Of a stretch of DNA of 64,000 nucleotides, positions 1 to 64,000 are shown one piece after another (positions within the stretch are counted from its first letter, which is position 1; every line of letters starts with the position of its first letter). Source of the DNA: Gammaproteobacteria bacterium (GTDB taxonomy: Bacteria; Pseudomonadota; Gammaproteobacteria; SZUA-229); NCBI GenBank assembly GCA_024636785.1, contig JAGXGK010000017.1, positions 42,284 to 106,283 of the forward strand. Reading direction: 5' to 3'. The notes under the pieces are model-generated. The model made no database searches, was not told where the DNA came from, and was given only the letters and a program-made list of their open reading frames with translations. Position numbers and translations under genes: made by a program.

Positions 1-1185
1 CTCAAAGGTGCGGAAATAACCGGCGATATTGGGTCGGCCAAACTCGTTATTAAACGCCGCCGAACCAATCGGGCCTTCCAGCATGATATCCAGCGCCGAA
101 ACGATACGATTGGGTTTGCCGTTATCGGCTTCCCAGGACTGGGCAAAGCCCGGAATTTTCAGATTCGACACCGAAAAACCGCTCAGGCCGACTTTGGGTT
201 TGGAACCGCGGCCGGTCGCACCCTCGTCGCGAATCTCCCCGCCCGCGCCAGTGGCCGCACCGGGGAACGGCGAAATCGCGGTGGGATGGTTATGGGTTTC
301 CACTTTCATCAAAATGGCGATGTGTTCTTTTGTATAACCGTACTGCTTGCTTTCGACATCGACCATAAAACGCGGCGCAGTGTGCGAGGCCATCACCGCC
401 GAGTTGTCGTGATAGGCACTGAGCACACCCTGAGGGTGCAGTTCGTAGGTGTTGCGAATCATGCTGAACAGCGACCGATCGCGGGTCTCGCCGTCGATGA
501 CCCAGTCGGCGTTAAAAATCTTGTGGCGACAATGCTCCGAGTTGGCCTGGGCGAACATCATCAGCTCGGCATCGACCGGATTGCGCTTGATTGAGGTATA
601 AAAATCGACCAGATAATCGATTTCATCATCCGACAGCGCCAGCCCCAGCTCGGTATTGGCGCTACGCAGCGCCTCGATGCCGCCACCGAGAATATCGACA
701 CTGCTGCCCGGCAGCGGCGACATATGCGTGAACAAAGCCTCGGCTTCGTCGTAATCGTGCAGCACCGATTCAGTCATCCGGTCATGCAGGCAGTTATCAA
801 TCGCGGCTCTGTCGGCCTCTGACAGCGTATAACCGGCATCACAGGCCAGCACATAGGAGATGCCGCGTTCCAGCCGCAAGATCTTGTTTAGATTACAGTT
901 ATGGGCAATATCGGTAGCTTTCGACGACCACGGCGAAATCGTGCCTGCACGCGGCGTCACCAGAAACAGAGTGCCCTCGCACTCAACATCCTTGATGCTG
1001 GGACCATATTGCAGCAGCTTCGCCAGAATGGAACTTTCATCCTCATTCAGCGTCTCAGAAACATCGGCAAAATGCACATAGTGCGAAGCAAGCCCGGAAA
1101 CCGCCGGAACCTGAGCTTTTAGCTCATCCAGAAGTTTATTTAGACGGAAATCGGAAAGTGCGGGTGACCCTTGAAAATGCAGCAT
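1..1185 (-). CDS. purL: Phosphoribosylformylglycinamidine synthase, N-terminal part (window-truncated)
   Basis: Minus-strand translation begins [19 protein letters not shown], typical of the large single-chain PurL N-terminus. ATG at 1183-1185; the ORF runs off the window edge. Confidence 0.88.
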
Positions 1186-1355
1186 GATGCCTTTATATAA
1201 GTAAGTGTAAGCAAAGACGGAATGATAAAGCAAAGCAGCGTTAGATTAAACTATAAACAGTGATATCGAACGTGCAGCTGATTCATTCAAGGCGTATAAT
1301 CGCGCCAGAGCCTTGACCAGCTCTATTAAAGAACGACAGTTCAGGTACAGAACAC

Positions 1356-1717
1356 GGGGGCGACATGGCTTCGACGTGGGTAGCAAAACCTGAGGTGCAT
1401 GCAGAGGTGTGAATTTCCTCTTAAATCCAGTCACAAAAAATATAGTTGCCAACGACGACAACTACGCTTTAGCAGCTTAAACTCCTGCGTAAAGCCCTCG
1501 GCCTGATGTGTGCTTATACGCTCAGATAACCGGGGTCGACTCATATAAGATCGCGATGAAGCATTTCCGGTGTGGATTCGTTAAAACCTATCCGGAATCG
1601 CCATCAGTCTTCCCCGCCCGTTGGGTAGCTGCTGGCTAAACTAAAGAACGGGATAAGCATGTAGAGCCGATGGCGGAGTGCTTGCGGACGCGGGTTCGAT
1701 CCCCGCCGCCTCCACCA
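1356..1717 (+). ncRNA. ssrA: tmRNA (transfer-messenger RNA)
   Basis: 5' GGGGGCG pairs with 3' CGCCUCC-ACCA, including a G3-U wobble. The tRNA-like 3' end is GGACGCGGGTTCGATCCCCGCC...CCACCA. Internal tag ORF GCC AAC GAC GAC AAC TAC GCT TTA GCA GCT TAA = ANDDNYALAA at 1448-1480. Confidence 0.93.
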
Positions 1718-1787
1718 AATAACGAAGGGTTGCCGAAAGGTAGCCCTTTTTTATTTGTGATTGTGCAAGGGTGATGGTATCTACCAG

Positions 1788-3056
1788 CTATTTAATATTG
1801 AAATCCTTATGTAATTTACTCCAATGTTCAATAAGTTTTTTCTGGTGCTCCTGATTTATTGGCAGGTTTTTTAGAGCTGCAGGCCAAAGGCTTCTTGCTT
1901 TGTCCATTGCATCATCAAGATGAGGCTTTAATGCACGCCACGGCATGTCAGATTTTTTTGCCCAGTATTCAAAGTTGGCGTATGACGCTTCATACCATGC
2001 ATGAGTGCGTCCGAGATTCAGCGCATAATTTTGTTCGCCGTCGATATAAACGCTCGTTGTTACTATATCGTATGCCGGAGATAGTCTTGGCGTAATCTGA
2101 TCAGGATAAATCAGACTCCAGTTCTTTAAATGTGCATCACCATTCGCCAGAAGAATATTGGCAAGAAGACGTCGTGCGAATTGCTGAGCGTCCATAAGAC
2201 CATCGCCAGAATATTGATAGAGTATTCTGGCAATCTGCTCGTAGCTGGCAGAGTTATATTTATCATGTGGGTATTTCACTAGAACCTGCGCAAAGTCTTC
2301 CATGTGTATTCGTTGATCTTCTGCCCGATCAAATCTTTTGATGGCAAATGCCAACTTCTCATCAGGAAGATTAATTTGTGGCAGGTTGTCCAGCTTCTCC
2401 AGCTCCACCAGCTTAATTTCAGGTATCTCGACTCCGATCAATGAAGCGAGCATCATGGCAGTATATTCGTTTACGGGTACATCTTTATGTTTTGTAGAGG
2501 GTGTTTTGATAATCCAGTCACCGAGCTCATCACCTTTGGATAAATTGTAACGACCCTCTTTTTCCTTCATGGAAAACTTCATCTGCACGCCGGCCAAAGA
2601 AAATTTATTCTCCTGAGCAACTTTATCGAACTTGACCGCTTTGGCTTTTCCATGGGTTGAAAGAATACTGTCGGGCACATCCTCCGGCTCCATGGCCTCA
2701 GCGATCAACGCTCCAGGTAAATCTTGCCCAAGATAGGACAGAATATGAAATTCGCTATCGACATGGACTTTAAGACCCTGCGCAATTAATTCCCTGAGAG
2801 AACCCTCCGGCAATAGATTGGATAACGAGGGATGCAGCCGCTGGTTCCTGACCCAAGGTGCTGCCATCAGCTTATCTGCTCGTGGAAAGCGGGGATGAGT
2901 GGTCAAACTGAATGTTGGGCGAGCGGCATCTTTCCTGTAATCGTCCGCAAAACTCAATACATTCCGCCCACTGTGAAATCCTGCCAGATAACCCACCAGG
3001 TACCCGTGCAATGTCAGCCTAAGAACATTGATTTCATCTTCTCGGCCGACTGTCAT
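1788..3056 (-). CDS. hipA: HipA-family Ser/Thr kinase toxin
   Basis: 422 aa with HipA motifs SLAGVQMKFS and NGDAHLKNWS. Overlaps hipB by 4 nt. Confidence 0.85.
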   Translation of the reverse strand: MTVGREDEINVLRLTLHGYLVGYLAGFHSGRNVLSFADDYRKDAARPTFSLTTHPRFPRADKLMAAPWVRNQRLHPSLSNLLPEGSLRELIAQGLKVHVDSEFHILSYLGQDLPGALIAEAMEPEDVPDSILSTHGKAKAVKFDKVAQENKFSLAGVQMKFSMKEKEGRYNLSKGDELGDWIIKTPSTKHKDVPVNEYTAMMLASLIGVEIPEIKLVELEKLDNLPQINLPDEKLAFAIKRFDRAEDQRIHMEDFAQVLVKYPHDKYNSASYEQIARILYQYSGDGLMDAQQFARRLLANILLANGDAHLKNWSLIYPDQITPRLSPAYDIVTTSVYIDGEQNYALNLGRTHAWYEASYANFEYWAKKSDMPWRALKPHLDDAMDKARSLWPAALKNLPINQEHQKKLIEHWSKLHKDFNIK

Positions 3057-3379
3057 AGCTCATCCCCAAGTAGACCTTGCCACGGGTCATCCGATAAAGC
3101 TTTAGTATCTTTGACCTCCCCTGCCGATTTGGTAGCTCGTGCTGAAGGCTCCTCGTTTTCAAGAACTGCCAGAACTGCACTCAGTTTTTCTTTAGGAATG
3201 AGCATGATTTCACTATTGAGGCCCTTTGCAATCAGTTCCACGGTATCCAGCCTGGGATTCCCCTTCGCCTCCAGCCTTTGATATTGTTGTCTCGAAACAC
3301 CGACACGCAGGCGCATATCACTTTGCTTAAGCCCGAGCACTAGACGCCGTTTTTTGATCTGTTGAAGTAAAGAAGTCAT
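3053..3379 (-). CDS. hipB: HipB-like XRE-family HTH antitoxin
   Basis: 108 aa; HTH region LGLKQSDMRLRVGVSRQQYQRLE. ATGA overlap with hipA. Confidence 0.8.
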   Translation of the reverse strand: MTSLLQQIKKRRLVLGLKQSDMRLRVGVSRQQYQRLEAKGNPRLDTVELIAKGLNSEIMLIPKEKLSAVLAVLENEEPSARATKSAGEVKDTKALSDDPWQGLLGDEL

Positions 3380-3390
3380 AATGTCATCAT

Positions 3391-3458
3391 ATATGTTGCT
3401 TATTTCTGGATAGCAACATATTAGCTTCTTATTTCACCAATAGCAACATATCTATTGC
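3391..3458. promoter_or_regulatory. Putative HipB operator palindromes (ATATGTTGC-N13-GCAACATAT and AGCAACATATCTATTGCT)
   Basis: Perfect 9-bp inverted repeat 3391-3399 / 3413-3421 immediately upstream of hipB, with a second TTGCT/AGCAA palindrome at 3441-3458. Confidence 0.5.
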
Positions 3459-3838
3459 TTTTAAAAAGTAACTGAGTTGGCACAGAGAAAGCAATAAATG
3501 CGTTGCCTAACCGGCTATTCCGGCCACTAGCCTCTCAATACAATAGATAACGAAGTACAGAAACTGGTATCTGACTTAGCCGGTTTCGCCACCAAATAAT
3601 TATTCACCCTTATAATTATGTTAGATAGTGGCGGGGGTAAGAAATTATGAGCATTATTATCATAATGTGGTAGATGCATCTGCTATGTATGACAACGCAG
3701 GTAATGAGCCAATGTTTATTAATTAGAGAGAAGAACTACGAATCAGAACAAAAGAATTTACAAAAGACCCTGATTTGTCAGGGTTCTAGATGTCTAGAAC
3801 ATAAGCATCCCAATTAACCATTTCGATTAAAATACCCC

Positions 3839-5122
3839 ATGAACCAGAAACGCCACACCTCCCCTGCACGTCGCCGCGATTACCATAAATCGCGTTCATC
3901 CACTGCACCCTCTCTGCCGAAAGTCGATTTCGACGGGGCGCGGCTTTTTTTGCAGGCGGGGCGTGAAAAATCGCTGCTGCGGCGTCATCCGTGGGTGTTT
4001 TCGGGGGCGGTAGAGCGGCTGGAAGGTGAGGCTGTTAGTGGCGACACGGTTCAGGTCTGCGATGCGCAGGGTGGTTTTCTGGCCTGGGCGGCTTTCAATT
4101 CGCAGTCGCAAATTATCACGCGGGTGTGGTCGTGGCAGGCTCTGGATAAAATTGATGCGGATTTTTTCCGGCGCAAAATTGCCACTGCTATCGCCGCGCG
4201 CAAAGCGCTCAAGCTGGATCTGCACAGCAACGGTATGCGGCTGATTCATGGCGAGTCGGATGCCCTGCCCGGCCTGATCGTCGACCAGTATGCGGATGTG
4301 CTGGTGCTGCAACTGGGCAGTGCCGGTGCGGAGCGCTGGCGCGACACTATCGCGGATGTGTTGCAGGAATTATGTCAGCCGGTGTGCATTTATGAGCGTT
4401 CGGATTCTGACGGGCGCGAGCTGGAAGGTTTGCCACGGCGCAATGAAGTCCTGCGCGGGCAATTGCCCGAAACACTGAGCATCACCGAAAACGGTATTCG
4501 CATTGCGGTGGATGTGGCCGCAGGCCAGAAGACCGGCTTTTATCTCGACCAGCGTGATAACCGTGCGCTGGTCGGCGAGCTGGCCGAGGGGCGCGAGGTG
4601 CTCAACTGTTTCTGTTATACCGGCGGCTTCTCGCTGTATGCGCTGCGCGGCGGCGCGCAATCGGTGCTGTCGATTGATTCTTCGGCTGAAGCGCTGCAAC
4701 TGGCGCAGCGCAATGTCGAGCTGAATGGGTTCGATGCCGGCCGTGCCGATTGGCAGGACAAGGATGTCTTCGAAGCGCTACGCAAACTGCGCGATCAGAA
4801 TCGCAAGTTCGACCTCATTGTGCTCGACCCGCCCAAATTTGCACCCACCGCCGCCTTCGCTGAAAAAGCCGCGCGCGCTTACAAGGACATCAACCTGCTC
4901 GGTTTCAAGCTGCTGCGACCGGGCGGAATTCTGGCCACCTTCTCCTGCTCCGGCGGCATCAGCGACGATCTATTTCAGAAAATCATTGCCGGAGCGGCGT
5001 TAGATGCGGGCATTGATGCGCAAATTGTACATAAACTGTACGCGACGGCAGATCACCCGGTACTACTGAGCTTCCCGGAAGGCGCTTATTTGAAAGGACT
5101 GGTGTTACGGGTGGCGGGTTAA
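3839..5122 (+). CDS. rlmI: 23S rRNA m5C1962 methyltransferase RlmI
   Basis: Conserved REKSLLRRHPWVFSGAV start region, PUA-like N domain, SAM-methyltransferase core. The first ~30 aa are probably an over-extension; TTG near 3947 is a possible alternative start. Confidence 0.8.
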   Translation: MNQKRHTSPARRRDYHKSRSSTAPSLPKVDFDGARLFLQAGREKSLLRRHPWVFSGAVERLEGEAVSGDTVQVCDAQGGFLAWAAFNSQSQIITRVWSWQALDKIDADFFRRKIATAIAARKALKLDLHSNGMRLIHGESDALPGLIVDQYADVLVLQLGSAGAERWRDTIADVLQELCQPVCIYERSDSDGRELEGLPRRNEVLRGQLPETLSITENGIRIAVDVAAGQKTGFYLDQRDNRALVGELAEGREVLNCFCYTGGFSLYALRGGAQSVLSIDSSAEALQLAQRNVELNGFDAGRADWQDKDVFEALRKLRDQNRKFDLIVLDPPKFAPTAAFAEKAARAYKDINLLGFKLLRPGGILATFSCSGGISDDLFQKIIAGAALDAGIDAQIVHKLYATADHPVLLSFPEGAYLKGLVLRVAG

Positions 5123-5242
5123 AAAACCTGGGGAGGCTCAGTTCAATGGCATCAACCTGAAGCCATCTTCCTGACGCAAAAGCCGGATAGCTTCTATTTG
5201 TGAGCATAATAGAAAATTTTATTTTTAACGGGGGTTTTGTTA

Positions 5243-5872
5243 ATGAACCGTAAACCACGACCGCTGATAAAAACCGGCTGCGCAAACGACTGCCTGGGTG
5301 AGTGGCGGCAGCAGTTGTTGAGCCGCCGCCGCTTTTTGTTGCTCGCAGCCGGTGGTAGCCTGGCGACGCTATTGCCATTATCGTCATCGGCTTCCGTTAA
5401 CCAAGCCGACAGCGACAAAGCGTCTGCAAGTAAGCAGGAAACCGATCCCTGGCCTGTCATCGATGCAGTGCAGCAGCATCTTTTTCCGAGTGAAGTGCAG
5501 GCGCCGGGAGCACATGAAATCAATGCACTGGGTTATCTGAAATTTGTTGTCAGTGATAACACGCTCGATAGTGAGAGCCGTGAATTTATCACCCGCGGTG
5601 CAGCATGGTTGCAGGATATGTCAATGCAGATGTTTAACAGATCATTTGTCAAACTCGATGAGACGGAATCGGAGAAGGTATTACGCCGTATCGCCACCAG
5701 CAACGCGGGTGAGAACTGGTTGGCGACTCTGCTGTTATATATCGTCGAGGCACTGCTCACTGATCCGGTATATGGCGGTAATATCGATGAAGCCGGCTGG
5801 CGCTGGTTAGAGCATGTGCCGGGTTTTCCGCGGCCACCGCTGGATAAAACTTTTTTAAGGTTACTGAGATGA
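5243..5872 (+). CDS. GMC oxidoreductase small subunit (gluconate 2-dehydrogenase subunit 3 family) with Tat signal
   Basis: Twin-arginine motif SRRRFLLLAAGGSLA. ATGA overlap with the downstream flavoprotein gene. RBS GGGG 8 nt before ATG 5243. Confidence 0.6.
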   Translation: MNRKPRPLIKTGCANDCLGEWRQQLLSRRRFLLLAAGGSLATLLPLSSSASVNQADSDKASASKQETDPWPVIDAVQQHLFPSEVQAPGAHEINALGYLKFVVSDNTLDSESREFITRGAAWLQDMSMQMFNRSFVKLDETESEKVLRRIATSNAGENWLATLLLYIVEALLTDPVYGGNIDEAGWRWLEHVPGFPRPPLDKTFLRLLR

Positions 5873-7545
5873 AAGATTTTGATATTTGTATCATCGGTAG
5901 TGGCGCCGGCGGCGGGCCGGTAGCACTGACCCTGGCAGAAGCCGGTTTTTCAGTGGTGGTGCTGGAGAAAGGCCCGTGGTTTCGTGAGAACGATTTTTAT
6001 AAGGATGAACTGGCATGCTGCCGGCGCAGTGTGTACACGCCGAATCTGCGCAATGAACAGCATGTTATCGAAGAGCCGGATGAGGATGCTAGCAGCGGTT
6101 GGTCGGCAACACCAACTTCGGAATCGGGCTGGGATTTCTGGAACGGCAACTGTGTCGGCGGCTCCAGTAATTTCATGAGCGGTTTTTTTCACCGGCTGAA
6201 ACCGGTGGATTTTCATCAGCTCTCAGAGTTCGGCGCTATTGCCGGTGCCAACCGTGCCGACTGGCCGATCAGTTACGAGGATCTGGCGCCGTATTATGAC
6301 AAGGTCGAGCGCATCGTCGGTGTCTCCGGCAAGTTTGAGCCGCACAAGAATATCGAACCACGCGAAGCGGATTTTCCTTATCCGCCAACTATCGAACATG
6401 GGGTCTCAGGCTGGATCGACAAGGCCTGCGATGAACTCGGTTACCATAGCCTGCGGGTACCACGCGCCATCCTGTCTCAGCCACATGGGGAGCGGCGCGG
6501 CTGCGAGTATTCCGGTTATTGCGGCAGTTATGGCTGTTCATCGGGTGCCAAGGGCAGCTCGCGGGCGGCACTGCTCGACCGTGCAGTAGCCAGCGGTAAT
6601 TGTGAGATCCGTCCGCACAGCAAGGTCACACGCCTGCTCAATGATGCCAAAGGTAAAATCAGCCGGGTCGAGTATTACAATGCACAGGATGAGCTGAAGA
6701 CGCTGGATGCCCGCGTTTACGTTGTCGCCTGTCAGGCCATTGAGACCTCGCGCCTGTTACTGTCTTCAACCGGCCCTGCATTTCCGCAGGGGCTGGCAAA
6801 CAACCACGGCCAGGTAGGTAAAAACCTGCTGTTCTCGGCGGGAGGTTCCGGTAGCGGCGACTTTGACTACAAGGGGTTTGACCCGGAAAAACTGGCGCAG
6901 CTGAAACAGCTCGGGCCTTTCGTCAATCGTGCGCTGGATGACTGGTACACCATCGATGATCTCGAAGCCGGTACTGGCCACGTTAAAGGCGGCATCGTCG
7001 AGTTTCTCTTTTCCCATCCCAACCCGACCGGTAAAGCCAATAGACTAAAATGGGATGGTGATCAGCTGCTCTGGGGGAAACCCCTGAAACGCAAACTGGA
7101 AAGCTGGTTTACCACCGACCGTACGCTACGTTTCGAAGTCTTTAACGGCTGGCTGCCAACCGATAACTGTTTCGTGTCGCTGGATAACAGTATCAGCGAC
7201 CGCTGGCAGACGCCGGTGGCGAAAGTGCGCATCGGTTACCATGAACATGATCTGAAAATCGGCCGTTATCTGGCTGATAAAGCCGAGCAGGTATTAAAGC
7301 AGATGGGGGCGAAACGCATCAGCTCCAGTGTCAGCGGTTCTCCGCCCGCTAACCTGGTGGCCGGTGGCTGCCGTTTCGGTAACGACCCGAAAAGCTCTGT
7401 ACTGGACGTCGACTGCCGGGCGCATGAGGTGGAGAATCTGTTTATTACCGATGGTAGTTTCATGCCCACCGGGGGCAGCGTGCCTTATACCTGGACTATC
7501 TATGCCAATGCCTTTCGTGTCGCCGAACGCATCAAAACTTTCTAG
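5869..7545 (+). CDS. GMC-family FAD-dependent oxidoreductase (large subunit)
   Basis: N-terminal GxGxxG motif ICIIGSGAGGG. 558 aa; C-terminal GMC signature region. Confidence 0.85.
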   Translation: MKDFDICIIGSGAGGGPVALTLAEAGFSVVVLEKGPWFRENDFYKDELACCRRSVYTPNLRNEQHVIEEPDEDASSGWSATPTSESGWDFWNGNCVGGSSNFMSGFFHRLKPVDFHQLSEFGAIAGANRADWPISYEDLAPYYDKVERIVGVSGKFEPHKNIEPREADFPYPPTIEHGVSGWIDKACDELGYHSLRVPRAILSQPHGERRGCEYSGYCGSYGCSSGAKGSSRAALLDRAVASGNCEIRPHSKVTRLLNDAKGKISRVEYYNAQDELKTLDARVYVVACQAIETSRLLLSSTGPAFPQGLANNHGQVGKNLLFSAGGSGSGDFDYKGFDPEKLAQLKQLGPFVNRALDDWYTIDDLEAGTGHVKGGIVEFLFSHPNPTGKANRLKWDGDQLLWGKPLKRKLESWFTTDRTLRFEVFNGWLPTDNCFVSLDNSISDRWQTPVAKVRIGYHEHDLKIGRYLADKAEQVLKQMGAKRISSSVSGSPPANLVAGGCRFGNDPKSSVLDVDCRAHEVENLFITDGSFMPTGGSVPYTWTIYANAFRVAERIKTF

Positions 7546-7873
7546 GAGACTGTCGGGTTTAGGGGGATTGAAGCGAGGGATTCACATTGCCCGTAGCCGT
7601 TTATTGCCAATACCGGCTACGGTGCCGTGCGCGATGACACGTACGCGTTTTGTTTGTATCGCTATGATGTAAATGATTTGTGGGAGAATTCAGATTCCGG
7701 GTACACCACTGCTGCTGATGAATTTGTCGATCCCATTGATAAATGGTTCGCGCTAAATCATGCCTGAACAACAGTTTGAGTTGATTTTGTGGCTCGATAA
7801 TCACAGCGGGGTCTGTGCGAATTTTTAGCTCTTACAAAAACCCACGATTAAAACAGATTTGAATATATGCTTG

Positions 7874-7887
7874 ACCATATATATGGT
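7874..7887. promoter_or_regulatory. Perfect 14-bp palindrome ACCATATATATGGT, candidate ArsR operator
   Basis: Located 20 bp upstream of the arsR ATG (7907) inside an AT-rich promoter region. Confidence 0.5.
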
Positions 7888-7906
7888 TGAGCGTATATTC
7901 CCCGCC

Positions 7907-8260
7907 ATGACTATTTCAACTGATACTGTTTTTACCGCTCTGACCCATCCACTCCGGCTGCGTACACTTTTGCTGCTCCAGCAGGAAGGTGAGCTGTGTG
8001 TGTGTGAGCTGATCCATGCTCTCGGAGTGTCGCAACCGATGATTTCCCGCCATCTGGCGCAGTTGCGTCAGGGCGGGCTGGTTGATGACCGGCGTCAGGG
8101 TCAGTGGATTTATTACCGGCTGCACGACGCCCTGCCCGACTGGGTACAGCAGGTGCTGAGCGCTACGGCTGAGGGCGTGGACGGCGAGTCGCCTTTTGCA
8201 GAGGATCGCGCCGCACTGGCTTCGATGCCTGACCGTCCGGGTGTTGCCTGCTGCGCCTGA
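7907..8260 (+). CDS. arsR: ArsR/SmtB-family metalloregulator
   Basis: ELCVCEL metal-binding motif plus HTH LGVSQPMISRHLAQL. ATGs at 7859 and 7883 are alternative starts. Confidence 0.85.
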   Translation: MTISTDTVFTALTHPLRLRTLLLLQQEGELCVCELIHALGVSQPMISRHLAQLRQGGLVDDRRQGQWIYYRLHDALPDWVQQVLSATAEGVDGESPFAEDRAALASMPDRPGVACCA

Positions 8261-8304
8261 TATCGTCCTGTTCCGAACACATACATTAAGATGAGGAGTT
8301 TTCA

Positions 8305-8729
8305 ATGAATATTCTGTTTCTCTCACCGGTAATTCCTGCCGTTCACAGATAGCCGAAGGCTGGGCCAAATATTATGGCGGCACCGCTTTTGAAATTCAGT
8401 CTGCGGGCATCGAGGCGCACGGTAAAAACCCGCGCGCCATTGCGGTGATGCAGGAAGCGGGCGTGGATATTTCCAATCAGGAATCGACCAAAGTCACCGA
8501 TGAGATGCTGGCACAGACTGATCTGGTCGTGACCGTATGCGGCCATGCTGATGAGCATTGTCCGATACTGCCACCCGATACGGCAAAAGAGCACTGGCCA
8601 CTGGAAGATCCGGCCAAAGCGACCGGGTCCGAAGAGGAAATCATGGTTCAATTTCGCGCCACGCGTGATGACGTCAAAGCCCGCGTACAGGAACTGCTGC
8701 AACGGTTACGCAACACTGAGAGCGCTTAA
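8305..8729 (+). pseudogene. arsC: Arsenate reductase (LMW-PTP / thioredoxin-coupled type) with a 1-nt frameshift at codon 7
   Basis: RBS GAGGAG then ATG. MNILFL then frame break. The +1 frame gives GNSCRSQIAEGWAKYYGG...VTVCGHADEHCP. Observed CTCTCACCGGT where CTCTGCACCGGT is expected, which deletes the catalytic Cys codon. Confidence 0.8.
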
Positions 8730-8731
8730 TC

Positions 8732-9865
8732 ATGTCGGCGCAATGCGAAACCACAGCTAAAAAAGCCGCTGGCGCTGAAATGGGATTTTTCGAGCGCTAC
8801 CTGACGGTCTGGGTATTTCTCTGCATAGTCGTCGGCATCGCGCTGGGACATTTTTTTAATGCTGCCTTTCAGGCCATCGGCGCACTGGAAATCGCCCAGG
8901 TCAATCTGCCGGTGGCGGTGCTGGTGTGGCTGATGATTATCCCCATGCTGCTGAAAATCGACCTGCGTGCGCTCAAGGGTGTGACTCAGCACTGGCGCGG
9001 CGTTGGCGTCACCCTGTTCGTCAACTGGGCGGTCAAACCCTTTTCCATGGCGTTGCTGGCCTGGCTGTTTATCGGCTGGCTGTTCCGTGACTGGCTGCCC
9101 GCCGAACAGATCGATTCCTACATCGCCGGGCTGATCATTCTCGCTGCCGCACCCTGCACCGCCATGGTGTTTGTCTGGAGCAACCTCTCCAAAGGCGAGC
9201 CGCATTTCACCCTCTCGCAGGTGGCGCTCAACGATGTGATCATGGTCTTCGCCTTCGCTCCCATCGTGGCTTTGCTGCTGGGGCTGTCCGCCATTACCGT
9301 GCCCTGGGATACGCTGCTGCTGTCGGTGCTGGTCTATATCGTGGTACCGCTGATCATTGCCAATCTGTGGCGTCACTGGCTGCTGCGCGGCGAGCACGGT
9401 TACCTGCGTTTGCAGCGCGTGCTCAATCGCATGCAACCACTGTCACTGCTGGCGCTGCTGGCCACACTGGTGCTGCTGTTCGGCTTTCAGGGCGAGCAGA
9501 TTATCCGGCAACCGCTGATCATCGCCCTGCTGGCGGTGCCGATTCTGATCCAGGTATTTTTCAATTCCGGACTGGCCTACCTGCTCAATCGCGCGGTGAA
9601 ATCGCCGCATTGCATCGCCGGGCCTTCGGCGCTGATCGGCGCCAGCAACTTCTTCGAGTTGGCAGTCGCCACCGCCATCGCCCTGTTCGGTTTCCAGTCG
9701 GGCGCGGCGCTGGCCACCGTGGTGGGTGTACTGATCGAGGTGCCGGTGATGCTGCTGGTCGTCAGATGGGTCAACCGCAGCGTCGGCTGGTACCAATCGA
9801 AGCCGGGCATCCCCAGCTATGAAGAGTGCTGCCCTGCAGATGTGCATCTGCATAGCGGCCATTAA
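8732..9865 (+). CDS. acr3: ACR3-family arsenite efflux transporter
   Basis: 377-aa multi-TM protein with FERYLTVWVFLCIVVG ACR3 signature. Confidence 0.9.
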   Translation: MSAQCETTAKKAAGAEMGFFERYLTVWVFLCIVVGIALGHFFNAAFQAIGALEIAQVNLPVAVLVWLMIIPMLLKIDLRALKGVTQHWRGVGVTLFVNWAVKPFSMALLAWLFIGWLFRDWLPAEQIDSYIAGLIILAAAPCTAMVFVWSNLSKGEPHFTLSQVALNDVIMVFAFAPIVALLLGLSAITVPWDTLLLSVLVYIVVPLIIANLWRHWLLRGEHGYLRLQRVLNRMQPLSLLALLATLVLLFGFQGEQIIRQPLIIALLAVPILIQVFFNSGLAYLLNRAVKSPHCIAGPSALIGASNFFELAVATAIALFGFQSGAALATVVGVLIEVPVMLLVVRWVNRSVGWYQSKPGIPSYEECCPADVHLHSGH

Positions 9866-9886
9866 ACCCAATGACTGGAGCTGATA

Positions 9887-10843
9887 ATGTTTAACGCCCT
9901 CGCCAATCTGCTGGTCTTTGACTGGCTGGGTCTTGATCCGGCCTCCCGTGCCAGCGCCGCCCTGCACTTTTTCGTTATGGATACGGTGCAGATTTTTTTC
10001 ATGCTGGTAGTCATCATCTACGTCATGGGACTGCTGCGCGCGCTGCTCTCGCCGGAGCGGGTACGTGATTATGTGCGCGGAAAACCCAAATGGATGGCGC
10101 GCAGCACCGCGGTGGGTCTGGGCGCGGTGACGCCATTCTGCTCCTGCTCCTCGGTGCCGCTGTTCATCGGCTTTGTCGAAGCGGGCATTCCGCTCGGCGT
10201 CACCTTCTCCTTTCTCATCGCCTCGCCCATGATCAACGAAGTGGCGGTGGTGATTCTCGTCGGTGTTCTCGGCTGGGAACTGACCCTGATGTATGTCGCC
10301 GCCGGACTCACCGTCGCCTATGTCGGTGGCATAGTGATGGAGCGTTTCAAACCCGAGCGCTGGGTGGAAGAGTATGTCTGGAAGATCCATATGGGCGAAG
10401 CCAATCTGCCCGAACCCGATACCTCGCTGCACGGACGCCACCGCTACGCCTGGAACGAGGTACGCGAAATCGTCGGTCGGCTGTGGAAATGGGTAATCGC
10501 CGGGATCGCCGTCGGCGCCCTGTTTCACGGCTATGTGCCGGAGGGCTGGGTTACCGAGCACCTCGGCGGCAAGGACAACTGGCTGGCAGTTCCCGGCGCG
10601 GTGCTGCTCGGCATCCCGCTCTACTCCAACGCCACCGGGGTGATCCCGGTGGCCGAAGCCATGCTCGGCAAGGGCGTGGCCATCGGCACCACGCTGGCGT
10701 TCATGATGAGCATCGCCGCACTGTCCCTGCCGGAGATGATCATCCTGCGCAAAGTCATCAAGTGGCCGGCACTGGCGCTGTATGCCGGTGTGCTGGCGGT
10801 GGCCTTCACCCTGGTGGGCTGGGGCTTTAACCTGCTTTCATAA
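9887..10843 (+). CDS. arsP: ArsP-like permease (DUF318 family) with TPFCSCSSVP motif
   Basis: 318-aa membrane protein. The TPFCSCSS motif is characteristic of organoarsenical (MAs(III)) efflux permeases. Confidence 0.7.
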   Translation: MFNALANLLVFDWLGLDPASRASAALHFFVMDTVQIFFMLVVIIYVMGLLRALLSPERVRDYVRGKPKWMARSTAVGLGAVTPFCSCSSVPLFIGFVEAGIPLGVTFSFLIASPMINEVAVVILVGVLGWELTLMYVAAGLTVAYVGGIVMERFKPERWVEEYVWKIHMGEANLPEPDTSLHGRHRYAWNEVREIVGRLWKWVIAGIAVGALFHGYVPEGWVTEHLGGKDNWLAVPGAVLLGIPLYSNATGVIPVAEAMLGKGVAIGTTLAFMMSIAALSLPEMIILRKVIKWPALALYAGVLAVAFTLVGWGFNLLS

Positions 10844-10866
10844 TGACTACACCCAAGGAGACCTCT

Positions 10867-11325
10867 ATGCGATACCCGATAGCGATGATGATACTAACCC
10901 TGGCGATGTTCAGCACCGTTCCCTTGCACGCGGCGGAGTCGGGACTGGACAACTACCTGGCCGGTTTCGACTACGCCGCACGCAAGGAGATGAAGATCGA
11001 TAGCAAGACGCTGATGCCGCTGCTCAATGCAGGCAAAGCTCAGTTGGTGGATATCCGCTTCAAGGAGGAATACGCCATCTGGAAGGTCAACCCGTCCATC
11101 AGCATTCCGCTCAACGAGCTGCCGCAACGCCTCGATGAAATCGACCGGAGCAAGATCATCGTCACCGCCTGTCTGCACAAGAACCGCGCCACCATCGCCA
11201 TGGTTTATCTTAGGTCTAAAGGGATCGAGGCGAAGTACCTCACCGATGGCCTCACCGGCCTGGTCGAGAACCTGCGCGGCGACGCGGCCAAAGAGCTGAT
11301 CGAAGCTCTGGCGACACCGAAGTAA
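10867..11325 (+). CDS. Secreted rhodanese-domain protein
   Basis: AAGGAGA RBS, signal peptide MRYPIAMMILTLAMFSTVPLHA, rhodanese fold with candidate active-site Cys in IIVTACLHKNRA. Confidence 0.7.
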   Translation: MRYPIAMMILTLAMFSTVPLHAAESGLDNYLAGFDYAARKEMKIDSKTLMPLLNAGKAQLVDIRFKEEYAIWKVNPSISIPLNELPQRLDEIDRSKIIVTACLHKNRATIAMVYLRSKGIEAKYLTDGLTGLVENLRGDAAKELIEALATPK

Positions 11326-11351
11326 TGCACTATTAAAAATCAGCACGTAGG

Positions 11352-11383
11352 CTGGGGTGACGACAGGAACCCCAACAAATCGG
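11352..11383. repeat. Hairpin repeat GGGGT-N10-ACCCCAACAAAT (copy 1)
   Basis: Similar copies at 12535-12567 and 56889-56919, each directly 3' of a CDS. Confidence 0.5.
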
Positions 11384-11441
11384 CTGTTTTCTGGACCCAC
11401 GGGCAAGATACACCCTGACAAATTCTCACGAGGAAACGATT

Positions 11442-11732
11442 ATGCAAGAACAACCGCAACTCCATTCAACCATCGTCGCCATGATTTCACTGGCCTCGGG
11501 CATCGCCTCCAATCACCGGGCCATGGGCCAGTGCCAGCTGCAGCGCCTGCGTTCTGCCGGCATGCCCGAGCACCAGCTCGACGCGGTAGTCGAGATCGCC
11601 CGCCACATCCGCGACGAGGCCGCGCAGAAATTTGATGTAGCCTTTGATGAGCAGTCCGCCGAGGCCAAACCTGCCGTCGAAGGCGAGAGCTGTGGCTGCA
11701 CCCCCACCGCCAGCGGCCAGAGTTGCTGCTAA
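11442..11732 (+). CDS. AhpD/carboxymuconolactone-decarboxylase-like small protein with Cys-rich C-terminal tail
   Basis: 96 aa; GIASNHRAMGQC core and C-terminal ESCGCTPTASGQSCC. Good RBS GAGGAA. Confidence 0.5.
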   Translation: MQEQPQLHSTIVAMISLASGIASNHRAMGQCQLQRLRSAGMPEHQLDAVVEIARHIRDEAAQKFDVAFDEQSAEAKPAVEGESCGCTPTASGQSCC

Positions 11733-11761
11733 TATCTTATTTAACTAGACGAGGTAACATT

Positions 11762-12058
11762 ATGAAAAATATCAAAGTACTCGGCACCGGCTGTGCCAAC
11801 TGCAAAACCACGCTGAAGATGATTGAAGAACAGGCCAGTGCCAAAGGCATCGAGATTGAGCTTGAAAAAGTCGAAGATATCGCCCAGATCATGGGCTTTG
11901 GTGTGATGTCCACTCCCGGCGTTGTGATCGACGGCAAAGTGGTACACGCCGGCGGCGTTCCCTCCCGCGATAGCATCGACGGCTGGCTGGCGGGCGGCGA
12001 TAGCGGTTGCTGCTCGGGTGGCGGTGCTGACGACGATTCGGGAAAGTGTTGCGGCTGA
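11762..12058 (+). CDS. Thioredoxin-fold redox-active disulfide protein (Thioredoxin_3-like) with Cys-rich tail
   Basis: MKNIKVLGTGCANC start typical of TIGR00412-like proteins. Tail GDSGCCSGGGADDDSGKCCG. Confidence 0.65.
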   Translation: MKNIKVLGTGCANCKTTLKMIEEQASAKGIEIELEKVEDIAQIMGFGVMSTPGVVIDGKVVHAGGVPSRDSIDGWLAGGDSGCCSGGGADDDSGKCCG

Positions 12059-12068
12059 GCGTTCATCA

Positions 12069-12518
12069 CCGATGACCGCAGATGACCTGACCCAAGTGCT
12101 CCAGCACGAGATTCCCCTCGCCCGTGCGATGCAGATCACCGTGCTACAGGCCGATTCCACCTGCACCCTGCTGTCCGCTCCGCTGGCACCCAACATCAAC
12201 CATATGGGCACCTTGTTCGGCGGCAGCGCCAATACTCTGGCCACCCTCGCCGCGTGGAGCCTGCTCTATCTGCGACTGCAAGCGCAACAGCCGCCCTGCC
12301 ATATCATCATCCAGCGCGGGCTTATGCACTACCGCCAGCCCGTCACCGGCGATGCGCTGGCGCGTTGCCAGTTCGATGATGTCGCTCGCTGGGCGCGGTT
12401 CGCACGCACCCTTGAGCGGCATGGCCGCGCCCGACTCATGCTGCATGCAGAGGTCATTGATAACGGCCTTGCCTGCGCACAGTTCGAAGGCGATTTTGTC
12501 GCCGTGCGTGCCGGCTGA
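12069..12518 (+). CDS. YiiD_C / hotdog-fold putative thioesterase
   Basis: 150 aa; LSAPLAPNINHMGTLFGGS motif of YiiD C-terminal domain proteins. Confidence 0.55.
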   Translation, partial: PMTADDLTQVLQHEIPLARAMQITVLQADSTCTLLSAPLAPNINHMGTLFGGSANTLATLAAWSLLYLRLQAQQPPCHIIIQRGLMHYRQPVTGDALARCQFDDVARWARFARTLERHGRARLMLHAEVIDNGLACAQFEGDFVAVRAG

Positions 12519-12534
12519 AAAAGCGATAAGAGCT

Positions 12535-12567
12535 GTTGGGGTAATGGCAGGAACCCTAACAAATTGG
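12535..12567. repeat. Hairpin repeat GTTGGGGT-N10-ACCCTAACAAAT (copy 2)
   Basis: Sequence relative of 11352-11383. Confidence 0.5.
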
Positions 12568-12601
12568 TGAATAACCCTGTTGGGCTTAGTACCTCAATCC
12601 A

Positions 12602-12904
12602 ATGCTACTGCCAATTGATGCCCATGGCAGCGTCGTACACTGCAAGGAGGCAGAACTTACCATTGATACCGACCTGCAAGGCCGGGCCGATGCGCTCAAC
12701 CCCGCTAAACTGTTGCTGGCCGCCGTTGCCGCCTGCATCCTGAAAAACATGGAACGCATCGCGCCGATGATCCAGTTCGCCTATCGCGGCGTCACCGTCG
12801 AAGTGCATGGCGTGCGCCAGGACGCGCCGCCGAAGATGCTGAACATCAACATCCGCAAGTACGGTACCGCCTACAACACCGTGGCACCGGGCACAGAGAG
12901 CTGA
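12602..12904 (+). CDS. OsmC/Ohr-family protein (unusually short)
   Basis: PAKLLLAAVAACILKNMERIA OsmC core. Only 100 aa, with an in-frame stop 12 nt upstream of the ATG. Confidence 0.55.
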   Translation: MLLPIDAHGSVVHCKEAELTIDTDLQGRADALNPAKLLLAAVAACILKNMERIAPMIQFAYRGVTVEVHGVRQDAPPKMLNINIRKYGTAYNTVAPGTES

Positions 12905-12935
12905 CCGGCATGTTGCTGCGTGCGAGTGAGGCGGC

Positions 12936-13631
12936 ATGAACCACGACGCACATGATCACAACCCTGCTGGCTCCATCGGCCAACGCGGCCTCTATTTCGC
13001 CGCGGGCATTATGCTCGTCTACGCGGTCATCGAGGCTGGCACCGGCTGGTGGGCCAACTCGCTGGCGCTGATGAGCGATGCCGGGCACATGCTGGCCGAT
13101 ACCAGTGCTCTGCTGATTGCCGCACTCGGTGCCTGGCTGGCGCAACGCGCGCCCAGTTCGCGTCACTCCTACGGCCTGGGGCGTGCCGAATTCATCGCCG
13201 CGCTGGTCAATGGCCTGCCGATGCTGGCGGTGGTGAGTGTGGTTGCCATCCATGCCATTGAGCGCCTGCAGCAGCCGCTGGCGGTAAAAGGTGAAGCAGT
13301 TTCCGTGGTGGCCTTTATCGGCCTGCTGCGTGAGGCCCTGCACGGCCTGATGGAAGGCGTGCCGCTGGGGCTGTCACTCAGCGCCATCGGCAATGAAATG
13401 GCTGGCAGGCCGGGCGCGCTGTCGGTGCACGATCTGCACATCTAGTCGCTGTCGTCACGCCACCTCGCCCTCTCCGCCCACATCGTGCTTGATGACTTTA
13501 GCCAGTGGAGCACTATCCTCGCCGATCAGCGCAATATGCTGCAACAACGCTACGGCATCGACCACGTCACCCTGCAACCGGAAACCAGGATGCAGCCAGT
13601 CACTTCGATGGCGGCTAAGCAGGTGGCTTAA
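12936..13631 (+). pseudogene. czcD: Cation diffusion facilitator (CzcD/ZitB-like) with internal deletion and in-frame amber codon
   Basis: TM1-TM4 with HMLAD site, then a direct jump to the C-terminal domain LMEGVP..VHDLHI, so about 75 aa (TM5-6) are missing. TAG at 13443-13445 sits where the conserved Trp (HIWSL) is expected. The reading frame continues SLSSRHLALSAHIV...HVTLQPE to 13631. Confidence 0.8.
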
Positions 13632-13805
13632 TATCACAGTCAATCACTAACGCTAAATGAACGCATGAACTTGCACGAGTGAACGCCGCTCTTACCACTT
13701 CAAAGTTTTCAACTGGCGGGTAAGGCGTGAATCGGCAAAATTGTTTGAGCCTTTAGTGCAGCTGGCAGACTTCGGCCTAAAACCATCTGTTCAAACAAAT
13801 TAAAA

Positions 13806-13827
13806 GGCGGCCCTGAGGCCGCCTTTT
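13806..13827. terminator. Bidirectional rho-independent terminator (GGCGGCC-CTGA-GGCCGCC flanked by A4/T4)
   Basis: 7-bp GC stem with A-run 5' and T-run 3', located between convergent czcD and the OMP gene. Confidence 0.6.
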
Positions 13828-13854
13828 AGTTTACCGGCTAACAAAAAATCGGGA

Positions 13855-14370
13855 TTAGAAACGCGCACCGACACCGACATTCAAGCCAGTCACATCAACG
13901 CCATCATCAGCGTAGTAAATTGAGTAGTTTACGGCCAGATAGGTCGAGCCACTGCCCAGATCAATCTCTGCGCCAAACCCCAACATCAAGTCGCTGTCAT
14001 CCGTAGATACCTCTATTCCCGCATATTCTGCAGTGAGTGTCGTAGTGCTTGAGCCTAATTGACCATAGAGCCTGACGGTGTCACTGACCGGCGCGCCCGC
14101 ACGCATATACAGAGTGCCTACATCAACATTTAAATCTACCGAGCTGTTCGGCAACTGATCGGGGCTGACCGTTACATTGGCTTCGATGCCAACATTAATG
14201 TAAGGATTGATTATATAACCGCCCCGGATATAAATATTAGTCGGCGATATTTCATCAACGCCGTCATTAAAAGTAATAAAGCCTAATCCGCCATCAACAT
14301 ACCAGTTCTCTGCCAGAACCTGAGAACTAAACATCATCGTTGCGCACAACAAATAAATGTTTTTTTTCAT
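13855..14370 (-). CDS. Outer-membrane beta-barrel protein (OmpW/OmpA-like small porin)
   Basis: Signal peptide MKKNIYLLCATMMFSSQVLA, alternating beta-strand pattern, C-terminal Phe. Confidence 0.7.
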   Translation of the reverse strand: MKKNIYLLCATMMFSSQVLAENWYVDGGLGFITFNDGVDEISPTNIYIRGGYIINPYINVGIEANVTVSPDQLPNSSVDLNVDVGTLYMRAGAPVSDTVRLYGQLGSSTTTLTAEYAGIEVSTDDSDLMLGFGAEIDLGSGSTYLAVNYSIYYADDGVDVTGLNVGVGARF

Positions 14371-14587
14371 TACACTATCCCCTTAAAAATAATAATATTC
14401 TCATTTGTAAAATATCCTGCCCTTTTAATTTTTAACACTTCCTCCACTCAAAACCACTGTTACTAAGAATACACTCAGATAACTTGTGCAACACTGATAT
14501 GAATCAACTGCTACCGGCTTCTGAGTCTCTCGTATTTTTTCTTCGCCACCGATGCGCTTCGTACCTCAGCACATCCTGCAAAAGATA

Positions 14588-14654
14588 TTTTCTCTGCGCC
14601 TCCGCGGTTATTCCGGACTTCCTGTCCTCTACCCTTCGGGCCAACCTGCGGTTG
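14588..14654. repeat. MITE terminal module (half element) homologous to 60874-60940 (reverse orientation)
   Basis: TTTTCTCTGCGCCTCCGCGG...CCTTCGGGCCAACCTGCGG is about 85% identical to the reverse complement of 60874-60940. Confidence 0.55.
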
Positions 14655-14731
14655 TTCAAATTTATTCCATCATTAGGTTCATCAACGGTGTTTCCATGCA
14701 CGACGGCGTCGAGTGAGTAGCCGCTACGCCG

Positions 14732-15019
14732 TTATTCCAGAATAAAATCGATCAACAATAATGAATTGCGCGCCACGATACCGGCGAGTGCGATGATACC
14801 GATCATCGAAGTGGCGGTGAAATACTGGCCCATGATGGCGTTACCGGGCAGCACGCCGATGACGGTTAGCGGGATGGCGAAAGAGCGGTAGTAACCGACC
14901 AGCACCAGATAAATCAGAATAATCGATACGGCAAAGGCCGAACCGGCGTCCACGTCCTGACGTAGCATTGGTATCGGCGAACTCCTTTCAATCCTGAGTG
15001 GACAATTCGAGAGTTGCAC
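14732..15019 (-). pseudogene. Fragment of a CzcA/CusA-type RND efflux pump (about 80 aa of TM region)
   Basis: VLVGYYRSFAIPLTVIGVLPGNAIMGQYF...IVARNSLLLIDFI matches the RND TM helix region. There is no surrounding gene body, and a MITE fragment abuts it. Confidence 0.65.
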
Positions 15020-15128
15020 TTGTGAAGTGAATCCGCGATAAAAAAATTACTTGGGAACTTCTCTGTAACCTGATAGCCTACGCAACCTAGTATTTTGAAC
15101 CTAACATCATAGGTGCTTTACCTTTCTC

Positions 15129-15479
15129 ATGGTCCGCTATTTCCTAAGCTGTTTATTGGCTGCACTTATTGCCCTGCAATCAGTGGTTGCCATAGCGGAC
15201 GCTTATGAGCTTCATCAATCAGAAACAGAGTATCTGGAAATAAATCATTCGCAGCAGTCTTCTGATGCGAAAAACGATAACCAGCTTGTCAAACAGTCGC
15301 CCGACAAACCGGACCAGCTTCAATACGATTATCACCATTGCTGTCATGGCCATGTCTCCATGATACCTTTCGACTCTTCATCACATTTCGCTACTTTCTC
15401 AGAAACGAGACTGGTCGACTATCAGGCCAATCTGACCTCTGTTATTCCCACCTCTCTGTATCGCCCTCCAATCGCCTGA
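15129..15479 (+). CDS. Secreted His/Cys-rich small protein (possible periplasmic metal-binding protein; DUF2946-like is a guess)
   Basis: Signal peptide, motif DYHHCCHGHVSM. Sits upstream of czcCBA. Confidence 0.4.
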   Translation: MVRYFLSCLLAALIALQSVVAIADAYELHQSETEYLEINHSQQSSDAKNDNQLVKQSPDKPDQLQYDYHHCCHGHVSMIPFDSSSHFATFSETRLVDYQANLTSVIPTSLYRPPIA

Positions 15480-15560
15480 TCACGCCTCACAGGCACGTCA
15501 TCAGCCGCTGTAACCATGGGTTATAGCGAACAATTGGTATTTATTTTAGGGTGAAACATC

Positions 15561-15815
15561 ATGAAAAAGATCGCTATCGCGCTCGCTCCGAGCCTCGCAT
15601 TTGTCAACTCCGCTCAGGCCGAAAACAACTTGCCTGAAGTTGAAATCGTCAAAACCGTAAACCAACGCCGGCATTTTCGCCGGATTGCCGTGAACAATAA
15701 CGACACGGAACTAGCCAAACTCGGACGGATGAACCCTCAGCTAAAGGCCGCCTTTCACCGGGATGAACCCCGACAACTGCAAAATCCGGTGCACGACCAA
15801 ACCGTCGCACGCTGA
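15561..15815 (+). CDS. Small secreted hypothetical protein
   Basis: Signal peptide MKKIAIALAPSLAFVNSAQA. 18 nt upstream of czcC. Confidence 0.35.
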   Translation: MKKIAIALAPSLAFVNSAQAENNLPEVEIVKTVNQRRHFRRIAVNNNDTELAKLGRMNPQLKAAFHRDEPRQLQNPVHDQTVAR

Positions 15816-15832
15816 ATTTCAGGAGCATCATT

Positions 15833-17059
15833 ATGAGACGATTCGACTGGCCCCGACAGGCCTTGCTAGGCGCGTGTGTGCTTATTCTGCCCCTGCTTGC
15901 GCACGCACAAACTTCCGACTGGAACGTCTGGCTGGCATCCCAGATAAAACAGCACCCTGACGTGCTCGCTGCCCGCGAGCAATGGCTGGGTTCCAATGCC
16001 AGCGCCGACGCGGTGGCGCAGCCGCTCCACAACCCGGAGCTGTCCACCGAGCTGGAACGCAATGGCGAGGAAGACAACTACCAGGTCGGCATTCAGCAGA
16101 CCATCGACTGGTGGGACAAACGAAGCGCGAGACAGCAGCAAGCGGGTTTTATGCGAGTCGCTGCCGAAGCCATGTACCGCCGGCAAGTACTGGATAAAAC
16201 CGCCGAGGTGCTTTCGGTACTCGTCGAGTGGCGCTCTGCCAGCCGCGCCGCCACCATTGCACAGGCGCAAAAGGAGCAACTCGACACCCTGCTAACGTTG
16301 GCAGAAAAGCGTCAAAAAGCGGGCGATCTGGGCAGCATCGATGCCGAGCTCACCTTTCTGTCGCTGTCGCAACGCCTGGCGCAGGTCGCCGAGGTTGAAG
16401 CTACTTTACAGAAAGCTGAAATCAGGGCACGTGAATTGCTGCCACAGTGGACACCCGCGCGCGGTGGCATTCCCGAGAATTTCTGGCCGACCCAGCCAGG
16501 TTCCGCGACGGATCAGGAGCTGCTGCAACATCCGGCTGTCGCCAGTGCTCAGGCCCGTTGGCAATCACTGAAGGAAGAAGCCGAGGTGACACGGCGTACC
16601 GCCAGAGCGGAACCCACCGTCGGACTCAATGCCGGGCGCGATGGCGGAGAGAATCTGGTGGGATTATCCCTCTCCATTCCGCTGAATGTGCGCAACAACT
16701 TCAGTGCAGAAACCCGCGCCGCCGAGCAGGCAGCACTGGAGGCGGAGGCTCACTTTCAGGCGGTTTACCGCAAACAACGCTTCGACTTGCAGACTGCCCA
16801 GGCTGTCTGGCAGCGCTATGAACAACAATACCGTCGTTGGCAAAAGCTGGTTCAGGGCCGGGTGGAGAACAGCGCCGACCTGCTGGAACGGCAGTGGCGC
16901 AGCGGCGACCTCTCCACTACCGATTACCTGCTGGCATTGAATCAACGCGCCGAGAGTCTGCTGGCAGGCATCGAGCTGGAAAAACAGACCCGGCTCACAC
17001 TCACCGATGTACTGCTGCAATCGGGCCGCCTGACGGCCGCGACACAACTAACAAATTAA
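15833..17059 (+). CDS. czcC: TolC-family outer membrane efflux protein (CzcC/CusC-like)
   Basis: 408 aa, signal peptide, two-repeat OEP architecture. First gene of a CBA operon. Confidence 0.8.
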   Translation: MRRFDWPRQALLGACVLILPLLAHAQTSDWNVWLASQIKQHPDVLAAREQWLGSNASADAVAQPLHNPELSTELERNGEEDNYQVGIQQTIDWWDKRSARQQQAGFMRVAAEAMYRRQVLDKTAEVLSVLVEWRSASRAATIAQAQKEQLDTLLTLAEKRQKAGDLGSIDAELTFLSLSQRLAQVAEVEATLQKAEIRARELLPQWTPARGGIPENFWPTQPGSATDQELLQHPAVASAQARWQSLKEEAEVTRRTARAEPTVGLNAGRDGGENLVGLSLSIPLNVRNNFSAETRAAEQAALEAEAHFQAVYRKQRFDLQTAQAVWQRYEQQYRRWQKLVQGRVENSADLLERQWRSGDLSTTDYLLALNQRAESLLAGIELEKQTRLTLTDVLLQSGRLTAATQLTN

Positions 17060-17066
17060 GAACTGG

Positions 17067-18326
17067 ATGATGGCTATGAACAAAATACTGATTGCTATTT
17101 TTATCGCCGGTCTTGCGGCTACCTACGCAAGCCATGCCCAGTCGCCAGATGCGACCGAACATACTCATGAAGAAAGCAAACCTGCCACAGCACAAAACAA
17201 GCAGGATGAAATCCATGATGAACACAAATCGGATGCCGAACATGAGGTCGAGGAACATGGCGATAAGGAGCACGTAGATCACGCTGGTGAAGAGGACGAA
17301 AACGCTAACGAAGAATCCGCTTCCGCAGCACTGAAACCTGAGCAAATGACACTGGCCGGTATCCGGGTGGAGGTCCTTAACGCAAGGCCGGTTGATTACC
17401 AGCTCTACGCGCCGGGGGAGATCCTCTCCAACGGCTACACCAGTTACCGGGTATCACCCCGAGTGGCTTCGGTGGTGCTGCGCCGACATGTCGCTTTGGG
17501 CGATCACGTCAAGCAAGGCCAGCCGCTGGTCACCCTGTTCAGCGAGAGCATGGCGCAGGCGCAGGCTGACTACCGCACAGCCTGGCCCGAATGGCAAAGG
17601 GTGCAGGAGCTTGGGGGTAAAACCGTGGGAGAGCAGCGTTATATCGCTGCCAAGACGACCCTTGAAGCGTCCGAGGCAACCCTGTTGGCCTATGGCCTGA
17701 CGAAATCGGATCTAAAATCGCTGACATCTCAGCAATCCAGAGCATTGGGTGAATATACACTGCGCGCCGAAATCGATGGCGCCGTGCTCACCGACGATTT
17801 CGAGCAGGGGCAACGCATCGAGGCAGGCGCACCCCTGATCGCGCTGGCAGATGAAAAGCAGCTCTGGGTGGAAGCCCACCTGCCAGCCAATTTGTCGCTG
17901 ACTCTGGGTGCGGGAACGCAGGTGGAAGTCGTGACCGGTGATGTACACGTGATGGCCTCAGTCTCTCAGGAGGCGCACACCATCGACCCGGTCACCCGCA
18001 CCCGTACCGTGCGTCTGCTGGTGAATAACCCGGAACACCGTCTGCATCCGGGCCAGTTTGCCGAGGTCTTTTTCCGCTTCCGCACCAAAAAACCCGTGCT
18101 GGCGGTGCCCGAAACTGCCCTGATGCGTGGTGCAGATGGTGACTGGACGGTATTTGTGGAGGATCATCCGGGCGAGTTCATGCCGGTGGAGATTGAGTTG
18201 GGCCGTGCGCTTGGGCAGTTACGCGAAATCACCGGCGTCAAGCCGGGAACGCGCATCGTCACCGAAGGTGCTTTCTTTGTCGCCTCGCAGATCGCCAAAG
18301 GCGGTTTCGACCCGCATAACCACTAA
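17067..18326 (+). CDS. czcB: RND periplasmic adaptor (CzcB/CusB family) with His/Glu-rich N-terminal metal-binding region
   Basis: HTHEESK..HDEHKSDAEHEVEEHGDKEHVDHAGEED region, then HlyD-like beta-barrel/lipoyl domains. Confidence 0.85.
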   Translation: MMAMNKILIAIFIAGLAATYASHAQSPDATEHTHEESKPATAQNKQDEIHDEHKSDAEHEVEEHGDKEHVDHAGEEDENANEESASAALKPEQMTLAGIRVEVLNARPVDYQLYAPGEILSNGYTSYRVSPRVASVVLRRHVALGDHVKQGQPLVTLFSESMAQAQADYRTAWPEWQRVQELGGKTVGEQRYIAAKTTLEASEATLLAYGLTKSDLKSLTSQQSRALGEYTLRAEIDGAVLTDDFEQGQRIEAGAPLIALADEKQLWVEAHLPANLSLTLGAGTQVEVVTGDVHVMASVSQEAHTIDPVTRTRTVRLLVNNPEHRLHPGQFAEVFFRFRTKKPVLAVPETALMRGADGDWTVFVEDHPGEFMPVEIELGRALGQLREITGVKPGTRIVTEGAFFVASQIAKGGFDPHNH

Positions 18327-18341
18327 GCACCCGGAGAACTC

Positions 18342-21300
18342 ATGTTAAATAAAATCATCGATTGGGCGGTCAGCAACCGTTTGCTGGTAGTTATCGCCCT
18401 CATAACAATGACGGCAGCGGCCATTTCCATCATACCCACACTGAATCTGGATGCCTTTCCGGATGTCACCAACGTCCAGGTGTCGGTCAATACCGAAGCA
18501 CCGGGACTGGCCTCCGAGGAAGTGGAACAGCTCATCACCTACCCCATTGAGGCGGTGATGTATGCCCTGCCCGATGTGGAGGAAGTGCGCTCCATCTCCA
18601 AGACCGGCCTGTCCGGTGTCACGGTGGTGTTCAAGGAAGGCACGGATATCTACTTTGCCCGGCAACTGGTGTTCGAACGTCTTGAGGCCGCCAAAGAGCT
18701 GATCCCCGAAGGGGTCGGCACGCCGGCAATGGGGCCGAACACCTCCGGCCTGGGCCAGATCTATCAATATCTGCTGGTAGCCGAGCCCGGTACGGGCATC
18801 GACGCAATGGCCCTGCGCAGCCTCAACGACTGGGTGGTGAAGCTGCTGCTGATCCCGGCCGAGGGCGTCACCGATGTGCTCTCTTTCGGCGGCGAAGTGC
18901 GCCAGTACCAGGTCAATCTGAATCCATCCCGGCTACTGGCGTACGGCCTGACCCAGGATGAGGTGATGACGGCGCTCGAGCGCAACAATGAAAATGCCGG
19001 CGGCTGGTATATGAACCGGGGTCAGGAACAACTGGTGATCCGGGGCACCGGCTGGCTGGATCACGGCGAGCAGGGACTCGAACAGATCCGCCAGGTACCG
19101 CTGAAGACAGTGGACGGTACCACCATCACCGTGGCTGATGTCGCTCGCGTAGAGATGGGTAGCGAGATCCGTCAGGGCGCGGCGACCATGACGCGCAAGA
19201 ATGCCGACGGCAAAGTGGAGAACATGGGCGAGGTGGTGTCCGGCATCGTACTCAAGCGCATGGGAGCCAATACCAAGGCCACCATCGATGGGGTCAATGC
19301 GCGCATCGAGCGCATCAATCAGGCACTGCCCGAAGGTGTCCGCTTCGAGGCGTTTTACGACCAGGCAGATCTGATCGAAAAGGCCGTGAATACCGTGGCC
19401 AGGGCGCTGCTCGAGGCCTTCGTCTTCATCGTCATCGTACTGGTGCTGTTCCTGCTCAATGTGCGCGCCGTACTGCTGGTGCTGATTTCCATCCCGTTGT
19501 CGGTGGGCATGGCACTGGCGCTGATGGCCTACAACGGCCTGTCGGCCAATCTGATGTCGCTCGGCGGCCTGGCGGTGGCCATCGGCATGATGGTGGACGG
19601 TGCCGTGGTGATGATGGAAAACATCTTCAAGCACCTGAGCCATCCTGACCGCCGCCACGATGCCGAGGCAGCGGCGCGGGTATCAGCGGACGACGAGGAC
19701 TTTTACGATGTGGCGCACGATAGCAATGTCGGCCTGCGCATTCAGGAGGCGGCGCGTGAAGTGGCCAAGCCGGTGTTCTTCTCCATCACCATCATCATGG
19801 TGGTGTTCGCGCCGCTGTTCAGTCTGGAAGGCGTCGAGGGCAAGCTGTTCCAGCCCATGGCGCTGAGCATTCTGTTCGCCATGGCCGCATCCCTGCTGGT
19901 GTCGCTGATCGTGGTGCCCGCTCTGGCGAGTTATCTGTTCCGTCACGGCGTGCGTGCCAGAACCAGTCCGGTGGTGGCGGTGCTGGAAAAGGCTTACCGC
20001 TACACCCTGACCAGAGCCATGACCCACAAGCTCTGGGTATTGGGCGGCGCGGCGGGCCTGCTGCTGTCCGCTCTGGCACTGCTGCCTTACCTCGGCACAG
20101 AGTTCGTGCCGGAGCTGGAAGAAGGCACCATCAACCTGCGGGTGACTCTGGCACCCTCGTCCAGCCTGGATACGGCCCTTGAGGTCGCCCCCAAGCTGGA
20201 AGCCATACTGATGGAGTTCCCGGAGGTTACCTACGCGCTCTCGCGCATTGGCCGTGCCGAGATTGGCGGCGATCCCGAGCCGGTCAACAATATCGAAATC
20301 TATATCGGCCTCAAACCCGTACCGGAATGGACCAGCGCTGACAATCGCCAGGCGCTGCAGGCATTAATGGAACATAAGCTGGAACAGCACCCGGGACTAC
20401 TGCTCAACTTCTCACAGCCCATCGCCACCCGGGTGGATGAACTGCTGTCCGGGGTGAAGGCGCAGCTTGCCATCAAGTTGTTCGGCCCTGACCTTGCTGT
20501 GCTGGCCAAAAAGGGCCAGGCGATTGAGGCGGTGGTCAAGCAGATCGACGGTGCACGCGATGTCGCCATGGAGCAGATTGCCGGTGAATCACAACTCGTT
20601 GTGAAACCGGATCGCCGGGCCCTTTCCCGTTACGGTTTGGCGGTTGGCGACGTAATGGATCTGGTAAGCGAAGGCCTGGGCGGTGCCAGCGCTGGCCAGA
20701 TCATCAACGGCAACGAGCGTTACGACATCTACGTGCGCCTCGACGAACGCTTCCGTCAGGATCCCGAATCCATAGCCGATCTACGCCTGCAATCGCCTTC
20801 GGGTGCCTGGGTACGTCTGGGTGATGTGGCCGAGGTGAGCATCGCCTCCGGGCCACCGCAGGTGCGCCGCGATGACGTGCAGCGTCGCGTGGTGATTCAG
20901 GCCAATGTGCAGGGCCGCGACATGGGCAGCGTGGTCACTGATATCCGTCAGGTCATCGCTGACAAGGTGGATTTGCCAACAGGCTATTCAATAGTCATCG
21001 GCGGTCAGTTTGAGAACCAGCAGCGGGCGCAGCAACGGTTGACGATCGTGGTGCCGCTGTCCATCGGCCTGATCGCGCTGCTGCTGTACTTCGCCTTCCA
21101 TTCTGTCGGCCAGGCACTGCTGATCCTGATCAACCTGCCGCTGGCGATGATCGGCGGCATCGTCGCCCTGTTCCTGTCCGGGCAATACCTGTCGGTGCCC
21201 AGCTCCATCGGCTTCATTACCCTGTTCGGGGTGGCCGTGCTCAACGGCGTGGTGCTGGTGGAGGCCATCAACCTGCGCATCGAATCGGGTGATCGGGATA

Positions 21301-21539
21301 TCGGCAAAGCCGTGTTTGAAGGTGCGGTATCGCGGCTACGGCCGGTGTTGATGACCGCCATCGTCGCCGCGCTGGGGCTGATTCCCATGCTGATGTCCAG
21401 CGGCGTGGGCTCGGAGATCCAGCGGCCGTTGGCGACCGTGATCGTCGGTGGACTGGTAACCTCGACCTTCCTGACCCTGTTTGTATTGCCGGTGCTGTTC
21501 GCCCGGTTTTCAAAAGGCAAGTTGGGTGAGATGGCATAA
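18342..21539 (+). CDS. czcA: Heavy-metal efflux RND transporter (CzcA/CusA family)
   Basis: 1065 aa, 12-TM RND architecture, typical N-terminus MLNKIIDWAVSNRLLVV. Confidence 0.92.
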   Translation: MLNKIIDWAVSNRLLVVIALITMTAAAISIIPTLNLDAFPDVTNVQVSVNTEAPGLASEEVEQLITYPIEAVMYALPDVEEVRSISKTGLSGVTVVFKEGTDIYFARQLVFERLEAAKELIPEGVGTPAMGPNTSGLGQIYQYLLVAEPGTGIDAMALRSLNDWVVKLLLIPAEGVTDVLSFGGEVRQYQVNLNPSRLLAYGLTQDEVMTALERNNENAGGWYMNRGQEQLVIRGTGWLDHGEQGLEQIRQVPLKTVDGTTITVADVARVEMGSEIRQGAATMTRKNADGKVENMGEVVSGIVLKRMGANTKATIDGVNARIERINQALPEGVRFEAFYDQADLIEKAVNTVARALLEAFVFIVIVLVLFLLNVRAVLLVLISIPLSVGMALALMAYNGLSANLMSLGGLAVAIGMMVDGAVVMMENIFKHLSHPDRRHDAEAAARVSADDEDFYDVAHDSNVGLRIQEAAREVAKPVFFSITIIMVVFAPLFSLEGVEGKLFQPMALSILFAMAASLLVSLIVVPALASYLFRHGVRARTSPVVAVLEKAYRYTLTRAMTHKLWVLGGAAGLLLSALALLPYLGTEFVPELEEGTINLRVTLAPSSSLDTALEVAPKLEAILMEFPEVTYALSRIGRAEIGGDPEPVNNIEIYIGLKPVPEWTSADNRQALQALMEHKLEQHPGLLLNFSQPIATRVDELLSGVKAQLAIKLFGPDLAVLAKKGQAIEAVVKQIDGARDVAMEQIAGESQLVVKPDRRALSRYGLAVGDVMDLVSEGLGGASAGQIINGNERYDIYVRLDERFRQDPESIADLRLQSPSGAWVRLGDVAEVSIASGPPQVRRDDVQRRVVIQANVQGRDMGSVVTDIRQVIADKVDLPTGYSIVIGGQFENQQRAQQRLTIVVPLSIGLIALLLYFAFHSVGQALLILINLPLAMIGGIVALFLSGQYLSVPSSIGFITLFGVAVLNGVVLVEAINLRIESGDRDIGKAVFEGAVSRLRPVLMTAIVAALGLIPMLMSSGVGSEIQRPLATVIVGGLVTSTFLTLFVLPVLFARFSKGKLGEMA

Positions 21540-21546
21540 ACTTATG

Positions 21547-21580
21547 GCCTGCCGATATCGAGATATATCGGCAGGCATTT
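21547..21580 (+). terminator. Rho-independent terminator after czcA (12-bp perfect stem GCCTGCCGATAT / ATATCGGCAGGC + ATTT)
   Basis: Perfect inverted repeat 8 nt after the czcA stop. Confidence 0.6.
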
Positions 21581-21668
21581 CTAACTTGAAACATGAATCT
21601 TGCCGGAACAGGCCGGGTATCATGCAAACTTGCCACACGATTAGCATAAAATCTGAGAGATAATTGAC

Positions 21669-22001
21669 ATGTCCGTCCTTACCACCCTGGGGTTGTTTAT
21701 TGTTACCGCTATCGCGGAAATTGTCGGCTGCTACCTGCCTTACTTGTGGCTGAAAAAGTCCGCCCCGGTCTGGGTGCTGCTGCCCGCCGCAGCGAGTCTC
21801 GCCCTGTTCGCCTGGCTGCTTTCCCTTCATCCCTCCGATGCAGGGCGCGTTTATGCGGCCTACGGCGGGGTCTATGTTTCCGTCGCCCTGCTTTGGCTAT
21901 GGGGCGTGGATGGCGTTCGCCCACACTTGTGGGATTTCGTCGGCGTGGCGGTAACGCTGCTGGGAATGGGCATTATCATGTTCGCACCCCGTAGCAGCTG
22001 A
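21669..22001 (+). CDS. ynfA: YnfA (UPF0060) small membrane protein
   Basis: Close match to E. coli YnfA: [27 protein letters not shown]. Confidence 0.85.
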
Positions 22002-22237
22002 AACCTGCGATACTCGACAATCATCGGCGAGCCAGAGCTGCTGCTGGCTGCTCGAGTGGCAGTGCTGACGACAGTTCGGGCAAATGCTGCGGCTGAGAGA
22101 GTACGGTATGTCGCGCCTAAACCAGAACACAATATGGCTCAACTTATATTACTGAGATGTATCGCTGAAATGAATGGGCATATCCCATACCATTCAAATC
22201 AGGTGACCACAAAAACGAAGCCCATTTCTACCACTTA

Positions 22238-22416
22238 GGGATCCGGAACATACTAATATACCATTACGCATCCCGTCTTCAGGCCATCTTTGGCCGCGCC
22301 TCAATCGCAAAATCCTCGCCGTAGCCCTGCTACGCCTACGGTTTTGCTCAATCGGCGCGACCAAATATGACCCAAATCCGGGCGCGATCCAGGTACATTA
22401 GTATGTTCCGGATCCC
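22238..22416. mobile_element. 179-bp MITE-like element with 25-bp terminal inverted repeats GGGATCCGGAACATACTAAT(A/G)TACC
   Basis: TIRs at 22238-22262 and 22392-22416 with 24/25 match. Flanked by TTA on both sides (candidate target-site duplication). No ORF inside. Confidence 0.6.
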
Positions 22417-22453
22417 TTAAAACATAGTTAACGGTTAACGGCCAACTATCTTT

Positions 22454-24841
22454 TCACTGCCATTTCCAGTCCCGAATTTCCGGCATGTCTTCACCGTGTT
22501 TTTCGATATAGGTTTTGTGATCGAAAAGTTTGTCGCGCAGGAACTGCTTGGCGTAGGCGGCACGTGAACCCAGGCATGGCACCCGGTCGATAACATCACC
22601 CGCCAGATGAAAACGGTCGAGGTCATTCATCACCGTCATATCGAAAGGTGTCGTCGTGGTGCCCTGCTCCTTGTAGCCACGAACGTGCAGATTGGGGTGA
22701 TTGGTGCGCCGGTAAGTCAGGCGGTGAATCAGCCAGGGGTAGCCGTGATAGGCAAAGATGATCGGCTTGTCCGAAGTGAAAAGCACGTCAAAGTCCTTGT
22801 CCGAGAGTCCATGTGGATGTTCGGACGGCGGCTGCAAGGCCATCAGGTTGACGACGTTAATAACCCGTATTTTAAGCTCCGGGAACTGCTCGCGCAGCAA
22901 TTTTACCGCCGCCAGTGTCTCCAGCGTGGGCACGTCACCGCAGCAGGCCATAACCACATCAGGGTCGCCACCTTCGTCATTGCTGGCCCATTTCCAGATA
23001 CCCAGACCTGCGGTGCAATGCCTTATCGCCGCATCCATATCCAGCCATTGCAGACTCGGCTGCTTGCCGGCAACAATCACATTGATGTCATTGTGGCTAC
23101 GCAGGCAGTGGTCGGTTATGGCCAGCAGGGTGTTGGCATCGGGCGGCAGATAAACGCGGATGATCTCGGCCTTTTTGTTGACCACCACATCAATGAAGCC
23201 GGGGTCCTGATGGCTGAAGCCGTTGTGATCCTGCCGCCAGACATGGGAGGAGAGCAGATAGTTAAGCGAGGCAATGGGGCGACGCCAGGGGATATCGCGC
23301 GCTACATCGAGCCACTTGGCGTGCTGATTGAACATTGAATCGACAATGTGAATAAAGGCTTCATAGCAGGAGAAAAAGCCGTGCCGGCCGGTGAGCAGAT
23401 AGCCTTCCAGCCAGCCCTGGCACTGGTGTTCGCTCAGCATCTCCATGACCCGGCCATCGTTCGCGACATTCTCATCACCGGGCAGTATTTCCGCCGTGGA
23501 ACAGCGGTTAGTGACTTCGAAGAGTGCGCCCCAACGATTCGAGGCGGTCTCATCCGGGCTAAAAATACGGAAGTTACGAGCTTCGGCGTTAAGTTTCATC
23601 ACATCGCGTATGAGCTCGCCCTGCGCGCGCGTCGCTTCAGCCAGAACCTTGCCCGGAGCGGGAACCTTGACAGCATAGTCGCGAAAATCCGGCATACGCA
23701 GATTGCGCAGCAACATACCGCCATTAGCGTGCAGATTTGCACCCATGCGCCGTTCTCCTTCGGGTGCCAGTTCGGCCAGCTCAGGGATGAGCTTACCGGC
23801 GTCATCAAATAGCTCTTCGGGCCGGTAACTCTTCATCCACTTTTCAAGAATCTTCAGGTGTTTGGGGTCTTTGGCGAAATTGGCGACCGGTACCTGATGG
23901 GCGTGAAAAGTGCCTTCGATCTGTTTACCATCCACGGTTTCCGGTCCAGTCCAGCCCTTGGGTGAGCGCAAAATAATCATCGGCCAGCGCGGGCGCTCGC
24001 TGAAACCATGTGTGCGGGCATCCTGCTGTATCGTCTGGATCTCAGCGACCACGCTATCGAGCGTCGCCGCCATCAGCTGATGCATGGTTTCGGGATCATC
24101 CCCCTCGACAAAATACGGCGTGTAACCATAGCCGATAAACAGCGCTTCGAGCTCATCGCGGGGGATGCGCGCCAGCACGGTCGGTCCGGCGATCTTGTAG
24201 CCATTCAGATGCAAAATCGGCAGCACTGCGCCATCATGCACCGGGTTGAGAAATTTATTGGAGTGCCAGCTGGTGGCCATCGGACCGGTTTCCGCCTCGC
24301 CATCACCCACCACACACGTTACCAGCAGATCGGGATTATCGAAGGCAGCGCCATAGGCGTGTGACAGCGCATAGCCCAGTTCACCACCTTCGTTAATGGA
24401 GCCTGGAGTTTCCGGTGCGACGTGACTGGGAATACCGCCGGGAAATGAGAACTGGGTGAAGAGTTTTTTCATCCCCGCTTCGTCTTTGGCAATGTTCGGA
24501 TAGACTTCGCTATACGTGCCCTCCAGCCAGGTGTTGGCGACCAGCCCCGGTCCACCGTGGCCGGGGCCGGTGACATAAATAATGTTCAGATCATATTCCT
24601 TGATGATGCGGTTGAGGTGAACATAGATAAAATTCAGCCCCGGCGTGGTGCCCCAGTGACCCAGCAGGCGCGGCTTGATGTGCTCCAGTTTCAAGGGCTG
24701 TTTCAGCAAGGGATTATCAAACAGATAGATCTGCCCCACCGACAGATAATTACCGGCGCGCCAGTAGGCGTCTATCTTTTTCAACAGCTCCGGTGATAAC
24801 GGTTCTTTCAAAGATTTAGGGCTTGCGGCATTCTTCAACAT
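22454..24841 (-). CDS. xfp: Xylulose-5-phosphate/fructose-6-phosphate phosphoketolase
   Basis: 795 aa; [11 protein letters not shown] and TPP-binding motifs typical of Xfp. Confidence 0.93.
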
Positions 24842-24869
24842 GGTTAAATCCTCTATATAAATGTCAGTT

Positions 24870-26069
24870 TTATGTGGTGGTTTCTAATCCCAGAAGATCG
24901 CGAACCGATTCGGCAATCATCAGCTCCTCATCAGTTGCGATAACGCGCACCTTTACCCGGCTGCTCTGTGAGGAAATAACGCCTGCATTCTGTTCATTGC
25001 GTTGTTTATCCAGTTCGATACCGAGAAATTCCAGATTTGCACAAATACGCGCACGCACGCTGCCGTGGTGCTCGCCGATGCCGCCGGTGAATACCAGCGT
25101 ATCCAATCCATTGAGGACAGCGGCATAGGCACCGATGTATTTTTTCACCTGATAACAGAACAGCTCGACCGCTTCGGCGGCGCGTTCATCATCGCTTTCA
25201 TGCGCGGTCAGATCGCGCATATCGGAACTGGTTTCCGAGACACCAAGCAGTCCGGATTCGTGATTAATGAGATGTTTAAACTGATCCGGACTCAGCTGCT
25301 CGCTCTGCATTATGTACCAGGCCAGACCGGGGTCGAGATCGCCCGATCGCGTTCCCATGGGTACGCCACTGCTCGGGGTGAAACCCATACTGGTGTCAAT
25401 GCTGCTACCGTCACGCACCGCCGCCAGACTGGCGCCATTACCCAGGTGCGCCAGAATCACCCGTCCCTGTCCGGCCGCCGTCTCATCAAGCCGCGCCAGT
25501 TCCTGCATCAGATAGGCGTAAGAGAGTCCATGAAAACCGTAACGCTGAATGCCCATCGCATCAAAGCGACGCGGCACCGACAGCAGTTTGGCCACCCGCG
25601 GCATGCTGACGTGGAAAGCGGTGTCAAAACAGGCGACCTGCACAAGTTCGGCATGTCGTCTGCTGAATGCTTCAATCAGCTCGATCTCGCCCGGCAGATG
25701 ATCCGGATCGTAATCGCTGATGCGATGCAGCTCATCGAGCAGTGACGGAGAAACTGTTTCTGGATGAGTGTGCTTCATGCCATGGACCACGCGATGTCCC
25801 ACCGCAACGACCTGAGCAAAACCGGGTTGCTGCGCCAACCAGTCGAGCAGAAAATTCACCGCATAAGTGTGATCCGATTTTTCGAGAGCTTGCTCACCCT
25901 GCTGCCCGTTTAGAACATGCTCATAGCTCAGGCGTGTCCCCGCTAAACCAATGCGTTCGATTTTCCCCACCAGGCTGCACTGCAATGCTTCACCCATCCG
26001 ATACAGGGCAAATTTGATACTCGAGGAGCCGCCGTTGATAGTGAGCAGGTTTTTTTCCGCCTGATTCAT
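24870..26069 (-). CDS. ackA: Acetate kinase
   Basis: [24 protein letters not shown]-terminus; 399 aa. 28 nt upstream of xfp on the same strand (operon). Confidence 0.93.
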
Positions 26070-26267
26070 GTTCGTTGTCTCATATTTTTATAATCAAAAA
26101 ATATCCGCGAAAGACGCGAAGACACCAAAATACAGAACAAAAGTTATTTTTCATTAGCAAACGGCTGAATTTACAATTTGTAAGTTACAGTTTCATGTCG
26201 ATCAAGTATTTAATTCGCGTGCTTCGCGGATAATGGTATTTATGGATTTTCAATTTCTTACTCAACC

Positions 26268-26876
26268 TTAAGCACCTTTGCGCCCCAGCGCATGCATTTT
26301 TTCCAGCCACTTTTGATGTTTGGCATCGTTTTCTTCTTCGACCATACCAATTAAGTTTTCCTTGATCGGTTTTATACCGCAAAAGCCCAGAACATTTCGC
26401 TCCAGACTCTTCAAGCTATGAGCTCGAAAATACCAACGATAAATTAGTGCCGGCATGCCCATGGTGATCACAATACGTGCACTTTTCCCGTGCAGCAGTT
26501 TGTCCCAGCCTTTCCCGTTCTTTTTGGTATCAATAGCGAATCCAGGGCGTAACGTCTGTTCAAAGAATGCTTTCAGTAGCGCTGGCACGGATCCCAGCCA
26601 GAGGGGATAAAAAATCACGATATGATCGGCCCGGTCAATATCGCTCTGTGCTTTGCGAATATCTTGCGGCGGTTCGTCGTTCTCCCATTCCTCCTTGCTA
26701 CGCAGCAACGGGAACTCAAGCTTTGAAACAACCAGCAGAGTAGCTTCATGCCCGGCCTCATGAGCGCCTTTGATGTAGGCTTCGACCAGGGCTGAACAAA
26801 AATGGTTAGCACTGGCATCGGGGGGCCCCTGAACAACAAGAATTCTCGACGGCGTTGAAGCATGTGTTTTACTCAT
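26268..26876 (-). CDS. Flavodoxin-fold NAD(P)H-dependent oxidoreductase (KefG/MdaB-like)
   Basis: RILVVQGPPDASANHF..HIVIFYPLWLGSVPALLKAFFE pattern of the Flavodoxin_2 family. Confidence 0.7.
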   Translation of the reverse strand: MSKTHASTPSRILVVQGPPDASANHFCSALVEAYIKGAHEAGHEATLLVVSKLEFPLLRSKEEWENDEPPQDIRKAQSDIDRADHIVIFYPLWLGSVPALLKAFFEQTLRPGFAIDTKKNGKGWDKLLHGKSARIVITMGMPALIYRWYFRAHSLKSLERNVLGFCGIKPIKENLIGMVEEENDAKHQKWLEKMHALGRKGA

Positions 26877-26906
26877 AGATTCATACTCATCTGGTACTGC
26901 CAGCTT

Positions 26907-28079
26907 TTAGCTATTTACCAGATTACGACTGAGCGTCAGGCGCTTTTCTTTCAATGCAAGAAGCAGTTGATCATAAGAGTCAGCAAGCTTTTTAATGCCT
27001 TCCATTTCAAGTTGCCAGGTCATTTTTTTCAGATCAATGCCTAATGTCGTTAATGTTTCCAGTTCGCGTCGCGCCCTCCCCACTTCGTTTTCCAGAGTGT
27101 TATCTAATTTGCCGTGAAGCTGAAACTGTTCCAGCGTTTTCAGCGGTATGGCATTAACCGTCGCAGGGGCGATTAACTGCTCGACATAATGCAGCTTTGG
27201 ATAGTCGAAATTTTTGATGCTGGTATCACCCCAGAGCAGCCGTTGTGCAGAAGCACCACGTTGTCGCTGCGTTTCGAATTCGTCTGAGGCGATCACCTCT
27301 TTAAAATGCAGATAGGCCATTTTGGCGTTGGCGATAGCAATGCAACCTTTCAGAGCGCTTACCTCCGGCGTACCGATTTCTTTCAGGGCACTGTCGATTT
27401 TTGTATCCATTTCGCTGATAAAGAAGGAGGCTACCGAAGCGACCTTTTGAGGAGCATCGTTTTTTGACAACCCGCGAACATAAGCGGCGGTCACCGCCCG
27501 GTAACGATCCACCGAAAACAGCAGAGTCGCATTAACATTAATGCCTTCTGCAATCAGGCTTTCCATTGCTGACAGCCCCGGTTCAGTCGCCGGCACCTTG
27601 ATCATCAGATTCGGACGATTAACCGATCGCCATAAATGCCGCGCGGCTTCAACCGTGGCATGAGTATCAAAAGCCAGATGCGGCGACACACCGAGACTGA
27701 CAAAGCCATCAGCGCCTTCACTGCTGACATAAACCGGCTCAAGAACATCAGCGGCCAGCTGCACATCACTGATAACAACTTGCTCGTAAAGCGCAGCATC
27801 GTCCATGCCTTTATCACCCTGCAAAAGCTCGTAAATTAAATCATCGTAATCGTTGCTGCTCACTATTTCTTTGTGAAGTATGGTGGGGTTGCTGGTAACG
27901 CCCCGCACGCCCTCAGTCACCAACAACCTGAGATCGCCTCGCTGCAACAAACCTCTATCCATATAATCCAGCCAGACAGACTGGTCGTATTCCAGATACA
28001 ACTCAAGCATCTTTAACACAAGTTTTGCCCTCTTTTTTTTACCGGTTGTTATCCCATTAATTGATAACAACATGTTCAT
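26907..28079 (-). CDS. tal: Transaldolase (long form)
   Basis: GVTSNPTIL and VNATLLFS motifs. ATG 28010 is an alternative start. Confidence 0.88.
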   Translation of the reverse strand: MNMLLSINGITTGKKKRAKLVLKMLELYLEYDQSVWLDYMDRGLLQRGDLRLLVTEGVRGVTSNPTILHKEIVSSNDYDDLIYELLQGDKGMDDAALYEQVVISDVQLAADVLEPVYVSSEGADGFVSLGVSPHLAFDTHATVEAARHLWRSVNRPNLMIKVPATEPGLSAMESLIAEGINVNATLLFSVDRYRAVTAAYVRGLSKNDAPQKVASVASFFISEMDTKIDSALKEIGTPEVSALKGCIAIANAKMAYLHFKEVIASDEFETQRQRGASAQRLLWGDTSIKNFDYPKLHYVEQLIAPATVNAIPLKTLEQFQLHGKLDNTLENEVGRARRELETLTTLGIDLKKMTWQLEMEGIKKLADSYDQLLLALKEKRLTLSRNLVNS

Positions 28080-28115
28080 TAATACTCACTTTGCCCGCTG
28101 GGGATTTATGGCGCA

Positions 28116-28129
28116 TTGAAAAACGTCAA
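28116..28129. promoter_or_regulatory. FNR/FixK-type box TTGAA-AAAC-GTCAA upstream of tal
   Basis: Centre about 43 bp upstream of the tal ATG (28079). Confidence 0.45.
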
Positions 28130-28345
28130 TGGTTGTAACATAGTTGGCAATTGGGAGTAAAAGCTTAAATGCTCGGACAAAACTTGCCTGCCTGCATACA
28201 CTGCCCCTCTCCCACTGGGCGAGGGCTGGGGTGAGGAGGTTTCAATCTGCGCTACTATTTTTTCAGGCAACCATAAATCACATAAACAGCATTCATCTGC
28301 GAAATAAGTTTTTTGTTACATCCAACCCAGATAAAAACCCAGTCT

Positions 28346-28420
28346 GCGAAGAACGCCAAAGACGCGAAAAGGTCAAAAACGATTGATTAAAGTTTTTTTT
28401 GCGTCTTTGGCGTTATTCGC
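28346..28420. repeat. REP-like imperfect palindrome (GCGAAGAACGCCAAAGACGCGAAAA ... TTTTGCGTCTTTGGCGTTATTCGC)
   Basis: About 24-bp arms with 1-2 mismatches and an A/T-rich loop. Relatives at 52771-52861, 47684-47770 and 26105. Confidence 0.5.
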
Positions 28421-28495
28421 TGATACGTTTTTGTTTTTAGCTATTAAATTGATTGATCTATTTTTAATCCTGCCTCAACATGCTCAACAACTGCA

Positions 28496-28509
28496 TTGAA
28501 AAATATCAA
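28496..28509. promoter_or_regulatory. FNR/FixK-type box TTGAA-AAAT-ATCAA upstream of atpD
   Basis: Perfect consensus half-sites; centre about 93 bp upstream of atpD. Confidence 0.5.
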
Positions 28510-28594
28510 TGACGTAACGATCACTTTCTGTGAGGATTTCTTACTCATGAATTCAGCGACAATGATGGATAATAATAATAAGGTTCAGGACTAA

Positions 28595-30465
<1,871 letters not shown>

Positions 30466-30473
<8 letters not shown>

Positions 30474-30774
30474 GCCGAAACCTGAGCGCAGTAACGAGAA
30501 AAAACCGCTCGGTGAGAAGGTGGGGCAGAGCGCGGCACGTAAACAACGCGCACGCGAACAAAATCAGCGTACCGCCTGGTTCGGGCTGGGCATGTTCGGG
30601 CTGGTCGGCTGGTCTGTTGCCATCCCTACTCTGCTCGGGATTTTTCTGGGCGTATGGCTCGACGGCCTCTATCCGGGCCGCGCTTCCTGGACGCTGACTT
30701 TTCTCATTCTGGGACTGGCGCTGGGTTGCCTCAATGCCTGGTACTGGATCAAACAGGAGAGTCGCCGTGAATGA
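30466..30774 (+). CDS. atpQ: N-ATPase AtpQ (AtpZ/AtpI-like small membrane subunit)
   Basis: 102 aa with a basic N-terminus and 2 TM helices. Overlaps the atpC stop. Confidence 0.6.
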
Positions 30775-31981
30775 AGCAAACAATCTGGCGCAAATTCTGA
30801 TCACCTTTGGCGGCCTGTTTCTGATTGGGCTGCTGGCCGATCTGTTGGGTCGGCATACGCCCCTGCCCCGGGTCACGCTGTTATTGCTAAGCGGCTTTGC
30901 CATCGGCCCTTCACTGCTCGACCTGCTGCCGGCCTTTACCGACCAGTGGTTCCCGGTACTCACCAACATCGCACTGGCCATGATCGGCTTTTTGCTGGGC
31001 CAGAACCTAACCCGTAAGCGCTTGTCCGAACTTGGGCGTCCAGTGCTCGCCATGTCGATTGGTGAAGTGATTATGACGGCCCTGCTGGTGTTCACCGTGC
31101 TGCGGCTGTTCGGGGTGTCGATGGAAATCGCATTGTTGCTGGCCGGCGTCGCCCCGGCCACTGCACCCGCGGCCACGGTCGATGTGGTGCATGAATACGG
31201 GGCCAAAGGAAAATTTACCGACACGCTGTTAGGTATTGTGACGATTGATGATGCCTGGGGGCTGCTGGTTTTTAGCCTGCTGCTGGCGACCGCTCAGTCC
31301 CTGAGCGGTGCGGAGGGTGCATGGCAAATTATCCAGACCGGTGCCTGGGAAGTTGGCGGCGCGATTTTGCTCGGCATCGTGCTCGGCCTGCCCATGGCCT
31401 ACCTTACCGGACGCATACTGCCCGGCGAACCTTCACAGGCGGAAGCTCTGGGGGTGGTGTTGCTCAGTGCCGGTGTCGCGGAATGGCTGAATGTTTCCTA
31501 CATCCTGTCGGCTATGGTGCTCGGTGCCACTGTAGCCAATTTAGCCAAACACCATGATCGCCCATTCAATGCCATCGAAGGCATTGAATGGCCATTCCTG
31601 ATTCTGTTTTTCCTGCTGGCGGGCGCGTCGCTGCACATCGACGCCCTGGCACAGGCGGGGGCGCTGGCTGCCGGTTATATTGCTTTGCGCATCGCCGGTC
31701 GACTTATCGGCACACGCCTCGGCGGCTGGCTGAGTGGCACAGACACCACAATCCGCCAATGGATCGGACTCGCGCTGTTACCTCAGGCCGGTGTCGCCAT
31801 CGGCATGGCGTTGATCGCCAGTCATCACTTCCCGGAAATCAAAGACGTGATTCTGCCGGTGGTGCTGGGGGCAACCGTCATCTTCGAAATTGTCGGTCCC
31901 ATCGCTACCCGCTGGACACTTATTCATGTCGGTGACATCACCAATAACAATAAACATAGACATAAAAAGACGCTCTCATGA
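30734..31981 (+). CDS. Cation:proton antiporter (CPA1/CPA2 superfamily, Na+/H+ exchanger-like) embedded in the N-ATPase operon
   Basis: 415 aa, about 12 TM helices, Na_H_Exchanger-like core (GVAPATAPAATVDVV...). Overlaps atpQ at the 5' end (alternative GTG start 30766) and atpR at the 3' end (ATGA). Confidence 0.8.
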   Translation: MPGTGSNRRVAVNEANNLAQILITFGGLFLIGLLADLLGRHTPLPRVTLLLLSGFAIGPSLLDLLPAFTDQWFPVLTNIALAMIGFLLGQNLTRKRLSELGRPVLAMSIGEVIMTALLVFTVLRLFGVSMEIALLLAGVAPATAPAATVDVVHEYGAKGKFTDTLLGIVTIDDAWGLLVFSLLLATAQSLSGAEGAWQIIQTGAWEVGGAILLGIVLGLPMAYLTGRILPGEPSQAEALGVVLLSAGVAEWLNVSYILSAMVLGATVANLAKHHDRPFNAIEGIEWPFLILFFLLAGASLHIDALAQAGALAAGYIALRIAGRLIGTRLGGWLSGTDTTIRQWIGLALLPQAGVAIGMALIASHHFPEIKDVILPVVLGATVIFEIVGPIATRWTLIHVGDITNNNKHRHKKTLS

Positions 31982-32304
31982 ACGAACTAATCCTTTATGG
32001 CGGCACTTTCATCGCAGGCCTCCTGCTGGGGATGCTGTTTTTCGGCGGCCTCTGGCTCACCCTGAACGGGCTTGAACGATCTCGTCACCCCGCGCTGAGA
32101 TTGCTGACCAGCCTGCTACTGCGTGTCACTCTGGTGCTCAGCGGATTTTATGCAATCGCTCAACTCGATGCCTGGCAGCACCTGCTGATGGCGCTCGCCG
32201 GCTTCATTACATCGCGATGGTGGATGACTCGGCGGTTGCGGACGATCAGCCATAAATCGTTGCCCGCCCACCTGACTCACAGCAAAAAGGAGACCATGAC
32301 ATGA
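31978..32304 (+). CDS. atpR: N-ATPase AtpR subunit
   Basis: 108 aa with 3 TM helices and conserved Arg in TM. ATGA overlaps on both sides. Confidence 0.6.
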   Translation: MNELILYGGTFIAGLLLGMLFFGGLWLTLNGLERSRHPALRLLTSLLLRVTLVLSGFYAIAQLDAWQHLLMALAGFITSRWWMTRRLRTISHKSLPAHLTHSKKETMT

Positions 32305-33047
32305 CCATTAGTCCCGACGGTCTCATCTTCCAGCAATGGGGCTGGTTTTCGCTCAATGCCACCATTGTCTATACCTGGCTGGTGATGGCGCTGCTCACGC
32401 TCATTTCCTGGCTGGTGACACGGCGCATGTCCACCGGCACCGAACTGCCCGCCTGGCAGAACCTGCTGGAGGTGCTGGTGACCGGCATTCGCGATCAGAT
32501 TCGTCAGGTCAGCCAGCAGAATCCGGGGCGTTATCTGCCTTTTGTCGGCAGCCTTTTTCTGTACATCGCCATGGCCAATCTGCTCAATATTGTGCCGGGG
32601 TACATGGCCCCGACCGGCTCGCTCTCCACCACGACGGCGCTGGCCATCTGCGTGTTTATCGCCGTGCCGATCTACGGCATCGCGTATCAAGGGCCGGTGA
32701 ATTATCTGAAGCACTATGTCAAACCGACCTGGCTGATGCTGCCGTTCAACATTATCGGTGAAATCTCACGCACCATTGCGCTGGCCGTGCGTCTGTACGG
32801 CAACATCATGAGCGGCACGGTTATCGTAGCTATTCTAATCAGCCTGACGCCCTATTTTTTCCCGGTGGTGATGGCGCTGCTGGGGCTGCTGACCGGCATG
32901 ATTCAGGCCTACATCTTCGCCGTTCTGGCCATGGTTTACATCGCCTCGGCGACCTCGCTACACTCGGGAGAAAGCGATGATGAGCAGCAATCGTCGCTAA
33001 CAGACACACCCGAAAAAGATAACCGGACATCCCCTAACACTGACTAA
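32301..33047 (+). CDS. atpB: Fo a subunit
   Basis: 248 aa; LAVRLYGNIMSG motif with the stator Arg of a-subunits. Confidence 0.85.
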   Translation: MTISPDGLIFQQWGWFSLNATIVYTWLVMALLTLISWLVTRRMSTGTELPAWQNLLEVLVTGIRDQIRQVSQQNPGRYLPFVGSLFLYIAMANLLNIVPGYMAPTGSLSTTTALAICVFIAVPIYGIAYQGPVNYLKHYVKPTWLMLPFNIIGEISRTIALAVRLYGNIMSGTVIVAILISLTPYFFPVVMALLGLLTGMIQAYIFAVLAMVYIASATSLHSGESDDEQQSSLTDTPEKDNRTSPNTD

Positions 33048-33057
33048 GGAGTATTTT

Positions 33058-33336
33058 ATGGACATGATTACCTACATCGGCATGGCATCCATCGTCACCG
33101 CCGGCATTACCATCGCCATTGGCTCCATCGGCCCGGCACTGGGCGAAGGACGCGCCGTCGCCCAGGCATTGAGCGCCATCGCCCAGCAGCCGGATGAAGC
33201 CAACACCATCACCCGAACGCTGTTTGTCGGCCTGGCAATGATCGAGTCCACGGCCATCTACTGTTTCGTGGTGGCCATGATCCTGATTTTCGCCAACCCT
33301 TTCTGGGATTACGCCACCGCCACAGCCGGGGGTTAA
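33058..33336 (+). CDS. atpE: Fo c subunit with complete Na+-binding signature (Q..E-S-T..Y)
   Basis: GEGRAVAQALSAIAQQPDE ... LAMIESTAIYCFV. The Gln + Glu-Ser-Thr + Tyr ligand set is characteristic of Na+-translocating c-rings. Confidence 0.85.
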   Translation: MDMITYIGMASIVTAGITIAIGSIGPALGEGRAVAQALSAIAQQPDEANTITRTLFVGLAMIESTAIYCFVVAMILIFANPFWDYATATAGG

Positions 33337-33339
33337 GGC

Positions 33340-34110
33340 ATGCAGATCGACTGGATCACAGTATCGGCGCAGATCGTCAACTTTCTAATTCTGGTCTGGC
33401 TGCTCAAACGCTTTCTATACCATCCGGTAATGCGCGCCATGGAGCAACGCGAACAGCGCATCGCCGATCGTTTGAACAAGGCCGAAGCACGCGAACAGCA
33501 GGCCAGTGAACAGCAGCAGCAATATCAGCATAAAACCGAAGAGCTGGAACGGAAGCGCGATGAAATGCTGATTAAAGCTCGCGAACAGGCCGAACAGGGA
33601 AAGCGGCAGCTGCTGGATGAAGCGCGTGCTATCGTCGCCGAAACTCGGAAGCAATGGCAGCAGCAGGCGGCTCAGGAAAAGGCTGATTTTTTCAACCGGC
33701 TGAAACAGGAAACCGCCGAAGCTATTCAGGCTATCGCGCGCAAAGCGCTCAAGGATCTGGCCGATGCCGGACTGGAAGAGCAGCTCATCGAAAAATTCAT
33801 CGAACAGCTCAAAGTCGCAGACAAGGATTTGCAGCAAACGCTCCACCACAACACAGGCCCACTGCGTATCCATACCGCCTATGAACTGGATTCGACGGTG
33901 CGCGCCCGACTCACCCGCTTCATGCACGAACATTTTTCTGCGGATATCCAGGTCGAATACAGCACCACGCCGGAACTGCTGTGCGGCATCCTGCTGGTGA
34001 GCGGCGACCGGCAGCTGGGCTGGAATCTGAACGAGTATCTGGATGATCTCAGCGAGCGCATGGATGAGGCTTTCAGTTCGGTCAGGCCTTCGGCAAAACA
34101 GGAGGATTAG
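33340..34110 (+). CDS. atpF: Fo b subunit (long, coiled-coil)
   Basis: N-terminal TM helix followed by a charged coiled-coil region. Confidence 0.7.
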   Translation: MQIDWITVSAQIVNFLILVWLLKRFLYHPVMRAMEQREQRIADRLNKAEAREQQASEQQQQYQHKTEELERKRDEMLIKAREQAEQGKRQLLDEARAIVAETRKQWQQQAAQEKADFFNRLKQETAEAIQAIARKALKDLADAGLEEQLIEKFIEQLKVADKDLQQTLHHNTGPLRIHTAYELDSTVRARLTRFMHEHFSADIQVEYSTTPELLCGILLVSGDRQLGWNLNEYLDDLSERMDEAFSSVRPSAKQED

Positions 34111-34113
34111 CGC

Positions 34114-35682
34114 GTGCTGCAGCAACTGCTCGATGACACCATGACCCGCCTGCACGAGGTAATCGAGAGCAGTGCCCCTGCTCTGCATACGCGTGAAACC
34201 GGCACGGTGCTGTCTGTGGGTGGGGGCATCGCCCGCGTCAGTGGCTTGCCCAGCCTCACCTCGGAAGAACTGGTGCAGTTCCCGGACGGGGTGCTGGGCG
34301 TGGCTATTAACCTTGAGGCCGATGTCGCCGGGATAATGCTGCTTGGCGATAGTGCCAGACTGTCGGCGGGCATTGAAGTCAGCGCCACCGGCCGCGAGGC
34401 CGACACCCCGGTTGGTGAAGGGCTGCTGGGGCGGGTGATCGATGCCACCGGAAAGGTGCTGGATCACGGCAAAGCCCTGCAATTCAGTGAACGCCGACCG
34501 GTGGAACGCCCGGCGCCCGCCATCATCGACCGCTCGCCGGTGACGGTACCGCTGGAAACCGGCATCAAGGCCATCGACGCTCTCATTCCCATCGGTCGCG
34601 GCCAGCGTGAACTCATCGTCGGCGACCGCCAGACCGGCAAAACCTCGGTGGCGGTCGACACCATCATTAATCAGCGTGACAAAAACGTCATATGCATCTA
34701 CTGCGCCATCGGCCAGCGCGGCACTGCGGTCTCCCGGGTAGTGGAGACGCTACGCAAACACAAAGCGCTGGCGCACACCATCGTGGTGGTCGCCTCGGAT
34801 GAAGACCCGCCCGGCCTGCGCTTCATCACCCCCTATGCCGCCACCACCATGGCCGAATATTTTATGGAACAGGGGCGCGATACGCTAATTGTTTATGACG
34901 ACCTCACCCGCCATGCCCGGGCCTATCGTGAACTATCCCTGCTGCTGCGTCGACCACCGGGGCGCGAGGCTTATCCGGGTGATATTTTCTACATTCATTC
35001 GCGTCTGCTGGAACGCGCCACTCACCTGCGCGACGGCGGCTCGCTGACCGCGTTACCGGTGATCGAAACACAGGCCCAGGACATCTCCGCCTACATCCCG
35101 ACTAATCTGATCTCCATTACCGATGGCCAGATCTATCTTTCACCGGCGTTGTTTCACAAAGGCCTGTTGCCCGCGATTGACGTCGGCAAATCGGTATCTC
35201 GGGTCGGCGGCAAAACGCAGTACCCGGCATTTCGCAGTGTCTCCGGCGATCTACGCCTCTCGTATTCACAGTTCGAAGAGCTGGAAACCTTCGCGCGCTT
35301 CGCCACCCGCATGGATGAAGATACGCGCCGAACAATCGAACACGGTCGACGCGTACGCGAAGTGCTGAAACAGCGCGAACATCATCCACTGCGCGCTAGC
35401 GAACAGATGGCGATACTCAAAACGCTCAATGCCGGAATGCTTGATAACCTGCCTCTGGAGCAGATCGCTAAAGCTGAAATGAAAATTCAGCAACGCATCG
35501 TCAATGAATTTCCCGAGCTTTGTGAAAGCATGGAAAAGGGTGAAAAACTGGATGATGCACAATGGCAGCCGCTACTGGAAATCGCCGAGAAGATACTGTC
35601 TGAAATGCGCGACGACGCTGAAAAACCTGAACAATCCGGCCCATCTGAAAGCGCTGATCAAAGCGAAGCTGCGCAGGAATAA
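34114..35682 (+). CDS. atpA: F1 alpha subunit
   Basis: Walker A GDRQTGKT, 522 aa. GTG start. Confidence 0.93.
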
Positions 35683-35685
35683 AGT

Positions 35686-36579
35686 ATGGAATCACTCGAC
35701 CAATTGCACAAACAACTCGACAGCCTCAACGAATTGCGCACCATCGTCAAAACCATGAAAGCCCTCTCGGCGGCGAGTATCAATCAATACGAGCAGGCGG
35801 TTAATGCACTCGCCGGTTATTATCAAACAGTGGCACGTGGCCTGCACGTGGTAATGAGAGACATGGAATCGGCACCTCCCCCAACTGCGCATACCGACAA
35901 GCCCCGGCGACTGGCCGCCATCGTTTTAGGTTCCGACCACGGACTCTGCGGCCGCTTCAACGAAGACATTGCCAGCTATGCGCTGGACAGCATGAACTCA
36001 ACCACTGCCGAACCAGAAAACCGCCTCATCCTCGCAGTGGGCGCCCGCGTTGCGTCCAGTCTGGAAAGCAATGGTCAGGCCATCGAAGAAAATTTCCTTG
36101 TCCCCGGCTCGGCCGAACAGATCACCGCCAGCGTGCAGCAGATCCTGCTTAAAATCGATGAATGGCGCGAACAGTCCGGAATGGAGCATGTCTACCTGTT
36201 CTACAATCGTCATTCCGGTGGCAGCAGTTACCAGTCTACTGGTTTTAAATTACTGCCAATCGACCTGCGCAATTTTCATCGCCTTAAAGAAGAACACTGG
36301 CCCTCACGCAGCCTGCCCACCTTCAGCATGAACCGCGAACAGCTACTTAGCCGCCTGCTGCATCAGTATCTTTTCGTTTCGATCTTCCGCGCCAGTGCCG
36401 AATCTCAGGCCAGTGAACACGCCAGCCGATTGGCGGCGATGCAATCGGCACAGCGTAATCTCGATGAACGACTGGGTGAAGTCACCATGGTGTTCCGACG
36501 TGCCCGACAAAACGCTATCACCTCCGAGTTGCTGGACGTTGTCTCCGGTTTTGAAGCACTGACCGGAATTGAAAAATAG
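35686..36579 (+). CDS. atpG: F1 gamma subunit
   Basis: 297 aa; conserved C-terminal helix AITSELLDVVSG. Confidence 0.85.
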   Translation: MESLDQLHKQLDSLNELRTIVKTMKALSAASINQYEQAVNALAGYYQTVARGLHVVMRDMESAPPPTAHTDKPRRLAAIVLGSDHGLCGRFNEDIASYALDSMNSTTAEPENRLILAVGARVASSLESNGQAIEENFLVPGSAEQITASVQQILLKIDEWREQSGMEHVYLFYNRHSGGSSYQSTGFKLLPIDLRNFHRLKEEHWPSRSLPTFSMNREQLLSRLLHQYLFVSIFRASAESQASEHASRLAAMQSAQRNLDERLGEVTMVFRRARQNAITSELLDVVSGFEALTGIEK

Positions 36580-36600
36580 ATGCTTAGGGAAGAAATTTTT

Positions 36601-36748
36601 CACCGCAGAGGTCGCAAAGAACGCAGAGGAAAATCTTGTTTTTTTATATAATAATTTTAAACATTTTATATGCGGGCATACGTTCTTTTTCTTAATTAAA
36701 AAGCGAACTAAAATTATCTATTTTTTCTCTGCGTTCTTTGCGACCTCT
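36601..36748. mobile_element. MITE-like element with about 28-bp TIRs (CACCGCAGAGGTCGCAAAGAACGCAGAGGAAAA ... TTTTTTCTCTGCGTTCTTTGCGACCTCT) and A/T-rich core
   Basis: Inverted termini flank a roughly 90-bp AT-rich spacer. Related elements at 49337-49476 and 60838-61158. Confidence 0.55.
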
Positions 36749-36930
36749 AATTCATCCTGAAAAATAACGCCTCCATCGCTTGCCTGATCCGAGGTTGGCA
36801 AAGAAAAACTTCTAAAGTTTAACGATTATACAGCTTCTACACAGGAGCGTGATGCGGCAAATACTTTCTAGACAGCATTTGCCGCCAGTATGCTGGCAGC
36901 GGTGACCTCCTCCGGAACCTTGATGATGAA

Positions 36931-37104
36931 TTAGCGCTCTCTAAGTTTATGTATTGCTTTGCGCAGAAAAGCAATCTGTTTATTGTAATTAGAGCAGCCA
37001 GAACAAATGAACAGGTGAAAGCGCAGGCGAATACGTTCAGGCAGAGATAATTCCCGATCCTGTGACTGCGACACCAGGCGGGTCGCCTGTTTACAATTCA
37101 TCAT
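36931..37104 (-). CDS. zf-HC2 type anti-sigma factor (57 aa, below ORF-track threshold)
   Basis: Manual translation gives MMNCKQATRLVSQSQDRELSLPERIRLRFHLFICSGCSNYNKQIAFLRKAIHKLRER, with the H-x3-C-x2-C motif. Its start overlaps the stop of the ECF sigma gene (ATGATGA). Confidence 0.55.
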   Translation of the reverse strand: MMNCKQATRLVSQSQDRELSLPERIRLRFHLFICSGCSNYNKQIAFLRKAIHKLRER

Positions 37105-37694
37105 GAAAGCCGCCCTCCCCGTATATAGTTATTTTCCAGACATTTTCGTAGCTGCGAGCGTGCGCGGTGCATGATCACCCAGGCATTGCTGTCGCTCAGA
37201 TTAAGCTCCCTGCACACCTCCTTAAGCTCAAGCCCGAGGTGTTCCCGCATCATAAATACACGGGAGGTATTAGCAGGCAGATGATTAAGGCAGATTTCAA
37301 AAATGACCCAGAACTGTTCATTATCGAAATTTTTTTCCGGTTGTCCCCAGTCAGAGGGCTTGTGGGTTTTTTTCCAGTGGTCTCTGCCATCAAACGCCTC
37401 ATCATCGTTGTCGTTATCTTCGATAAAAGATTCCGTCGGGTAGCGACTGCGTTCGCGGATAACATCAATAATTTTGTTCCGCAGTATGGCAAACACCCAG
37501 CTCTTAAGGCTGCCCCGGCCATTGAATTTTGCTGTTGAGATAGCAGCACTAATGGCTTCATGGACAATGTCCTCTGCCAGCACTGCATCGCGCAACTGCA
37601 AGGTGGTAAAGCGCAGCATCTCTTCCCTCATTGATGCAACCTGTTCGGCATCAACATAACCGGAATGCGAAGCGTGTACTGCGTTCTTATCCAA
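37101..37694 (-). CDS. ECF-subfamily RNA polymerase sigma-70 factor
   Basis: Region 2 (AEDIVHEAISAAISTAKFNGRGSLKSWVFAILRNKIID) and region 4 (LKEVCRELNLSDSNAWVIMHRARSQLRK). Confidence 0.85.
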   Translation of the reverse strand: MDKNAVHASHSGYVDAEQVASMREEMLRFTTLQLRDAVLAEDIVHEAISAAISTAKFNGRGSLKSWVFAILRNKIIDVIRERSRYPTESFIEDNDNDDEAFDGRDHWKKTHKPSDWGQPEKNFDNEQFWVIFEICLNHLPANTSRVFMMREHLGLELKEVCRELNLSDSNAWVIMHRARSQLRKCLENNYIRGGRLS

Positions 37695-37792
37695 AATAAC
37701 TACCTTATAGAATTAATGATTTAATATAAGGTAGCCTTTATCCGCAAAACAGTAAAGCTCGATTCTTGATACAGCCTGTAAACTTTCTCCAG

Positions 37793-38392
37793 CTAAGTCT
37801 TTAACCAGCGATTTTTAAACCAGTAGTCGATAGAGAGATAACGCCCCGCGCCATAGAAGAACAACACCAGCAGCATGATGAAATAGGTGGCCGCGAACTC
37901 GATGCCATTATTGAGCATAACAAGACTGCCATGCTCTGTTAGCCAGCTGTAATTACCGTGCTCTCTTAAAATTTCTTTGGCGACATCAAGACGTTCGATT
38001 GCGGCGACAGTGCGATCATTGGCGAAAAGACTGCCTGAGCCTTCCGCGATGGCCAGCCAGCCGTTTTTCCAGTGCACCGTAAACATAGCCACCAGCATCG
38101 TTACCATCAGCGGAATCGTTATCCAGCGAACAGCCAGCCCGACGAGCAATAATATGGCACCGCCCGATTCCGTCAGGGCCGCAGCCCAGGCCATAATTTC
38201 AGGAAACGGCAGACCGAGACCCCAGTCCGGATTGCCGAACCATTCAATGGTGGAATCCATATTAGCCAGTTTTTTGGTTCCCGCCGTCCAGAATATCGGC
38301 ACCAGATACAGTCGTAATGCCAGCGGCGCGAGAAAATCAGCCGATTTTGTGATGTTCAGTATTTCATATAATTTGTTAAATGTCCGTTTCAT
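37793..38392 (-). CDS. DoxX-family membrane protein (HvfX-like RiPP-metallophore partner)
   Basis: 199 aa, DoxX-like TM helices (LRLYLVPIFWTAGTKK...). Sits directly downstream of the HvfA-like precursor. Confidence 0.65.
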   Translation of the reverse strand: MKRTFNKLYEILNITKSADFLAPLALRLYLVPIFWTAGTKKLANMDSTIEWFGNPDWGLGLPFPEIMAWAAALTESGGAILLLVGLAVRWITIPLMVTMLVAMFTVHWKNGWLAIAEGSGSLFANDRTVAAIERLDVAKEILREHGNYSWLTEHGSLVMLNNGIEFAATYFIMLLVLFFYGAGRYLSIDYWFKNRWLKT

Positions 38393-38465
38393 AATAGCCC
38401 TTGTTACTTTGATTATTTGCCATTAATAAACCGTCCCTGGTCATAACTGATGGGAGATTAAATAC

Positions 38466-38789
38466 TTAGCTGGCTCCGCCGCACTTGCCTTCCTGCACTT
38501 TGGGTTTGCCCTCAGCTTTATCACCGCCGCACTTGCCTTCAGCTTCTTTAGCATCTTTCGACTCGCCGCATTTACCTTCTGCATCCTTCGTCTTGCCGGC
38601 AGCCGCTTTATCGCCACACTTGCCTTCGCCACATTTACCTTCGTTTACCGCCACTTGATAGCCGCCGGAGAGACTGGTCATGCCGAAGGGATTGCTGTCA
38701 GCAGCCAGTACCGAAACACTGGCCATGCCCATTACGAGTGCGGCGCCACTAGCCAGAGAAAGGGTTTTGATGTTTTTGATGGTATTCAT
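38466..38789 (-). CDS. HvfA-like secreted RiPP metallophore precursor (bufferin-type) with five EGKCG repeats
   Basis: Sec signal peptide, then NEGKCGEGKCGDK...AEGKCGESK...AEGKCGGDK...QEGKCGGAS. RBS GGAG. Confidence 0.7.
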   Translation of the reverse strand: MNTIKNIKTLSLASGAALVMGMASVSVLAADSNPFGMTSLSGGYQVAVNEGKCGEGKCGDKAAAGKTKDAEGKCGESKDAKEAEGKCGGDKAEGKPKVQEGKCGGAS

Positions 38790-39343
38790 AATTATGCTCC
38801 AATATCTTTAAAATAAAATTCAGGGTTATCTGTTCAATTTTAATGAACATGCATAGTAGTCGCTGCTGAGCCGATTTCCTTACAACTTTCTTGAAATTAA
38901 TTTCATCCGCAATTGCTGTAACCGTGGTAATACTTTCTGGTGAAGCTTTTTCCAGGCATCAAATCTTCAAATACGAAATGGAATGACTGATATTTTTTAA
39001 TGCCCGATCTACGCCACCATAGCCTCGTGCCTCGCTCATCTAAACCCGAATAACCCCATTAAGTCTGTAGCAAGGAGATCTAAATGGCGTGTGATGCTGG
39101 CAAACAATATCGCCGGCACAAAAGATTTAAAGCGATTCGATTTCATAATCTCTCGCCGGGTTTCTGGCACGGGCGGGAGGCGGCACCTTGGCGCTAGCAC
39201 TCTGGTCAGGGTGCAGGCACCGAAACAACCTTACAGGGACTGCTTGGTCGCGTGTCATGAACTGCGAGCCACTGACCTCTATTGAATGGTTATTTGGATC
39301 AACTGATAATTCCCGGTTGGGTTGAAAAATGGCTGTGATTTAT

Positions 39344-39503
39344 ACCCGAATCCGTGGCTTAAACGTGGATGCATGATGCAAGATATTGGCTTCACAGTGG
39401 CTTCAGAAAACTCAGCTTCACCCTTAGGTTAAGCGGGCATTTTTGATCTGCTGTGGAGCCAGGAGCTTGTGCCAGGCGCCATGGTTAAGCCACAGATTCA
39501 TAT
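39344..39503. mobile_element. MITE-like element, family 2 (termini CCCGAATCCGTGGCTTAAAC / GTTAAGCCACAGATTC)
   Basis: About 85% similar to segments of 57698-57930. Abuts the stop of the RibD_C gene. Confidence 0.55.
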
Positions 39504-39505
39504 AC

Positions 39506-40375
39506 TTAATCGCAACCTGTTGACGTAGTCCGGGGAATTTTTTCATAGATACTGAAAAACTGATCACAGTGCTCATGCGTTTTACTATCGTAATAAAGCG
39601 TTTTTAGCATGAAATCGGCCGGCGGTCGTAACAGCTCGCCCCCGAGCAGCGTATCATACGAAGCACCACCAATAAGACGGTGCACCTGAGTGAGATAGAT
39701 ACAATCCAGTACGTCCGCCTGTAATAATGTTTCCAGCACGACCGGTCCGGCAATTGAATAAATATTGTAAAGCCCGGCTGAGGTCAGCTGTTCGATCAGC
39801 TGCTGACCATCAACGTCTTTGCCCTCACCGGCAAAAAGTAATTTTACACCGCTGTTTTCTATCACTCGGACGGCTTCAGCATCGGCACCTTTACCAGTAG
39901 CGACATAAACCACTCGGTCAGTGGTGGCACATAATTCTGCCAGTGGCAGATCCAGACTTGCGCTGAGTACCACCACCGCCGGTTGCGGCGTTAGCCCCTG
40001 TTCCCTGCGCCAGGCCAGCAGATCTTCAAAAACCGGATCGTTGCCGATCGGCATATTATCCTGTGCCTCACCACGCACAAGTTCACGTAAGAAACGCGCG
40101 CTGACCAGCAGCACATCGGCGCGTGCCGCGAGTTCCTGATACAGGCGCCAGTCACGCGGATTTGTGATGGTTCTGGGCACACCCCGTTTACCCGTTACCG
40201 GCTGCTCGATAGCGATACGCCCATCCAGACTGACGATGAAATTGGTATACACCCAGGCGCGCCGCTCATCACTGTCCCGACCAAAAGGGGTATTGAGATA
40301 TAGCCCTTCCAGCTCATATTCAGTGCCAGGCTGAGGATAAAGGCGGGTAACAGTGTCTGAATTTATTGATGACAT
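39506..40375 (-). CDS. RibD C-terminal domain / dihydrofolate-reductase-like reductase
   Basis: 289 aa; DGRIAIEQPVTGKRG and NADPH-binding pattern of the RibD_C family. Confidence 0.7.
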   Translation of the reverse strand: MSSINSDTVTRLYPQPGTEYELEGLYLNTPFGRDSDERRAWVYTNFIVSLDGRIAIEQPVTGKRGVPRTITNPRDWRLYQELAARADVLLVSARFLRELVRGEAQDNMPIGNDPVFEDLLAWRREQGLTPQPAVVVLSASLDLPLAELCATTDRVVYVATGKGADAEAVRVIENSGVKLLFAGEGKDVDGQQLIEQLTSAGLYNIYSIAGPVVLETLLQADVLDCIYLTQVHRLIGGASYDTLLGGELLRPPADFMLKTLYYDSKTHEHCDQFFSIYEKIPRTTSTGCD

Positions 40376-40681
40376 ATTACTTTCAATGAAGACTGAAAGT
40401 CTGAAAGACTGAATAAATCCCGCTGATTAAATTAAATCCCTTTGTAGAAACGTGAACATTAAATGAAAATATTTTTAGAGCAAGCATCATTTGGTTAGCA
40501 CCATATACTAAATGTTATTGTGATTTTAGAGATTATATTTAGCTTTGAAGTACAAAGAATTGTAATTCATCAATGGTTTTATGTACAAGATATATACCTC
40601 AAATGAAAAAAATAATTTCAATAGAAATAATATCGTTATACATAGGAAATCAGTATATTGAGTTCATCAAAATACGTAAAA

Positions 40682-40695
40682 TTGATAATTTTCAA
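40682..40695. promoter_or_regulatory. FNR/FixK-type box TTGAT-AATT-TTCAA
   Basis: About 80 bp upstream of ORF 40771 in an AT-rich intergenic region. Confidence 0.45.
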
Positions 40696-40770
40696 TGATT
40701 GATATGCGCACTATGATTAGGCTAAAAATATAAATAATTATTTAAATAAATAATTTATATAAGGATTATC

Positions 40771-41322
40771 ATGTCAATCATTAATACCAGTTCTATCTAT
40801 TTTAAAAGTTTATTATTACTGAGCGCTATGATGCTTGTGCTCACAACTATTGACGCTATATCCGAACAGACGAAAAGCAAACAATCAACTAACGACGACG
40901 TTGAAGCACAGAAAATGAAGAAGGAGTGGTCGGAGGCGATTGAAACTCTTAAGCAATATTCCGCCACTCAACGTGATGAAGCGCTTTCACAGGCGCAACA
41001 AACACTGACGGCGATGGATAGACGTATTGAACAATTACAAACACGCGCTGAAAAAGAATGGCGGTCAATGAGTAAAAATATGCGCGAACGTCATGAAGAA
41101 ACCTTACGAAACTTAAGGCGGGAGCGCAACGGACTGGCCGAATGGTATGGCGGCATGAAATACAGCTCAGACAACGCCTGGGAGGAAGTTAAGCAGGGAT
41201 TTATCACTGCATATGGCTCACTCAGCGACTCTTCTGGTAGAGCATATTCTGAATTTTCCAAATCGAATAATAAAGATCGCAGTAAAAAGGGTGATAAGAA
41301 AAAAGACAATAGAAACCAATGA
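40771..41322 (+). CDS. Secreted coiled-coil protein with Lys-rich C-terminus (function unknown)
   Basis: Signal/TM segment followed by a charged helical region. An FNR-type box lies upstream. Confidence 0.4.
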   Translation: MSIINTSSIYFKSLLLLSAMMLVLTTIDAISEQTKSKQSTNDDVEAQKMKKEWSEAIETLKQYSATQRDEALSQAQQTLTAMDRRIEQLQTRAEKEWRSMSKNMRERHEETLRNLRRERNGLAEWYGGMKYSSDNAWEEVKQGFITAYGSLSDSSGRAYSEFSKSNNKDRSKKGDKKKDNRNQ

Positions 41323-41452
41323 AACTCACTCCTAAACAATAGAGCAGTGGAAATGTTATATTTAAAGGTGCATAATTATGAACATGATTATCATTAATCT
41401 AAACTGGTAAAATCAAAACTTTATTAATCCTCAACTGGACAGGCTAAACATT

Positions 41453-42031
41453 ATGACAGAACACCAACTCCCCGAACTACCGTATGCTGAAAATGCACTT
41501 GAACCACACATCTCGGCGGAAACGATACAATATCATTACGGCAAGCATCACGCGACTTATGTGGAAAAATTAAATACGCTGATAAAAAACACGGAATTCG
41601 AATCCTCCACACTGGAGGAGATAATCAAGGGTGCATCCGGCGGTATATTTAACAACGCCGCTCAGGTCTGGAATCACAGCTTTTACTGGAACTGTATGAG
41701 TCCTGATGGTAGTGGTAAAGCTGAAGGTGATCTGGCTGCGGCTATCAATGACACTTTCAATAGTTTCGACGAATTCAAAAATAAATTTGCCGAATCCGCT
41801 ACCGGTAATTTTGGTTCCGGCTGGACCTGGCTGGTAAAAAATTCTGATGGCCGACTGGAGATTGTCAACACCAGCAATGCGGGAAATCCGATAACCGAAG
41901 GCCAGCAACCCCTGCTCACTTGTGATGTCTGGGAACATGCTTATTATATTGATTACCGAAACGCACGCCCCAAATATCTTGATGCCTTCTGGCAGCTTGT
42001 AAACTGGGATTTTGTCGCGAAAAACTTTTGA
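41453..42031 (+). CDS. sodB: Fe-type superoxide dismutase
   Basis: [27 protein letters not shown] and [14 protein letters not shown] (Fe-SOD signature). Confidence 0.93.
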
Positions 42032-42078
42032 TCATAAGGTTTTTCTGTCAAGCCGGTTTTATTTAGAGGTAGCGCAAC

Positions 42079-42444
42079 ATGCAGGACACTAGAAAGATTG
42101 TCGAGAATCCGGATCTTCCCAGTCCAAAACGCGCAGATCGCGAAGTCGATCTGAAAAACTGGAATGAAGATCAGGGACGGCGTAATGCTAAAGAGGAAGG
42201 CGTTGAGATGACAGATGCGCACTGGGAAATCATTTATTTCCTGCGTGACTACTATCTCGAGCATGGCCCGGTTGAAAATGCACGAGAGCTCAGTGATGCA
42301 TTGAATAACCAGTTTGTGGATAAAGGTGGACGAAAATACTTACGTCAACTGTTCCCGCAAGGTCCGGTTGGACAAGGCATGCGTATCGCCGGCCTGAAAG
42401 CACCGCCATTGACAGAAGGTGACGGTTTCGGCGTTAGCTACTGA
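42079..42444 (+). CDS. DsrC/TusE-family protein lacking both conserved C-terminal cysteines
   Basis: DsrE/DsrC fold signature (RELSDALNNQF...YLRQLFPQGPVGQGMRIAGLKAPP) but the C-terminus is ...LTEGDGFGVSY with no Cys. Confidence 0.7.
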   Translation: MQDTRKIVENPDLPSPKRADREVDLKNWNEDQGRRNAKEEGVEMTDAHWEIIYFLRDYYLEHGPVENARELSDALNNQFVDKGGRKYLRQLFPQGPVGQGMRIAGLKAPPLTEGDGFGVSY

Positions 42445-42587
42445 GTAAATAATTTAAAATATTTTTTTACCTGAACAAATAGAGTCAGAATCATATCAAC
42501 GCTGCATTAATGGCGTGATGTACTGACAGAGTGGAGATTTATCAATGTACTGGGCTGGCAGGTTAACCTATAGATCCGGACTACCCC

Positions 42588-42935
42588 GTGTTTGAATATA
42601 TCCTACACCCTCTGCTGGTTTATAGCCTCAGCATTATGTTCGGCGTACTGATACTCGCCGCCGCCATTCCATACGTCGCCCGCATCCGTCACCCGAAACA
42701 GAAACCGCTCGCCGCTTACCTCATTTTCATTTCCGCATTTGTAGTCAGCGCATCGATTTTCTTCAATCTGCTGGCATGGCTGGCTTACAAACTCGATCTG
42801 GGTGGAGCTCTTAGCAAGCCAGCTCCGGCAGTGCTGTTTCTCGTGCTGGTATTCATTCCCGCCATAATCCTGGCTCGATGGCTGGCCCGTAAACCACCCT
42901 GGCGACCGATGGGTACGGACAAACCACCGGACTAA
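42588..42935 (+). CDS. Small integral membrane protein (3-4 TM), unknown function
   Basis: Hydrophobic profile only. Confidence 0.4.
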   Translation: MFEYILHPLLVYSLSIMFGVLILAAAIPYVARIRHPKQKPLAAYLIFISAFVVSASIFFNLLAWLAYKLDLGGALSKPAPAVLFLVLVFIPAIILARWLARKPPWRPMGTDKPPD

Positions 42936-43111
42936 TTCAAATTTCAGATCGAATGCATTCAGCATAGTGGTGCAAAAAAATATTGATTATGAAATGGCAT
43001 TCAGTTCTATTTTTTTCATGCGTCTTACATTGAGCATTTATTCATAAAAAATACGCTCTTCTCCGCGCCTCAGCGGTAAGAATTTTTTAATATCACCTCG
43101 GAGTAAAAATA

Positions 43112-43435
43112 ATGCGCGACTATGACAACATGCCGGTTTTAGATTGGAAAGATCTCAATGCACACGAAAAAGCCAGCGCCCAGATTCTTCATCAGGAGCC
43201 GGTTATATTACAGATGCTGGATAACTTTGACAGTTCTGTGGATGCTGATTCATTCGGCTGTCAGCACCAGTCGGATACGGGTATTTTCTATAACTGCGAT
43301 GGTTATAAAATTTTACAACAGTTAGCGACGCAAAATAAACTTCCCGGATTGAACACTGTCGCTGATGCCTGTTTAGAGTCGAGTTCATTGGTAGACATTG
43401 ACAGCAAGCAAAATAGAATTATTGTGCATGACTGA
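43112..43435 (+). CDS. Hypothetical protein
   Basis: 107-aa ORF with a plausible RBS (GGAG) and no recognisable motifs. Confidence 0.35.
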   Translation: MRDYDNMPVLDWKDLNAHEKASAQILHQEPVILQMLDNFDSSVDADSFGCQHQSDTGIFYNCDGYKILQQLATQNKLPGLNTVADACLESSSLVDIDSKQNRIIVHD

Positions 43436-43510
43436 ATAACTGTCTGCGCAGGGTTATAAATATCGACCTCTACTGCATCGAAACCGGCCTCCAACCTCGA
43501 AACAAAAAAT

Positions 43511-46198
43511 ATGGCTGACAAACAGAACTGGCACGATAAAACCAGAGAGCAGGTACTTTCAGAACTTGAGACCAGTGCCGATGGTCTCGGTGATGACGAG
43601 GTTAGACACAGGCAGGAAAGTTATGGACCTAATCGCCTGCCACAGGCCGAGACTACCGGATTCTTAAAGCGTTTCCTGCACCAGTTCGACAACATACTCA
43701 TCTTTGTACTGATCGGTGCCGCTGCCATTACCGCCCTGCTGGGGCACTGGATCGACACCTCGGTCATTCTCGCTGTTGTGATCGTCAATGCCATCATCGG
43801 ATTTATTCAGGAAGGTAAGGCGGAAACGGCGATGGATGCAATCCGCAACATGCTCGCGCCCAAAGCCTCGGTGCTGCGCGATGGCCATCGCCACACTGTT
43901 GATGGTGAAGCGCTGGTTCCCGGTGACATCGTGCTGCTGGAGGCGGGTGACAAGGTGCCCGCCGATCTACGCCTGCTCAAGTTACGCGGATTGCAGATAC
44001 AGGAGGCCATCCTCACCGGCGAATCCATGTCGGTTGATAAACAGACAGAGCCGGTCGACGCCAACGCCCCGCTGGGTGATCGCCAATGCCTGGCTTTCAG
44101 CGGTACCACCGTTACCAGTGGTCAGGGCAAAGGCGTAGTGGTGGTGATTGGTGAGGACACTGAAGTCGGTCGCATCAGCGGCATGCTCTCCGAGGTACAG
44201 ACCCTGACCACGCCTCTTGTCGAACAAATGGATGCCTTCGCCAAAAAGCTAACCCTGTTCATTATTGCTATCGCCGTACTGATTCTATCCATCGGCTATT
44301 TCATTCTGCATCACGATTTTACCGAGCTGTTTATGGCCGTAGTCGGTCTTATTGTCGCCGCCATTCCCGAAGGCCTGCCGGCGGTACTGACCATCACTCT
44401 GGCCGTGGGTGTGCAGGTCATGGCAAAGCGCAATGCCATTATCCGGCGTATGCCCGCAATCGAAACACTGGGTTCGGTATCGGTGATCTGCGCCGATAAA
44501 ACCGGAACACTCACCCGCAACGAAATGAGCGTCGCTAAAGTGGCAACCCATGATCAATCATTTGATGTTGACGGTGAAGGCTATGAACCGGCAGGTGAAA
44601 TCAAACAGGAAGGTGACATCATCACCCCCGGCGATCATCCACAACTGATGGAGATGGCGCGTGCCGCCCTGCTCTGTAACGACGCCGAGCTGAAAAACAA
44701 TACGGCTGGCTGGACTACTGAGGGTGACCCCATGGAAGGCGCACTGCTGGCATTCGCAGGCCGCACAGGAATCAACTGTAAGGAACAGCTTAAGCAGTGG
44801 ACACGTACGGATGAGATCCCCTTTGATGCCCAGCATAAATACATGGCAACCCTCAATCATGATCACGAAGACCATGCCTTTATCTTCGTTAAGGGCGCGC
44901 CGGAAACTATTTTATCCATGTGCCACCAGCAGCGCAGTGGTGAAAATGATAGCTCGCCTCTGAACAAAGATGAGTGGCACGAACTGGCTGATGAAATTGC
45001 GTCTCAGGGCCAACGGGTGCTGGCACTGGCCATGAAACCGGTGCCACCTGAGCACACCGTACTGGAACATAGTGATTTCGAAGATTCACTGCTACTAGTG
45101 GGCATGATTGGCCTTATTGATCCACCCCGCAAGGAGACCATTGATGCTGTAGAAGAGTGTCATAACGCAGGCATTAGCGTAAAGATGATTACCGGTGATC
45201 ACGCCGCCACAGCCGGTGCTATCGGTCAACAGATTGGTCTGAAACACGCTGACAAGGTTCTGACCGGCACCGACATTGATAAGCTGAGCGATGCCGAACT
45301 GCGTGACGCAGTCATGGAGACCGACGTATTTGCGCGCGCCAGTCCGGAACATAAACTTCGGCTGGTGACCGCGTTGCAGGCTCATGAACTGGTCGTGGCC
45401 ATGACCGGCGACGGTGTCAATGATGCGCCGGCATTAAAACGTGCCGATGCCGGTATCGCCATGGGACAAAAAGGCAGCGAAGCCGCCAAGGAGGCGTCGG
45501 AACTGGTGCTGACCGATGACAATTTCGCCTCCATCGCCGCTGCCGTGCGCGAAGGTCGCACGGTATATGACAATATCAAGAAAGTCATCAGCTGGACCCT
45601 GCCCACCAACGGCGGCGAAGCCTCGACCATCATGCTGGCACTGATGCTGGGCATGGCATTGCCGATCACCCCTATCCAGATTCTCTGGGTCAATATGATC
45701 ACTGCGGTTACACTGGGTATCGCCCTCGCCTTCGAACCGACGCAGGAAGATGCCATGAAGCGACCGCCGCGCCCGCGCAACCAGCCGCTGTTAACCGGCG
45801 AACTGGTATGGCACATCATACTGGTAACAACATTGTTTCTGGGCGGTGTCTTCGGCATACATACTTACGCCCTTGCACAGGGATACTCCCTGGAGTTGGC
45901 ACGCACTATCGCCATGAATACACTGGTGATAATGGAGATATTTCACCTGCTGTATATACGCAATATTTCGCAAGTGTCATTAACCTGGAAGATGCTGCGT
46001 GGCACCAGGGCGGTATGGCTGGCGATAAGTGTGGTTATTATCGGTCAGCTGGCTATTACCTACTGGCCGTTCTTTCAGACGGTGTTCAGCACAGAAGCGG
46101 TTAGCTTTATAGATAGCCTGCTCATCATCGCCATCGGTGTGCTGCTGTTTGTCTGCATAGAAATTGAAAAACAGATCCGGCTGCGACTATTTGACTAA
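43511..46198 (+). CDS. Cation-transporting P-type ATPase (P2/P3-type; Ca2+/Na+/Mg2+ class)
   Basis: DKTGTLT phosphorylation site, [19 protein letters not shown] hinge. 895 aa. Confidence 0.9.
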
Positions 46199-46304
46199 AG
46201 CATTTAAAAGCTTAAGTCCACCGGTATACCCTTAATTATTTAAATGCATCCTAATACAACTTACTGTTTATATTTCAGCTCACAATTATTGAAATAATGA
46301 AAAA

Positions 46305-46318
46305 TTGATAAATTTCAA
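46305..46318. promoter_or_regulatory. FNR/FixK-type box TTGAT-AAAT-TTCAA
   Basis: Exact reverse complement of the box at 48802-48815. About 45 bp upstream of ORF 46361. Confidence 0.45.
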
Positions 46319-46360
46319 TGCGCTGTTACATGCTACAGCATTAAGCTTTTTTTAAGAAGC

Positions 46361-46597
46361 ATGAACAGGAGAATCGCAATGAGAACCCCACATTTTGTAA
46401 CATCTATACGCCCATCAAATATTTTCTGGCTACTGGTATTGATGATTATTATGCTATTGGTATCGAGCAATGCACTGTCAGCCAACAGCTTTTCAGGTAC
46501 CGGGATCAACGATCATATAAATAATGAGTTAACGCCCGATCCTGCAGTACTTTTTAATACCCTGGACAAAGCATTGTTAAGCTCAGCGTCATGGTGA
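46361..46597 (+). CDS. Small membrane/secreted hypothetical protein
   Basis: TM helix FWLLVLMIIMLLVSS; preceded by an FNR-type box. Confidence 0.3.
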   Translation: MNRRIAMRTPHFVTSIRPSNIFWLLVLMIIMLLVSSNALSANSFSGTGINDHINNELTPDPAVLFNTLDKALLSSASW

Positions 46598-46908
46598 ACA
46601 ACATACTGGCGAAAAAGTGAGCCACTCGCATTTCGGATACAGTGCGGTAATGCGATCTATCATTAACAATATTGAAGTTGAACCACTCATTGCAAAATCC
46701 AGCAACAGCATAAAAAAAGATCTCAATAACGTATTGATTTATGATGCCGTTACCATCGCTAACGCCCTGATGAAGAAGTGCGTGAAGCGGTTAATGATGC
46801 ATGCTCCATGATCCCCGCGTTTAAGCCTTTAATTTGTGACGTTACTGTTACCAATGAAATTATCACTAATGGCATACAGTCACAGACTCAGGCCGGGTAG
46901 TCAGATTA

Positions 46909-47661
46909 ATGTTAGGAAAAGTCAATGATATTACAGGTTATGTTCTCGACACTAAGGACGGTGAATTTGGTCAATGCCATGATTTTCTGTTCGATGATCG
47001 TAACTGGACCATCCGCTATGCAGTGGTTAAAACTGCAAAATGGTTGCCGGGGCAGAAGGTGCTTATTTCTCCAGTTTTTCTGGGGAGTCCGGACTGGGTC
47101 AACCAGAGCATTCCGGTCAACCTGACGCGCCGTCAGATTGAAGAAAGTCCAACGCTGGAAGAACACGCGCCGGTCTCCCTGCAGTACGAAATTGATAATC
47201 ACGAATATTACGCTCTGCCGTTTTACTGGGTGAACCAGAATATGTGGCAGGCCAGGCCCGATTCAGCGGGTGTGATACATCCGGTTGTCGAACCGGAGCT
47301 ACCGGATGTGGATGAAATTGAAGCACAGGAAGGTCATCTGCGCTCAACTGAAGAGGTTAAAGGATATCGCATCATTGCCGGCGATGGCCCGGTTGGCCAC
47401 GTTGATGACTTTGTCATCGATGATATCAATTGGGTATTGCGTTATCTGGTGGTGGATACCCGCAACTGGTTGCCCGGTCGTAAGGTACTGGTGTCACCGG
47501 ACTGGATCGAATCGGTGCATTGGGTGGATAAAGATGTGCATCTTAATATCGACAGCGAGGTATTAAAAAACAGTCCTGAGTTTGATCTTTCACAACCGAT
47601 CAGCCGCAACTATGAGATCAAGCTTTATGACTTTTACGGACATCCATATTACTGGAGTTAA
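46909..47661 (+). CDS. Tandem PRC-barrel domain protein
   Basis: Two repeats of the PRC-barrel pattern (..DFLFDDRNWTIRYAVV.. and ..DFVIDDINWVLRYLVVD..). Confidence 0.75.
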   Translation: MLGKVNDITGYVLDTKDGEFGQCHDFLFDDRNWTIRYAVVKTAKWLPGQKVLISPVFLGSPDWVNQSIPVNLTRRQIEESPTLEEHAPVSLQYEIDNHEYYALPFYWVNQNMWQARPDSAGVIHPVVEPELPDVDEIEAQEGHLRSTEEVKGYRIIAGDGPVGHVDDFVIDDINWVLRYLVVDTRNWLPGRKVLVSPDWIESVHWVDKDVHLNIDSEVLKNSPEFDLSQPISRNYEIKLYDFYGHPYYWS

Positions 47662-47683
47662 GCATGTCTGACTCGCATATTAT

Positions 47684-47770
47684 CCGCGAAAATGCTAAGG
47701 ATACGAAAAAATCAAAAAACATATAAAATTGAAAATGTTTTTTTGACGTTATTCGCCTTCTTTGCGGACT
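47684..47770. repeat. Degenerate REP-like palindrome (CCGCGAAAATGCTAAGGATACGAAAAAA ... TTTTTTTGACGTTATTCGCCTTCTTTGCGGA)
   Basis: Same CGCGAA..CGAAAAA architecture as 28346 and 52771. Confidence 0.4.
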
Positions 47771-47823
47771 ATTTTTTATTTACGTATTTAACAGATTTAT
47801 AAATCTTTATAAATCCCAATGTT

Positions 47824-48327
47824 TTAACGTTGCCAGTAAACCCGCAAGATGCCAGCTTGATCGGTATACTGAATATCAAGATCGCCTTCATAGGCGCTGG
47901 CAATGGCTTCACCGACACCTCGTGGCAGATGCATGTCGGTAAAAGTAATGAGCGTTGAGCCATCATTCTGAGTTTCGGCATCCATAAGCCGTTTCATGGG
48001 GTGCTGGGCTTTTTGCGCTTCCACTTTATTGTGAACGAGATGCATAATCTCATCGTGATGTTGATCGAAAAATTCACCGCTTAAGGTCAGGTAACCTGCG
48101 GGTACTTTATCGTGAATACGCTGACACGCCGGGCACAATTGTTGGTTAGCATCCGCCGGTACTTCCGGTAGCCATTGCCAGCGACCACTGTTGAACACCA
48201 CGCCGCATTCCGGACACAGTGTTGGCTCAACCAGCTTGCCTCGTGCCATATAGGGGTCATGCACCTCCTCTTCCATCAGTCGATCATGTCGACCATGCTT
48301 TGCTACATCTCCGCTTTTCCAGGTCAT
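47824..48327 (-). CDS. Zinc-ribbon (CPEC..CPAC) hypothetical protein
   Basis: 167 aa; C-x2-C-x23-C-x2-C near the N-terminus; no family assignment made. Confidence 0.45.
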   Translation of the reverse strand: MTWKSGDVAKHGRHDRLMEEEVHDPYMARGKLVEPTLCPECGVVFNSGRWQWLPEVPADANQQLCPACQRIHDKVPAGYLTLSGEFFDQHHDEIMHLVHNKVEAQKAQHPMKRLMDAETQNDGSTLITFTDMHLPRGVGEAIASAYEGDLDIQYTDQAGILRVYWQR

Positions 48328-48390
48328 ATTTATCTCTCAGTTATCATGTTAGTTGTCGATTTGAATATCAAGCCAGTGGCTACATGCAGC

Positions 48391-48711
48391 TCATGGAATG
48401 ATATTGCGTGGATGACCGACATACTGGCCGGCTGCCACATCATTACGGTCGGCTTTTACCCGACATTGCGGTTTACCCGTCGCTATATCGAAGCTATTCC
48501 GCCAGTGAAACGGCTGAAGATTTTCCAGATCCTCGCCTCCGCCAGGCACAACAATTAATATGCTCCAGCCATAATCAGAATGGCTATTATTGTACTGATC
48601 ACGAAGCAACCACGCCCCGCATTGATCCTGTCGCCACTCCAGAGAATTTCGATTCGACATGACACGTGCTTTTTCCCATACTGCCTGTATGGCTTTATCA
48701 CTAAATATCAT
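48391..48711 (-). CDS. Small protein with degenerate HNH-like motif
   Basis: ...VVPGGGEDLENLQPFHWRNS resembles the HNH GG...NLQ..C..CN motif but lacks the catalytic DH. Confidence 0.35.
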   Translation of the reverse strand: MIFSDKAIQAVWEKARVMSNRNSLEWRQDQCGAWLLRDQYNNSHSDYGWSILIVVPGGGEDLENLQPFHWRNSFDIATGKPQCRVKADRNDVAAGQYVGHPRNIIP

Positions 48712-48801
48712 TATTTTTTTCCTGCAGATAGCTTGTTTAAATAAAATTATTGCACTGAAAAAAGATTAACAATATCAGACCTGAAGATTTGGCGACAAGC
48801 A

Positions 48802-48815
48802 TTGAAATTTATCAA
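48802..48815. promoter_or_regulatory. FNR/FixK-type box TTGAA-ATTT-ATCAA (perfect consensus)
   Basis: Lies between divergent genes 48711(-) and 48990(+). It is the reverse complement of the box at 46305. Confidence 0.5.
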
Positions 48816-48989
48816 TGACATAATCTGACGTAGTTCTAAGATATTAACATTAACAGGAAAAAACCATGCCCACATTAAAAGCTATCGAAATACTCTCTCC
48901 ATCGAATAAGAACCGGGAAGATGCTGCTGAGCTTGCGGTTAATATAAAAATTAGCAATAGTTTAGTAAGCTGAGCTGAGAGATAAAATT

Positions 48990-49304
48990 ATGTCAAAAGA
49001 TATCGATCCAATAGTTGATAGCTGGTACTGCCATCTCGATAAAGGCCAGCAATTTTTCGTAGCCGCTGTGGATGAGCATGCTCACACGGTTGAAACTCAG
49101 AATTTCGACGGTACGCTGGAAGAATATGATCTGGACATCTGGTATCAGCTTGATGTGGAACCGTGTGAAGCACCGGAAAGCTGGTCCGGTGCGGATGATG
49201 TCGGCAACGTTGACGACTACGGCACCGAAGTCACAGACACCGATCCCAAAGACTGGGATGAACCCGCCGAACAGTTCGCGCCTAAATATACCCGCTTTAA
49301 ATAG
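48990..49304 (+). CDS. Acidic hypothetical protein
   Basis: 104 aa, highly acidic (D/E-rich). Good RBS GAGAGATAAAATT-ATG. Confidence 0.4.
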   Translation: MSKDIDPIVDSWYCHLDKGQQFFVAAVDEHAHTVETQNFDGTLEEYDLDIWYQLDVEPCEAPESWSGADDVGNVDDYGTEVTDTDPKDWDEPAEQFAPKYTRFK

Positions 49305-49336
49305 GTGACTTGCGGGATCTATGAGATAAGTACGTT

Positions 49337-49476
49337 CACCGCAGAGGCGCAGAGGAAATAATGTTTTTAGTACAAACAATTCAGAATGCTATAGTGCCGA
49401 AATTAGTGCCTTATAATCAACAACGTAGTTATAAATCTGATTTGGTTTTTCTCTGCGTCTCCGCGCCTCTGCGGTT
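49337..49476. mobile_element. MITE-like element (TIR ACCGCAGAGGCGCAGAGGAAA / TTTCTCTGCG..CCTCTGCGGT)
   Basis: Inverted termini with an AT-rich core. The internal ...TTTGGTTTTTCTCTGCG junction is shared with the 60838-61158 element. Confidence 0.55.
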
Positions 49477-49501
49477 AAGTACCCTTAACTGCCAACTATG
49501 C

Positions 49502-49774
49502 TTAAACATTACGGTGACATAAAATCAGCTGTTCGCCCCACTGCTGCAACAACTGATCACGCACTGCCTGCTTATCCTTGCTCTGAATCAGCAGATCATG
49601 GTCTACATATAGATTGGTAGTCATCCAGCCTTCGTCCACCGGGCATTCTACCTGAATCAGCCATTCACCATCCTGCGGTTCGACTTCAAACAGATAGGCG
49701 CGTAATCCCAGAATATCAAATAACTCATTGGCAACCTCTCTGGCGGCGGCCAGTTGTGCTGTAGATACATTCAT
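49502..49774 (-). CDS. Hypothetical protein
   Basis: 90-aa ORF with no recognised motifs. Confidence 0.35.
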   Translation of the reverse strand: MNVSTAQLAAAREVANELFDILGLRAYLFEVEPQDGEWLIQVECPVDEGWMTTNLYVDHDLLIQSKDKQAVRDQLLQQWGEQLILCHRNV

Positions 49775-49909
49775 TTTTTTTCCTGCTAATTATATTGACA
49801 GCTTACGCATTGCCGGCCGCTTGATCATTGCGATTTTTCAATGCCTCAATTACGATGCTTGATCAAGATATGAAAGAATAGATCTGCAAACAACTGGAGC
49901 CTGAGATAA

Positions 49910-50554
49910 ATGTTAAGAGAGACACCCACCCTTATTCGTGCCGTGCTGTTAGATTTTGGTGGCGTTATCGCCGAGGAAGGGTTTCAGCAGGGCTTGCGAG
50001 CGCTGGCTGAAGCGCAGCAGCTTGATCCCGATGAAATCATTAATGAGGGCCGTGAAGCGGTACACGATTGCGGTTATGTCACAGGCTCGGGTACTGAAGC
50101 TGATTTCTGGACATTGCTGCGCGAACGTACCGGTCTCATCGGTGAAGACAAGGAGCTGAGTCAGGCGATTCTGGATCGATTCATTGTGCGCCAGTGGATG
50201 ATCGAACAGGTGGCGCACCTGCGAAATTCCGGACTCACTGTCGCAATATTAAGCGACCAGACCGACTGGCTGGATTATCTGGACCAGCAGTTACATTTCA
50301 GCCCGGCTTTCGACCGGGTGTTCAACAGCTTCCATATGGGCAAGAGTAAACGTGATGCCACTGTGTTTGATGATGCTGTACAAATGCTGGGCGTACAGCC
50401 CGGTGAAGCCCTGTTTGTTGACGACGACGCCGGACACGTCGAACGCGCTCAAGAACGCGGATTGTACGCGATTCATTTTACTGAGCGTGACGTATTCGAA
50501 GCACAATTACTGTCACTGACAGGTGAGTCGACGGTAACCGAACAATCTGAATAA
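49910..50554 (+). CDS. HAD-superfamily hydrolase
   Basis: Motif I VLLDFGGVI and motif IV FVDDD. Confidence 0.75.
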   Translation: MLRETPTLIRAVLLDFGGVIAEEGFQQGLRALAEAQQLDPDEIINEGREAVHDCGYVTGSGTEADFWTLLRERTGLIGEDKELSQAILDRFIVRQWMIEQVAHLRNSGLTVAILSDQTDWLDYLDQQLHFSPAFDRVFNSFHMGKSKRDATVFDDAVQMLGVQPGEALFVDDDAGHVERAQERGLYAIHFTERDVFEAQLLSLTGESTVTEQSE

Positions 50555-50931
50555 ATTACGCTTATCGAAACGCTGTCTGTCATTGCACTAAGGTTTTTTC
50601 GGCTTTCTGTGGTAGATAAATATTCCACGAAATCACGTAAGGTGCTGTAGATTGATTTGATCAGTGGGATACGTTCAATTAAATTTTCGCCAAACTGAAA
50701 CAGATTTCGCACCAGCCAGGCATTAACCATCAGTCCGATAAAAAACAACAATACGAGTCCGACTATAACGCCCATACCGGACCAGTAAAATCTCTCTGGA
50801 ATTACCGAGGTAATCACGGGCTGAAGCACTCTTTCCAGTGAAACCCCAAACCAGTAAACCAAATAAATGGTCACAGCGACGGGCAGCACTGCTGCCAGTA
50901 CTTTCAGCAATATATTAGTTAAATAGCGCAT
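50473..50931 (-). pseudogene. DUF502-family membrane protein, apparently C-terminally truncated
   Basis: N-terminal TM helices + LIERIPLIKSIYSTLRDF region are present. The conserved C-terminal region is absent, and the 3' 82 nt run antisense into the HAD gene. Confidence 0.5.
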
Positions 50932-51040
50932 TAATACTCCCCTCTGGACTTTGCCAGATAACACTTTACTTGAATTAAAAGCGGATCAGAGCGACCATAG
51001 CGTCATCATATTTATTGACTGATTAGCTGAGACTCTCCTA

Positions 51041-52009
51041 ATGCCCAAAAACTATTTTAGCAGACGCCGCTTTCTGAACCTGCTCGCGTCATCCATGCCT
51101 GCTTCCTTGCTATGGTCCACAGGCCAGGCGGCTCAACAACGTAATGCCGGTGACAACAACGATAAAAAAGCCACCCATAGCGCACCTGTCATCGGTGTCG
51201 CTCTGGGTGCCGGTGGCGCTAATGGTCTCGCACACATACTGATGCTGGAGGCGCTGGATGAAATGGGCATCGTACCGCAACGCATCTCCGGGTCAAGCAT
51301 TGGAGCCATCATTGGCGCACTGTATGCCGGTGGCCAGAGCGGAAATGAAATCCGGAAATTAATTGAACAATTCATTATTTCTCCTAACGAAGAGCTGATT
51401 GATGAATTCAGTAACCAGGACACCTTTCGCTGGCTCGATTTTATCGACGTTGAGTTTGGTAAAGGCGGTCTTTTAAATAGCAGAGGCTTTATCTCGTTTT
51501 TATACGACAAAATTAAGCAGGAAAAATTTTCACAATTGAAAATCCCTCTCAAAGTTGTTGCCGGTGACCTGTGGAAACGCGAACAAATCGTGTTGCAATC
51601 GGGTAATCTGCTTCCGGCTATTGAAGCGAGCATGGCACTACCCGGAATATTCCAGCCGGTACTTGTCAATGAACGCGTACTAGTTGACGGTGGCACAGTA
51701 AACCCGGTTCCCTACGACCTGCTCATGGACGAATGTGACATCGTTATCGCTATCGATGTCGACGGTGTTCGCACAAAACCAGAAAATCTAATACCCGGTT
51801 ATTTAGATACCGTATTTAATTCAATCAAGGTTATGCAACGATCCATAATGACTGAAAAATTGCAGCAACGAAGACCGCATATATATATTTCTCCGCAAAT
51901 TGTTGATGTTCGCGCACTTGAGTTTTATCGGACTGATGAGATCTTCAAACAGGCACTTCCTGCCAAAGAAGACTTAAAGATACAGCTTAAAAAGTTACTG
52001 AAAGCTTGA
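51041..52009 (+). CDS. Patatin-like phospholipase with Tat/Sec-type signal
   Basis: GxGxxG-like GAGGANGLAH oxyanion motif, GSSIG serine lipase motif (GxSxG) and DGG dyad. N-terminal RRRFLNLL. Confidence 0.8.
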   Translation: MPKNYFSRRRFLNLLASSMPASLLWSTGQAAQQRNAGDNNDKKATHSAPVIGVALGAGGANGLAHILMLEALDEMGIVPQRISGSSIGAIIGALYAGGQSGNEIRKLIEQFIISPNEELIDEFSNQDTFRWLDFIDVEFGKGGLLNSRGFISFLYDKIKQEKFSQLKIPLKVVAGDLWKREQIVLQSGNLLPAIEASMALPGIFQPVLVNERVLVDGGTVNPVPYDLLMDECDIVIAIDVDGVRTKPENLIPGYLDTVFNSIKVMQRSIMTEKLQQRRPHIYISPQIVDVRALEFYRTDEIFKQALPAKEDLKIQLKKLLKA

Positions 52010-52030
52010 ATAAAGTTAATCGGCTATGCA

Positions 52031-52044
52031 TTGATATTTTTCAA
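52031..52044. promoter_or_regulatory. FNR/FixK-type box TTGAT-ATTT-TTCAA
   Basis: Lies in a 375-bp non-coding stretch between the patatin gene and the DUF2892 gene. Confidence 0.4.
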
Positions 52045-52383
52045 TGCCGACAGGTGTAAACGTGTACAGACTCAGACAATGCTTTCTTTTGAAATCAATC
52101 TGTTGTTTTCAATAACGCAAAGGAATAAACCCTTAACAAGAGCCGGGAGATTATCACAGAACCCGAAATAATTGCGCGAAAGGATGAAGAGACAATGCTT
52201 TTTTGCCTGCAAATTCCTGGCGGCGACAGTAATCACTGATCGGATTTTATCCAACCAGCAACTCAAATGAAAAGACGGATACTTTATTTATTTTAATAAA
52301 GCGTGCACTGACAAGGACAGAAATGAATTTGACATGCCTTATGGCAGACATCTAAACATACATCTTAATGAGGAGAAAAACCA

Positions 52384-52602
52384 ATGAAATGTAACGTAGG
52401 CGGAATAGACATGGCTGCGCGTCTGATTATCGGCGCAGTTTTATTAATCGCAGCATTCACGGTAACAATGAGCTCGCTATGGCAGACAGTAATCCTGGTG
52501 ATTGCAGCTATCGCACTGGTCTCAGGTATAATTCGTTTTTGCCCGCTTAATGCATTATTGGGCTTCAATACCTGTACTGCCAAAAAACAGACCTTCGAGT
52601 AA
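52384..52602 (+). CDS. DUF2892 (YgaP C-terminal-like) small membrane protein
   Basis: 72 aa, two TM helices, conserved RFCPLN motif. Confidence 0.5.
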   Translation: MKCNVGGIDMAARLIIGAVLLIAAFTVTMSSLWQTVILVIAAIALVSGIIRFCPLNALLGFNTCTAKKQTFE

Positions 52603-52770
52603 GTCGACTGATACGTTTTTAAAAGCCCCCTCACCCCAACCCTCTCCTGAAAGGTGAGGGAGTAGTGCATGCAGTCCTGCAAGTTCAGCCTGAGAATTAA
52701 AGCTTTTGCGGCCAACTACCAACTCACTTTTCACTCCACAAATGAACGCAGATTAGAACAAATCTTTGAT

Positions 52771-52861
52771 CCGCGAAAAACGCCAAGGACGCGAAAAAAA
52801 CCGTTTGTATTACTGTTTTTATCCTTTTCGCGTGTTTGGCGTCATTCGCGGACTTTATTTT
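52771..52861. repeat. REP-like palindrome (CCGCGAAAAACGCCAAGGACGCGAAAAAAA ... TTTTCGCGTGTTTGGCGTCATTCGCGG)
   Basis: Arms about 80% complementary. Family member of 28346-28420. Confidence 0.5.
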
Positions 52862-52916
52862 TTGACTTCATCTATGTTCATCTGTAGACTGAATATTTGC
52901 ACTGCCTATGTATAAA

Positions 52917-53627
52917 TTAATATCCTGCCACTCTCTGTAACACCTGTGTGTCAAGCTGATATAATTCCGGAGTCAGTCCGTTATTCATTCTGTGCAGGAC
53001 ATCGTCGCGTTTGAACTCTGCAAGAATTCGACTCACGCTTTCGGGCGTAACACCGAGGATATCGGCCATTTCATGCACGGTTAAAAGATCAACCAGAGCT
53101 GATGATTCACCATATTCAATCTCCGAAAGAAAATTAATGAGGCGTGCAACTCGAGGTTTTATCGCTCCGGTGGAAAACTCAGAGATCCACATATCCGCCT
53201 GACAGAGGCATTCATACAGCTTCTCGATAAACTGGAAATAATGCTGTGGATCGTGATGTTTCAAAGCATGAAAACGGCTTACCGGAATACTGTACATTTC
53301 CACCTCACCGATAGCAATGGCAGTATGTTCACAGGGCTGATTCAATAATCCACCCAGACCAATCCAGGCCCCCTTGCCATGTAGCCGCACAATTCTCGCT
53401 CTACCATTAGGCAGGTGGCTTAGCAATTTGACCAGACCATTACGTATAATATACACCGTATCTGAGCGATCACTTTCGCAATAGATGATTTCCTTGGCCG
53501 CAAGTAATTTCTGTTTACAGGGCCCTATCAGGCCGGGAAGCTCGAATGCGCCTAAAGCATGCTCAGTGGGGATTGTTTCAAGCCATTGCTTCTGGTTAGT
53601 GCTCTCTATGGATTCAAACTTTAACAT
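52917..53627 (-). CDS. fixK: Crp/Fnr-family transcriptional regulator, FixK-type (no N-terminal Fe-S cysteine cluster)
   Basis: cNMP-binding beta-roll and C-terminal HTH (ETVHEMADILGVTPESVSRIL). Lacks the FNR Cys cluster. Confidence 0.8.
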   Translation of the reverse strand: MLKFESIESTNQKQWLETIPTEHALGAFELPGLIGPCKQKLLAAKEIIYCESDRSDTVYIIRNGLVKLLSHLPNGRARIVRLHGKGAWIGLGGLLNQPCEHTAIAIGEVEMYSIPVSRFHALKHHDPQHYFQFIEKLYECLCQADMWISEFSTGAIKPRVARLINFLSEIEYGESSALVDLLTVHEMADILGVTPESVSRILAEFKRDDVLHRMNNGLTPELYQLDTQVLQRVAGY

Positions 53628-53685
53628 TGGATCATTTCCTGCACATTAATATTTAGCCCGGATCAACCGAACACATTCATCTGCA

Positions 53686-53874
53686 TCAAATTGCATTCTT
53701 TTCCTGTTCGGCAGCTAGCCAGTCCTCCAGCTCATATCCCGGCTCAAACCCACGATCATGTGCACGATAGTAAGCTGCTATAGCAATGTCTGATTCCCGC
53801 GCCTCATCACTATATACAGGCGGTAGAATATCCTGAGTTACTTTATTGGGTAGCTGCGTCTTGTTCTTAGACAT
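53686..53874 (-). CDS. DUF2934 family small protein
   Basis: IAIAAYYRAHDRGFEPGYELEDWLAAE motif. Confidence 0.5.
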   Translation of the reverse strand: MSKNKTQLPNKVTQDILPPVYSDEARESDIAIAAYYRAHDRGFEPGYELEDWLAAEQEKNAI

Positions 53875-54053
53875 TTGATAACCTCTAGTTTTAAACTCTA
53901 TTTGTAATGTTTTCCGAAAACGGACTTAAAAACTTAACATCTAAATGAAATTAAGTGGCAACATAAATACACTTTAACGACCTTATCAACGACAAGATAT
54001 TGGTACTGATACTAAGTAGAGATACGTAGAAAACAACGATATAATCAGGCAAA

Positions 54054-54659
54054 TCAGATTTTGCAAAGACCGGCCACGCTGACCAGCTCAGCAATATTAG
54101 ATACCCCCATTTTATGCATGACATGGATGCGATGAACTTCAACCGTACGCGGACTCAGTTGCAGTTTATGAGCAATTTCCTTGTTAAGCAATCCGGACAC
54201 GACCAGCACCATCACCTCGCGCTCCCGCGGGCTGAGTCGGCTATAGGATTGTCGGCTGGCTTGTATGTGAAGCTGCATTTCGCGACGCCCCTCATCATTC
54301 ATCAGTGCGCGTTGCAGTCGTTTAATCAGTTTAGCCCCCGATATCGGCTTTTCCAGAAAATCTATCGCCCCGAGCTGCATGGCACGCACTGCCATGGAGA
54401 TGTCACCGTAACCGCTTAGAAAAATAACGGGTATTTGCAGCCCGCGTTCATTCATTGTTGTCAGCACCTCATGGCCGTTCATCCCCGGCATGGCCATATC
54501 CAGTAACACACAGCCGGGGTTTTGATACTCACAGGCCTGTAGAAAAGTACTGCCATCTGCGAATACTTCTGTATTCATGCCATTATTTTCCAGCAACAAT
54601 GACAATGCATCACGCATGGCGGCATCATCATCGACGATAAAAACATCATGAATCATCAC
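54054..54659 (-). CDS. fixJ: FixJ/NarL-family response regulator (REC + LuxR HTH)
   Basis: VFIVDDDAAMRDAL receiver; LSPREREVMVLVVSGLLNKEIA HTH. ATGA overlap with the upstream kinase gene. Confidence 0.88.
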   Translation of the reverse strand: MMIHDVFIVDDDAAMRDALSLLLENNGMNTEVFADGSTFLQACEYQNPGCVLLDMAMPGMNGHEVLTTMNERGLQIPVIFLSGYGDISMAVRAMQLGAIDFLEKPISGAKLIKRLQRALMNDEGRREMQLHIQASRQSYSRLSPREREVMVLVVSGLLNKEIAHKLQLSPRTVEVHRIHVMHKMGVSNIAELVSVAGLCKI

Positions 54660-55930
54660 GCCGGCAATAACCAGAAGTGAACTATGCCACCGGGAACACT
54701 CGGTTCAATCCAGAGACGACCGCCATGTGCCTCAATCAGACTGTGGCTGATCAGCAACCCCACGCCCAGGCCATGTTCTTTAGTGCTGGCTGATGGCTCG
54801 AAAATTGCGCTTGCTTTCTCGGCGTCAATGCCCGGGCCGCTATCGAAGACACTAACAAGAACCCGGTTTTTCCGCCGACGTGTTGTCACTGTTATCTTCC
54901 CTTCCGGCATTGCCGTGTCCTGTATCGCCTCAATGGCGTTGCGCAATAAATTTGACAGTACCTGATCTATATGAACGTCATCAGCTATTACTTCCGGTAT
55001 GCTTTTATCAACGTTTGTCTCTATTTCAATGCCATTTTTGCGCGCGCCGGTTGCCATTACCATAGCCGTGCGTTCGACAACTGCATTTAAATCAAGGGGG
55101 ACAAGTGTGATCACGCCCCTGCTTATAAATGCACGCAGACGGCGGATAATCTTTCCAGCACGTTCCGACTGCTCGCTAACCTGCTTCAGCACTGTATTCA
55201 GCTGAGTCGTCGCCGACGGTGACTCCATCAGCAGCTGCTGACTACTCTCGACGAACATGGTGATGGCAGCCAACGGCTGATTGAGTTCATGCGCAAGCAG
55301 TGTCGTGAGTTCGTTAGCCGGTTGTAACCTTTGCAGACGTGAGGCTATTTCAAGTTGCTTACGCGCATCCAGCTCAGCGCGACGCTGTAGGGTAATATCA
55401 ATACCCGTCATAATGAAATAGAGCGCTTTATCGTTAGCGTCTTTCAAAACCGTTGTTGTCCAGCTGAGATTTCTTTTAGATCCATCTGCATTTAACCAGT
55501 GATTTTCATGAGCTATTGCTTGTTCATCGTCTCTTAGGCGATCAAAAACGCTTTCGGTTAACGCTCTATCTTCAGTAGATACCAGTTTCCACCAATGTGT
55601 AGTACCGATAAATTTCTCAAAATCATGACCTGTAATCGCTTCACAGGACTTGCTGAAGCGAATCAGACGTTGATCGGCATCTATAACAACAATCGGTGTT
55701 GCTGCAATATCCATAATCGCATCGTTGAATTGGCGCTGCTGCTGAAGCTGCTGATTACGCGCAGCGACATGCTGTTTAAGGTTAGTGAGATCATTGCGTA
55801 AACAAGCGTTTGTATTATTTAATGCAAGATTTATAGAATGCGCCTTCTCCATAATAATTTCCGGAGAATTATTACTCGGCTGGGTCAGTCGCACTTCTTT
55901 AGTCATGTAAATAACCTCAAATTTTATCAA
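54656..55930 (-). CDS. fixL: PAS-domain sensor histidine kinase (FixL-like)
   Basis: PAS (IMDIAATPIVVIDADQRLIRFSKSCEAITG), H-box LAHELNQPLAAI, HATPase_c G-boxes. Alternative start at 55906. Confidence 0.8.
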   Translation of the reverse strand: MIKFEVIYMTKEVRLTQPSNNSPEIIMEKAHSINLALNNTNACLRNDLTNLKQHVAARNQQLQQQRQFNDAIMDIAATPIVVIDADQRLIRFSKSCEAITGHDFEKFIGTTHWWKLVSTEDRALTESVFDRLRDDEQAIAHENHWLNADGSKRNLSWTTTVLKDANDKALYFIMTGIDITLQRRAELDARKQLEIASRLQRLQPANELTTLLAHELNQPLAAITMFVESSQQLLMESPSATTQLNTVLKQVSEQSERAGKIIRRLRAFISRGVITLVPLDLNAVVERTAMVMATGARKNGIEIETNVDKSIPEVIADDVHIDQVLSNLLRNAIEAIQDTAMPEGKITVTTRRRKNRVLVSVFDSGPGIDAEKASAIFEPSASTKEHGLGVGLLISHSLIEAHGGRLWIEPSVPGGIVHFWLLPA

Positions 55931-55992
55931 CGATTACAAATAACCGGAAAAGATACTCTCTAACTTTACTGATTTATAAGTAATTTACAAAA

Positions 55993-56006
55993 TTAACAAA
56001 AATCAA
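55993..56006. promoter_or_regulatory. FNR/FixK-type box TTAAC-AAAA-ATCAA (weaker left half-site)
   Basis: Centre about 70 bp upstream of the fixL start. Confidence 0.35.
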
Positions 56007-56260
56007 TGACATTAAAATGAAAATGTTTTTTATCCAGTTAGTTTCATCATACAGACTGAACCGGTATTAATTGCATATAGATAACACAGGATATATCTGT
56101 GAAGTATATACGTAAAATAACCTTATTCAAAAAGGACTTAATAACTATACAGTTATTACTGTATTGAAAAAACGCAATGCAGTTTCAAGCGTTACTCACT
56201 AACATGATACTAATTCCTGATGTTTTTTAACCATGTAAGCATGCTAATTATTAATAATTA

Positions 56261-56785
56261 ATGAAGTCTGTTATGAAAAAAGAATCTCATCCATACAAGG
56301 TGGCGGCAATATATCCGGATCTCGAAGAAGCTGAGGCGATCGTAATGGTGCTGGTGGATTCAAAGATTGATGATATTGACATTGTACAGCTCGCACCGGG
56401 CGCGAAAGATACCGGACTGGCGATCGAGCAGGAAACAGAAGCCATACGTGACACAGTAGCCAGAGATGCCGGCATAGGTAGTATTGCCGGCAATGCTGCG
56501 GGTGCAGCAGCAGGTGGAACAGCTGCACTTGTGGCATCATCGCTTTTTATCAGTGCGCCTATTGTAGGCCCTCTGGTCATACTCGGGTACGGCACTCTCA
56601 TCGGCGGCATCGTCGGGGCAATACGAGGACTGAGAATACGCGAAGGCCAGTTAGCAGGTCTGGTCAAAGACGCATTGGATGCCGGCTATTATGCGGTGGT
56701 TGTACATGCGGCAGACGAACAGGGCCGAGATCGATCACAGGAATTAATCAATCTCAGCATGGCCGAAAAGACGGCACATACCTGA
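56261..56785 (+). CDS. Glycine-zipper stress-protein-like membrane-associated protein (YflT/DUF1269-like is a guess)
   Basis: Central Gly/Ala-rich segment GNAAGAAAGGTAALVASSLFISAPIVGPLVILGYGTLIGGIVGAI flanked by acidic soluble regions. Confidence 0.4.
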   Translation: MKSVMKKESHPYKVAAIYPDLEEAEAIVMVLVDSKIDDIDIVQLAPGAKDTGLAIEQETEAIRDTVARDAGIGSIAGNAAGAAAGGTAALVASSLFISAPIVGPLVILGYGTLIGGIVGAIRGLRIREGQLAGLVKDALDAGYYAVVVHAADEQGRDRSQELINLSMAEKTAHT

Positions 56786-56888
56786 GAACTGTCATATTCG
56801 AAGTAATCATCTGTCAACTATTTGTCAATACTCAATTCAGCTTATTGTTCAATCCGGTTTCTCTAGAATCCTTTCCGGTAGCAGGTAG

Positions 56889-56919
56889 GTTGGGAAGAGG
56901 CGAACCCCAACAAATGCTG
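56889..56919. repeat. Hairpin repeat GTTGGG-N10-CCCCAACAAAT (copy 3)
   Basis: Shares the GAACCCCAACAAAT core with 11352 and 12535. Lies 3' of the 56261 CDS. Confidence 0.45.
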
Positions 56920-57060
56920 AGACACATAAAACACTGAAAGGACAGCTGGCAGTTGGCAATTAAATATATACGCGTTCTTGCATAATGATTTGATGAAAAC
57001 ATGCAGTACCACTTTAAAACCCTTGTCAGTAAGTTTTAAAGTAACAATGCATTCTGACTA

Positions 57061-57567
57061 TTACAATTTACTCAATGCCGACATCGCAGAATCATAATCG
57101 GGCTGTTGTGAAATTTCCGGCACCTGTTCAGTATAAAGAACCCTGTTGTTTTCATCGAGCACAACAACGGCACGTGCCGCGATACCCGCCAATGGACCAT
57201 CGGTAATTAAAACGCCGTAATCCTGAGCAAAGTTTCGGTTACGCATCATCGAAAGCATGGTCACATTCTCTATATTATTTTCCTGGACGAACCGGGCCTG
57301 AGCGAATGGAAGATCGGCAGAAACCACCAGCACTACGGAATCAGTAAGACCGGCAGCAAGCTCATTAAATTTATTAGTGGATGCAGCACATACACCGGTG
57401 TCAATACTGGGCACAATGTTGAGCAGCTTCTTTCGACCGTTATATTGATCAAGACTAACGTCGTTTAAATCTTTATCCACAAGAATAGCAGCAGGTGCAT
57501 CGTCACTAATTTTAGGCAGTTCACCATTGGTGTGAATGGGATTGCCTTCTAATGTTATATTCGCCAT
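57061..57567 (-). CDS. tpx: Thiol peroxidase
   Basis: MANITLEGNPI...SIDTGVCA (peroxidatic Cys). RBS GGAGA 7 nt before ATG 57567. Confidence 0.9.
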   Translation of the reverse strand: MANITLEGNPIHTNGELPKISDDAPAAILVDKDLNDVSLDQYNGRKKLLNIVPSIDTGVCAASTNKFNELAAGLTDSVVLVVSADLPFAQARFVQENNIENVTMLSMMRNRNFAQDYGVLITDGPLAGIAARAVVVLDENNRVLYTEQVPEISQQPDYDSAMSALSKL

Positions 57568-57641
57568 TAATATTCTCCGTAGATAGTTCGTGTCAATAAG
57601 CATCGGCTATTCATGATTAGATAACTAGTCGATGCATGAAA

Positions 57642-57657
57642 TTACAAAATATTGTAA
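57642..57657. promoter_or_regulatory. 16-bp near-palindrome TTACAAAATATTGTAA upstream of tpx
   Basis: Lies 75-90 bp upstream of the tpx ATG. A similar TTACAATTTGTAA sits at 26171-26183 upstream of ackA. Confidence 0.3.
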
Positions 57658-57697
57658 ATCAACAGATGGAACATATGTCCATGACCTAAGCATGCTT

Positions 57698-57930
57698 TTA
57701 ACCTGAATCCGTGGCTTAACCGCGGCGCCTGGCACATGCTCTTGATTGTTCACCACATCCATGTGGTTCACCCCTGCGGGGCTGACGCGCCAAATCGCTC
57801 CTGGCGATTTGGTCCACAGCGGATCAAAAAATGCCCGCTTAACCTATGGGTAAAGCTAAGATTTTTTGATCCGCTGTGAAACCAATATCTTGCACCATGC
57901 ATCCACGTTTAAACCACGGTTTCAGGTTTA
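57698..57930. mobile_element. MITE-like element, family 2 (TIR TTAACCTGAATCCGTGGCTTAACC / GGTTTAAACCACGGTTTCAGGTTTA) with internal palindrome
   Basis: About 24-bp TIRs. Internal inverted repeat CACAGCGGATCAAAAAAT..ATTTTTTGATCCGCTGTG. Related copy at 39344-39503. Confidence 0.55.
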
Positions 57931-58051
57931 AGATAGATCTCATTATGCACAGATGGTCAAAATAAACGATATTCAAGTGTCTGGCAGTCCGGCTTTTACA
58001 TGAACAAAACAACTGATGACAAATCAATATCTTGCGGTTTCTGCGACTGGC

Positions 58052-59317
58052 TTACCATAACATTAACCAGACTGTTATCAGCCCGCCAATGGCACTGGCC
58101 AGCAACGGCAAACCAACCTTTAAACCAATGTGGTGGCCGCCTACGAAAGCTGCCATGCCGCCTTTGACCAGAGAGTTGACGGCGGCGGCGATGGCGATGC
58201 CGGTGACAGTAATGTGCAACATCAATCCATCCTGACTCATGTGCGCCAGCGATAAGGTAATGGCGTCTACATCAGCGATGCCTGAGGCCGCAGCCAGTAC
58301 CAGCACACCGGCATCACCAAACCACTGTTGCAGGGCTTTGCTCAGCAACATCACTAGCGCCAGCAGCAGCCCGAACACCAGTGCCGTTTTCAGTTCCAGA
58401 GGGTTCTTTAGCGAGGACGCCGGATCGGTGTTTTTCCGCGACTGTGCGCGCAGGTAAAACAGCGTGGGCGAATAGCTGAAAAAGGCCATCACCGCCGCCG
58501 GCGCCACCAGCAGCTTGAACAGCTCGGGTTGAATGATGCTTGCGACCACTAGCATGCGTGGAAACATGGTGCCGCAAGCGAGCAGAATTCCCATCGCCAG
58601 AATCGGTTCGAGCGCTTTATTGCGATGCGACAGGCGTGAGAAATGTAGCGTCAGGGCGGTGGACGAAGCCAGACCGCCGAACAGGCCGGTGAAGATTATT
58701 CCCCGGCGTGCGCCGGCAATCTTGATGGCGAAATAACCCACGAAAGAGATCGCGGCGATCAGCACCACCATCCACCAGATGGTATAGGGATTAAGCACCT
58801 GCCAGGGGCCATAACCCTGATTGGGAAGGATGGGCAACAGCACCACCGAGATAAGCAGCAGCTTGATGGTAGCGCGTAACTCTTCGGCTTCCAGCACTCG
58901 CACCCAGCGGTGCAGCACCGGCTTGTAACTCAGCAACAATGTAGTAACGACGGCGAAAGCGGCGGCGATAGCCACCTCCCCCATGGCCGCTATCGCACCC
59001 AGTGTAAAAGTAAGCAGGCCTGCTATCAGACTGGTGATGCCTATATCATGTTCGCCGTTGCCCCGATTCACCACATAAGCGGTGGTCAATGCGCCAGTCA
59101 GTCCGACAAAGGCCAGACCCAGCGCCAGCACGCCGAACTCGGCAGCGAGCAGTGAAGCACCCCCACCGAGCAGGCCGATCAGGCCATAGGTGCGCACTCC
59201 GGCGATACGCTCGCCCTCTTTCGCTTCACGTGCTTTCCAGCCGCGTTCGGTGCCGATTAACAACCCGATGGCCAGTGACACGCTCAGGCAGTAGAAGGCG
59301 TATTGGGCTTCGCTCAT
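58052..59317 (-). CDS. MgtC-family + DUF4010 membrane protein
   Basis: N-terminal MgtC domain (LLIGTERGW...GVRTYGLIGLLG) and a C-terminal multi-TM DUF4010-like domain. Confidence 0.8.
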   Translation of the reverse strand: MSEAQYAFYCLSVSLAIGLLIGTERGWKAREAKEGERIAGVRTYGLIGLLGGGASLLAAEFGVLALGLAFVGLTGALTTAYVVNRGNGEHDIGITSLIAGLLTFTLGAIAAMGEVAIAAAFAVVTTLLLSYKPVLHRWVRVLEAEELRATIKLLLISVVLLPILPNQGYGPWQVLNPYTIWWMVVLIAAISFVGYFAIKIAGARRGIIFTGLFGGLASSTALTLHFSRLSHRNKALEPILAMGILLACGTMFPRMLVVASIIQPELFKLLVAPAAVMAFFSYSPTLFYLRAQSRKNTDPASSLKNPLELKTALVFGLLLALVMLLSKALQQWFGDAGVLVLAAASGIADVDAITLSLAHMSQDGLMLHITVTGIAIAAAVNSLVKGGMAAFVGGHHIGLKVGLPLLASAIGGLITVWLMLW

Positions 59318-59360
59318 ATTTTCATCATATCCTTAAATTCATTTTATGCTTGATGCTTGC

Positions 59361-60728
59361 TTACAACAGAAACAGTGTTGCCAGCCCCAGAAATGACATG
59401 AAGCCGACAACGTCGGTGGTGGCGATGAGCAGTACGCCCCCGGCGAGTGCAGGGTCGATACCCAAACGCTGCAAGGCTAGCGGCATCAGCGTACCCGCCA
59501 TTGCACCCATAAGCAGATTAATGATTAGTGCGCTGCCAAAGACGATGCCCAGCTGCAAATTATCAAACCACAGCACCACCACAAAAGCCACCACCAGTGC
59601 CCAGAGGATACCGTTGAGCATACTCAGAACCAGTTCTCTGAAGAGCAGATGCCGGGTATTGCTGCGCCCGATCTGGCCGAGTGCAATGCCGCGCGTCACC
59701 AGTGTCAGAGTCTGGTTACCCGCCACGCCGCCCATGCTGGCGACCACCGGCATGAGTATGGCCAAAGCGACCATTTTATCTATCGACTGCTCAAACAGTC
59801 CGATCACCCAGGCGGCAATGAAGGCGTTGACGAGATTAACGCCCAGCCAGATGGCGCGTCGACTCACACTGGGGATGAGGGGACCGAACATGTCGGTGGC
59901 CTTGGTGAGACCGGCCCGGCTCATCACCTCATGCTCCGCCTCTTTGCGCATGACATCGACCACGTCGTCGATGGTGATACGACCCAGTAGCCGCCCCGAA
60001 TCGCTGATCACTGCCGCCGAGATCAGGTCGCGATCTTCGAACAGGCGAGCCACGTTGGTGGCGGGAGTCAGTACCGGAATAGAGGGAACACCTGTGGTCA
60101 TGGCCTCGCTTACTAACATCTCTGAATCCAGTGAGACCACATCACTCAGCCGCAATATGCCCAGGTAGGTATAATCGTCATCAACCACCATGATGCTGTC
60201 CAGATGCTCGGGCAACTGACCTTCGCGGCCGCGCAGCCGTCGCAGATAACGCAGTACAGCCTTAAGATTAACGTCGGCGCGCACCGACGCGGCATCGAGA
60301 TCCATCAGCCCGCCCGCAGTGTCATCCGGATAGGAACGAACCGCCTCATAACGATTGCGCTGATCCACATCCATGCCCTGCTTCATGGCATGCACTACCG
60401 ATTTGGGCAGCGCCGCATCAAGGTCGGCCAACTCATCCATCTCCAGTGTATCGAGCGCGGCCAGCAGCTCCTCTTTGTCACTGGCTTCGATGAGATGTTT
60501 TCTGACCTGACCGTGTGCTTCCAGCAGCACTTCACCGCGGGTGGCATCGGGCAGTTCGTGCCACAGTTCCGGTCTTAGTTCGCGCGGCAGCGCTTCAAGA
60601 ACATCGGCGATCTCCGCCGGATGTAAGCCCGTGATCAACTCGGTCACCGTCTGCCGGGCACCCTCTTCCAGTGCCTTGTGCAGCATCTCCTGATAGTTAG
60701 TCTGTTGTTCACTTTTCTGGGTTGGCAT
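59361..60728 (-). CDS. mgtE: Magnesium transporter MgtE
   Basis: N-domain, tandem CBS domains, 5-TM C-terminal domain; 455 aa. Confidence 0.9.
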   Translation of the reverse strand: MPTQKSEQQTNYQEMLHKALEEGARQTVTELITGLHPAEIADVLEALPRELRPELWHELPDATRGEVLLEAHGQVRKHLIEASDKEELLAALDTLEMDELADLDAALPKSVVHAMKQGMDVDQRNRYEAVRSYPDDTAGGLMDLDAASVRADVNLKAVLRYLRRLRGREGQLPEHLDSIMVVDDDYTYLGILRLSDVVSLDSEMLVSEAMTTGVPSIPVLTPATNVARLFEDRDLISAAVISDSGRLLGRITIDDVVDVMRKEAEHEVMSRAGLTKATDMFGPLIPSVSRRAIWLGVNLVNAFIAAWVIGLFEQSIDKMVALAILMPVVASMGGVAGNQTLTLVTRGIALGQIGRSNTRHLLFRELVLSMLNGILWALVVAFVVVLWFDNLQLGIVFGSALIINLLMGAMAGTLMPLALQRLGIDPALAGGVLLIATTDVVGFMSFLGLATLFLL

Positions 60729-60837
60729 TAGCTGAATCCGGTTAAAACATCAGTTGCAAATTAGCGCGACATTGTATGCAATTGTTATCGCGCTTTCAGA
60801 GTTTTGTAATGTATGTGAAAAAACTTAAAACCTTTTT

Positions 60838-61158
60838 ACCGCAGACAAATTTTTCTGGAAAAAATTTGAACAGCCGCAGGCTGGCCCGAAGGGTGGAGGG
60901 CAGGAAGCCCGAAATAGCCGCGGAGGCGCAGAGAAAAACTTATTTATTCGAATACAAATATTTAATAGTTCTGATATGCATGGCTGCACAAAAATGAACG
61001 ACAGAGTCATACCTAAACCAACTTTGGTTTTCTCTGCGCCTCCGCGGTAAAAGCCTTTGCATTTAACATTTCAACCTCTGCGTTCTCTGCGACCTCTGCG
61101 GTAAAAGCTTTTGATCTAATATACTTCCAGCCTTTGCAACCTCTGCGGTGAAGACTTT
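60838..61158. mobile_element. Composite/nested MITE array (long TIR module + AT-rich core + several CCTCTGCGG arm fragments)
   Basis: Left module 60874-60940 is homologous to 14588-14654. Right arm is TTTGGTTTTCTCTGCGCCTCCGCGG, followed by two extra arm fragments that look like the right TIR of 36601-36748. Confidence 0.5.
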
Positions 61159-61161
61159 TAT

Positions 61162-63156
61162 TTATTCAACAAGCGCATCCGCCCACCAGCTACCGGCCGG
61201 CAACAGTCGCTCCAGCAGTTCGCGGTGTTCGCGGGCGAAGGCTTCGCCGCGTGCCTGGAGTGCCAGTGCCAACACGCAATGCAGATCCAGCGCTTCGCCA
61301 CGAGCGCGGGTGTGTTGATAGTGCACGGCGTAATCGGGCGGCACGCGCAAATTCCAGTTTTCCGGGTCGACAATGCCGGGTCGGTTGTAGATCTCTTCGA
61401 TCCCGAGAAGGTCGGCGAAGAACACCATCACCTGCTCTGCCGGGCTAGCGAAAATATCGGCCAGTTTGGCGTGTACCAGTTTGCGTGGATCATCAGCCAG
61501 CGCCTGCGCGAAAGATTCGCGTCGGGGTTCGGCCACCAGTCGGGCGGCCAGATAGTCGGCCTGTTTGCGCGCCTTTCCATCGGCCCGCCATTCCCGCGCC
61601 AGCCGCCAGATGGAGGGGGTATCGTGATTACCCACCATAATCCAGTCTTCGGGACGGGCGTTCTCGCTGCGGTAAACATCGTCGGGGTTATCCAGATCAG
61701 CCTTCTGCGTTACCCGAAAACGCCCCAGCCCCTGACGTTCGATCGCGCGGGCCAGCGGATACGGCATCGTGCTAAGCACTTCGCAGAGCACATCTTCATG
61801 CGAGCCGCCGTGCTTCTGCACAACATTAACTACGGTATCCATCAGCAGCGCATAACGGTCCACCTGCGCCGATTGCAGGACTCGCACCCGGTCATCGGCG
61901 TAGCGGGGCACATCAGTATTGATCTGATCGACGCGCGTAATGGCGTAGCGTGCCAGCTCGGGGTGATCGGGCAATTCGGGCGAGGAGAACAGCCGCGCGC
62001 CGTTCTGCACAGCGAAATAGGGATCGACAATGTCGTTGCGATAGACCCAGGGGCAGACCAGCCCGTGCGGGTGATCGATGCGCAGGCCGTCGTAACCATT
62101 CTGCATTTTGCTCACCCGCGCCGAGAGAAACTGTAGCGCCGGTCCGGCGGTAGCCTGTTCAGTCAGGTACTGATCGGGATCGAGCACGCCATACCCCCAG
62201 GGCTGGCCGAGCGGATTGGTGCGACTCGGGGGCGCGCCCATGCGATAGCGTTCCAGAAAGTAGCGACTGCGGCTCCAGTTGTCGCACGGCGACAGCCCCA
62301 CCTGTAAGTCGCCGTAGAGCCGCAGCCCCCAGCTATTGACGGTGCTATGCAGCTCGCCGTGCTGGCGGTGCAGCAGGAACTGGCCCAGTTGATAGCGCTC
62401 GATGGCCCGCTGGTGACGCTGCATCAGCGCTGCCCGCCGCGCTTCGCACAGGGAATCCTGCTCGGGGCGTCTCGGGTAGAGATTGAGATCGGTGCACACG
62501 ACATCTTCATTCACCGTCCAGTCAGGGTACTGCCGCCCGCCCTGCTCGGCCGCCAGCGCATGATAAAGCGCATCGGTCTGCAACCAGTCCTGATGCTTTT
62601 TGGCGAACGCCGAAAGCTCGGCGTCCAGCGCAATAGCGACCACATCGCCGTGTTTACGTTTGCGGGCAAAGTTCTGATAAATCTCATTCAGCGCCATGTG
62701 GCAGGCGTCAAAGGCGTAGGTATGATTGCTATACAGACCGTCACTGGCAGGGCATTCCTGCACCAGCCGGTCCAGCGTCTCCCGACTCAGCCAGCCGCCC
62801 TCGACGCCATTCTCTTCGTTGTTGCTCGCCAGCGCGTTTAGATCGAGATTGAGCAGATTGCGGGAAAACAGTGTGCCGTCATAGGGAGAAGGATTATTGC
62901 GCGGCGTCTGCCCCTGCGGCCCGAGCTGGATGCTGTCGAAGCCCAGACTGCGGGCGAATGCCAGAAAGGCCCTGCCGCCCTCATTACAGGGCGAACCCCG
63001 CCCGACATCGCTACCCGGCGCGGCCGGAAAACTGCTGTCATGAATGGCCAGCGCGATACGTCGCTTGCCCAATAGCTTTAAGGCCTCGACCACGGCGGCA
63101 TCGGCCGGAGTGTGAGTGCTTGAGTGATTAGAGTGGTTCGAGTCGGCGCTATTCAT
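61162..63156 (-). CDS. malQ: 4-alpha-glucanotransferase (amylomaltase, GH77)
   Basis: GH77 motifs (LGPQGQTP.., DHPHGL). ATG at 63154-63156 overlaps the treY stop (ATGA). The ORF-track N-extension to 63225 is unlikely. Confidence 0.85.
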   Translation of the reverse strand: MNSADSNHSNHSSTHTPADAAVVEALKLLGKRRIALAIHDSSFPAAPGSDVGRGSPCNEGGRAFLAFARSLGFDSIQLGPQGQTPRNNPSPYDGTLFSRNLLNLDLNALASNNEENGVEGGWLSRETLDRLVQECPASDGLYSNHTYAFDACHMALNEIYQNFARKRKHGDVVAIALDAELSAFAKKHQDWLQTDALYHALAAEQGGRQYPDWTVNEDVVCTDLNLYPRRPEQDSLCEARRAALMQRHQRAIERYQLGQFLLHRQHGELHSTVNSWGLRLYGDLQVGLSPCDNWSRSRYFLERYRMGAPPSRTNPLGQPWGYGVLDPDQYLTEQATAGPALQFLSARVSKMQNGYDGLRIDHPHGLVCPWVYRNDIVDPYFAVQNGARLFSSPELPDHPELARYAITRVDQINTDVPRYADDRVRVLQSAQVDRYALLMDTVVNVVQKHGGSHEDVLCEVLSTMPYPLARAIERQGLGRFRVTQKADLDNPDDVYRSENARPEDWIMVGNHDTPSIWRLAREWRADGKARKQADYLAARLVAEPRRESFAQALADDPRKLVHAKLADIFASPAEQVMVFFADLLGIEEIYNRPGIVDPENWNLRVPPDYAVHYQHTRARGEALDLHCVLALALQARGEAFAREHRELLERLLPAGSWWADALVE

Positions 63157-64000
63157 GCTTTTTCTTCCCCCTGTAATATCGCCACCGGAAAGCGAGCCAG
63201 AATACTGCTCACCGGCAGACTCCACGAATTGATTTCGGCTGCATTTTTGGCCACGTTGCCATTGCCATTGCCGTTTACGGTCACGGTCTCGATCACGGCC
63301 TGCAAGAGCTGACCGGTGAAGCGGTTATACCATTGCGACGCCGGCATCTGGATGGCGGTGTCGCCCCAGATTTCCTCGTCCCACATGCCGGTATCCAGCA
63401 GCTCAGTTTCGGCGGTCAGCTGATAAAGCAGCCGGGGTACGACCACCACCGCCTGTTGCCCGCCATGGCTGCGAGCGAAAGCACAGACATGATCAGCATG
63501 AGTGCCGGTGACAGTGAGCGGCTGGTAGTCGCCGTCGGCAAACAGCGCCGGCTGCTCGCGGCGCAGTTGCAGGCACTGCCAGATCAGGTACAGCTTGGCC
63601 CGGCCATCAGACAGATTTTGCATCAACTCATCAGCCAGTTGCGCCATCGATGGGTTGGCCTCCAGGGTGTCGCGAAGCTGCGCCAGCAGCGCTGCGCGCC
63701 GGGCGTAATCGACCGGGCGGCGGTTATCCGGATCAACAAGACTGAAGTCCCACAGCTCGTTACCCTGATAGATATCGGGCACGCCGGGGGCAGTCAGTTT
63801 GAGCAGGGTCTGGGCCAGACTGTTATACAGACCGAGATGACTAAGCGGCTGCTGAAAGGCGATAAATTCAGTCAGAAACGGGTTCTTGTCTGATTCGTTG
63901 AGCACCGCTTCGACAAAGTCGGTGATTGCATTTTCGTAATCCGGATCTGAATTAATCCACGAGGTAAAGACTTTGGCCTCCTTCACCGCCTTAACCATAT
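63153..64000 (-). CDS. treY: Malto-oligosyltrehalose synthase, C-terminal part (window-truncated)
   Basis: VPDIYQGNELWDFSLVDPDNRRPVDY and downstream TreY C-terminal region. Continues past the window end. Confidence 0.8.
   Translation of the reverse strand, partial: MVKAVKEAKVFTSWINSDPDYENAITDFVEAVLNESDKNPFLTEFIAFQQPLSHLGLYNSLAQTLLKLTAPGVPDIYQGNELWDFSLVDPDNRRPVDYARRAALLAQLRDTLEANPSMAQLADELMQNLSDGRAKLYLIWQCLQLRREQPALFADGDYQPLTVTGTHADHVCAFARSHGGQQAVVVVPRLLYQLTAETELLDTGMWDEEIWGDTAIQMPASQWYNRFTGQLLQAVIETVTVNGNGNGNVAKNAAEINSWSLPVSSILARFPVAILQGEEKA

Follow-up and report, generated by a model that had tools for sequence, protein, structure and literature searches.

The physiological role of the N-type rotary ATPases (N-ATPases) is disputed between Na+ extrusion, H+ pumping and ATP synthesis, and an operon in which the genes of such an enzyme are interrupted by that of a secondary antiporter raises the question of what the exchanger does beside the pump. 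An operon of this kind is present in the window, the whole 64-kb stretch of gammaproteobacterial DNA that was analysed here. It is a complete, Na+-type N-ATPase operon occupying positions 28595-36579 of the + strand. Gene identities were assigned with Pfam and NCBIfam profile models, and the features are as follows:

28595-30058, + strand: atpD, N-ATPase beta subunit (TIGR03305 alt_F1F0_F1_bet, 739 bits; PF00006)
30045-30473, + strand: atpC, epsilon subunit, starting inside the end of atpD (TIGR03166, 1e-42; PF02823)
30466-30774, + strand: atpQ, AtpZ/AtpI-like small membrane protein (PF09527, 2.8e-15; TIGR02230, 8e-41)
30756-30774, + strand: atpQ/CPA junction, an SD-like AGGAGAG, 5 nt, then the GTG start at 30767
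30767-31981, + strand: CPA-superfamily cation/proton antiporter (CPA), 404 aa (PF00999, 1.1e-33)
31978-31981, + strand: CPA/atpR junction, ATGA, stop and start overlapping by 4 nt
31978-32304, + strand: atpR, N-ATPase-specific small membrane subunit (PF12966, 1.4e-19; TIGR03165, above cut-off)
32301-33047, + strand: atpB, a subunit (TIGR03306, 346 bits)
33058-33336, + strand: atpE, c subunit (TIGR03322, 164 bits)
33340-34110, + strand: atpF, long b subunit, 256 aa (TIGR03321; PF00430)
34114-35682, + strand: atpA, alpha subunit (TIGR03324, 783 bits)
35686-36579, + strand: atpG, gamma subunit, the final gene of the operon (TIGR03323, 315 bits)

The order atpD-C-Q-R-B-E-F-A-G is preserved, the sole departure being one added gene between atpQ and atpR, and the gene identities confirm an earlier note on this DNA, which had placed an antiporter there within a Na+-type N-ATPase operon. 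The 'alternate F1F0' models TIGR03306, TIGR03322, TIGR03321, TIGR03324, TIGR03323 and TIGR03166 each exceed their cut-off, and TIGR03305 on atpD falls slightly under (739 against 752). The C-terminus of the atpF product is delta/OSCP-like (PF00213 at residues 110-241), no ORF for a separate delta subunit (atpH) lies within the operon, and no second atp operon is present within the window. In the c subunit the Na+ ligand set is made up of E30 in helix 1 and E63-S64-T65-x-x-Y68 in helix 2; of the full set listed previously the E-S-T and Y are there, but the Q is not, the helix-1 ligand being a Glu. This E plus ESTxxY pattern is the one given for N-ATPases by Dibrova et al. 2010 (PMC2881411). Set against the canonical atpDCQRBEFAG operon, as Dibrova, Galperin and Mulkidjanian present it in that paper, the window has all nine genes in the same order, with AtpR, a long b subunit, no separate delta subunit and a c subunit carrying Glu in both helices and ESTxxY; it differs by the extra 404-aa CPA gene at the atpQ/atpR junction.

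The added gene is tightly joined to both of its neighbours. Its GTG start and the atpQ stop lie within an 8-nt overlap (GTGAATGA), and the translational coupling that had been proposed for both sides is borne out by this overlap at the 5' end and by the ATGA shared with atpR. The ATG at 30734, from which a protein of 415 aa had been read, was rejected as the start, being an in-frame upstream codon that is unconserved; relatives share the GTG at 30767, which gives the length of 404 aa. The junction geometry, RTGANTGA, is also found in 10 gammaproteobacterial-type loci and in cyanobacterial loci. A comparison of junctions places the atpR start of canonical operons at exactly the spot of the CPA start, and the CPA of the window occupies this ancestral start-codon position; atpR itself opens with ATGAACGAA (M-N-E), which repeats codons one to three of the CPA gene, GTGAATGAA (V-N-E). 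The CPA gene may have been set precisely at the atpR start codon, in which case it would have inherited the translational coupling of atpR to atpQ. Terminator-like excess was not found within the operon and, together with the 8-nt and 4-nt overlaps, this makes co-expression of the CPA with the atp genes appear close to unavoidable. In the 515-nt leader of the operon Rfam gave no known riboswitch (e.g. a Na+-sensing RNA) at gathering scores, and the matches obtained there at permissive E-values, all of them to microRNAs, were discarded as artefacts of a long palindrome.

The insertion had been taken to be singular and undescribed, a claim that does not survive comparison with other genomes. At least 19 species-level genomes share the atpDCQ-CPA-RBEFAG layout, and cyanobacteria carry a different CPA family at the identical junction. 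Gammaproteobacteria carry the Q-CPA-R arrangement, among them the cultured species Saccharospirillum salsuginis and Kineobactrum sediminis, and so do MAGs that bear the label Thermodesulfobacteriota or Pseudomonadota. It is also present in two MAGs of Nitrospirales, where the junction shows no overlap but a spacer of about 110-130 nt and the CPA falls within the Nitrospirales clade. Among 80 related CPA loci, 18 (plus the window) are Q-CPA-R and 11, from as many Nitrospirales genomes, have a CPA of the same family directly upstream of atpD; the remaining 51 are not adjacent to an N-ATPase, 12 of these lying too near a contig end to judge. The genes around the unlinked homologues look heterogeneous in ORF size and strand.

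The cyanobacterial cases are those of the Acaryochloris plasmid pREB4, Xenococcus and one Leptolyngbyaceae MAG. Their CPA family is very distant from that of the window, with marginal similarity (BLASTP E 0.009, the value for the pREB4 protein; hhalign E 0.056). In Acaryochloris marina MBIC11017 (pREB4, NC_009929.1) the architecture is identical to that of the window, down to the 8-nt overlap with atpQ and the 4-nt overlap with atpR, and the inserted gene likewise encodes a PF00999 member, about 409 aa long, in which an Asp-Asp motif is present. The protein is nevertheless of another subfamily: its TM10 position holds a Lys and its TM11 has P-R-A-E, features that are NapA-like and absent from the window CPA. 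The operon further differs in being cyanobacterial and plasmid-borne. In RefSeq the pREB4 gene, lying between those of AtpZ/AtpI and AtpR, is annotated as a cation:proton antiporter. The text of Dibrova et al. 2010 (PMC2881411) gives the Acaryochloris insert only as an unnamed 'single gene insertion', and a 'two-gene insertion' is noted for Cyanothece.

Most Na+-type N-ATPase operons have no linked CPA, examples being those of PCC 7002, Polymorphobacter, Sulfitobacter and Hymenobacter, and among plasmid-borne N-ATPase-like operons a CPA is found in 3 of 64, all three from Acaryochloris. Where the linkage exists, the c subunit is of the E...ESTxxY type (28 of the 28 CPA-linked operons checked), and no CPA was found in the plasmid operons with ETM, ESL or ESV c motifs. 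In a neighbour-joining tree of the ATPase, which carries no support values, CPA-bearing operons are interleaved with canonical ones; the linkage pattern fits more than one origin, by parallel capture or by in-situ replacement. The arrangement is a recurrent and barely described operon variant, in the minority among N-ATPase operons. The earlier note had held that the same gene at this position in many operons would make it a known conserved subunit. Half of this applies: many operons do carry a CPA there, yet they are only a minority, and no source found names the CPA as a subunit.

As to the protein, the CPA-superfamily identity stands: the PF00999 match is full-length (117 bits, with the cut-off at 26.2, over model positions 7-373 of 375). 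An AF2 model (pLDDT 80.8, pTM 0.81) has an NhaA-type fold, the top 50 Foldseek matches in the PDB are all CPA antiporters, and DSSP places helix breaks at residues 129-133 and 337-341. The best Foldseek match is 5BZ2, a structure of NapA from Thermus thermophilus (5BZ2, 4BWZ), an electrogenic CPA2 Na+/H+ antiporter, with a TM-score of 0.76 (query-normalised) or 0.80 (target-normalised) at about 21% identity. The two proteins share the 13-TM NhaA-type fold and the Asp-Asp on the TM5-equivalent helix; they differ in that the window CPA has Arg for Lys305 and Gln340 for Arg331 (NapA numbering as in Masrati 2018, PMC6181914). NapA was not found by sequence search with the window CPA. By sequence the nearest solved structures, PaNhaP, SOS1 and MjNhaP1, are all electroneutral CPA1 proteins, the closest being NhaP of Pyrococcus abyssi (4CZ8, 4CZA; profile E 1.6e-8). 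PaNhaP and the window CPA align at the A-T-x-P motif of TM4, and the window CPA differs in having Ala for the TM4 Asp and Asp for the Asn of the N-D motif.

With the ion-site positions numbered per Masrati 2018 (PMC6181914), the motif reads A131-T132-A133-P134 ... I157 ... D161-D162 ... R308. D161-D162 and R308 are invariant and R312 is variable; D162 (position 7) does not vary among 41 close homologues, whose identity to the window protein is 66% or more, and all the motif strings listed from the 80-locus set have an Asp at position 7. The basic residue of TM10 is Arg, the assignment of R308 to position 8 resting on alignment and not on measured distances, and the cyanobacterial CPA has the D-D plus a Lys. 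According to Masrati 2018 (PMC6181914), CPA1 proteins carry Glu at position 5, Asn-Asp at 6-7 and Arg at 8; electrogenic exchange needs two acidic residues and a basic one; and a non-polar residue at positions 1 and 4 marks Na+ transport, Ser/Thr being found in K+-selective clades. In the window CPA only the Arg of the CPA1 fingerprint is present, position 5 being I157, where CPA1 proteins have the Glu, and position 6 D161, and the a_cpa1 model TIGR00831 gives 33.7 bits (cut-off 279.6). Its non-polar positions 1 and 4 would fit the Na+ rule, and its D-D with Arg would fit the electrogenic requirement. The D-D pair, which both the window and the cyanobacterial CPA family retain, occurs in electrogenic exchangers; in known electrogenic CPAs position 8 is Lys, and Masrati 2018 (PMC6181914) gives no natural electrogenic D-D-R variant. 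The choice between CPA1 and CPA2 posed earlier receives a divided answer, CPA1-like by sequence and CPA2-like in the ion-site motif, and the subfamily flagged here (A-T-[A/D]-P / D-D / R / P-Q-A-G) appears to straddle that divide. The gene is under strong purifying selection and is constrained like the core subunits: within the Q-CPA-R set pairwise identity averages 69% for the CPA, compared with 71% for AtpA, 73% for AtpB and 43% for AtpR, and the divergence of the CPA tracks that of the core subunits (Spearman 0.63-0.83).

What, then, would the exchanger do beside the pump? The explanation that we favour, with about even confidence, is that the products of the operon are an N-type rotary ATPase, which uses ATP to translocate Na+, and, co-translated with it, a secondary Na+(Li+)/H+ antiporter with the NhaA/NapA fold. 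On the best reading the two would form a module for salt and alkaline homeostasis, for which substrate, stoichiometry, transport direction and physiological role are what we infer from sequence, the Na+ substrate and the stoichiometry of the CPA deriving from the motif rule. The ATPase would export Na+ electrogenically, generating a membrane potential and a Na+ gradient; the Asp-Asp antiporter, driven by the potential, would export more Na+ while importing more H+ than it exports Na+, returning the charge moved out by the pump. The pair may in this way act as an ATP-powered, roughly electroneutral Na+-out/H+-in exchanger, with salt tolerance and cytoplasmic acidification that would not depend on respiration as the outcome. 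Directly observed are the gene identities, the junctions, the recurrence across lineages, the restriction to Na+-type c subunits and the purifying selection. That exchanger and pump work together is suggested by the pairing itself, because it recurs in unrelated bacteria with different exchanger genes, and the recurrent, apparently convergent tie to Asp-Asp Na+/H+ antiporters, seen only in operons with a Na+-type c subunit, provides guilt-by-association evidence for a Na+/H+ cycle. A functional pairing of pump and secondary exchanger had already been suggested in the earlier note and is the most reasonable reading; the idea of a one-off insertion that accompanied it is not upheld. N-ATPases have been proposed as Na+ extruders (PMC2881411), and in Nitrospira marina N-ATPase subunits are up at low O2 (PMC8115632). 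Cultured carriers of the pairing include Saccharospirillum salsuginis, Kineobactrum sediminis, Acaryochloris marina and Xenococcus PCC 7305.

A rather unlikely alternative is that the rotary enzyme is a Na+-driven ATP synthase and that the antiporter, letting H+ in and Na+ out at the expense of the respiratory pmf or membrane potential, builds the Na+ gradient that feeds it. The genomic signs of functional coupling and the Na+-type c subunit would be the same, a potential-driven Asp-Asp antiporter could raise the Na+ gradient above the proton gradient, which would be helpful where the bulk delta-pH is small or reversed, and the Aphanothece enzyme is called a 'Na+-dependent F1F0-ATP synthase' in the title of Soontharapirakkul 2011. 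Dibrova et al. (PMC2881411) argue on the contrary that an N-ATPase always accompanies an H+ F-ATPase as a second copy, and that it extrudes Na+ and does not make ATP; the sequence itself gives no sign of operating direction.

A stronger form of the pairing, which we consider unlikely, holds that CPAs have been recruited several times independently, as two unrelated subfamilies at one nucleotide position and in a third architecture, because exchanger and rotary pump would constitute an obligate functional, possibly physical, unit, an ATP-driven machine for electroneutral Na+/H+ exchange. If such a unit were real, the purpose of the N-ATPase would be redefined.

It is quite doubtful that the CPA carries K+ (by K+/H+ antiport or Kef-like efflux) or another cation and serves charge or osmotic balance during Na+ pumping in place of Na+ export. 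'Kef-type K+ transport system membrane component KefB' is the JGI annotation of relatives, one relative of the Acaryochloris type bears the name Na+/H+-K+ antiporter GerN, and part of the CPA family has the Ala for the TM4 Asp, which changes the ion site. Membership of KefB/KefC was nevertheless rejected, the 404-aa protein consisting of the membrane domain only, with no KTN/RCK domain, a KefB score (NF002973) of 16.9 bits against a threshold of 804 and KefC ranked 50th in the fold search; the non-polar TM4 positions and a linkage exclusive to Na+-type c subunits also speak against K+.

That the CPA is a passenger in a permissive site of a mobile operon, having no specific functional link to the ATPase other than that both serve general ion homeostasis, seems very unlikely. 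N-ATPase operons are indeed laterally mobile and accept other inserts, such as the Xenococcus toxin-antitoxin pair between atpF and atpA, and the majority manage without a CPA; against this stand the repeated linkage with different CPA families and architectures, a conservation equal to that of core subunits, and a translational coupling kept across orders. Were the pairing mere loose co-regulation of two salt-stress genes, the locus would be an ordinary operon variant. A role as a physical partner of the N-ATPase membrane sector, either an accessory subunit or part of a supercomplex, between AtpQ and AtpR (small membrane proteins thought to aid assembly), would suit the position of the gene, its tight coupling and its subunit-like conservation, but is highly improbable, CPAs being ordinarily autonomous dimers and Nitrospirales members of the same family lying outside the operon core or unlinked.

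Two apparent variants of the arrangement were discarded. The CPA-AtpR fusion that an ORF script gave for the Nitrospirales loci L027 and L033 contains a stop codon on translation, CPA and AtpR being separate ORFs. The wider atpD-atpB spacing in plasmids of Methylocystis rosea and Paroceanicella, considered as CPA insertions, contains no CPA in either; in one the a subunit is extended, and in the other atpD and atpC stand further apart, with nothing annotated between them.

Ten genes, all on one strand, occupy positions 28595-36579 of the window. Pfam and NCBIfam models identify nine of them as the components of an N-type ('alternate F1F0') ATPase, arranged canonically as atpD-C-Q-R-B-E-F-A-G. 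The diagnostic subunit AtpR (PF12966) is among them, the b subunit is long and its C-terminus delta-like, and no separate atpH is present in the operon. The tenth gene, in the atpQ/atpR interval, encodes a cation/proton antiporter (CPA) that matches PF00999 (Na_H_Exchanger) across the whole Pfam model (E 1.1e-33, 117 bits). Its 5' end overlaps atpQ, its stop and the atpR start have a common ATGA at 31978-31981, and no terminator-like signals above shuffled expectation were found inside the operon; gene identities, junction overlaps and the lack of terminator excess together confirm that the CPA is a real feature of this operon, correctly spotted, as was its coupling on both sides, in an earlier note made from the sequence alone. 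Two details of that note had to be corrected. The ATG at 30734, giving 415 aa, is replaced by the start conserved among relatives, GTG 30767 (404 aa), which is preceded by AGGAGAG and forms an 8-nt overlap with the atpQ stop (GTGAATGA), an RTGANTGA geometry also seen in ten gammaproteobacterial-type loci. Of the Na+ ligands proposed for the c subunit, E-S-T and Y are present (E63-S64-T65-x-x-Y68), but the helix-1 residue is Glu (E30) and not Q; Glu in helix 1 with ESTxxY is the N-ATPase pattern according to Dibrova et al. (PMC2881411).

Assignment of the antiporter to CPA1 or CPA2 gives a divided answer. The nearest solved proteins by sequence are CPA1 members (PaNhaP, 1.6e-8, then SOS1 and MjNhaP1), but the best structural match of an AlphaFold2 model (pLDDT 80.8, pTM 0.81) is NapA (5BZ2; TM-score 0.76 query-normalised, 0.80 target-normalised), an electrogenic CPA2 antiporter, followed by SOS1, PaNhaP and NHA2, with KefC at rank 50. 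A Kef-like identity was ruled out (no KTN domain; KefB model at 16.9 bits against a cut-off of 804). The ion site, read by the eight-position motif of Masrati et al. 2018 (PMC6181914), is as follows:
Positions 1-4 (TM4): A131-T132-A133-P134
Position 5: I157
Positions 6-7: D161-D162
Position 8 (TM10), assigned by alignment: R308
Within the family, A-T-[A/D]-P is conserved, D-D and R308 are invariant, and P-Q-A-G lies in the second broken helix. The CPA1 fingerprint of this motif, Glu at position 5 and Asn at position 6 (PMC6181914), is failed by the window protein, which has I157 and D161. Both carboxylates needed for electrogenic exchange are present, but Arg replaces the usual Lys at position 8; positions 1 and 4, both non-polar, fit the Na+ rule.

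A search with the window CPA protein of one genome per GTDB species found 165 relatives, of which 80 loci were kept and scored for N-ATPase by tblastn with the window ATPase proteins. The layout atpDCQ-CPA-RBEFAG (Q-CPA-R) was present in 18 of the 80 and, with another CPA family, in Acaryochloris, a Leptolyngbyaceae MAG and Xenococcus, so that the singular insertion supposed in the earlier note was not borne out. One of the 18, a Gammaproteobacteria MAG (L001), is probably of the same genus as the window, since its DNA is 88% identical and its flanks are syntenic; the others include MAGs of Cellvibrionaceae, Granulosicoccaceae, Woeseiaceae and Chromatiales, MAGs labelled Thermodesulfobacteriota or Pseudomonadota, two Nitrospirales MAGs and two cultured strains, Saccharospirillum salsuginis KCTC 22169 and Kineobactrum sediminis F02. 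In 11 of the 80 loci, all Nitrospira/Nitrospirales, the window-family CPA immediately precedes atpD and is read in the same direction, and 51 have no N-ATPase within 8 kb, 12 of these being too near a contig end to judge. As a sample unbiased by the CPA, PLSDB plasmids were searched using the CPA and the ATPase a and beta subunits as queries. An N-type-like a subunit was found on 64 plasmid records; the atpD-to-atpB spacing was, with few exceptions, about 0.8-1.4 kb in the approximately 35 records with both genes listed, it reached 2.43 kb in three Acaryochloris plasmids, and two other records with enlarged spacing had no CPA. No PLSDB plasmid carried both a window-type CPA and an N-ATPase. 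Taken together, the GTDB-species loci and the plasmids make the CPA-linked operon a recurrent variant, as a CPA does recur at this position in other N-ATPase operons, but a minority one, found in only the three Acaryochloris among the 64 plasmid records.

The pREB4 operon of Acaryochloris marina runs atpD, atpC, AtpZ/AtpI (PF09527), a 'cation:proton antiporter', AtpR (PF12966) and atpB onward. This antiporter (409 aa; PF00999 at 1.8e-44) again has overlaps of 8 nt and 4 nt, as in the window, but is barely similar to the window CPA (BLASTP E 0.009 over 104 residues; hhalign E 0.056), being about as far from it as archaeal NhaP. Its relatives form a cyanobacterial family that is NapA-like by its motif (D-D, Lys, P-R-A-E), and context look-ups placed it in the Q-CPA-R layout in the Leptolyngbyaceae MAG and Xenococcus sp. 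PCC 7305, with unlinked copies elsewhere. In the Pleurocapsales cyanobacterium LEGE 10410 (L087, 2782-6692), atpC, atpQ and the CPA stand in this order with the 8-nt overlap retained, and the next ORF, of 102 aa, has no Pfam match; a NiFe-hydrogenase large-subunit gene occupies the expected place of atpD, and there are no atpB-G genes downstream. This locus is an apparent N-ATPase operon remnant, in which the CPA seems to have outlived the ATPase. In the Xenococcus locus (L092, 10014-11204), a 70-aa ORF and an RHH-antitoxin/ParE-toxin pair lie between atpF and atpA, recalling the unexplained Cyanothece 'two-gene insertion' of Dibrova et al. 2010 (PMC2881411).

Canonical operons show an identical 8-nt overlap between the atpQ stop and the atpR start, typically ATGAATGA, so that AtpR begins with M-N-E; this overlap occurs in Nitrospira loci with adjacent atpQ and atpR and on plasmids of Legionella anisa, Hymenobacter and Croceicoccus. 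The window CPA starts at exactly this spot (GTGAATGAA, V-N-E), and atpR, shifted 3' of the CPA, again begins with ATGAACGAA (M-N-E-L); CPA family members that are unlinked or from Nitrospirales have a shorter and different N-terminus (M-[D/E]-x-x-P-x-I-L-I). The inferred origin is a CPA insertion at the site of atpR initiation that duplicated about three codons and gave the CPA the translational coupling of atpR. The two Nitrospirales Q-CPA-R loci differ, with a spacer of about 110-130 nt and a CPA of the Nitrospirales clade, which points to a separate event. CPA-bearing and canonical operons are interleaved in a neighbour-joining tree of AtpD+AtpB+AtpA, built without support values, in which Legionella falls with the Nitrospira set and PCC 7002 with Acaryochloris. 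Junction anatomy, the Nitrospirales loci and this tree suggest at least three linkage events, or the swapping of one CPA for another in situ, and the linkage is apparently convergent.

An E...ESTxxY c subunit was found in all 28 CPA-linked operons checked (the window-type Q-CPA-R loci and those with the CPA directly 5' of atpD, plus Acaryochloris, the Leptolyngbyaceae MAG and Xenococcus), and no CPA in plasmid operons with ETM, ESL or ESV c-subunit motifs (Cereibacter, Azospirillum, Methylocystis, Paroceanicella, Sulfuricella, Legionella anisa and Croceicoccus). Na+-type operons without a CPA exist in PCC 7002, Polymorphobacter, Sulfitobacter and Hymenobacter, and the CPA is therefore not obligatory for them. 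Within the Q-CPA-R set, the mean pairwise identity of the CPA (69%) is on par with AtpA (71%) and AtpB (73%) and far above AtpR (43%) and AtpF (47%), and its divergence correlates with that of every ATPase subunit (Spearman 0.63-0.83), which indicates co-inheritance with the ATPase under strong constraint.

The most likely mechanism, favoured over its rivals, would be an exchange carried out jointly by a Na+ pump and an Asp-Asp antiporter. The rotary enzyme would hydrolyse ATP to export Na+ electrogenically; the antiporter, with H+ uptake exceeding Na+ release, would draw on the membrane potential for extra Na+ export and H+ import, thus cancelling the charge moved by the pump. Together they would exchange Na+ outward for H+ inward at the expense of ATP, which would suit saline, alkaline or low-respiration conditions. 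N-ATPase subunits of Nitrospira marina are more abundant at low O2 (PMC8115632), which is at least consistent with a role under limited respiration. Less likely, the enzyme may work as a synthase using a Na+ gradient built by the antiporter, the CPA may serve K+ or another cation, or it may be a passenger gene with no specific interplay with the ATPase; a physical supercomplex of the two is likewise placed behind the pump and antiporter exchange. The window CPA family occurs in Nitrospira and Thiohalobacter lineages, and full-text searches of open-access papers, genome papers on both included, found none that discusses such an antiporter within or next to an N-ATPase operon, the only trace being an unnamed 'single gene insertion' in Dibrova et al. 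2010 (PMC2881411). Across the open-access papers covered, the CPA-bearing layout is essentially an undiscussed variant of a known operon, and the linkage offers a plausible, testable hint on N-ATPase physiology.

The window operon is flanked by long palindromes, candidates for REP/MITE-like repeats, terminators or attenuators. One, a hairpin whose arms are 37 nt long (28334-28432; RNA fold -48 kcal/mol, z -7.8; T-run after it), is located some 160 nt 5' of atpD within the 515-nt leader and has a sequence-related copy at 52770-52852; a different palindrome (36607-36748; 27-nt arms, 96% complementary, 88-nt loop) lies just past atpG. L001 has about 2.7 kb extra immediately upstream of the operon (3102-5840 against window 28571-28606) and about 2.4 kb extra immediately downstream (13862-16228 against 36632-36931), so the palindrome-bearing borders of the operon are variable. 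Directly 3' of the operon, 36931-37694 (-) and 37793-38392 (-) hold ORFs of 57 aa (small, Cys-rich), 197 aa, which looks like a putative ECF-type sigma factor, and 199 aa (membrane ORF). Among other comparison loci, the haloarchaeal Salinigranum marinum plasmid NZ_CP100463.1 (L100) has an N-ATPase-like operon without annotated atpR and with a duplicated c subunit (182 aa, two hairpins, ESQ and ESL motifs), and in the N-type operon of Methylocystis rosea pGW6_1 (L084, 3616-5136) an N-terminal extension brings the annotated a subunit to 506 aa, roughly double its normal size. On Croceicoccus marinus pCME4A9II (L094, ~2200-2510) the c-subunit gene is unannotated and appears to change from frame 1 to frame 0 through a frameshift, suggestive of a pseudogene or sequencing error. 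A tmRNA gene at 1356-1717 (+) of the window (RF00023, 226 bits) is the sole Rfam match at gathering score within the 64 kb.

Follow-up and report, generated by a model that had tools for sequence, protein, structure and literature searches.

Can a precursor peptide of the EGKCG-repeat family do without the maturase that stands beside it in its relatives? To our knowledge, every studied member of this family (oxazolin, gonophorin, fontiphorin, and the bufferins) is defined by its MNIO maturase. The window (the whole 64-kb stretch of DNA analyzed here) carries on its minus strand, at 36931-38789, a four-gene array that runs from hvfA through hvfX/DoxX and an ECF sigma factor gene to the gene of a 57-aa zinc-type anti-sigma factor. 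We conclude that this locus is a genuine four-gene hvfA-hvfX-sigma-antisigma operon, presumably co-transcribed, that has lost its maturase genes. We then ask how its peptide might work.

Results

Gene content and promoter

A first-pass annotation had placed the four genes on the minus strand and given a gap of 73 bp between the first two; all four are found there (Table 1), and hvfX starts exactly 73 bp past hvfA. The core peptide of HvfA contains five exact EGKCG motifs, and the protein passes NCBIfam NF050137 'KCGExKCG_twice' (31.1 bits, cutoff 19.5), which bears out the signal-peptide precursor with five repeats that had been proposed. It fails NF050188, the equivalog model for the Haemophilus-type HvfA (35.5 bits, cutoff 95). 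Judged by these profile scores, the window HvfA is a family member at the domain level and not an equivalog of NTHi HvfA. The NCBIfam check recommended in the annotation is thus positive for NF050137 and for the HvfX model NF050144 (237.8 bits, cutoff 80; Pfam DoxX, 76.6 bits) and negative for NF050188. By inspection, the N-terminus of HvfA has a basic n-region, a hydrophobic core, and a V-L-A cleavage motif, and the same layout recurs in all homologues.

The regulatory pair was also correctly named. The sigma factor matches TIGR02943 (219.4 bits, cutoff 162.2) together with Sigma70_r2 and r4_2, and its N-terminus is conserved from the TTG onward in two related loci (L002 and L003). The anti-sigma factor matches NF052368 (83.6 bits, cutoff 50) and zf-HC2; read from the sequence, it has the putative ligands Cys4/His30/Cys34/Cys37 (H-x3-C-x2-C plus an N-terminal Cys) and no hydrophobic or membrane segment. 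The two genes are co-oriented and overlap by 4 bp, which suggests translational coupling.

Table 1 Features of the locus and its surroundings (positions in the window)
Feature	Position	Strand	Description	Basis
hvfA	38466..38789	-	EGKCG-repeat (Buf_EGKCG / oxazolin / captophorin-type) precursor, 107 aa; N-region NPFGMTSLSGGYQVA	NF050137, homologue alignment, dN/dS
Predicted Sec signal peptide	38703..38789	-	Residues 1-29, MNTIKNIKTLSLASGAALVMGMASVSVLA, then ADS	Read from sequence
hvfX	37793..38392	-	DoxX-family membrane protein, 199 aa	NF050144, Pfam DoxX
ECF sigma factor	37101..37694	-	197 aa, TTG start	TIGR02943, Sigma70_r2, r4_2
Anti-sigma factor	36931..37104	-	Predicted cytoplasmic zinc-binding (ZAS), 57 aa	zf-HC2, NF052368
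ECF-type promoter (predicted)	38858..38884	-	-35 GTAAGGAAA, 12-nt spacer, -10 CGACTACT; AT-rich stretch before	
Post-hvfA intergenic motif	38430..38442	-	GACCAGGGACGGT, just downstream of hvfA; short stem-loop in relatives	
Pseudogene remnants	39087..39324	+	Sulfite-oxidase-family molybdopterin oxidoreductase, divergent from hvfA	blastn/tblastn to L003
MITE-like element	39340..39500	.	Roughly 160 bp, 21-nt terminal inverted repeats; multiple copies	
AT-rich inverted-repeat element	36607..36748	.	142 bp, 27-nt inverted repeats; between convergent atpG and anti-sigma genes	

The search for an ECF-dependent promoter suggested in the annotation gave a positive result: a predicted promoter is located 69 bp before the hvfA ATG, its motif occurs only once in the window (0 expected by chance), and it is conserved upstream of hvfA in loci with and without the maturase genes alike. 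Compared with GTMAGBWTT-N12-13-CGTCTAAH, the consensus for Neisseria sigmaE, the -35 element agrees in 7 of 9 positions and the -10 element in 6 of 8 (PMC2893595). An Rfam scan of 36000-40000 for structured RNA returned no matches at E <= 1, and a scan for sigma-70 promoters and terminators found a number not above chance.

The maturase genes are missing from the window

The annotation had reported neither an MNIO nor a DUF2063 gene within 3 kb. MNIO (DUF692, PF05114) and DUF2063/PME1 are in fact absent from all 64 kb: in tblastn against the window, HvfB and HvfC from L006, a related full operon, reached E-values no better than 2.6 and 0.9, respectively. Profile HMMs, one trained on 92 HvfB and the other on 99 HvfC sequences, did no better than 1.9 and 0.54 when all 819 stop-to-stop ORFs were scanned. 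The only merit of an assembly artefact, with hvfB and hvfC collapsed out of the contig, is that the architecture is unusual, and we reject it as next to impossible, given that an independent Logan contig (SRR13628065) is 100% identical to window 36604-39388, 2785 bp spanning the hvfA-hvfX junction, and that six relatives from different studies (L002, L003, L004, L091, L092, and L093; MAG and metagenome contigs) have the same junction.

In the flanks (tens of kilobases) of the other loci without hvfB and hvfC (L002-L005 and L091-L093), MNIO and PME1 were likewise not seen. A replacement maturase was sought in the flanks of L003, L004, L005, and L092, and no radical-SAM, YcaO, or other RiPP enzyme was found there; these flanks are heterogeneous (DsrC, glyoxalase, EptA, OmpA-like, TetR/CMD). 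With L006 HvfB as query against 5.8 billion proteins, five of the closest matches were inspected: four lie in full A-B-C-X(-sigma-antisigma) operons and the fifth (L088) on a 1.3-kb contig with hvfA-hvfB-hvfC only up to the contig end. None of the five is on a contig of the MAGs that lack hvfB and hvfC at the locus, and this five-match inspection neither shows nor excludes a maturase acting in trans.

The operon derives from a six-gene ancestor by deletion

The seven BC-less loci, i.e., those without hvfB and hvfC (the window, L002-L004, and L091-L093; L002, L003, L004, and L005 are JAQICG01, JAVVEE01, JBLYYN01, and CBDULQ01, respectively), form one clade with 100% bootstrap support, nested among six-gene operons. 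The window locus is therefore a deletion derivative, vertically inherited, of a six-gene hvfA-B-C-X-sigma-antisigma operon. The closest HvfB homologues all stand within A-B-C-X-sigma-antisigma operons (L006, L082, L084, and L086/87; L085 and L094 are cut by the contig end). The nearest relatives are six-gene operons of uncultured Gammaproteobacteria (L006, L082, L084, and L086), with HvfX 74-76% and sigma 47-65% identical, and the promoter and post-hvfA motifs, like the anti-sigma factor, are common to them and the window locus; these operons keep hvfB and hvfC between hvfA and hvfX, whereas the window's clade lacks exactly that segment. The organisms that hold the BC-less operon are uncultured sulfur-type gammaproteobacteria.

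The post-hvfA motif marks the edge of the deletion. In relatives it forms a stem-loop (TGACC-AGGGA-GGTCA), and it is found in the BC-less window, L003, and L004 as well as in the hvfA-hvfB spacer of the full operons L082-L087, so the deletion began after it. The motif GACCAGGGNNGGT is kept after hvfA with hvfX directly behind it, i.e., the deletion is clean. The BC-less architecture is also old, since synonymous sites are saturated between clade members. In the tree, L005 represents a second, independent loss of hvfB and hvfC, and three other A-X loci without B or C were found (L078, L143, and L161).

Purifying selection on the four genes

Where synonymous sites are unsaturated, dN/dS within the BC-less clade is 0.06-0.19 for hvfA, hvfX, and the sigma gene (hvfA: 0.10-0.15 against L003 and L004; hvfX: 0.06-0.19) and 0.09-0.28 for the short anti-sigma gene (57 codons). 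All four genes are thus under purifying selection in this clade. In an alignment of about 60 HvfA homologues, the N-region NPFxM..L..GY.VA is equally conserved in the BC-less and the maturase-bearing groups. The core cysteines of nine BC-less HvfAs are all in KCG context (55/55), and 75% of them are in EGKCG, vs. 53% in the maturase-bearing sister clade; both EGKCG and the N-region are therefore preserved as well as in maturase-carrying operons.

These results bear on the suggestion in the annotation that the locus is degenerate, i.e., a decaying hvf remnant en route to loss with a nonfunctional hvfA. Compared with L003, the surroundings in the window have indeed decayed (the molybdopterin oxidoreductase is in fragments, DJ-1 and cytochrome c are absent, and so is the TetR/CMD pair), MITE-like elements are present, and the window HvfA has five cysteines vs. 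six in L003. Against this, the four ORFs are intact in every clade member, dN/dS is far below 1, the architecture is monophyletic as well as old, and the promoter, signal peptide, KCG motifs, and zinc ligands are kept across loci with saturated synonymous sites. We therefore reject degeneration of the operon as very improbable.

Flanking DNA

The DNA upstream of hvfA had been described as 550 bp of noncoding sequence ending in a MITE. There is no intact ORF in 38790-39340, and a MITE-like element does follow, but the 550 bp are not featureless, for they hold the remnants of an oxidoreductase gene. These are 79% identical over 168 nt to an intact 442-aa gene in L003, whose protein matches Pfam Oxidored_molyb and Mo-co_dimer, and they carry a frameshift in the Tat-signal region. 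A second copy of the MITE-like element, 86% identical, lies at window 57704-57931, and a third at a nonhomologous site in L003. At the other end of the operon, the AT-rich inverted-repeat element (fold z = -8) was considered as the MITE of the annotation and rejected, being single-copy in the window with one arm ancestral in L003, where only that arm is present; it is probably a bidirectional terminator or an insertion scar.

Discussion

Comparison with known systems

Several parts of this picture were already in the literature, and the annotation overstated the novelty of the locus. A six-gene operon doxX-hvfA-MNIO-DUF2063-sigmaE-antisigma has been described in Neisseria (PMC2893595). In N. 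meningitidis and N. gonorrhoeae, the gonophorin cluster NMB2140-NMB2145 (doxX, EGKCG precursor, MNIO, DUF2063, rpoE, mseR) joins DoxX, precursor, ECF sigma, and ZAS anti-sigma in one autoregulated operon, a gene set that the window shares. The two promoters are also of one type, the Neisseria one reading GTAAGG..-N12-13-CG.CTA. behind an AT-rich stretch, and the zinc-ligand positions of MseR/NMB2145 are identical to those of the window anti-sigma factor (PMC2893595). The two differ in gene order (A-X-sigma-antisigma in the window vs. X-A-B-C-sigma-antisigma in Neisseria), and the Neisseria maturase genes, MNIO NMB2142 and DUF2063 NMB2143, have no counterpart in the window operon.

Haemophilus influenzae hvfXABC (oxazolin) has a precursor of the same HvfA type, with a signal peptide and EGKCG repeats, and an HvfX of the same family as the window. 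Its ECF sigma factor with a small cytoplasmic anti-sigma, to which we liken the window module, is HOCl-responsive, and RpoE2/HrsE controls the hvf(doxX) operon (PMC11252979, PMC7907618). H. influenzae differs in that the RpoE2/HrsE regulators are encoded elsewhere (a split form) and in that HvfB and HvfC are present and needed for modification. The Caulobacter bufferin operon buf1ABCD with SigF/NrsF likewise puts a Cys-derived RiPP that buffers copper in the periplasm, together with a DoxX gene, under ECF sigma control; its precursor, however, is of the DUF2282 family, its anti-sigma NrsF is a membrane protein vs. the cytoplasmic ZAS of the window, and BufB and BufC are needed for function while DoxX is dispensable (PMC11626156).

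EGKCG precursors unlinked to MNIO have also been reported, and the authors suggest that their modification either happens in trans or is lacking (PMC12452194); among complete genomes with EGKCG precursors, 67/2583 have no MNIO (PMC12452194, Table 3). That study is a census without phylogeny, and the BC-less form in the window is the same phenomenon, here as a monophyletic, selected, deletion-derived operon. Since DoxX and the regulators are retained, hvfA in the window is not a stray stand-alone gene.

How the operon may work

We propose a working model. Thiol-reactive stress (HOCl-type oxidants and possibly copper) would hit the Zn-Cys4/His30/Cys34/Cys37 site of the anti-sigma factor, and the freed ECF sigma would transcribe from 38884-38858 not only hvfA and hvfX but also its own gene and that of the anti-sigma factor; this would amount to positive autoregulation with a built-in brake. 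HvfA would be exported by Sec and lose its signal peptide, and the Cys-repeat peptide would buffer periplasmic Cu(I) beside the DoxX membrane protein. Before export, an MNIO/PME1 pair from another locus of the genome may turn the HvfA cysteines into thiooxazoles, which is the least certain step of all.

Because hvfB and hvfC were deleted from the operon, we judge such a pair elsewhere in the genome the most likely source of maturation, and we put the chance that the operon is a functional deletion derivative with its peptide matured in this way at about even. The unrelaxed sequence of the precursor argues for it: every core cysteine of the BC-less HvfAs is in KCG, the share in EGKCG exceeds that in the maturase-bearing sister clade, and the N-region is equally kept in both groups. 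HvfC is known to bind HvfA, and modification works best when the N-region is intact. Without modification, HvfA is a weaker Cu(I) ligand than BCA and becomes disulfide-linked, and the complete genomes that have EGKCG precursors and no MNIO at all are few. On the other hand, some such genomes do exist, and the base rate comes from complete genomes, mostly of cultured pathogens and not of uncultured sediment bacteria. Neither MNIO nor PME1 occurs in any BC-less sequence examined (the 64-kb window and the flanks of L002-L005 and L091-L093). In-situ deletion is also simpler than relocation, so that maturation in trans needs a second, pre-existing MNIO/PME1 pair that recognizes the precursor. Conservation of KCG and of the N-region could reflect structural or DoxX-related constraints instead, and the loss of hvfB and hvfC, at least twice and persistent, also fits hvfA-hvfX as a self-sufficient unit.

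The competing explanation, which we consider possible but clearly weaker, is that the genome has no MNIO or PME1 and that the peptide acts with its thiols unmodified, either buffering Cu(I) at lower affinity or serving as a sacrificial sink for HOCl and other oxidants, with DoxX as its real partner and the ZAS-controlled ECF sigma switching both on. DoxX might, for example, couple the thiol/disulfide state of the peptide to the quinone pool. This is consistent with the clean removal of hvfB and hvfC, with hvfA and hvfX kept adjacent under purifying selection; with the recurrence of the loss (the seven-member clade, L005, and also L078, L143, and L161); with flanks in which no MNIO was seen wherever they were examined; and with the 67 complete genomes that have EGKCG precursors and no MNIO. 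HvfA still keeps 2-3 Cu(I) when it is unmodified. The regulon of homologous sigma factors is an oxidative/HOCl response that includes MsrAB (PMC2893595), and in L064 it includes a peroxiredoxin gene. In Caulobacter, modification proceeds without DoxX, so the role of DoxX lies elsewhere. Four points weigh against it: neither the MNIO substrate motif nor the N-region is relaxed, unmodified HvfA gives up Cu(I) to BCA and oxidizes to disulfides, MNIO is present in 97% of complete genomes with such precursors, and no biochemical role is known for HvfX. In its strongest form, hvfA-hvfX would be a self-sufficient, MNIO-independent periplasmic defense module of an unmodified EGKCG thiol peptide and a DoxX membrane oxidoreductase, controlled by a ZAS/ECF switch that senses redox state, in MNIO-free genomes; we hold this form to be rather unlikely.

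Significance

Since MNIO-unlinked precursors were already on record, the significance of the locus is tempered accordingly; what is new is that the BC-less form is a conserved, monophyletic, and selected A-X-sigma-antisigma operon. The maturase genes alone have been deleted, and the precursor, DoxX, sigma and anti-sigma factors, and promoter have been kept under selection, so this clade is a natural knockout. Should a maturase turn up elsewhere in the genome, as in our favored reading, MNIO/PME1 pairs would serve precursors in trans, across loci and under one stress regulon. If the genome has none, the peptide and DoxX would have a maturase-independent function. Were the self-sufficient module true, thiooxazole modification would be an optional upgrade and not the essence of this peptide family, and DoxX/HvfX would gain a function tied directly to the peptide.

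An hvf operon without maturase genes

Four co-oriented minus-strand genes make up the operon: hvfA (precursor), hvfX (DoxX), an ECF sigma factor, and an anti-sigma factor (see table). Every coordinate that the first-pass annotation gave for the locus was accurate. The distance from hvfA to the start of hvfX is 73 bp, and the sigma and anti-sigma genes overlap by 4 bp. HvfA scores above the cutoff of the NCBIfam HvfA-family domain model (NF050137: 31.1 bits vs. 19.5) and below that of the Haemophilus-type equivalog (NF050188: 35.5 bits vs. 95). Together the four genes represent the HvfA/Buf_EGKCG, HvfX, and sigmaE/MseR-type families.

The first-pass annotation saw neither HvfB (MNIO/DUF692) nor HvfC (DUF2063/PME1) beside hvfA, and our searches extend this absence to the full 64 kb: tblastn with HvfB and HvfC queries from a related full operon (six genes, including both) found no match (best E = 2.6 and 0.9, respectively), and neither did profile HMMs built on 92 HvfB and 99 HvfC sequences among 819 window ORFs (best E = 1.9 and 0.54). 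The locus is thus not an MNIO-PME1 gene cluster: it was searched for the two enzymes that define one and has neither. Misassembly, raised earlier as a refuting condition, is ruled out by an independent Logan assembly of SRR13628065 (100% identity over 2785 bp, window 36604-39388, hvfA-hvfX junction included), and by the same hvfA-hvfX-sigma-antisigma order in four species-representative MAGs (L002-L005) and three metagenome contigs (L091-L093); in L089 and L090 the hvfA-hvfX junction is visible and the contig then ends. No substitute RiPP enzyme was found in the flanks of other loci without hvfB and hvfC (hereafter BC-less), which are heterogeneous.

Positions of features in the window and in related hvf loci (L-numbers)
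Feature	Position	Strand	Details
hvfA	38789..38466	-	107 aa; predicted Sec-type signal peptide; segment NPFGMTSLSGGYQVA; five exact EGKCG motifs
hvfX	38392..37793	-	NF050144, 237.8 bits (cutoff 80); Pfam DoxX domain
ECF sigma	37694..37101	-	TIGR02943, 219 bits (cutoff 162)
Anti-sigma	37104..36931	-	57 aa; zf-HC2; NF052368, 83.6 bits (cutoff 50)
Promoter motif	38884-38858
Promoter motif, L064	4717-4743; 11158-11184
GACCAGGGNNGGT(C) motif	38430-38442	-
GACCAGGGNNGGT(C) motif, relatives	L004 520-533; L082 2822-2835; L084 630-643; L086 5957-5970
Molybdopterin oxidoreductase gene remnants	39087-39324	+	Sulfite-oxidase family; Tat-signal type; decayed fragments
Intact molybdopterin oxidoreductase gene	L003 3086-4414
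MITE-like element	39340-39500		~160 bp; 21-nt terminal inverted repeats
MITE-like element, second copy	57704-57931
MITE-like element, third copy	L003 964-1122
AT-rich 142-bp element	36607-36748		27-nt inverted repeats at ends, 96% complementary; fold z-score -8
Independently BC-less hvfA	L005 2202-2519
RND efflux system	15833-21539	+
ATP synthase operon	28595-36579	+
DsrC/TusE-like genes	42079-42444	+
	L004 2255-2620
TetR/AhpD-like pair	L002 1770-2983; L003 6773-7989; L006 6470-7724; L064 3448-4689; L078 7523-9336

Origin by deletion and subsequent selection

Precise deletion in a six-gene cassette gave rise to the BC-less form, an operon that is old, monophyletic, and under selection; this origin, the retention of DoxX and the regulators together with the precursor, and the loss of hvfB and hvfC more than once are new here. 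We collected ~160 HvfX-bearing loci for comparison, and in most of them hvfB and hvfC adjoin hvfA and hvfX (orders A-B-C-X, A-X-B-C, and X-A-B-C). The closest maturase-bearing relatives (L006, L082, L084, L086/87, and L094, the last with hvfA lost to the contig end) have the order A-B-C-X-sigma-antisigma, and L085 matches the full operon as far as hvfX, at which point the contig runs out. Those close homologues of L006 HvfB that were looked up all lie in six-gene-type operons or on contigs ending inside one.

HvfX and sigma sequences were concatenated for a bootstrapped NJ tree. In it, the window, L002, L003, L004, and L091-L093, all BC-less, form a single clade (100% bootstrap), sister to the maturase-bearing L006, L094, L082, and L084 (joint node 81%), with L086, which also carries the maturases, outside both. 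BC-less L005 is on a separate branch and therefore represents a second, independent loss. In its HvfA, KCG occurs nine times, mostly within an SKKCGD repeat, and the N-region has diverged (NPFGISDLESSPLILA, without the GY); recognition constraints may be relaxed here.

A GACCAGGGNNGGT motif 3′ of hvfA is present in the hvfA-hvfB spacer of full operons and in the hvfA-hvfX spacer of BC-less operons, so the deletion began just past this motif and extended to the ribosome-binding region of hvfX. In relatives the GACCAGGGNNGGT(C) motif has a 5-bp stem and an AGGGA loop; it is confined to the sigma-linked hvf clade and may be an RNA processing/stability element setting the precursor-to-enzyme ratio. 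L003 and the window are syntenic on both sides, through a ribD-like gene and the ATPase operon, and the BC-less operon was therefore inherited in place.

Estimates of dN/dS among members of the BC-less clade are 0.10-0.15 (hvfA), 0.06-0.19 (hvfX), 0.10-0.14 (sigma), and 0.09-0.28 (the short anti-sigma gene), with synonymous sites saturated between deeper members. In nine BC-less HvfAs every core cysteine (55/55) has KCG context, and full EGKCG accounts for 75% of them vs. 53% in the maturase-bearing sister clade; the two groups conserve the N-region (NPFxM..L..GY.VA) to the same degree.

Regulation

An ECF promoter had been recommended as a check 5′ of hvfA, and a bipartite motif, TGTAAGGAAA-TCGGCTCAGCAG-CGACT, was found 69 bp 5′ of the hvfA start. 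It occurs once in the window (chance expectation none), is conserved 5′ of hvfA in both BC-less and full operons, and matches the Neisseria sigmaE consensus at 7/9 (-35) and 6/8 (-10) positions with a 12-nt spacer; that consensus was derived from promoters of sigmaE-controlled Neisseria genes (-35 GTMAGBWTT, 12-13 nt spacer, -10 CGTCTAAH, AT-rich upstream region; PMC2893595). The anti-sigma has Cys4, His30, Cys34, and Cys37, exactly the cysteine/histidine positions of Neisseria MseR, whose cysteines are essential to its activity (PMC2893595). Neisseria NMB2140-2145 (doxX, precursor, MNIO, DUF2063, rpoE, and mseR) is autoregulated (PMC2893595), and in H. influenzae the hvf (doxX) operon and msrAB are under the homologous RpoE2/HrsE pair, which responds to HOCl. 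In its regulatory half, then, the window locus is of a known kind. In L064 the motif occurs twice, once before an AhpC/TSA peroxiredoxin gene leading into hvfABCX and once before genes for a DUF6789 membrane protein and a glutamate-synthase-domain protein, a pair that hints at a wider oxidative-stress regulon.

Flanking sequence and neighborhood

The 550 bp upstream, described earlier as noncoding and ending in a MITE, does end in a genuine MITE-like element, but it also holds remnants of a molybdopterin oxidoreductase gene. This gene is intact in L003 and divergent from hvfA; there it lies with cytochrome c and DJ-1/PfpI genes between the ribD-like gene and hvfA, and all three are lost from the window. 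A few EGKCG clusters have been reported to include sulfite-oxidase-family molybdoenzyme genes. The second copy of the MITE-like element is inverted, apparently with a 68-bp internal insertion, and the third is at a different site in L003. The AT-rich element, 3′ of the anti-sigma gene and between it and the convergent atpG, is single-copy in the window; only one arm is at the same place in L003. No Rfam family matched in the hvf region.

The heavy-metal RND efflux system, ~17 kb from the hvf operon, comprises a pump of the CusA/CzcA family (1059 bits), an adaptor of the CzcB/CusB type, and, upstream, a 408-aa gene without a family match. The ATP synthase operon, judged from translations, has an odd order (beta, epsilon, ..., a, c, b, alpha, gamma), and its G+C is 0.56-0.62 vs. 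~0.47 in the adjacent hvf operon; it appears to resemble laterally mobile N-type ATPase operons. A TetR and carboxymuconolactone-decarboxylase (AhpD-like) gene pair recurs beside sigma-linked hvf loci and is absent from the window. DsrC/TusE-like genes near BC-less operons in two genomes fit sulfur-oxidising hosts; related MAGs carry the names Thiogranum, Thiohalobacter, and Sedimenticolaceae.

Discussion

In the most likely scheme, thiol-reactive stress would inactivate the cytoplasmic zinc-binding anti-sigma (ZAS), the freed sigma would transcribe hvfA-hvfX-sigma-antisigma, and HvfA, with its predicted export, would bind Cu(I) in the periplasm alongside DoxX. Our probabilities for the three readings below draw on the published base rate and the share of BC-less A-X loci in our sample.

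There is about an even chance that a maturase modifies HvfA in trans. BC-less HvfAs keep both the N-region and the MNIO substrate motif in full; HvfA is bound by HvfC, and modification works best when the N-region is intact. Among 2583 complete genomes that encode EGKCG precursors, just 67 are without MNIO (PMC12452194). Left unmodified, HvfA holds no more than 2-3 Cu(I), less tightly than the Cu(I) competitor BCA, and oxidises to disulfides. An MNIO-independent function of hvfA-hvfX is possible, if rather unlikely: the deletion is clean and in situ with hvfA and hvfX still together, loss of hvfB/hvfC is recurrent, MNIO was not seen in the flanks that were available, EGKCG precursors do occur in genomes with no MNIO (PMC12452194), and Caulobacter DoxX is not a maturation factor. 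Decay, the degenerate locus of the first-pass annotation, is highly improbable, opposed by low dN/dS (0.06-0.28 across the four genes), the all-KCG cysteines, and the conserved N-region.

MNIO-unlinked precursors, and both the trans and the MNIO-independent readings, are already in the literature (PMC12452194), which lowers the novelty of the window locus. The BC-less clade is a natural knockout, with which the question of maturation in trans and the role of DoxX become directly testable.

Follow-up and report, generated by a model that had tools for sequence, protein, structure and literature searches.

A Crp/Fnr-family regulator with its own candidate operator, beside a PAS kinase and a FixJ-like response regulator, in a putative survival island of a gammaproteobacterium

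Background

The closest known system is the lxa locus of Burkholderia cenocepacia, in which a CRP gene, a regulator and a kinase are adjacent and a TGA-N6-TCA motif occurs at 17 intergenic points (PMC3721108). Its regulatory genes are BCAM0287 (CRP/FNR), BCAM0288 (response regulator) and BCAM0289 (sensor kinase), the first of which retains the FNR cysteine cluster (PMC4505428). The FixLJ-FixK2 system of Bradyrhizobium runs from a PAS kinase to a REC + GerE regulator, then to a Crp/Fnr protein devoid of the Cys cluster and finally to TTG(A/C)-N6-(T/G)CAA boxes at about -40, which permit a TTGC half-site (PMC5582078). As for mycobacteria, the DosR regulon has functional classes in common with lxa, e.g. 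a cation ATPase (PMC3721108).

The design in which a two-component system acts on a Crp/Fnr regulator that binds FNR-type boxes is already textbook, and a new instance is therefore of moderate surprise to specialists. Among Crp/Fnr proteins, SdrP has no known effector, and its abundance goes up in stationary phase and under stress; we know of no two-component input for SdrP or LdrP.

Here, a stretch of 64,000 nucleotides (hereafter the window) from a gammaproteobacterium was compared with the loci of relatives, labelled L002 to L013, L011 being Marinobacter salinus. On balance, we favour the reading that the genes and sites described below form a three-tier transcriptional cascade turning on a stress/dormancy survival regulon.

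Results

Regulatory genes

A first-pass annotation of the window had proposed a PAS histidine kinase, a FixJ-like response regulator and a Crp/Fnr regulator, and the Pfam and NCBIfam domains found in their products confirm that the three genes are real. Together with their neighbouring elements, they are arranged as follows:

52917..53627, minus strand: Crp/Fnr-family regulator, 236 aa, uncharacterised subfamily (cNMP_binding + HTH_Crp_2)
53686..53874, minus strand: DUF2934 small protein, 62 aa, first gene in the crp transcription unit (PF11154, 43 bits)
53960..53989, minus strand: predicted sigma-70 promoter of DUF2934-crp (TTGATA, 18 nt, TATGTT), in a block conserved in four genomes
54010..54029, minus strand: conserved element CTACGTA-N3-CTACTTAGTA, candidate response-regulator site, invariant in four genomes
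54054..54659, minus strand: FixJ/StyR/TtrR-type response regulator (REC + GerE HTH; Pfam Response_reg + GerE)
54656..55906, minus strand: soluble PAS histidine kinase (Pfam and NCBIfam domain matches)
56041..56101, minus strand: probable promoter of the kinase-regulator operon, a conserved block of about 60 nt ending in an extended -10 (TGTATGAT), conserved in four genomes

The kinase counts 416 aa from the ATG at 55906, the mechanical ORF beginning at TTG 55930, and its orthologues measure 416 to 418 aa. An N-terminal coiled coil is followed by a single PAS_3-type PAS domain, HisKA (H-box HELNQPL) and HATPase_c, in agreement with its matches to PAS_3/PAS_4, HisKA and HATPase_c. Its stop codon overlaps the regulator start within GTGATG (a GTGA or TGATG overlap), so that the translational coupling proposed earlier stands, though not in the ATGA form then given. 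The block at 56041..56101 is also kept in L004, there ahead of an orphan regulator gene. Between the regulator and Crp genes lies the DUF2934 gene, absent from the first-pass annotation and conserved in L002, L003 and L004.

Concerning the Crp/Fnr regulator, its recognition helix ESVSR displays the E--SR signature of the FNR/FixK class and is nearly invariant in 121 family members. "Cys-less", as the protein had been described, is inexact: it contains five Cys, all variable over the 121 members, and the N-terminal FNR cluster is absent. It shares with the FixK subgroup a Crp/Fnr fold devoid of the N-terminal [4Fe-4S] Cys motif. It is nonetheless not a FixK orthologue, scoring 44 bits vs. a cut-off of 300 with NF050806 (Caulobacter FixK), and FixK2 is missing from its PDB matches at E<=1e-3. 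The best NCBIfam model is LdrP, and the nearest solved structures by sequence are Thermus thermophilus SdrP and LdrP (TTHB099) (5i2d, E 6e-12; 2zcw, E 4e-5). A search for the subfamily gave 574 clusters at E<=1e-10, from uncultured and cultured Gammaproteobacteria and one Nitrosomonas MAG.

The box motif and its sites

The box consensus is an 18-bp palindrome, CATTGA-N6-TCAATG. Its core, TTGA-N6-TCAA, is present in six copies vs. 1.27 expected from whole-window shuffles; all six are intergenic, vs. 0.38 expected in intergenic DNA (15% of the window), and none of 1500 simulations reached six. The extended form has four perfect copies vs. 0.0013 expected, its flanks being common to all core copies, and an independent run of a repeat finder returned the boxes as the top repeat family (D1). 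They had previously been described as seven copies of TTGAT-N4-ATCAA. All seven sites exist, but this literal pattern (TTGATNNNNATCAA) has no exact match in the window, the sites deviating from it by one mismatch (28496, 40682, 46305, 48802 and 52031) or two (28116 and 55993). Given the intergenic excess of the core and the extended flanks, the proposed refutation, namely a motif no more frequent between genes than base composition predicts, therefore did not materialise.

In total, eight strong boxes and one weak site were found, with PWM scores of 20-29 for the former and 11.2 for the latter. Seven, the weak site included, lie inside an 18-kb island with the three regulatory genes, and the two others sit 12 kb outside it. 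They are listed below, without strand, with the genes next to them:

28114..28131: box CATTGAAAAACGTCAATG, upstream of tal (core motif and conserved position)
28494..28511: box CATTGAAAAATATCAATG, centre 92 nt upstream of atpD (core motif)
28595-36579, plus strand: N-ATPase operon, atpD first gene (alternate F1F0 alpha and c subunits above cut-off)
40680..40697: box AATTGATAATTTTCAATG, centre 82 nt upstream of the sll1863-family/SOD/DsrC-TusE-like operon (promoter-like match overlapping the right half-site)
40771-41322, 41453-42031 and 42079-42444: sll1863-family, Fe-Mn SOD and DsrC-TusE-like genes of that operon
46303..46320: box AATTGATAAATTTCAATG, centre 67 nt upstream of a 72-aa membrane protein gene (46379-46597, plus strand)
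48800..48817: box CATTGAAATTTATCAATG, in a divergent promoter region
49826..49843: variant box CATTGCGATTTTTCAATG, between a 90-aa gene (49502-49774, minus strand) and a HAD hydrolase gene (49910-50554, plus strand)
52029..52046: box CATTGATATTTTTCAATG, 20 nt past the patatin stop codon and 340 nt upstream of a YgaP-like membrane protein gene (52384-52602, plus strand)
55991..56008: weak box-like site AATTAACAAAAATCAATG
56162..56179: variant box TATTGAAAAAACGCAATG, centre 90 nt upstream of a 174-aa glycine-rich membrane protein gene (56261-56785, plus strand)

The geometry is class-II-like, with -10-like hexamers 20-23 nt past the box and promoter-like matches that overlap the right half-site. 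The tal gene (minus strand), which probably starts at M24 (28010), heads a cluster with flavodoxin-like, acetate kinase and phosphoketolase genes. A PRC-barrel gene (46909-47661) is found farther downstream of box 46303. Leftward of box 48800 are a 106-aa gene (48391-48711, minus strand) and a BCAM0308-family gene (47824-48327, minus strand), whose 167-aa product gives an NCBIfam equivalog match of 204 bits vs. a cut-off of 100; rightward is a DUF6763 gene (48990-49304, plus strand). In L002, these two directions are split apart, with one box each.

L002 and L004 keep box 52029 at the corresponding place (12759 and 6849, respectively), and in each of the three genomes a TAnnGA -10-like hexamer follows it 20 nt downstream. 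Two boxes are additions to the earlier list. Box 49826, a variant whose TTGC is compatible with the FixK2 box (PMC5582078), has a positional counterpart in L002 (15742) and an identical one in L004 (14295). Box 56162 corresponds to a column that stays conserved in L002 and L003 and is a perfect box in L004. The weak site had been presented as the box of the fixL-like gene; it exists, but is the weakest of all, with only its CATTGAT half-site conserved, and lies past the conserved kinase promoter, at about +31 to +48.

A boxed SOD gene also occurs in L005. A thiol peroxidase gene neighbours SOD, and a search for a box there found none; SOD and thiol peroxidase fit oxidative stress as well as hypoxia. 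Genes for a P-type cation ATPase and acetate kinase are present in the window, whereas the window ORFs that were scanned contained neither a USP nor an alpha-crystallin domain.

Distribution among relatives

Orthologous intergenic regions of relatives keep the boxes at corresponding positions. Seven further lineages, Marinobacter salinus among them, also have the boxes together with the Crp/Fnr subfamily, whether or not the two-component system is present. At distant loci, extended-box matches amount to five in L010, five in L011 and two in L009, vs. at most 0.02 expected, these three loci having been kept out of PWM building; L013 has three. In M. salinus, the orthologue is BKP64_04215, and boxes accompany the genes for tal, GAPDH, dodecin and a phosphoribosyltransferase. 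No box was found within the DNA available for L006 to L008, which carry family members of 52-57% identity. Boxes are present in L005, L010 and L011, in whose fetched loci the kinase and regulator genes were not found, and absent from L012, which has both genes and a sigma factor gene in crp's place. This distribution suggests that the boxes track the Crp gene rather than the two-component system.

Positional conservation and recurrence in distant genomes thus bear out the earlier view that a local kinase/regulator/Crp-Fnr set occurs with FNR/FixK-class boxes before small-protein genes, the SOD operon, the N-ATPase and tal. "Self-contained", on the other hand, was too strong for a cascade with boxes outside the island and a regulon that relatives keep without the two-component system. 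As the whole two-component system is missing from many relatives, and the kinase gene from L004, the kinase input is therefore dispensable or lineage-specific.

Link between the two-component system and the Crp gene

The kinase-regulator-crp order is conserved in L002, L003 and L013, and the regulator-crp spacer is better conserved than the flanking coding DNA. The spacer carries CTACGTA-N3-CTACTTAGTA, a single copy within the window, invariant across the window, L002, L003 and L004 and located at about -76 to -57 relative to the predicted DUF2934-crp transcript start. The element recurs unchanged in L013 (59% GC; its kinase shares 52% identity), and L009 and L010 have related forms, the conservation spanning genomes of 45% to 59% GC. 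It is likely the response-regulator binding site, which fits control of the Crp gene by the FixJ-like regulator; as a separate conserved element upstream of that gene, it supports the cascade architecture.

The two-component system and the Crp/Fnr regulator could also be independent neighbours, the latter sensing its own ligand through the cNMP-like domain and autoregulating, and the kinase and regulator serving other targets. For many family members, the fetched locus contains neither a kinase nor a regulator gene, and a box precedes their own crp-family gene in L005 (7573) and L011 (9794); the effector domain is highly conserved (His101 invariant; His83, His101 and the beta-roll strongly conserved); and the L012 pair adjoins a sigma factor gene. 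Independence nevertheless leaves unexplained a gene order kept in at least three lineages and a conserved spacer element that recurs at 59% GC, and no conserved box was found in front of crp in the window lineage, so that we regard it as rather unlikely. The conserved effector domain also weighs against the three-tier cascade as drawn, in that the Crp/Fnr regulator may sense a ligand of its own and not be controlled by abundance alone.

Which protein would bind the boxes

TTGA-N6-TCAA is the generic FNR/ANR/FixK core (PMC5582078; PMC3721108), and FNR/ANR/Dnr-class proteins encoded elsewhere in the genome could bind it. The boxes might accordingly belong to such a global regulator, the local Crp/Fnr gene being just another regulon member, and a window covering 64 kb of the genome leaves room for a second regulator. 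However, wherever the Crp/Fnr subfamily is encoded, in hosts of 41% to 64% GC, both the CA...TG flanks and the A/T-rich spacer are conserved. The boxes are moreover grouped no more than a few kb from the regulator gene, which they precede in L005 and L011. A global regulator is for these reasons an unlikely owner of the boxes, and binding by the local Crp/Fnr protein is retained as the predicted third tier of the cascade.

Input to the kinase

Among solved structures, the kinase core and the response regulator match best BjFixL (PDB 4gcz = YF1, E 6e-46, with the H-box HELNQPLAAI in common) and BjFixJ (5xso, E 1e-44), and the top Foldseek matches were the same FixL-core chimeras as in the sequence search. 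Given this FixL-type HisKA/HATPase core, the FixJ-like REC + GerE architecture, the FixK-class box and helix, and a gene content like that of the low-oxygen lxa locus, a genuine FixL-FixJ-FixK cascade might be expected, in which a haem-binding PAS activates the kinase at low O2, as the first-pass annotation had supposed. The PAS domain speaks against it. BjFixL His200, the proximal haem ligand in PAS F-alpha, pairs with a non-conserved Thr (hhalign with a 107-sequence PAS profile; the alignment probability is only 38%), and no FixL or DosP chain was recovered from PDB haem-PAS structures even at E<=10, while a BjFixL PAS query, used as positive control, recovered RmFixL (1e-37) and DosP (1e-11). 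The AF2 model has a pLDDT of about 90 across the PAS.

At the family level, the kinase scores 188 bits vs. a cut-off of 850 with NCBIfam FixL (NF041777), AtoS being as good (199 bits), and the response regulator 202 vs. 255 with FixJ (NF006900), TtrR giving 193 bits. FixL, FixJ and FixK scores all fall below their NCBIfam cut-offs. FixL identity was rejected on the missing proximal His, the missing haem-PAS similarity and the NF041777 score. O2 sensing by the kinase PAS is not supported by these comparisons, and a true FixL-FixJ-FixK oxygen cascade appears quite improbable; the three-tier cascade would instead take another cytoplasmic signal.

Inverted repeats are also bound by NarL/FixJ-family regulators. 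That the GerE-type response regulator, and not Crp/Fnr, binds the palindromes, as in DosR-type dormancy regulons (PMC12071387), is very hard to credit, since boxes occur in L005, L010 and L011 with no regulator gene nearby but not in the crp-less L012, despite its kinase and regulator, and since the half-site and 6-nt spacing are exactly those of the FNR/FixK class, matching the E--SR helix.

Discussion

In the proposed cascade, the soluble PAS kinase would read a cytoplasmic signal other than FixL-type haem-bound O2 and phosphorylate the FixJ-like regulator. Judging from the conserved cis-elements, the phosphorylated regulator would then bind CTACGTA-N3-CTACTTAGTA, which lies some 65 nt ahead of the DUF2934-crp promoter, and boost Crp/Fnr synthesis. 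Finally, in the best supported step, a Crp/Fnr dimer would occupy CATTGA-N6-TCAATG at about -40 in at least eight promoter regions. Its predicted targets are the tal/acetate kinase/phosphoketolase cluster, the Na+-type N-ATPase operon, the sll1863-like/SOD/DsrC-like operon and small conserved proteins, among them the BCAM0308-family protein.

The gene content (BCAM0308-family, tal/acetate kinase/phosphoketolase, N-ATPase and SOD) suggests a role in surviving dormancy or energy limitation. If the Burkholderia lxa locus is taken as a guide, energy or oxygen limitation leading to growth arrest would be the most likely trigger, which is also the least certain point of the scheme; a microaerobic role is a guess, plausible only from gene content and the lxa analogy.

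More tentatively, and with slightly less than even confidence, the subfamily may be a widespread undescribed branch of Crp/Fnr regulators with its own operator, CATTGA-N6-TCAATG, serving a growth-arrest programme and placed in some lineages under a haem-less PAS kinase and a FixJ-like regulator. The programme would comprise storage-carbon mobilisation (glycogen and trehalose enzymes, tal, GAPDH, a PEP-synthase-like enzyme, phosphoketolase and acetate kinase), ATP-driven ion pumps and many uncharacterised small proteins.

If true, operator, regulator and input module would be defined for a survival regulon extending from uncultured sulfur- or nitrogen-cycling Gammaproteobacteria to culturable Marinobacter, and about ten conserved small proteins now lacking annotation would gain a regulatory context. 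Two dormancy regulons, Burkholderia lxa and mycobacterial DosR, would thereby have an environmental counterpart, with Marinobacter salinus as culturable entry. The regulon would also be connected by sequence to the clinically studied lxa locus, for which the regulator has so far only been predicted. FixLJ-FixK-like neighbourhoods should not be taken for oxygen sensors unless the haem ligand has been checked.

Comparison with known systems

Like lxa, the window holds an island of stress/survival genes with a local CRP/FNR gene beside a two-component pair (BCAM0287-0289 being compared by published description), and at the level of the cluster it shares the inverted repeat TGA-N6-TCA at many intergenic points. 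Shared families are BCAM0308, a cation P-type ATPase and acetate kinase (PMC3721108), to which the relative L002 adds a BON protein. The two differ in that BCAM0287 has the Cys cluster whereas the window regulator has no conserved Cys; in that USPs (the lxa hallmark), alpha-crystallin and PHA genes were not seen in the window; and in that N-ATPase, SOD, tal and phosphoketolase are boxed here, by a motif with conserved CA/TG flanks. Low-oxygen induction has been shown for lxa and is hypothetical for the window system.

With the rhizobial and Caulobacter FixL-FixJ-FixK systems, the window shares the proposed tier order and the best matches of kinase core and regulator. In contrast, its PAS has no haem-ligand His, its Crp/Fnr regulator is not a FixK orthologue, and its putative targets are stress, ion-pump and fermentation genes instead of cbb3 oxidase, nitrogen-fixation and denitrification genes. 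Mycobacterial DosS/DosT-DosR likewise has a kinase and a LuxR-type regulator activating a growth-arrest survival regulon (PMC12071387), but DosR acts directly on target promoters, whereas the window would add a Crp/Fnr tier, and DosS/DosT are haem-GAF sensors, vs. PAS in the window. As for SdrP and LdrP, the sequence similarity is distant (LdrP, 54 bits vs. a cut-off of 300), but the abundance-driven mode of SdrP is the one proposed here for the window regulator.

Regulatory genes

The PAS histidine kinase, the response regulator and the Crp/Fnr gene that had been annotated as a FixLJ-type system with a FixK-type regulator are all present, together with a small DUF2934 gene:

54656-55906, minus strand: PAS histidine kinase, 416 aa (the mechanical ORF starts at a TTG at 55930; orthologues have 416-418 aa)
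54054-54659, minus strand: response regulator with REC and GerE domains, 201 aa
53686-53874, minus strand: DUF2934 protein, 62 aa
52917-53627, minus strand: Crp/Fnr-family protein (gene crp), 236 aa

Their membership of the Fix families was not upheld, as the scores fell below the curated cut-offs. FixL is among the top NCBIfam models of the kinase (188 vs. a cut-off of 850; AtoS, 199) and FixJ among those of the response regulator (202 vs. 255; TtrR, 193), while for the Crp/Fnr protein the Caulobacter FixK model comes second (44 vs. 300), LdrP being the best (54). Judged by sequence, the three proteins are relatives of FixL, FixJ and FixK lying outside those families. The overlap between the kinase stop and the regulator start, described as an ATGA coupling, reads GTGATG.

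Definition and statistics of the box motif

As literally given in the first-pass annotation, the motif TTGAT-N4-ATCAA has no exact match in the window (TTGATNNNNATCAA search); all seven sites assigned to it (28116, 28496, 40682, 46305, 48802, 52031 and 55993) exist, but only as degenerate versions. The TTGA-N6-TCAA core occurs six times vs. 1.27 expected from whole-window shuffles, and all six copies are intergenic, the intergenic DNA amounting to 9.7 kb (15% of the window) with 40% GC. First-order Markov simulations of that intergenic DNA gave an expectation of 0.38 copies, and none of the 1500 simulations reached six. The flanks are shared as well, with TCAAtg on one side at every site and caTTGA on the other side at most of them; this makes the box a palindrome of 18 bp, CATTGA-N6-TCAATG, whose spacer is A/T-rich, and the flanks are a feature beyond the original description. 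Four perfect copies were found in the window vs. 0.0013 expected, and the box sites also formed the first repeat family returned by a generic repeat finder.

A position weight matrix, used with a threshold of 9, added two boxes, so that the original list, although its boxes are genuine, was incomplete as well as misdescribed:

49826-49843: box between the 90-aa gene and the HAD hydrolase gene
56162-56179: box 90 nt upstream of the 174-aa membrane protein gene

Both have a TTGC half-site, which the FixK2 box TTG(A/C)-N6-(T/G)CAA permits (PMC5582078). The box assigned to the fixL-like gene (55993) is present and is the weakest, with a matrix score of 11 vs. 20-29 for the others.

Concerning other candidates, six of the 11 one-mismatch matches (14494, 21120, 26192, 50022, 53676 and 55670) were dropped for lacking the TTGA/TCAA core and scoring below 9; site 53676 showed no conservation in relatives. 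A LuxR/HapR-type (TetR-family) box was discarded because its consensus has a different, 8-nt spacing. A role as terminators or RNA hairpins was also rejected: no T-run follows box 52031, none of the boxes is among the terminator-like sites, and all of them except 52031 lie upstream of genes.

Boxes in related loci

Related loci (L002-L013) were obtained by protein identity and similarity. In the two closest, L002 and L003 (regulator 91% identical), and in L004 (77%), the box positions are kept and the surrounding intergenic DNA has diverged. The position-conserved boxes are the patatin/YgaP, HAD/90-aa and 106-aa gene boxes and the one preceding the 174-aa gene; L004 has a perfect palindrome at the last of these.

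The extended palindrome was also found in the promoter regions of four distant loci outside the set used to build the matrix, with five copies in L010, five in L011 (Marinobacter salinus; regulator BKP64_04215, 54% identical), two in L009 (a metagenome contig, 64% GC) and three in L013; for L009, L010 and L011, simulations gave an expectation of at most 0.02. The genes boxed there are tal and those for GAPDH, a PEP-synthase-like protein, trehalose-phosphate phosphatase, DUF502, a phosphoribosyltransferase, ribonucleotide reductase, isoamylase and dodecin; at some loci the regulator gene is boxed too.

Box occurrence tracks the Crp/Fnr gene and not the two-component system. Boxes are present in L005, L010 and L011, each without a kinase or response regulator gene in the fetched locus, and absent from L012, where the kinase-regulator pair adjoins a sigma-factor gene and the Crp/Fnr gene is missing. 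L006-L008, family members with 52-57% identity, are an exception to this pattern, with no box in the locus DNA scanned.

At L012 7001-10052, the kinase orthologue (48% identical) and the response regulator are followed by a full-length sigma-70-family gene, with genes for a ribosome hibernation factor, DnaK/DnaJ and a PolX-type polymerase as neighbours; the same input module apparently feeds different master regulators.

Sensor and regulator proteins

No membrane segment is present in the kinase, which has a long N-terminal helix and one PAS domain (residues about 60-180; model pLDDT about 90). In a PDB sequence search, the haem-PAS sequence of BjFixL (100% identical to PDB entries), used as a control, readily finds RmFixL and E. 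coli DosP, whereas the PAS domain of the window matches neither of these haem-PAS proteins even at E<=10; its best match on its own, the diguanylate cyclase PAS 8px4 (E 0.001), is uninformative. Profile alignment places a variable threonine opposite the proximal His200 of BjFixL. On these two grounds the FixL-type oxygen sensor of the first-pass annotation is not sustained: as far as the PAS domain is concerned, half of the case against oxygen sensing is made, in that it is not a FixL-type haem sensor. When the AF2 kinase model was compared with the PDB by Foldseek, every match had a PAS-kinase architecture (YF1, ThkA, phytochromes), with no hint of a cofactor. An HENHW motif, with two His and one Trp, is conserved in the PAS family on the G-beta strand (kinase residues about 124-130), where FixL has Arg220, and could possibly form a ligand or metal site.

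As for the Crp/Fnr regulator, an alignment of 121 family members showed a nearly invariant ESVSR(I/V)L recognition helix; the E--SR signature sets the FNR/FixK class apart from the CRP class. None of its five cysteines is conserved in this alignment, which excludes an FNR-type iron-sulfur cluster, and with His101 invariant and His83 nearly so, the effector domain may yet accommodate a ligand or haem. Among solved structures, the Thermus Crp-family activators TTHB099 and SdrP are the nearest. No published description of this subfamily or its regulon was found, which, given incomplete literature coverage, speaks only weakly against an earlier description.

Link between the two-component system and crp

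The 179-nt spacer between the response regulator and DUF2934 genes is more conserved than the surrounding coding DNA and contains a sigma-70-like promoter (TTGATA, 18 nt, TATGTT). About 65 nt upstream of the predicted start lies the single copy in the window of CTACGTA-N3-CTACTTAGTA. L013, with 59% GC and a kinase only 52% identical, has an exact copy of this element between its regulator and Crp genes. Upstream of their Crp genes, L009 and L010 have related forms, CTACGGA-N6-CTACCTAGGTA and CTACTTAGGTA. L002, L003 and L013 share the kinase-regulator-Crp order; L004 and L009 keep the regulator and lack the kinase. At L004 2050-3180, this orphan response regulator gene stands directly after the conserved promoter block.

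Given the conserved spacer, the recurring element and the recurring gene order, it is reasonable, on this indirect evidence, to propose that the FixJ-like regulator would drive transcription of the Crp/Fnr gene, in the same way as FixJ drives fixK. The cascade and regulon originally suggested are thus supported by the CTACGTA element before crp, the conserved box positions and the association of boxes with the Crp/Fnr gene.

Box geometry and genes behind the boxes

The box centre lies 58-112 nt upstream of the start codon (with Met24 counted as the true tal start), except at 52031, where the distance to the YgaP-like gene is 340 nt, and -10-like hexamers occur 20-23 nt past the box. Promoter-like matches overlap the right half-site in two cases; as the generic promoter scan was overall no better than chance (40 promoter-like sites vs. 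35 in shuffles), such single matches are supportive only. The layout of box, -10-like hexamer and promoter-like matches would correspond to class II Crp/Fnr activation. The boxed genes of the window are:

tal, then on the same strand a flavodoxin-like protein, acetate kinase and phosphoketolase
N-ATPase operon, nine genes
sll1863-family stress protein, Fe/Mn SOD and DsrC/TusE-like protein
72-aa membrane protein
106-aa protein and BCAM0308-family protein; divergently, DUF6763 protein
90-aa protein; divergently, HAD hydrolase
YgaP-like membrane protein
174-aa glycine-rich membrane protein

The DUF6763 gene (48990-49304, plus strand, 104 aa) is conserved and was retained because the gene call of a relative shows a plus-strand gene; the overlapping 128-aa ORF (48993-49379, minus strand), the longest in that stretch, is spurious.

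The tal cluster (22454-28079, minus strand), comprising tal, the flavodoxin-like quinone reductase, acetate kinase and phosphoketolase (XFP) genes ackA being preceded by a 198-nt gap, provides a full pathway from sugar phosphates to acetate and ATP, and is possibly one box-controlled unit.

No convincing ORF is contained in the 340-nt stretch from box 52031 to the YgaP-like gene (52047-52383), of which the 150 nt beside that gene are kept in L002 and L004. An Rfam scan of 26-58 kb gave no matches at E<=0.1, so this stretch is not a known RNA; it may represent a long leader or a small RNA not described before.

Other elements of the window

The regulators and most boxes lie in a low-GC island running from the RibD_C gene (39506) to the thiol peroxidase gene (57603). 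It is flanked by inverted repeat copies of 165-235 nt (39340-39505 and 57700-57935), 86% identical over 119 nt, with a 66-nt insert in the right copy. Since both copies carry terminal inverted repeats of their own, GAATCYGTGGCTTAA...TTAAGCCACRGATTC, the repeat resembles a MITE; no further copies were found in the window or related loci. The flanking copies may be a sign that the island is mobile or invertible.

Inverted pairs are also formed by two REP-like intergenic elements, one of the CCCTCTCCC...GGGGTGAGG type and the other its 71-nt partner (28205-28242 / 52623-52660 and 28333-28403 / 52792-52862), once near the tal/atpD boxes and once adjoining the Crp/Fnr gene. At 37101-38789 (minus strand), a 107-aa protein with repeated KCGE/GKCG motifs, whose gene adjoins those for DoxX and an ECF sigma factor, matches the precursor domain of HvfA oxazolone/thioamide RiPP metallophores (NF050137, 31 bits vs. 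a cut-off of 19.5). Finally, a 422-aa HipA-family toxin kinase gene and a 108-aa ORF directly upstream, overlapping its start (1788-3379, minus strand), are probably a HipBA toxin-antitoxin pair.

Likely role and comparison with known systems

Judged by gene content, the boxed set, both here and in relatives, would suit cells that have to survive growth arrest at respiratory failure. It includes storage carbohydrate breakdown, the pentose/phosphoketolase route to acetyl phosphate and ATP, Na+ and cation pumps driven by ATP, SOD and many small conserved proteins. Parts of this gene content would be matched just as well by salt, desiccation or oxidative stress, and universal stress proteins were not found in the window.

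The 167-aa protein is a curated equivalog of BCAM0308 (204 bits vs. a cut-off of 100), a gene of the Burkholderia cenocepacia low-oxygen-activated (lxa) locus. This 50-gene island is induced by low oxygen and required for anoxic survival, carries the motif TGA-N6-TCA at 17 places between genes, includes genes for a cation ATPase and an acetate kinase, and adjoins a CRP/FNR gene, a response regulator and a sensor kinase (BCAM0287-0289) (PMC3721108); its regulator has been proposed, not demonstrated (PMC12071387; PMC4505428). As a whole, the design in the window is the known FixLJ-FixK/lxa design made from paralogous parts, here with a haem-less sensor, an uncharacterised Crp/Fnr subfamily and an extended operator.
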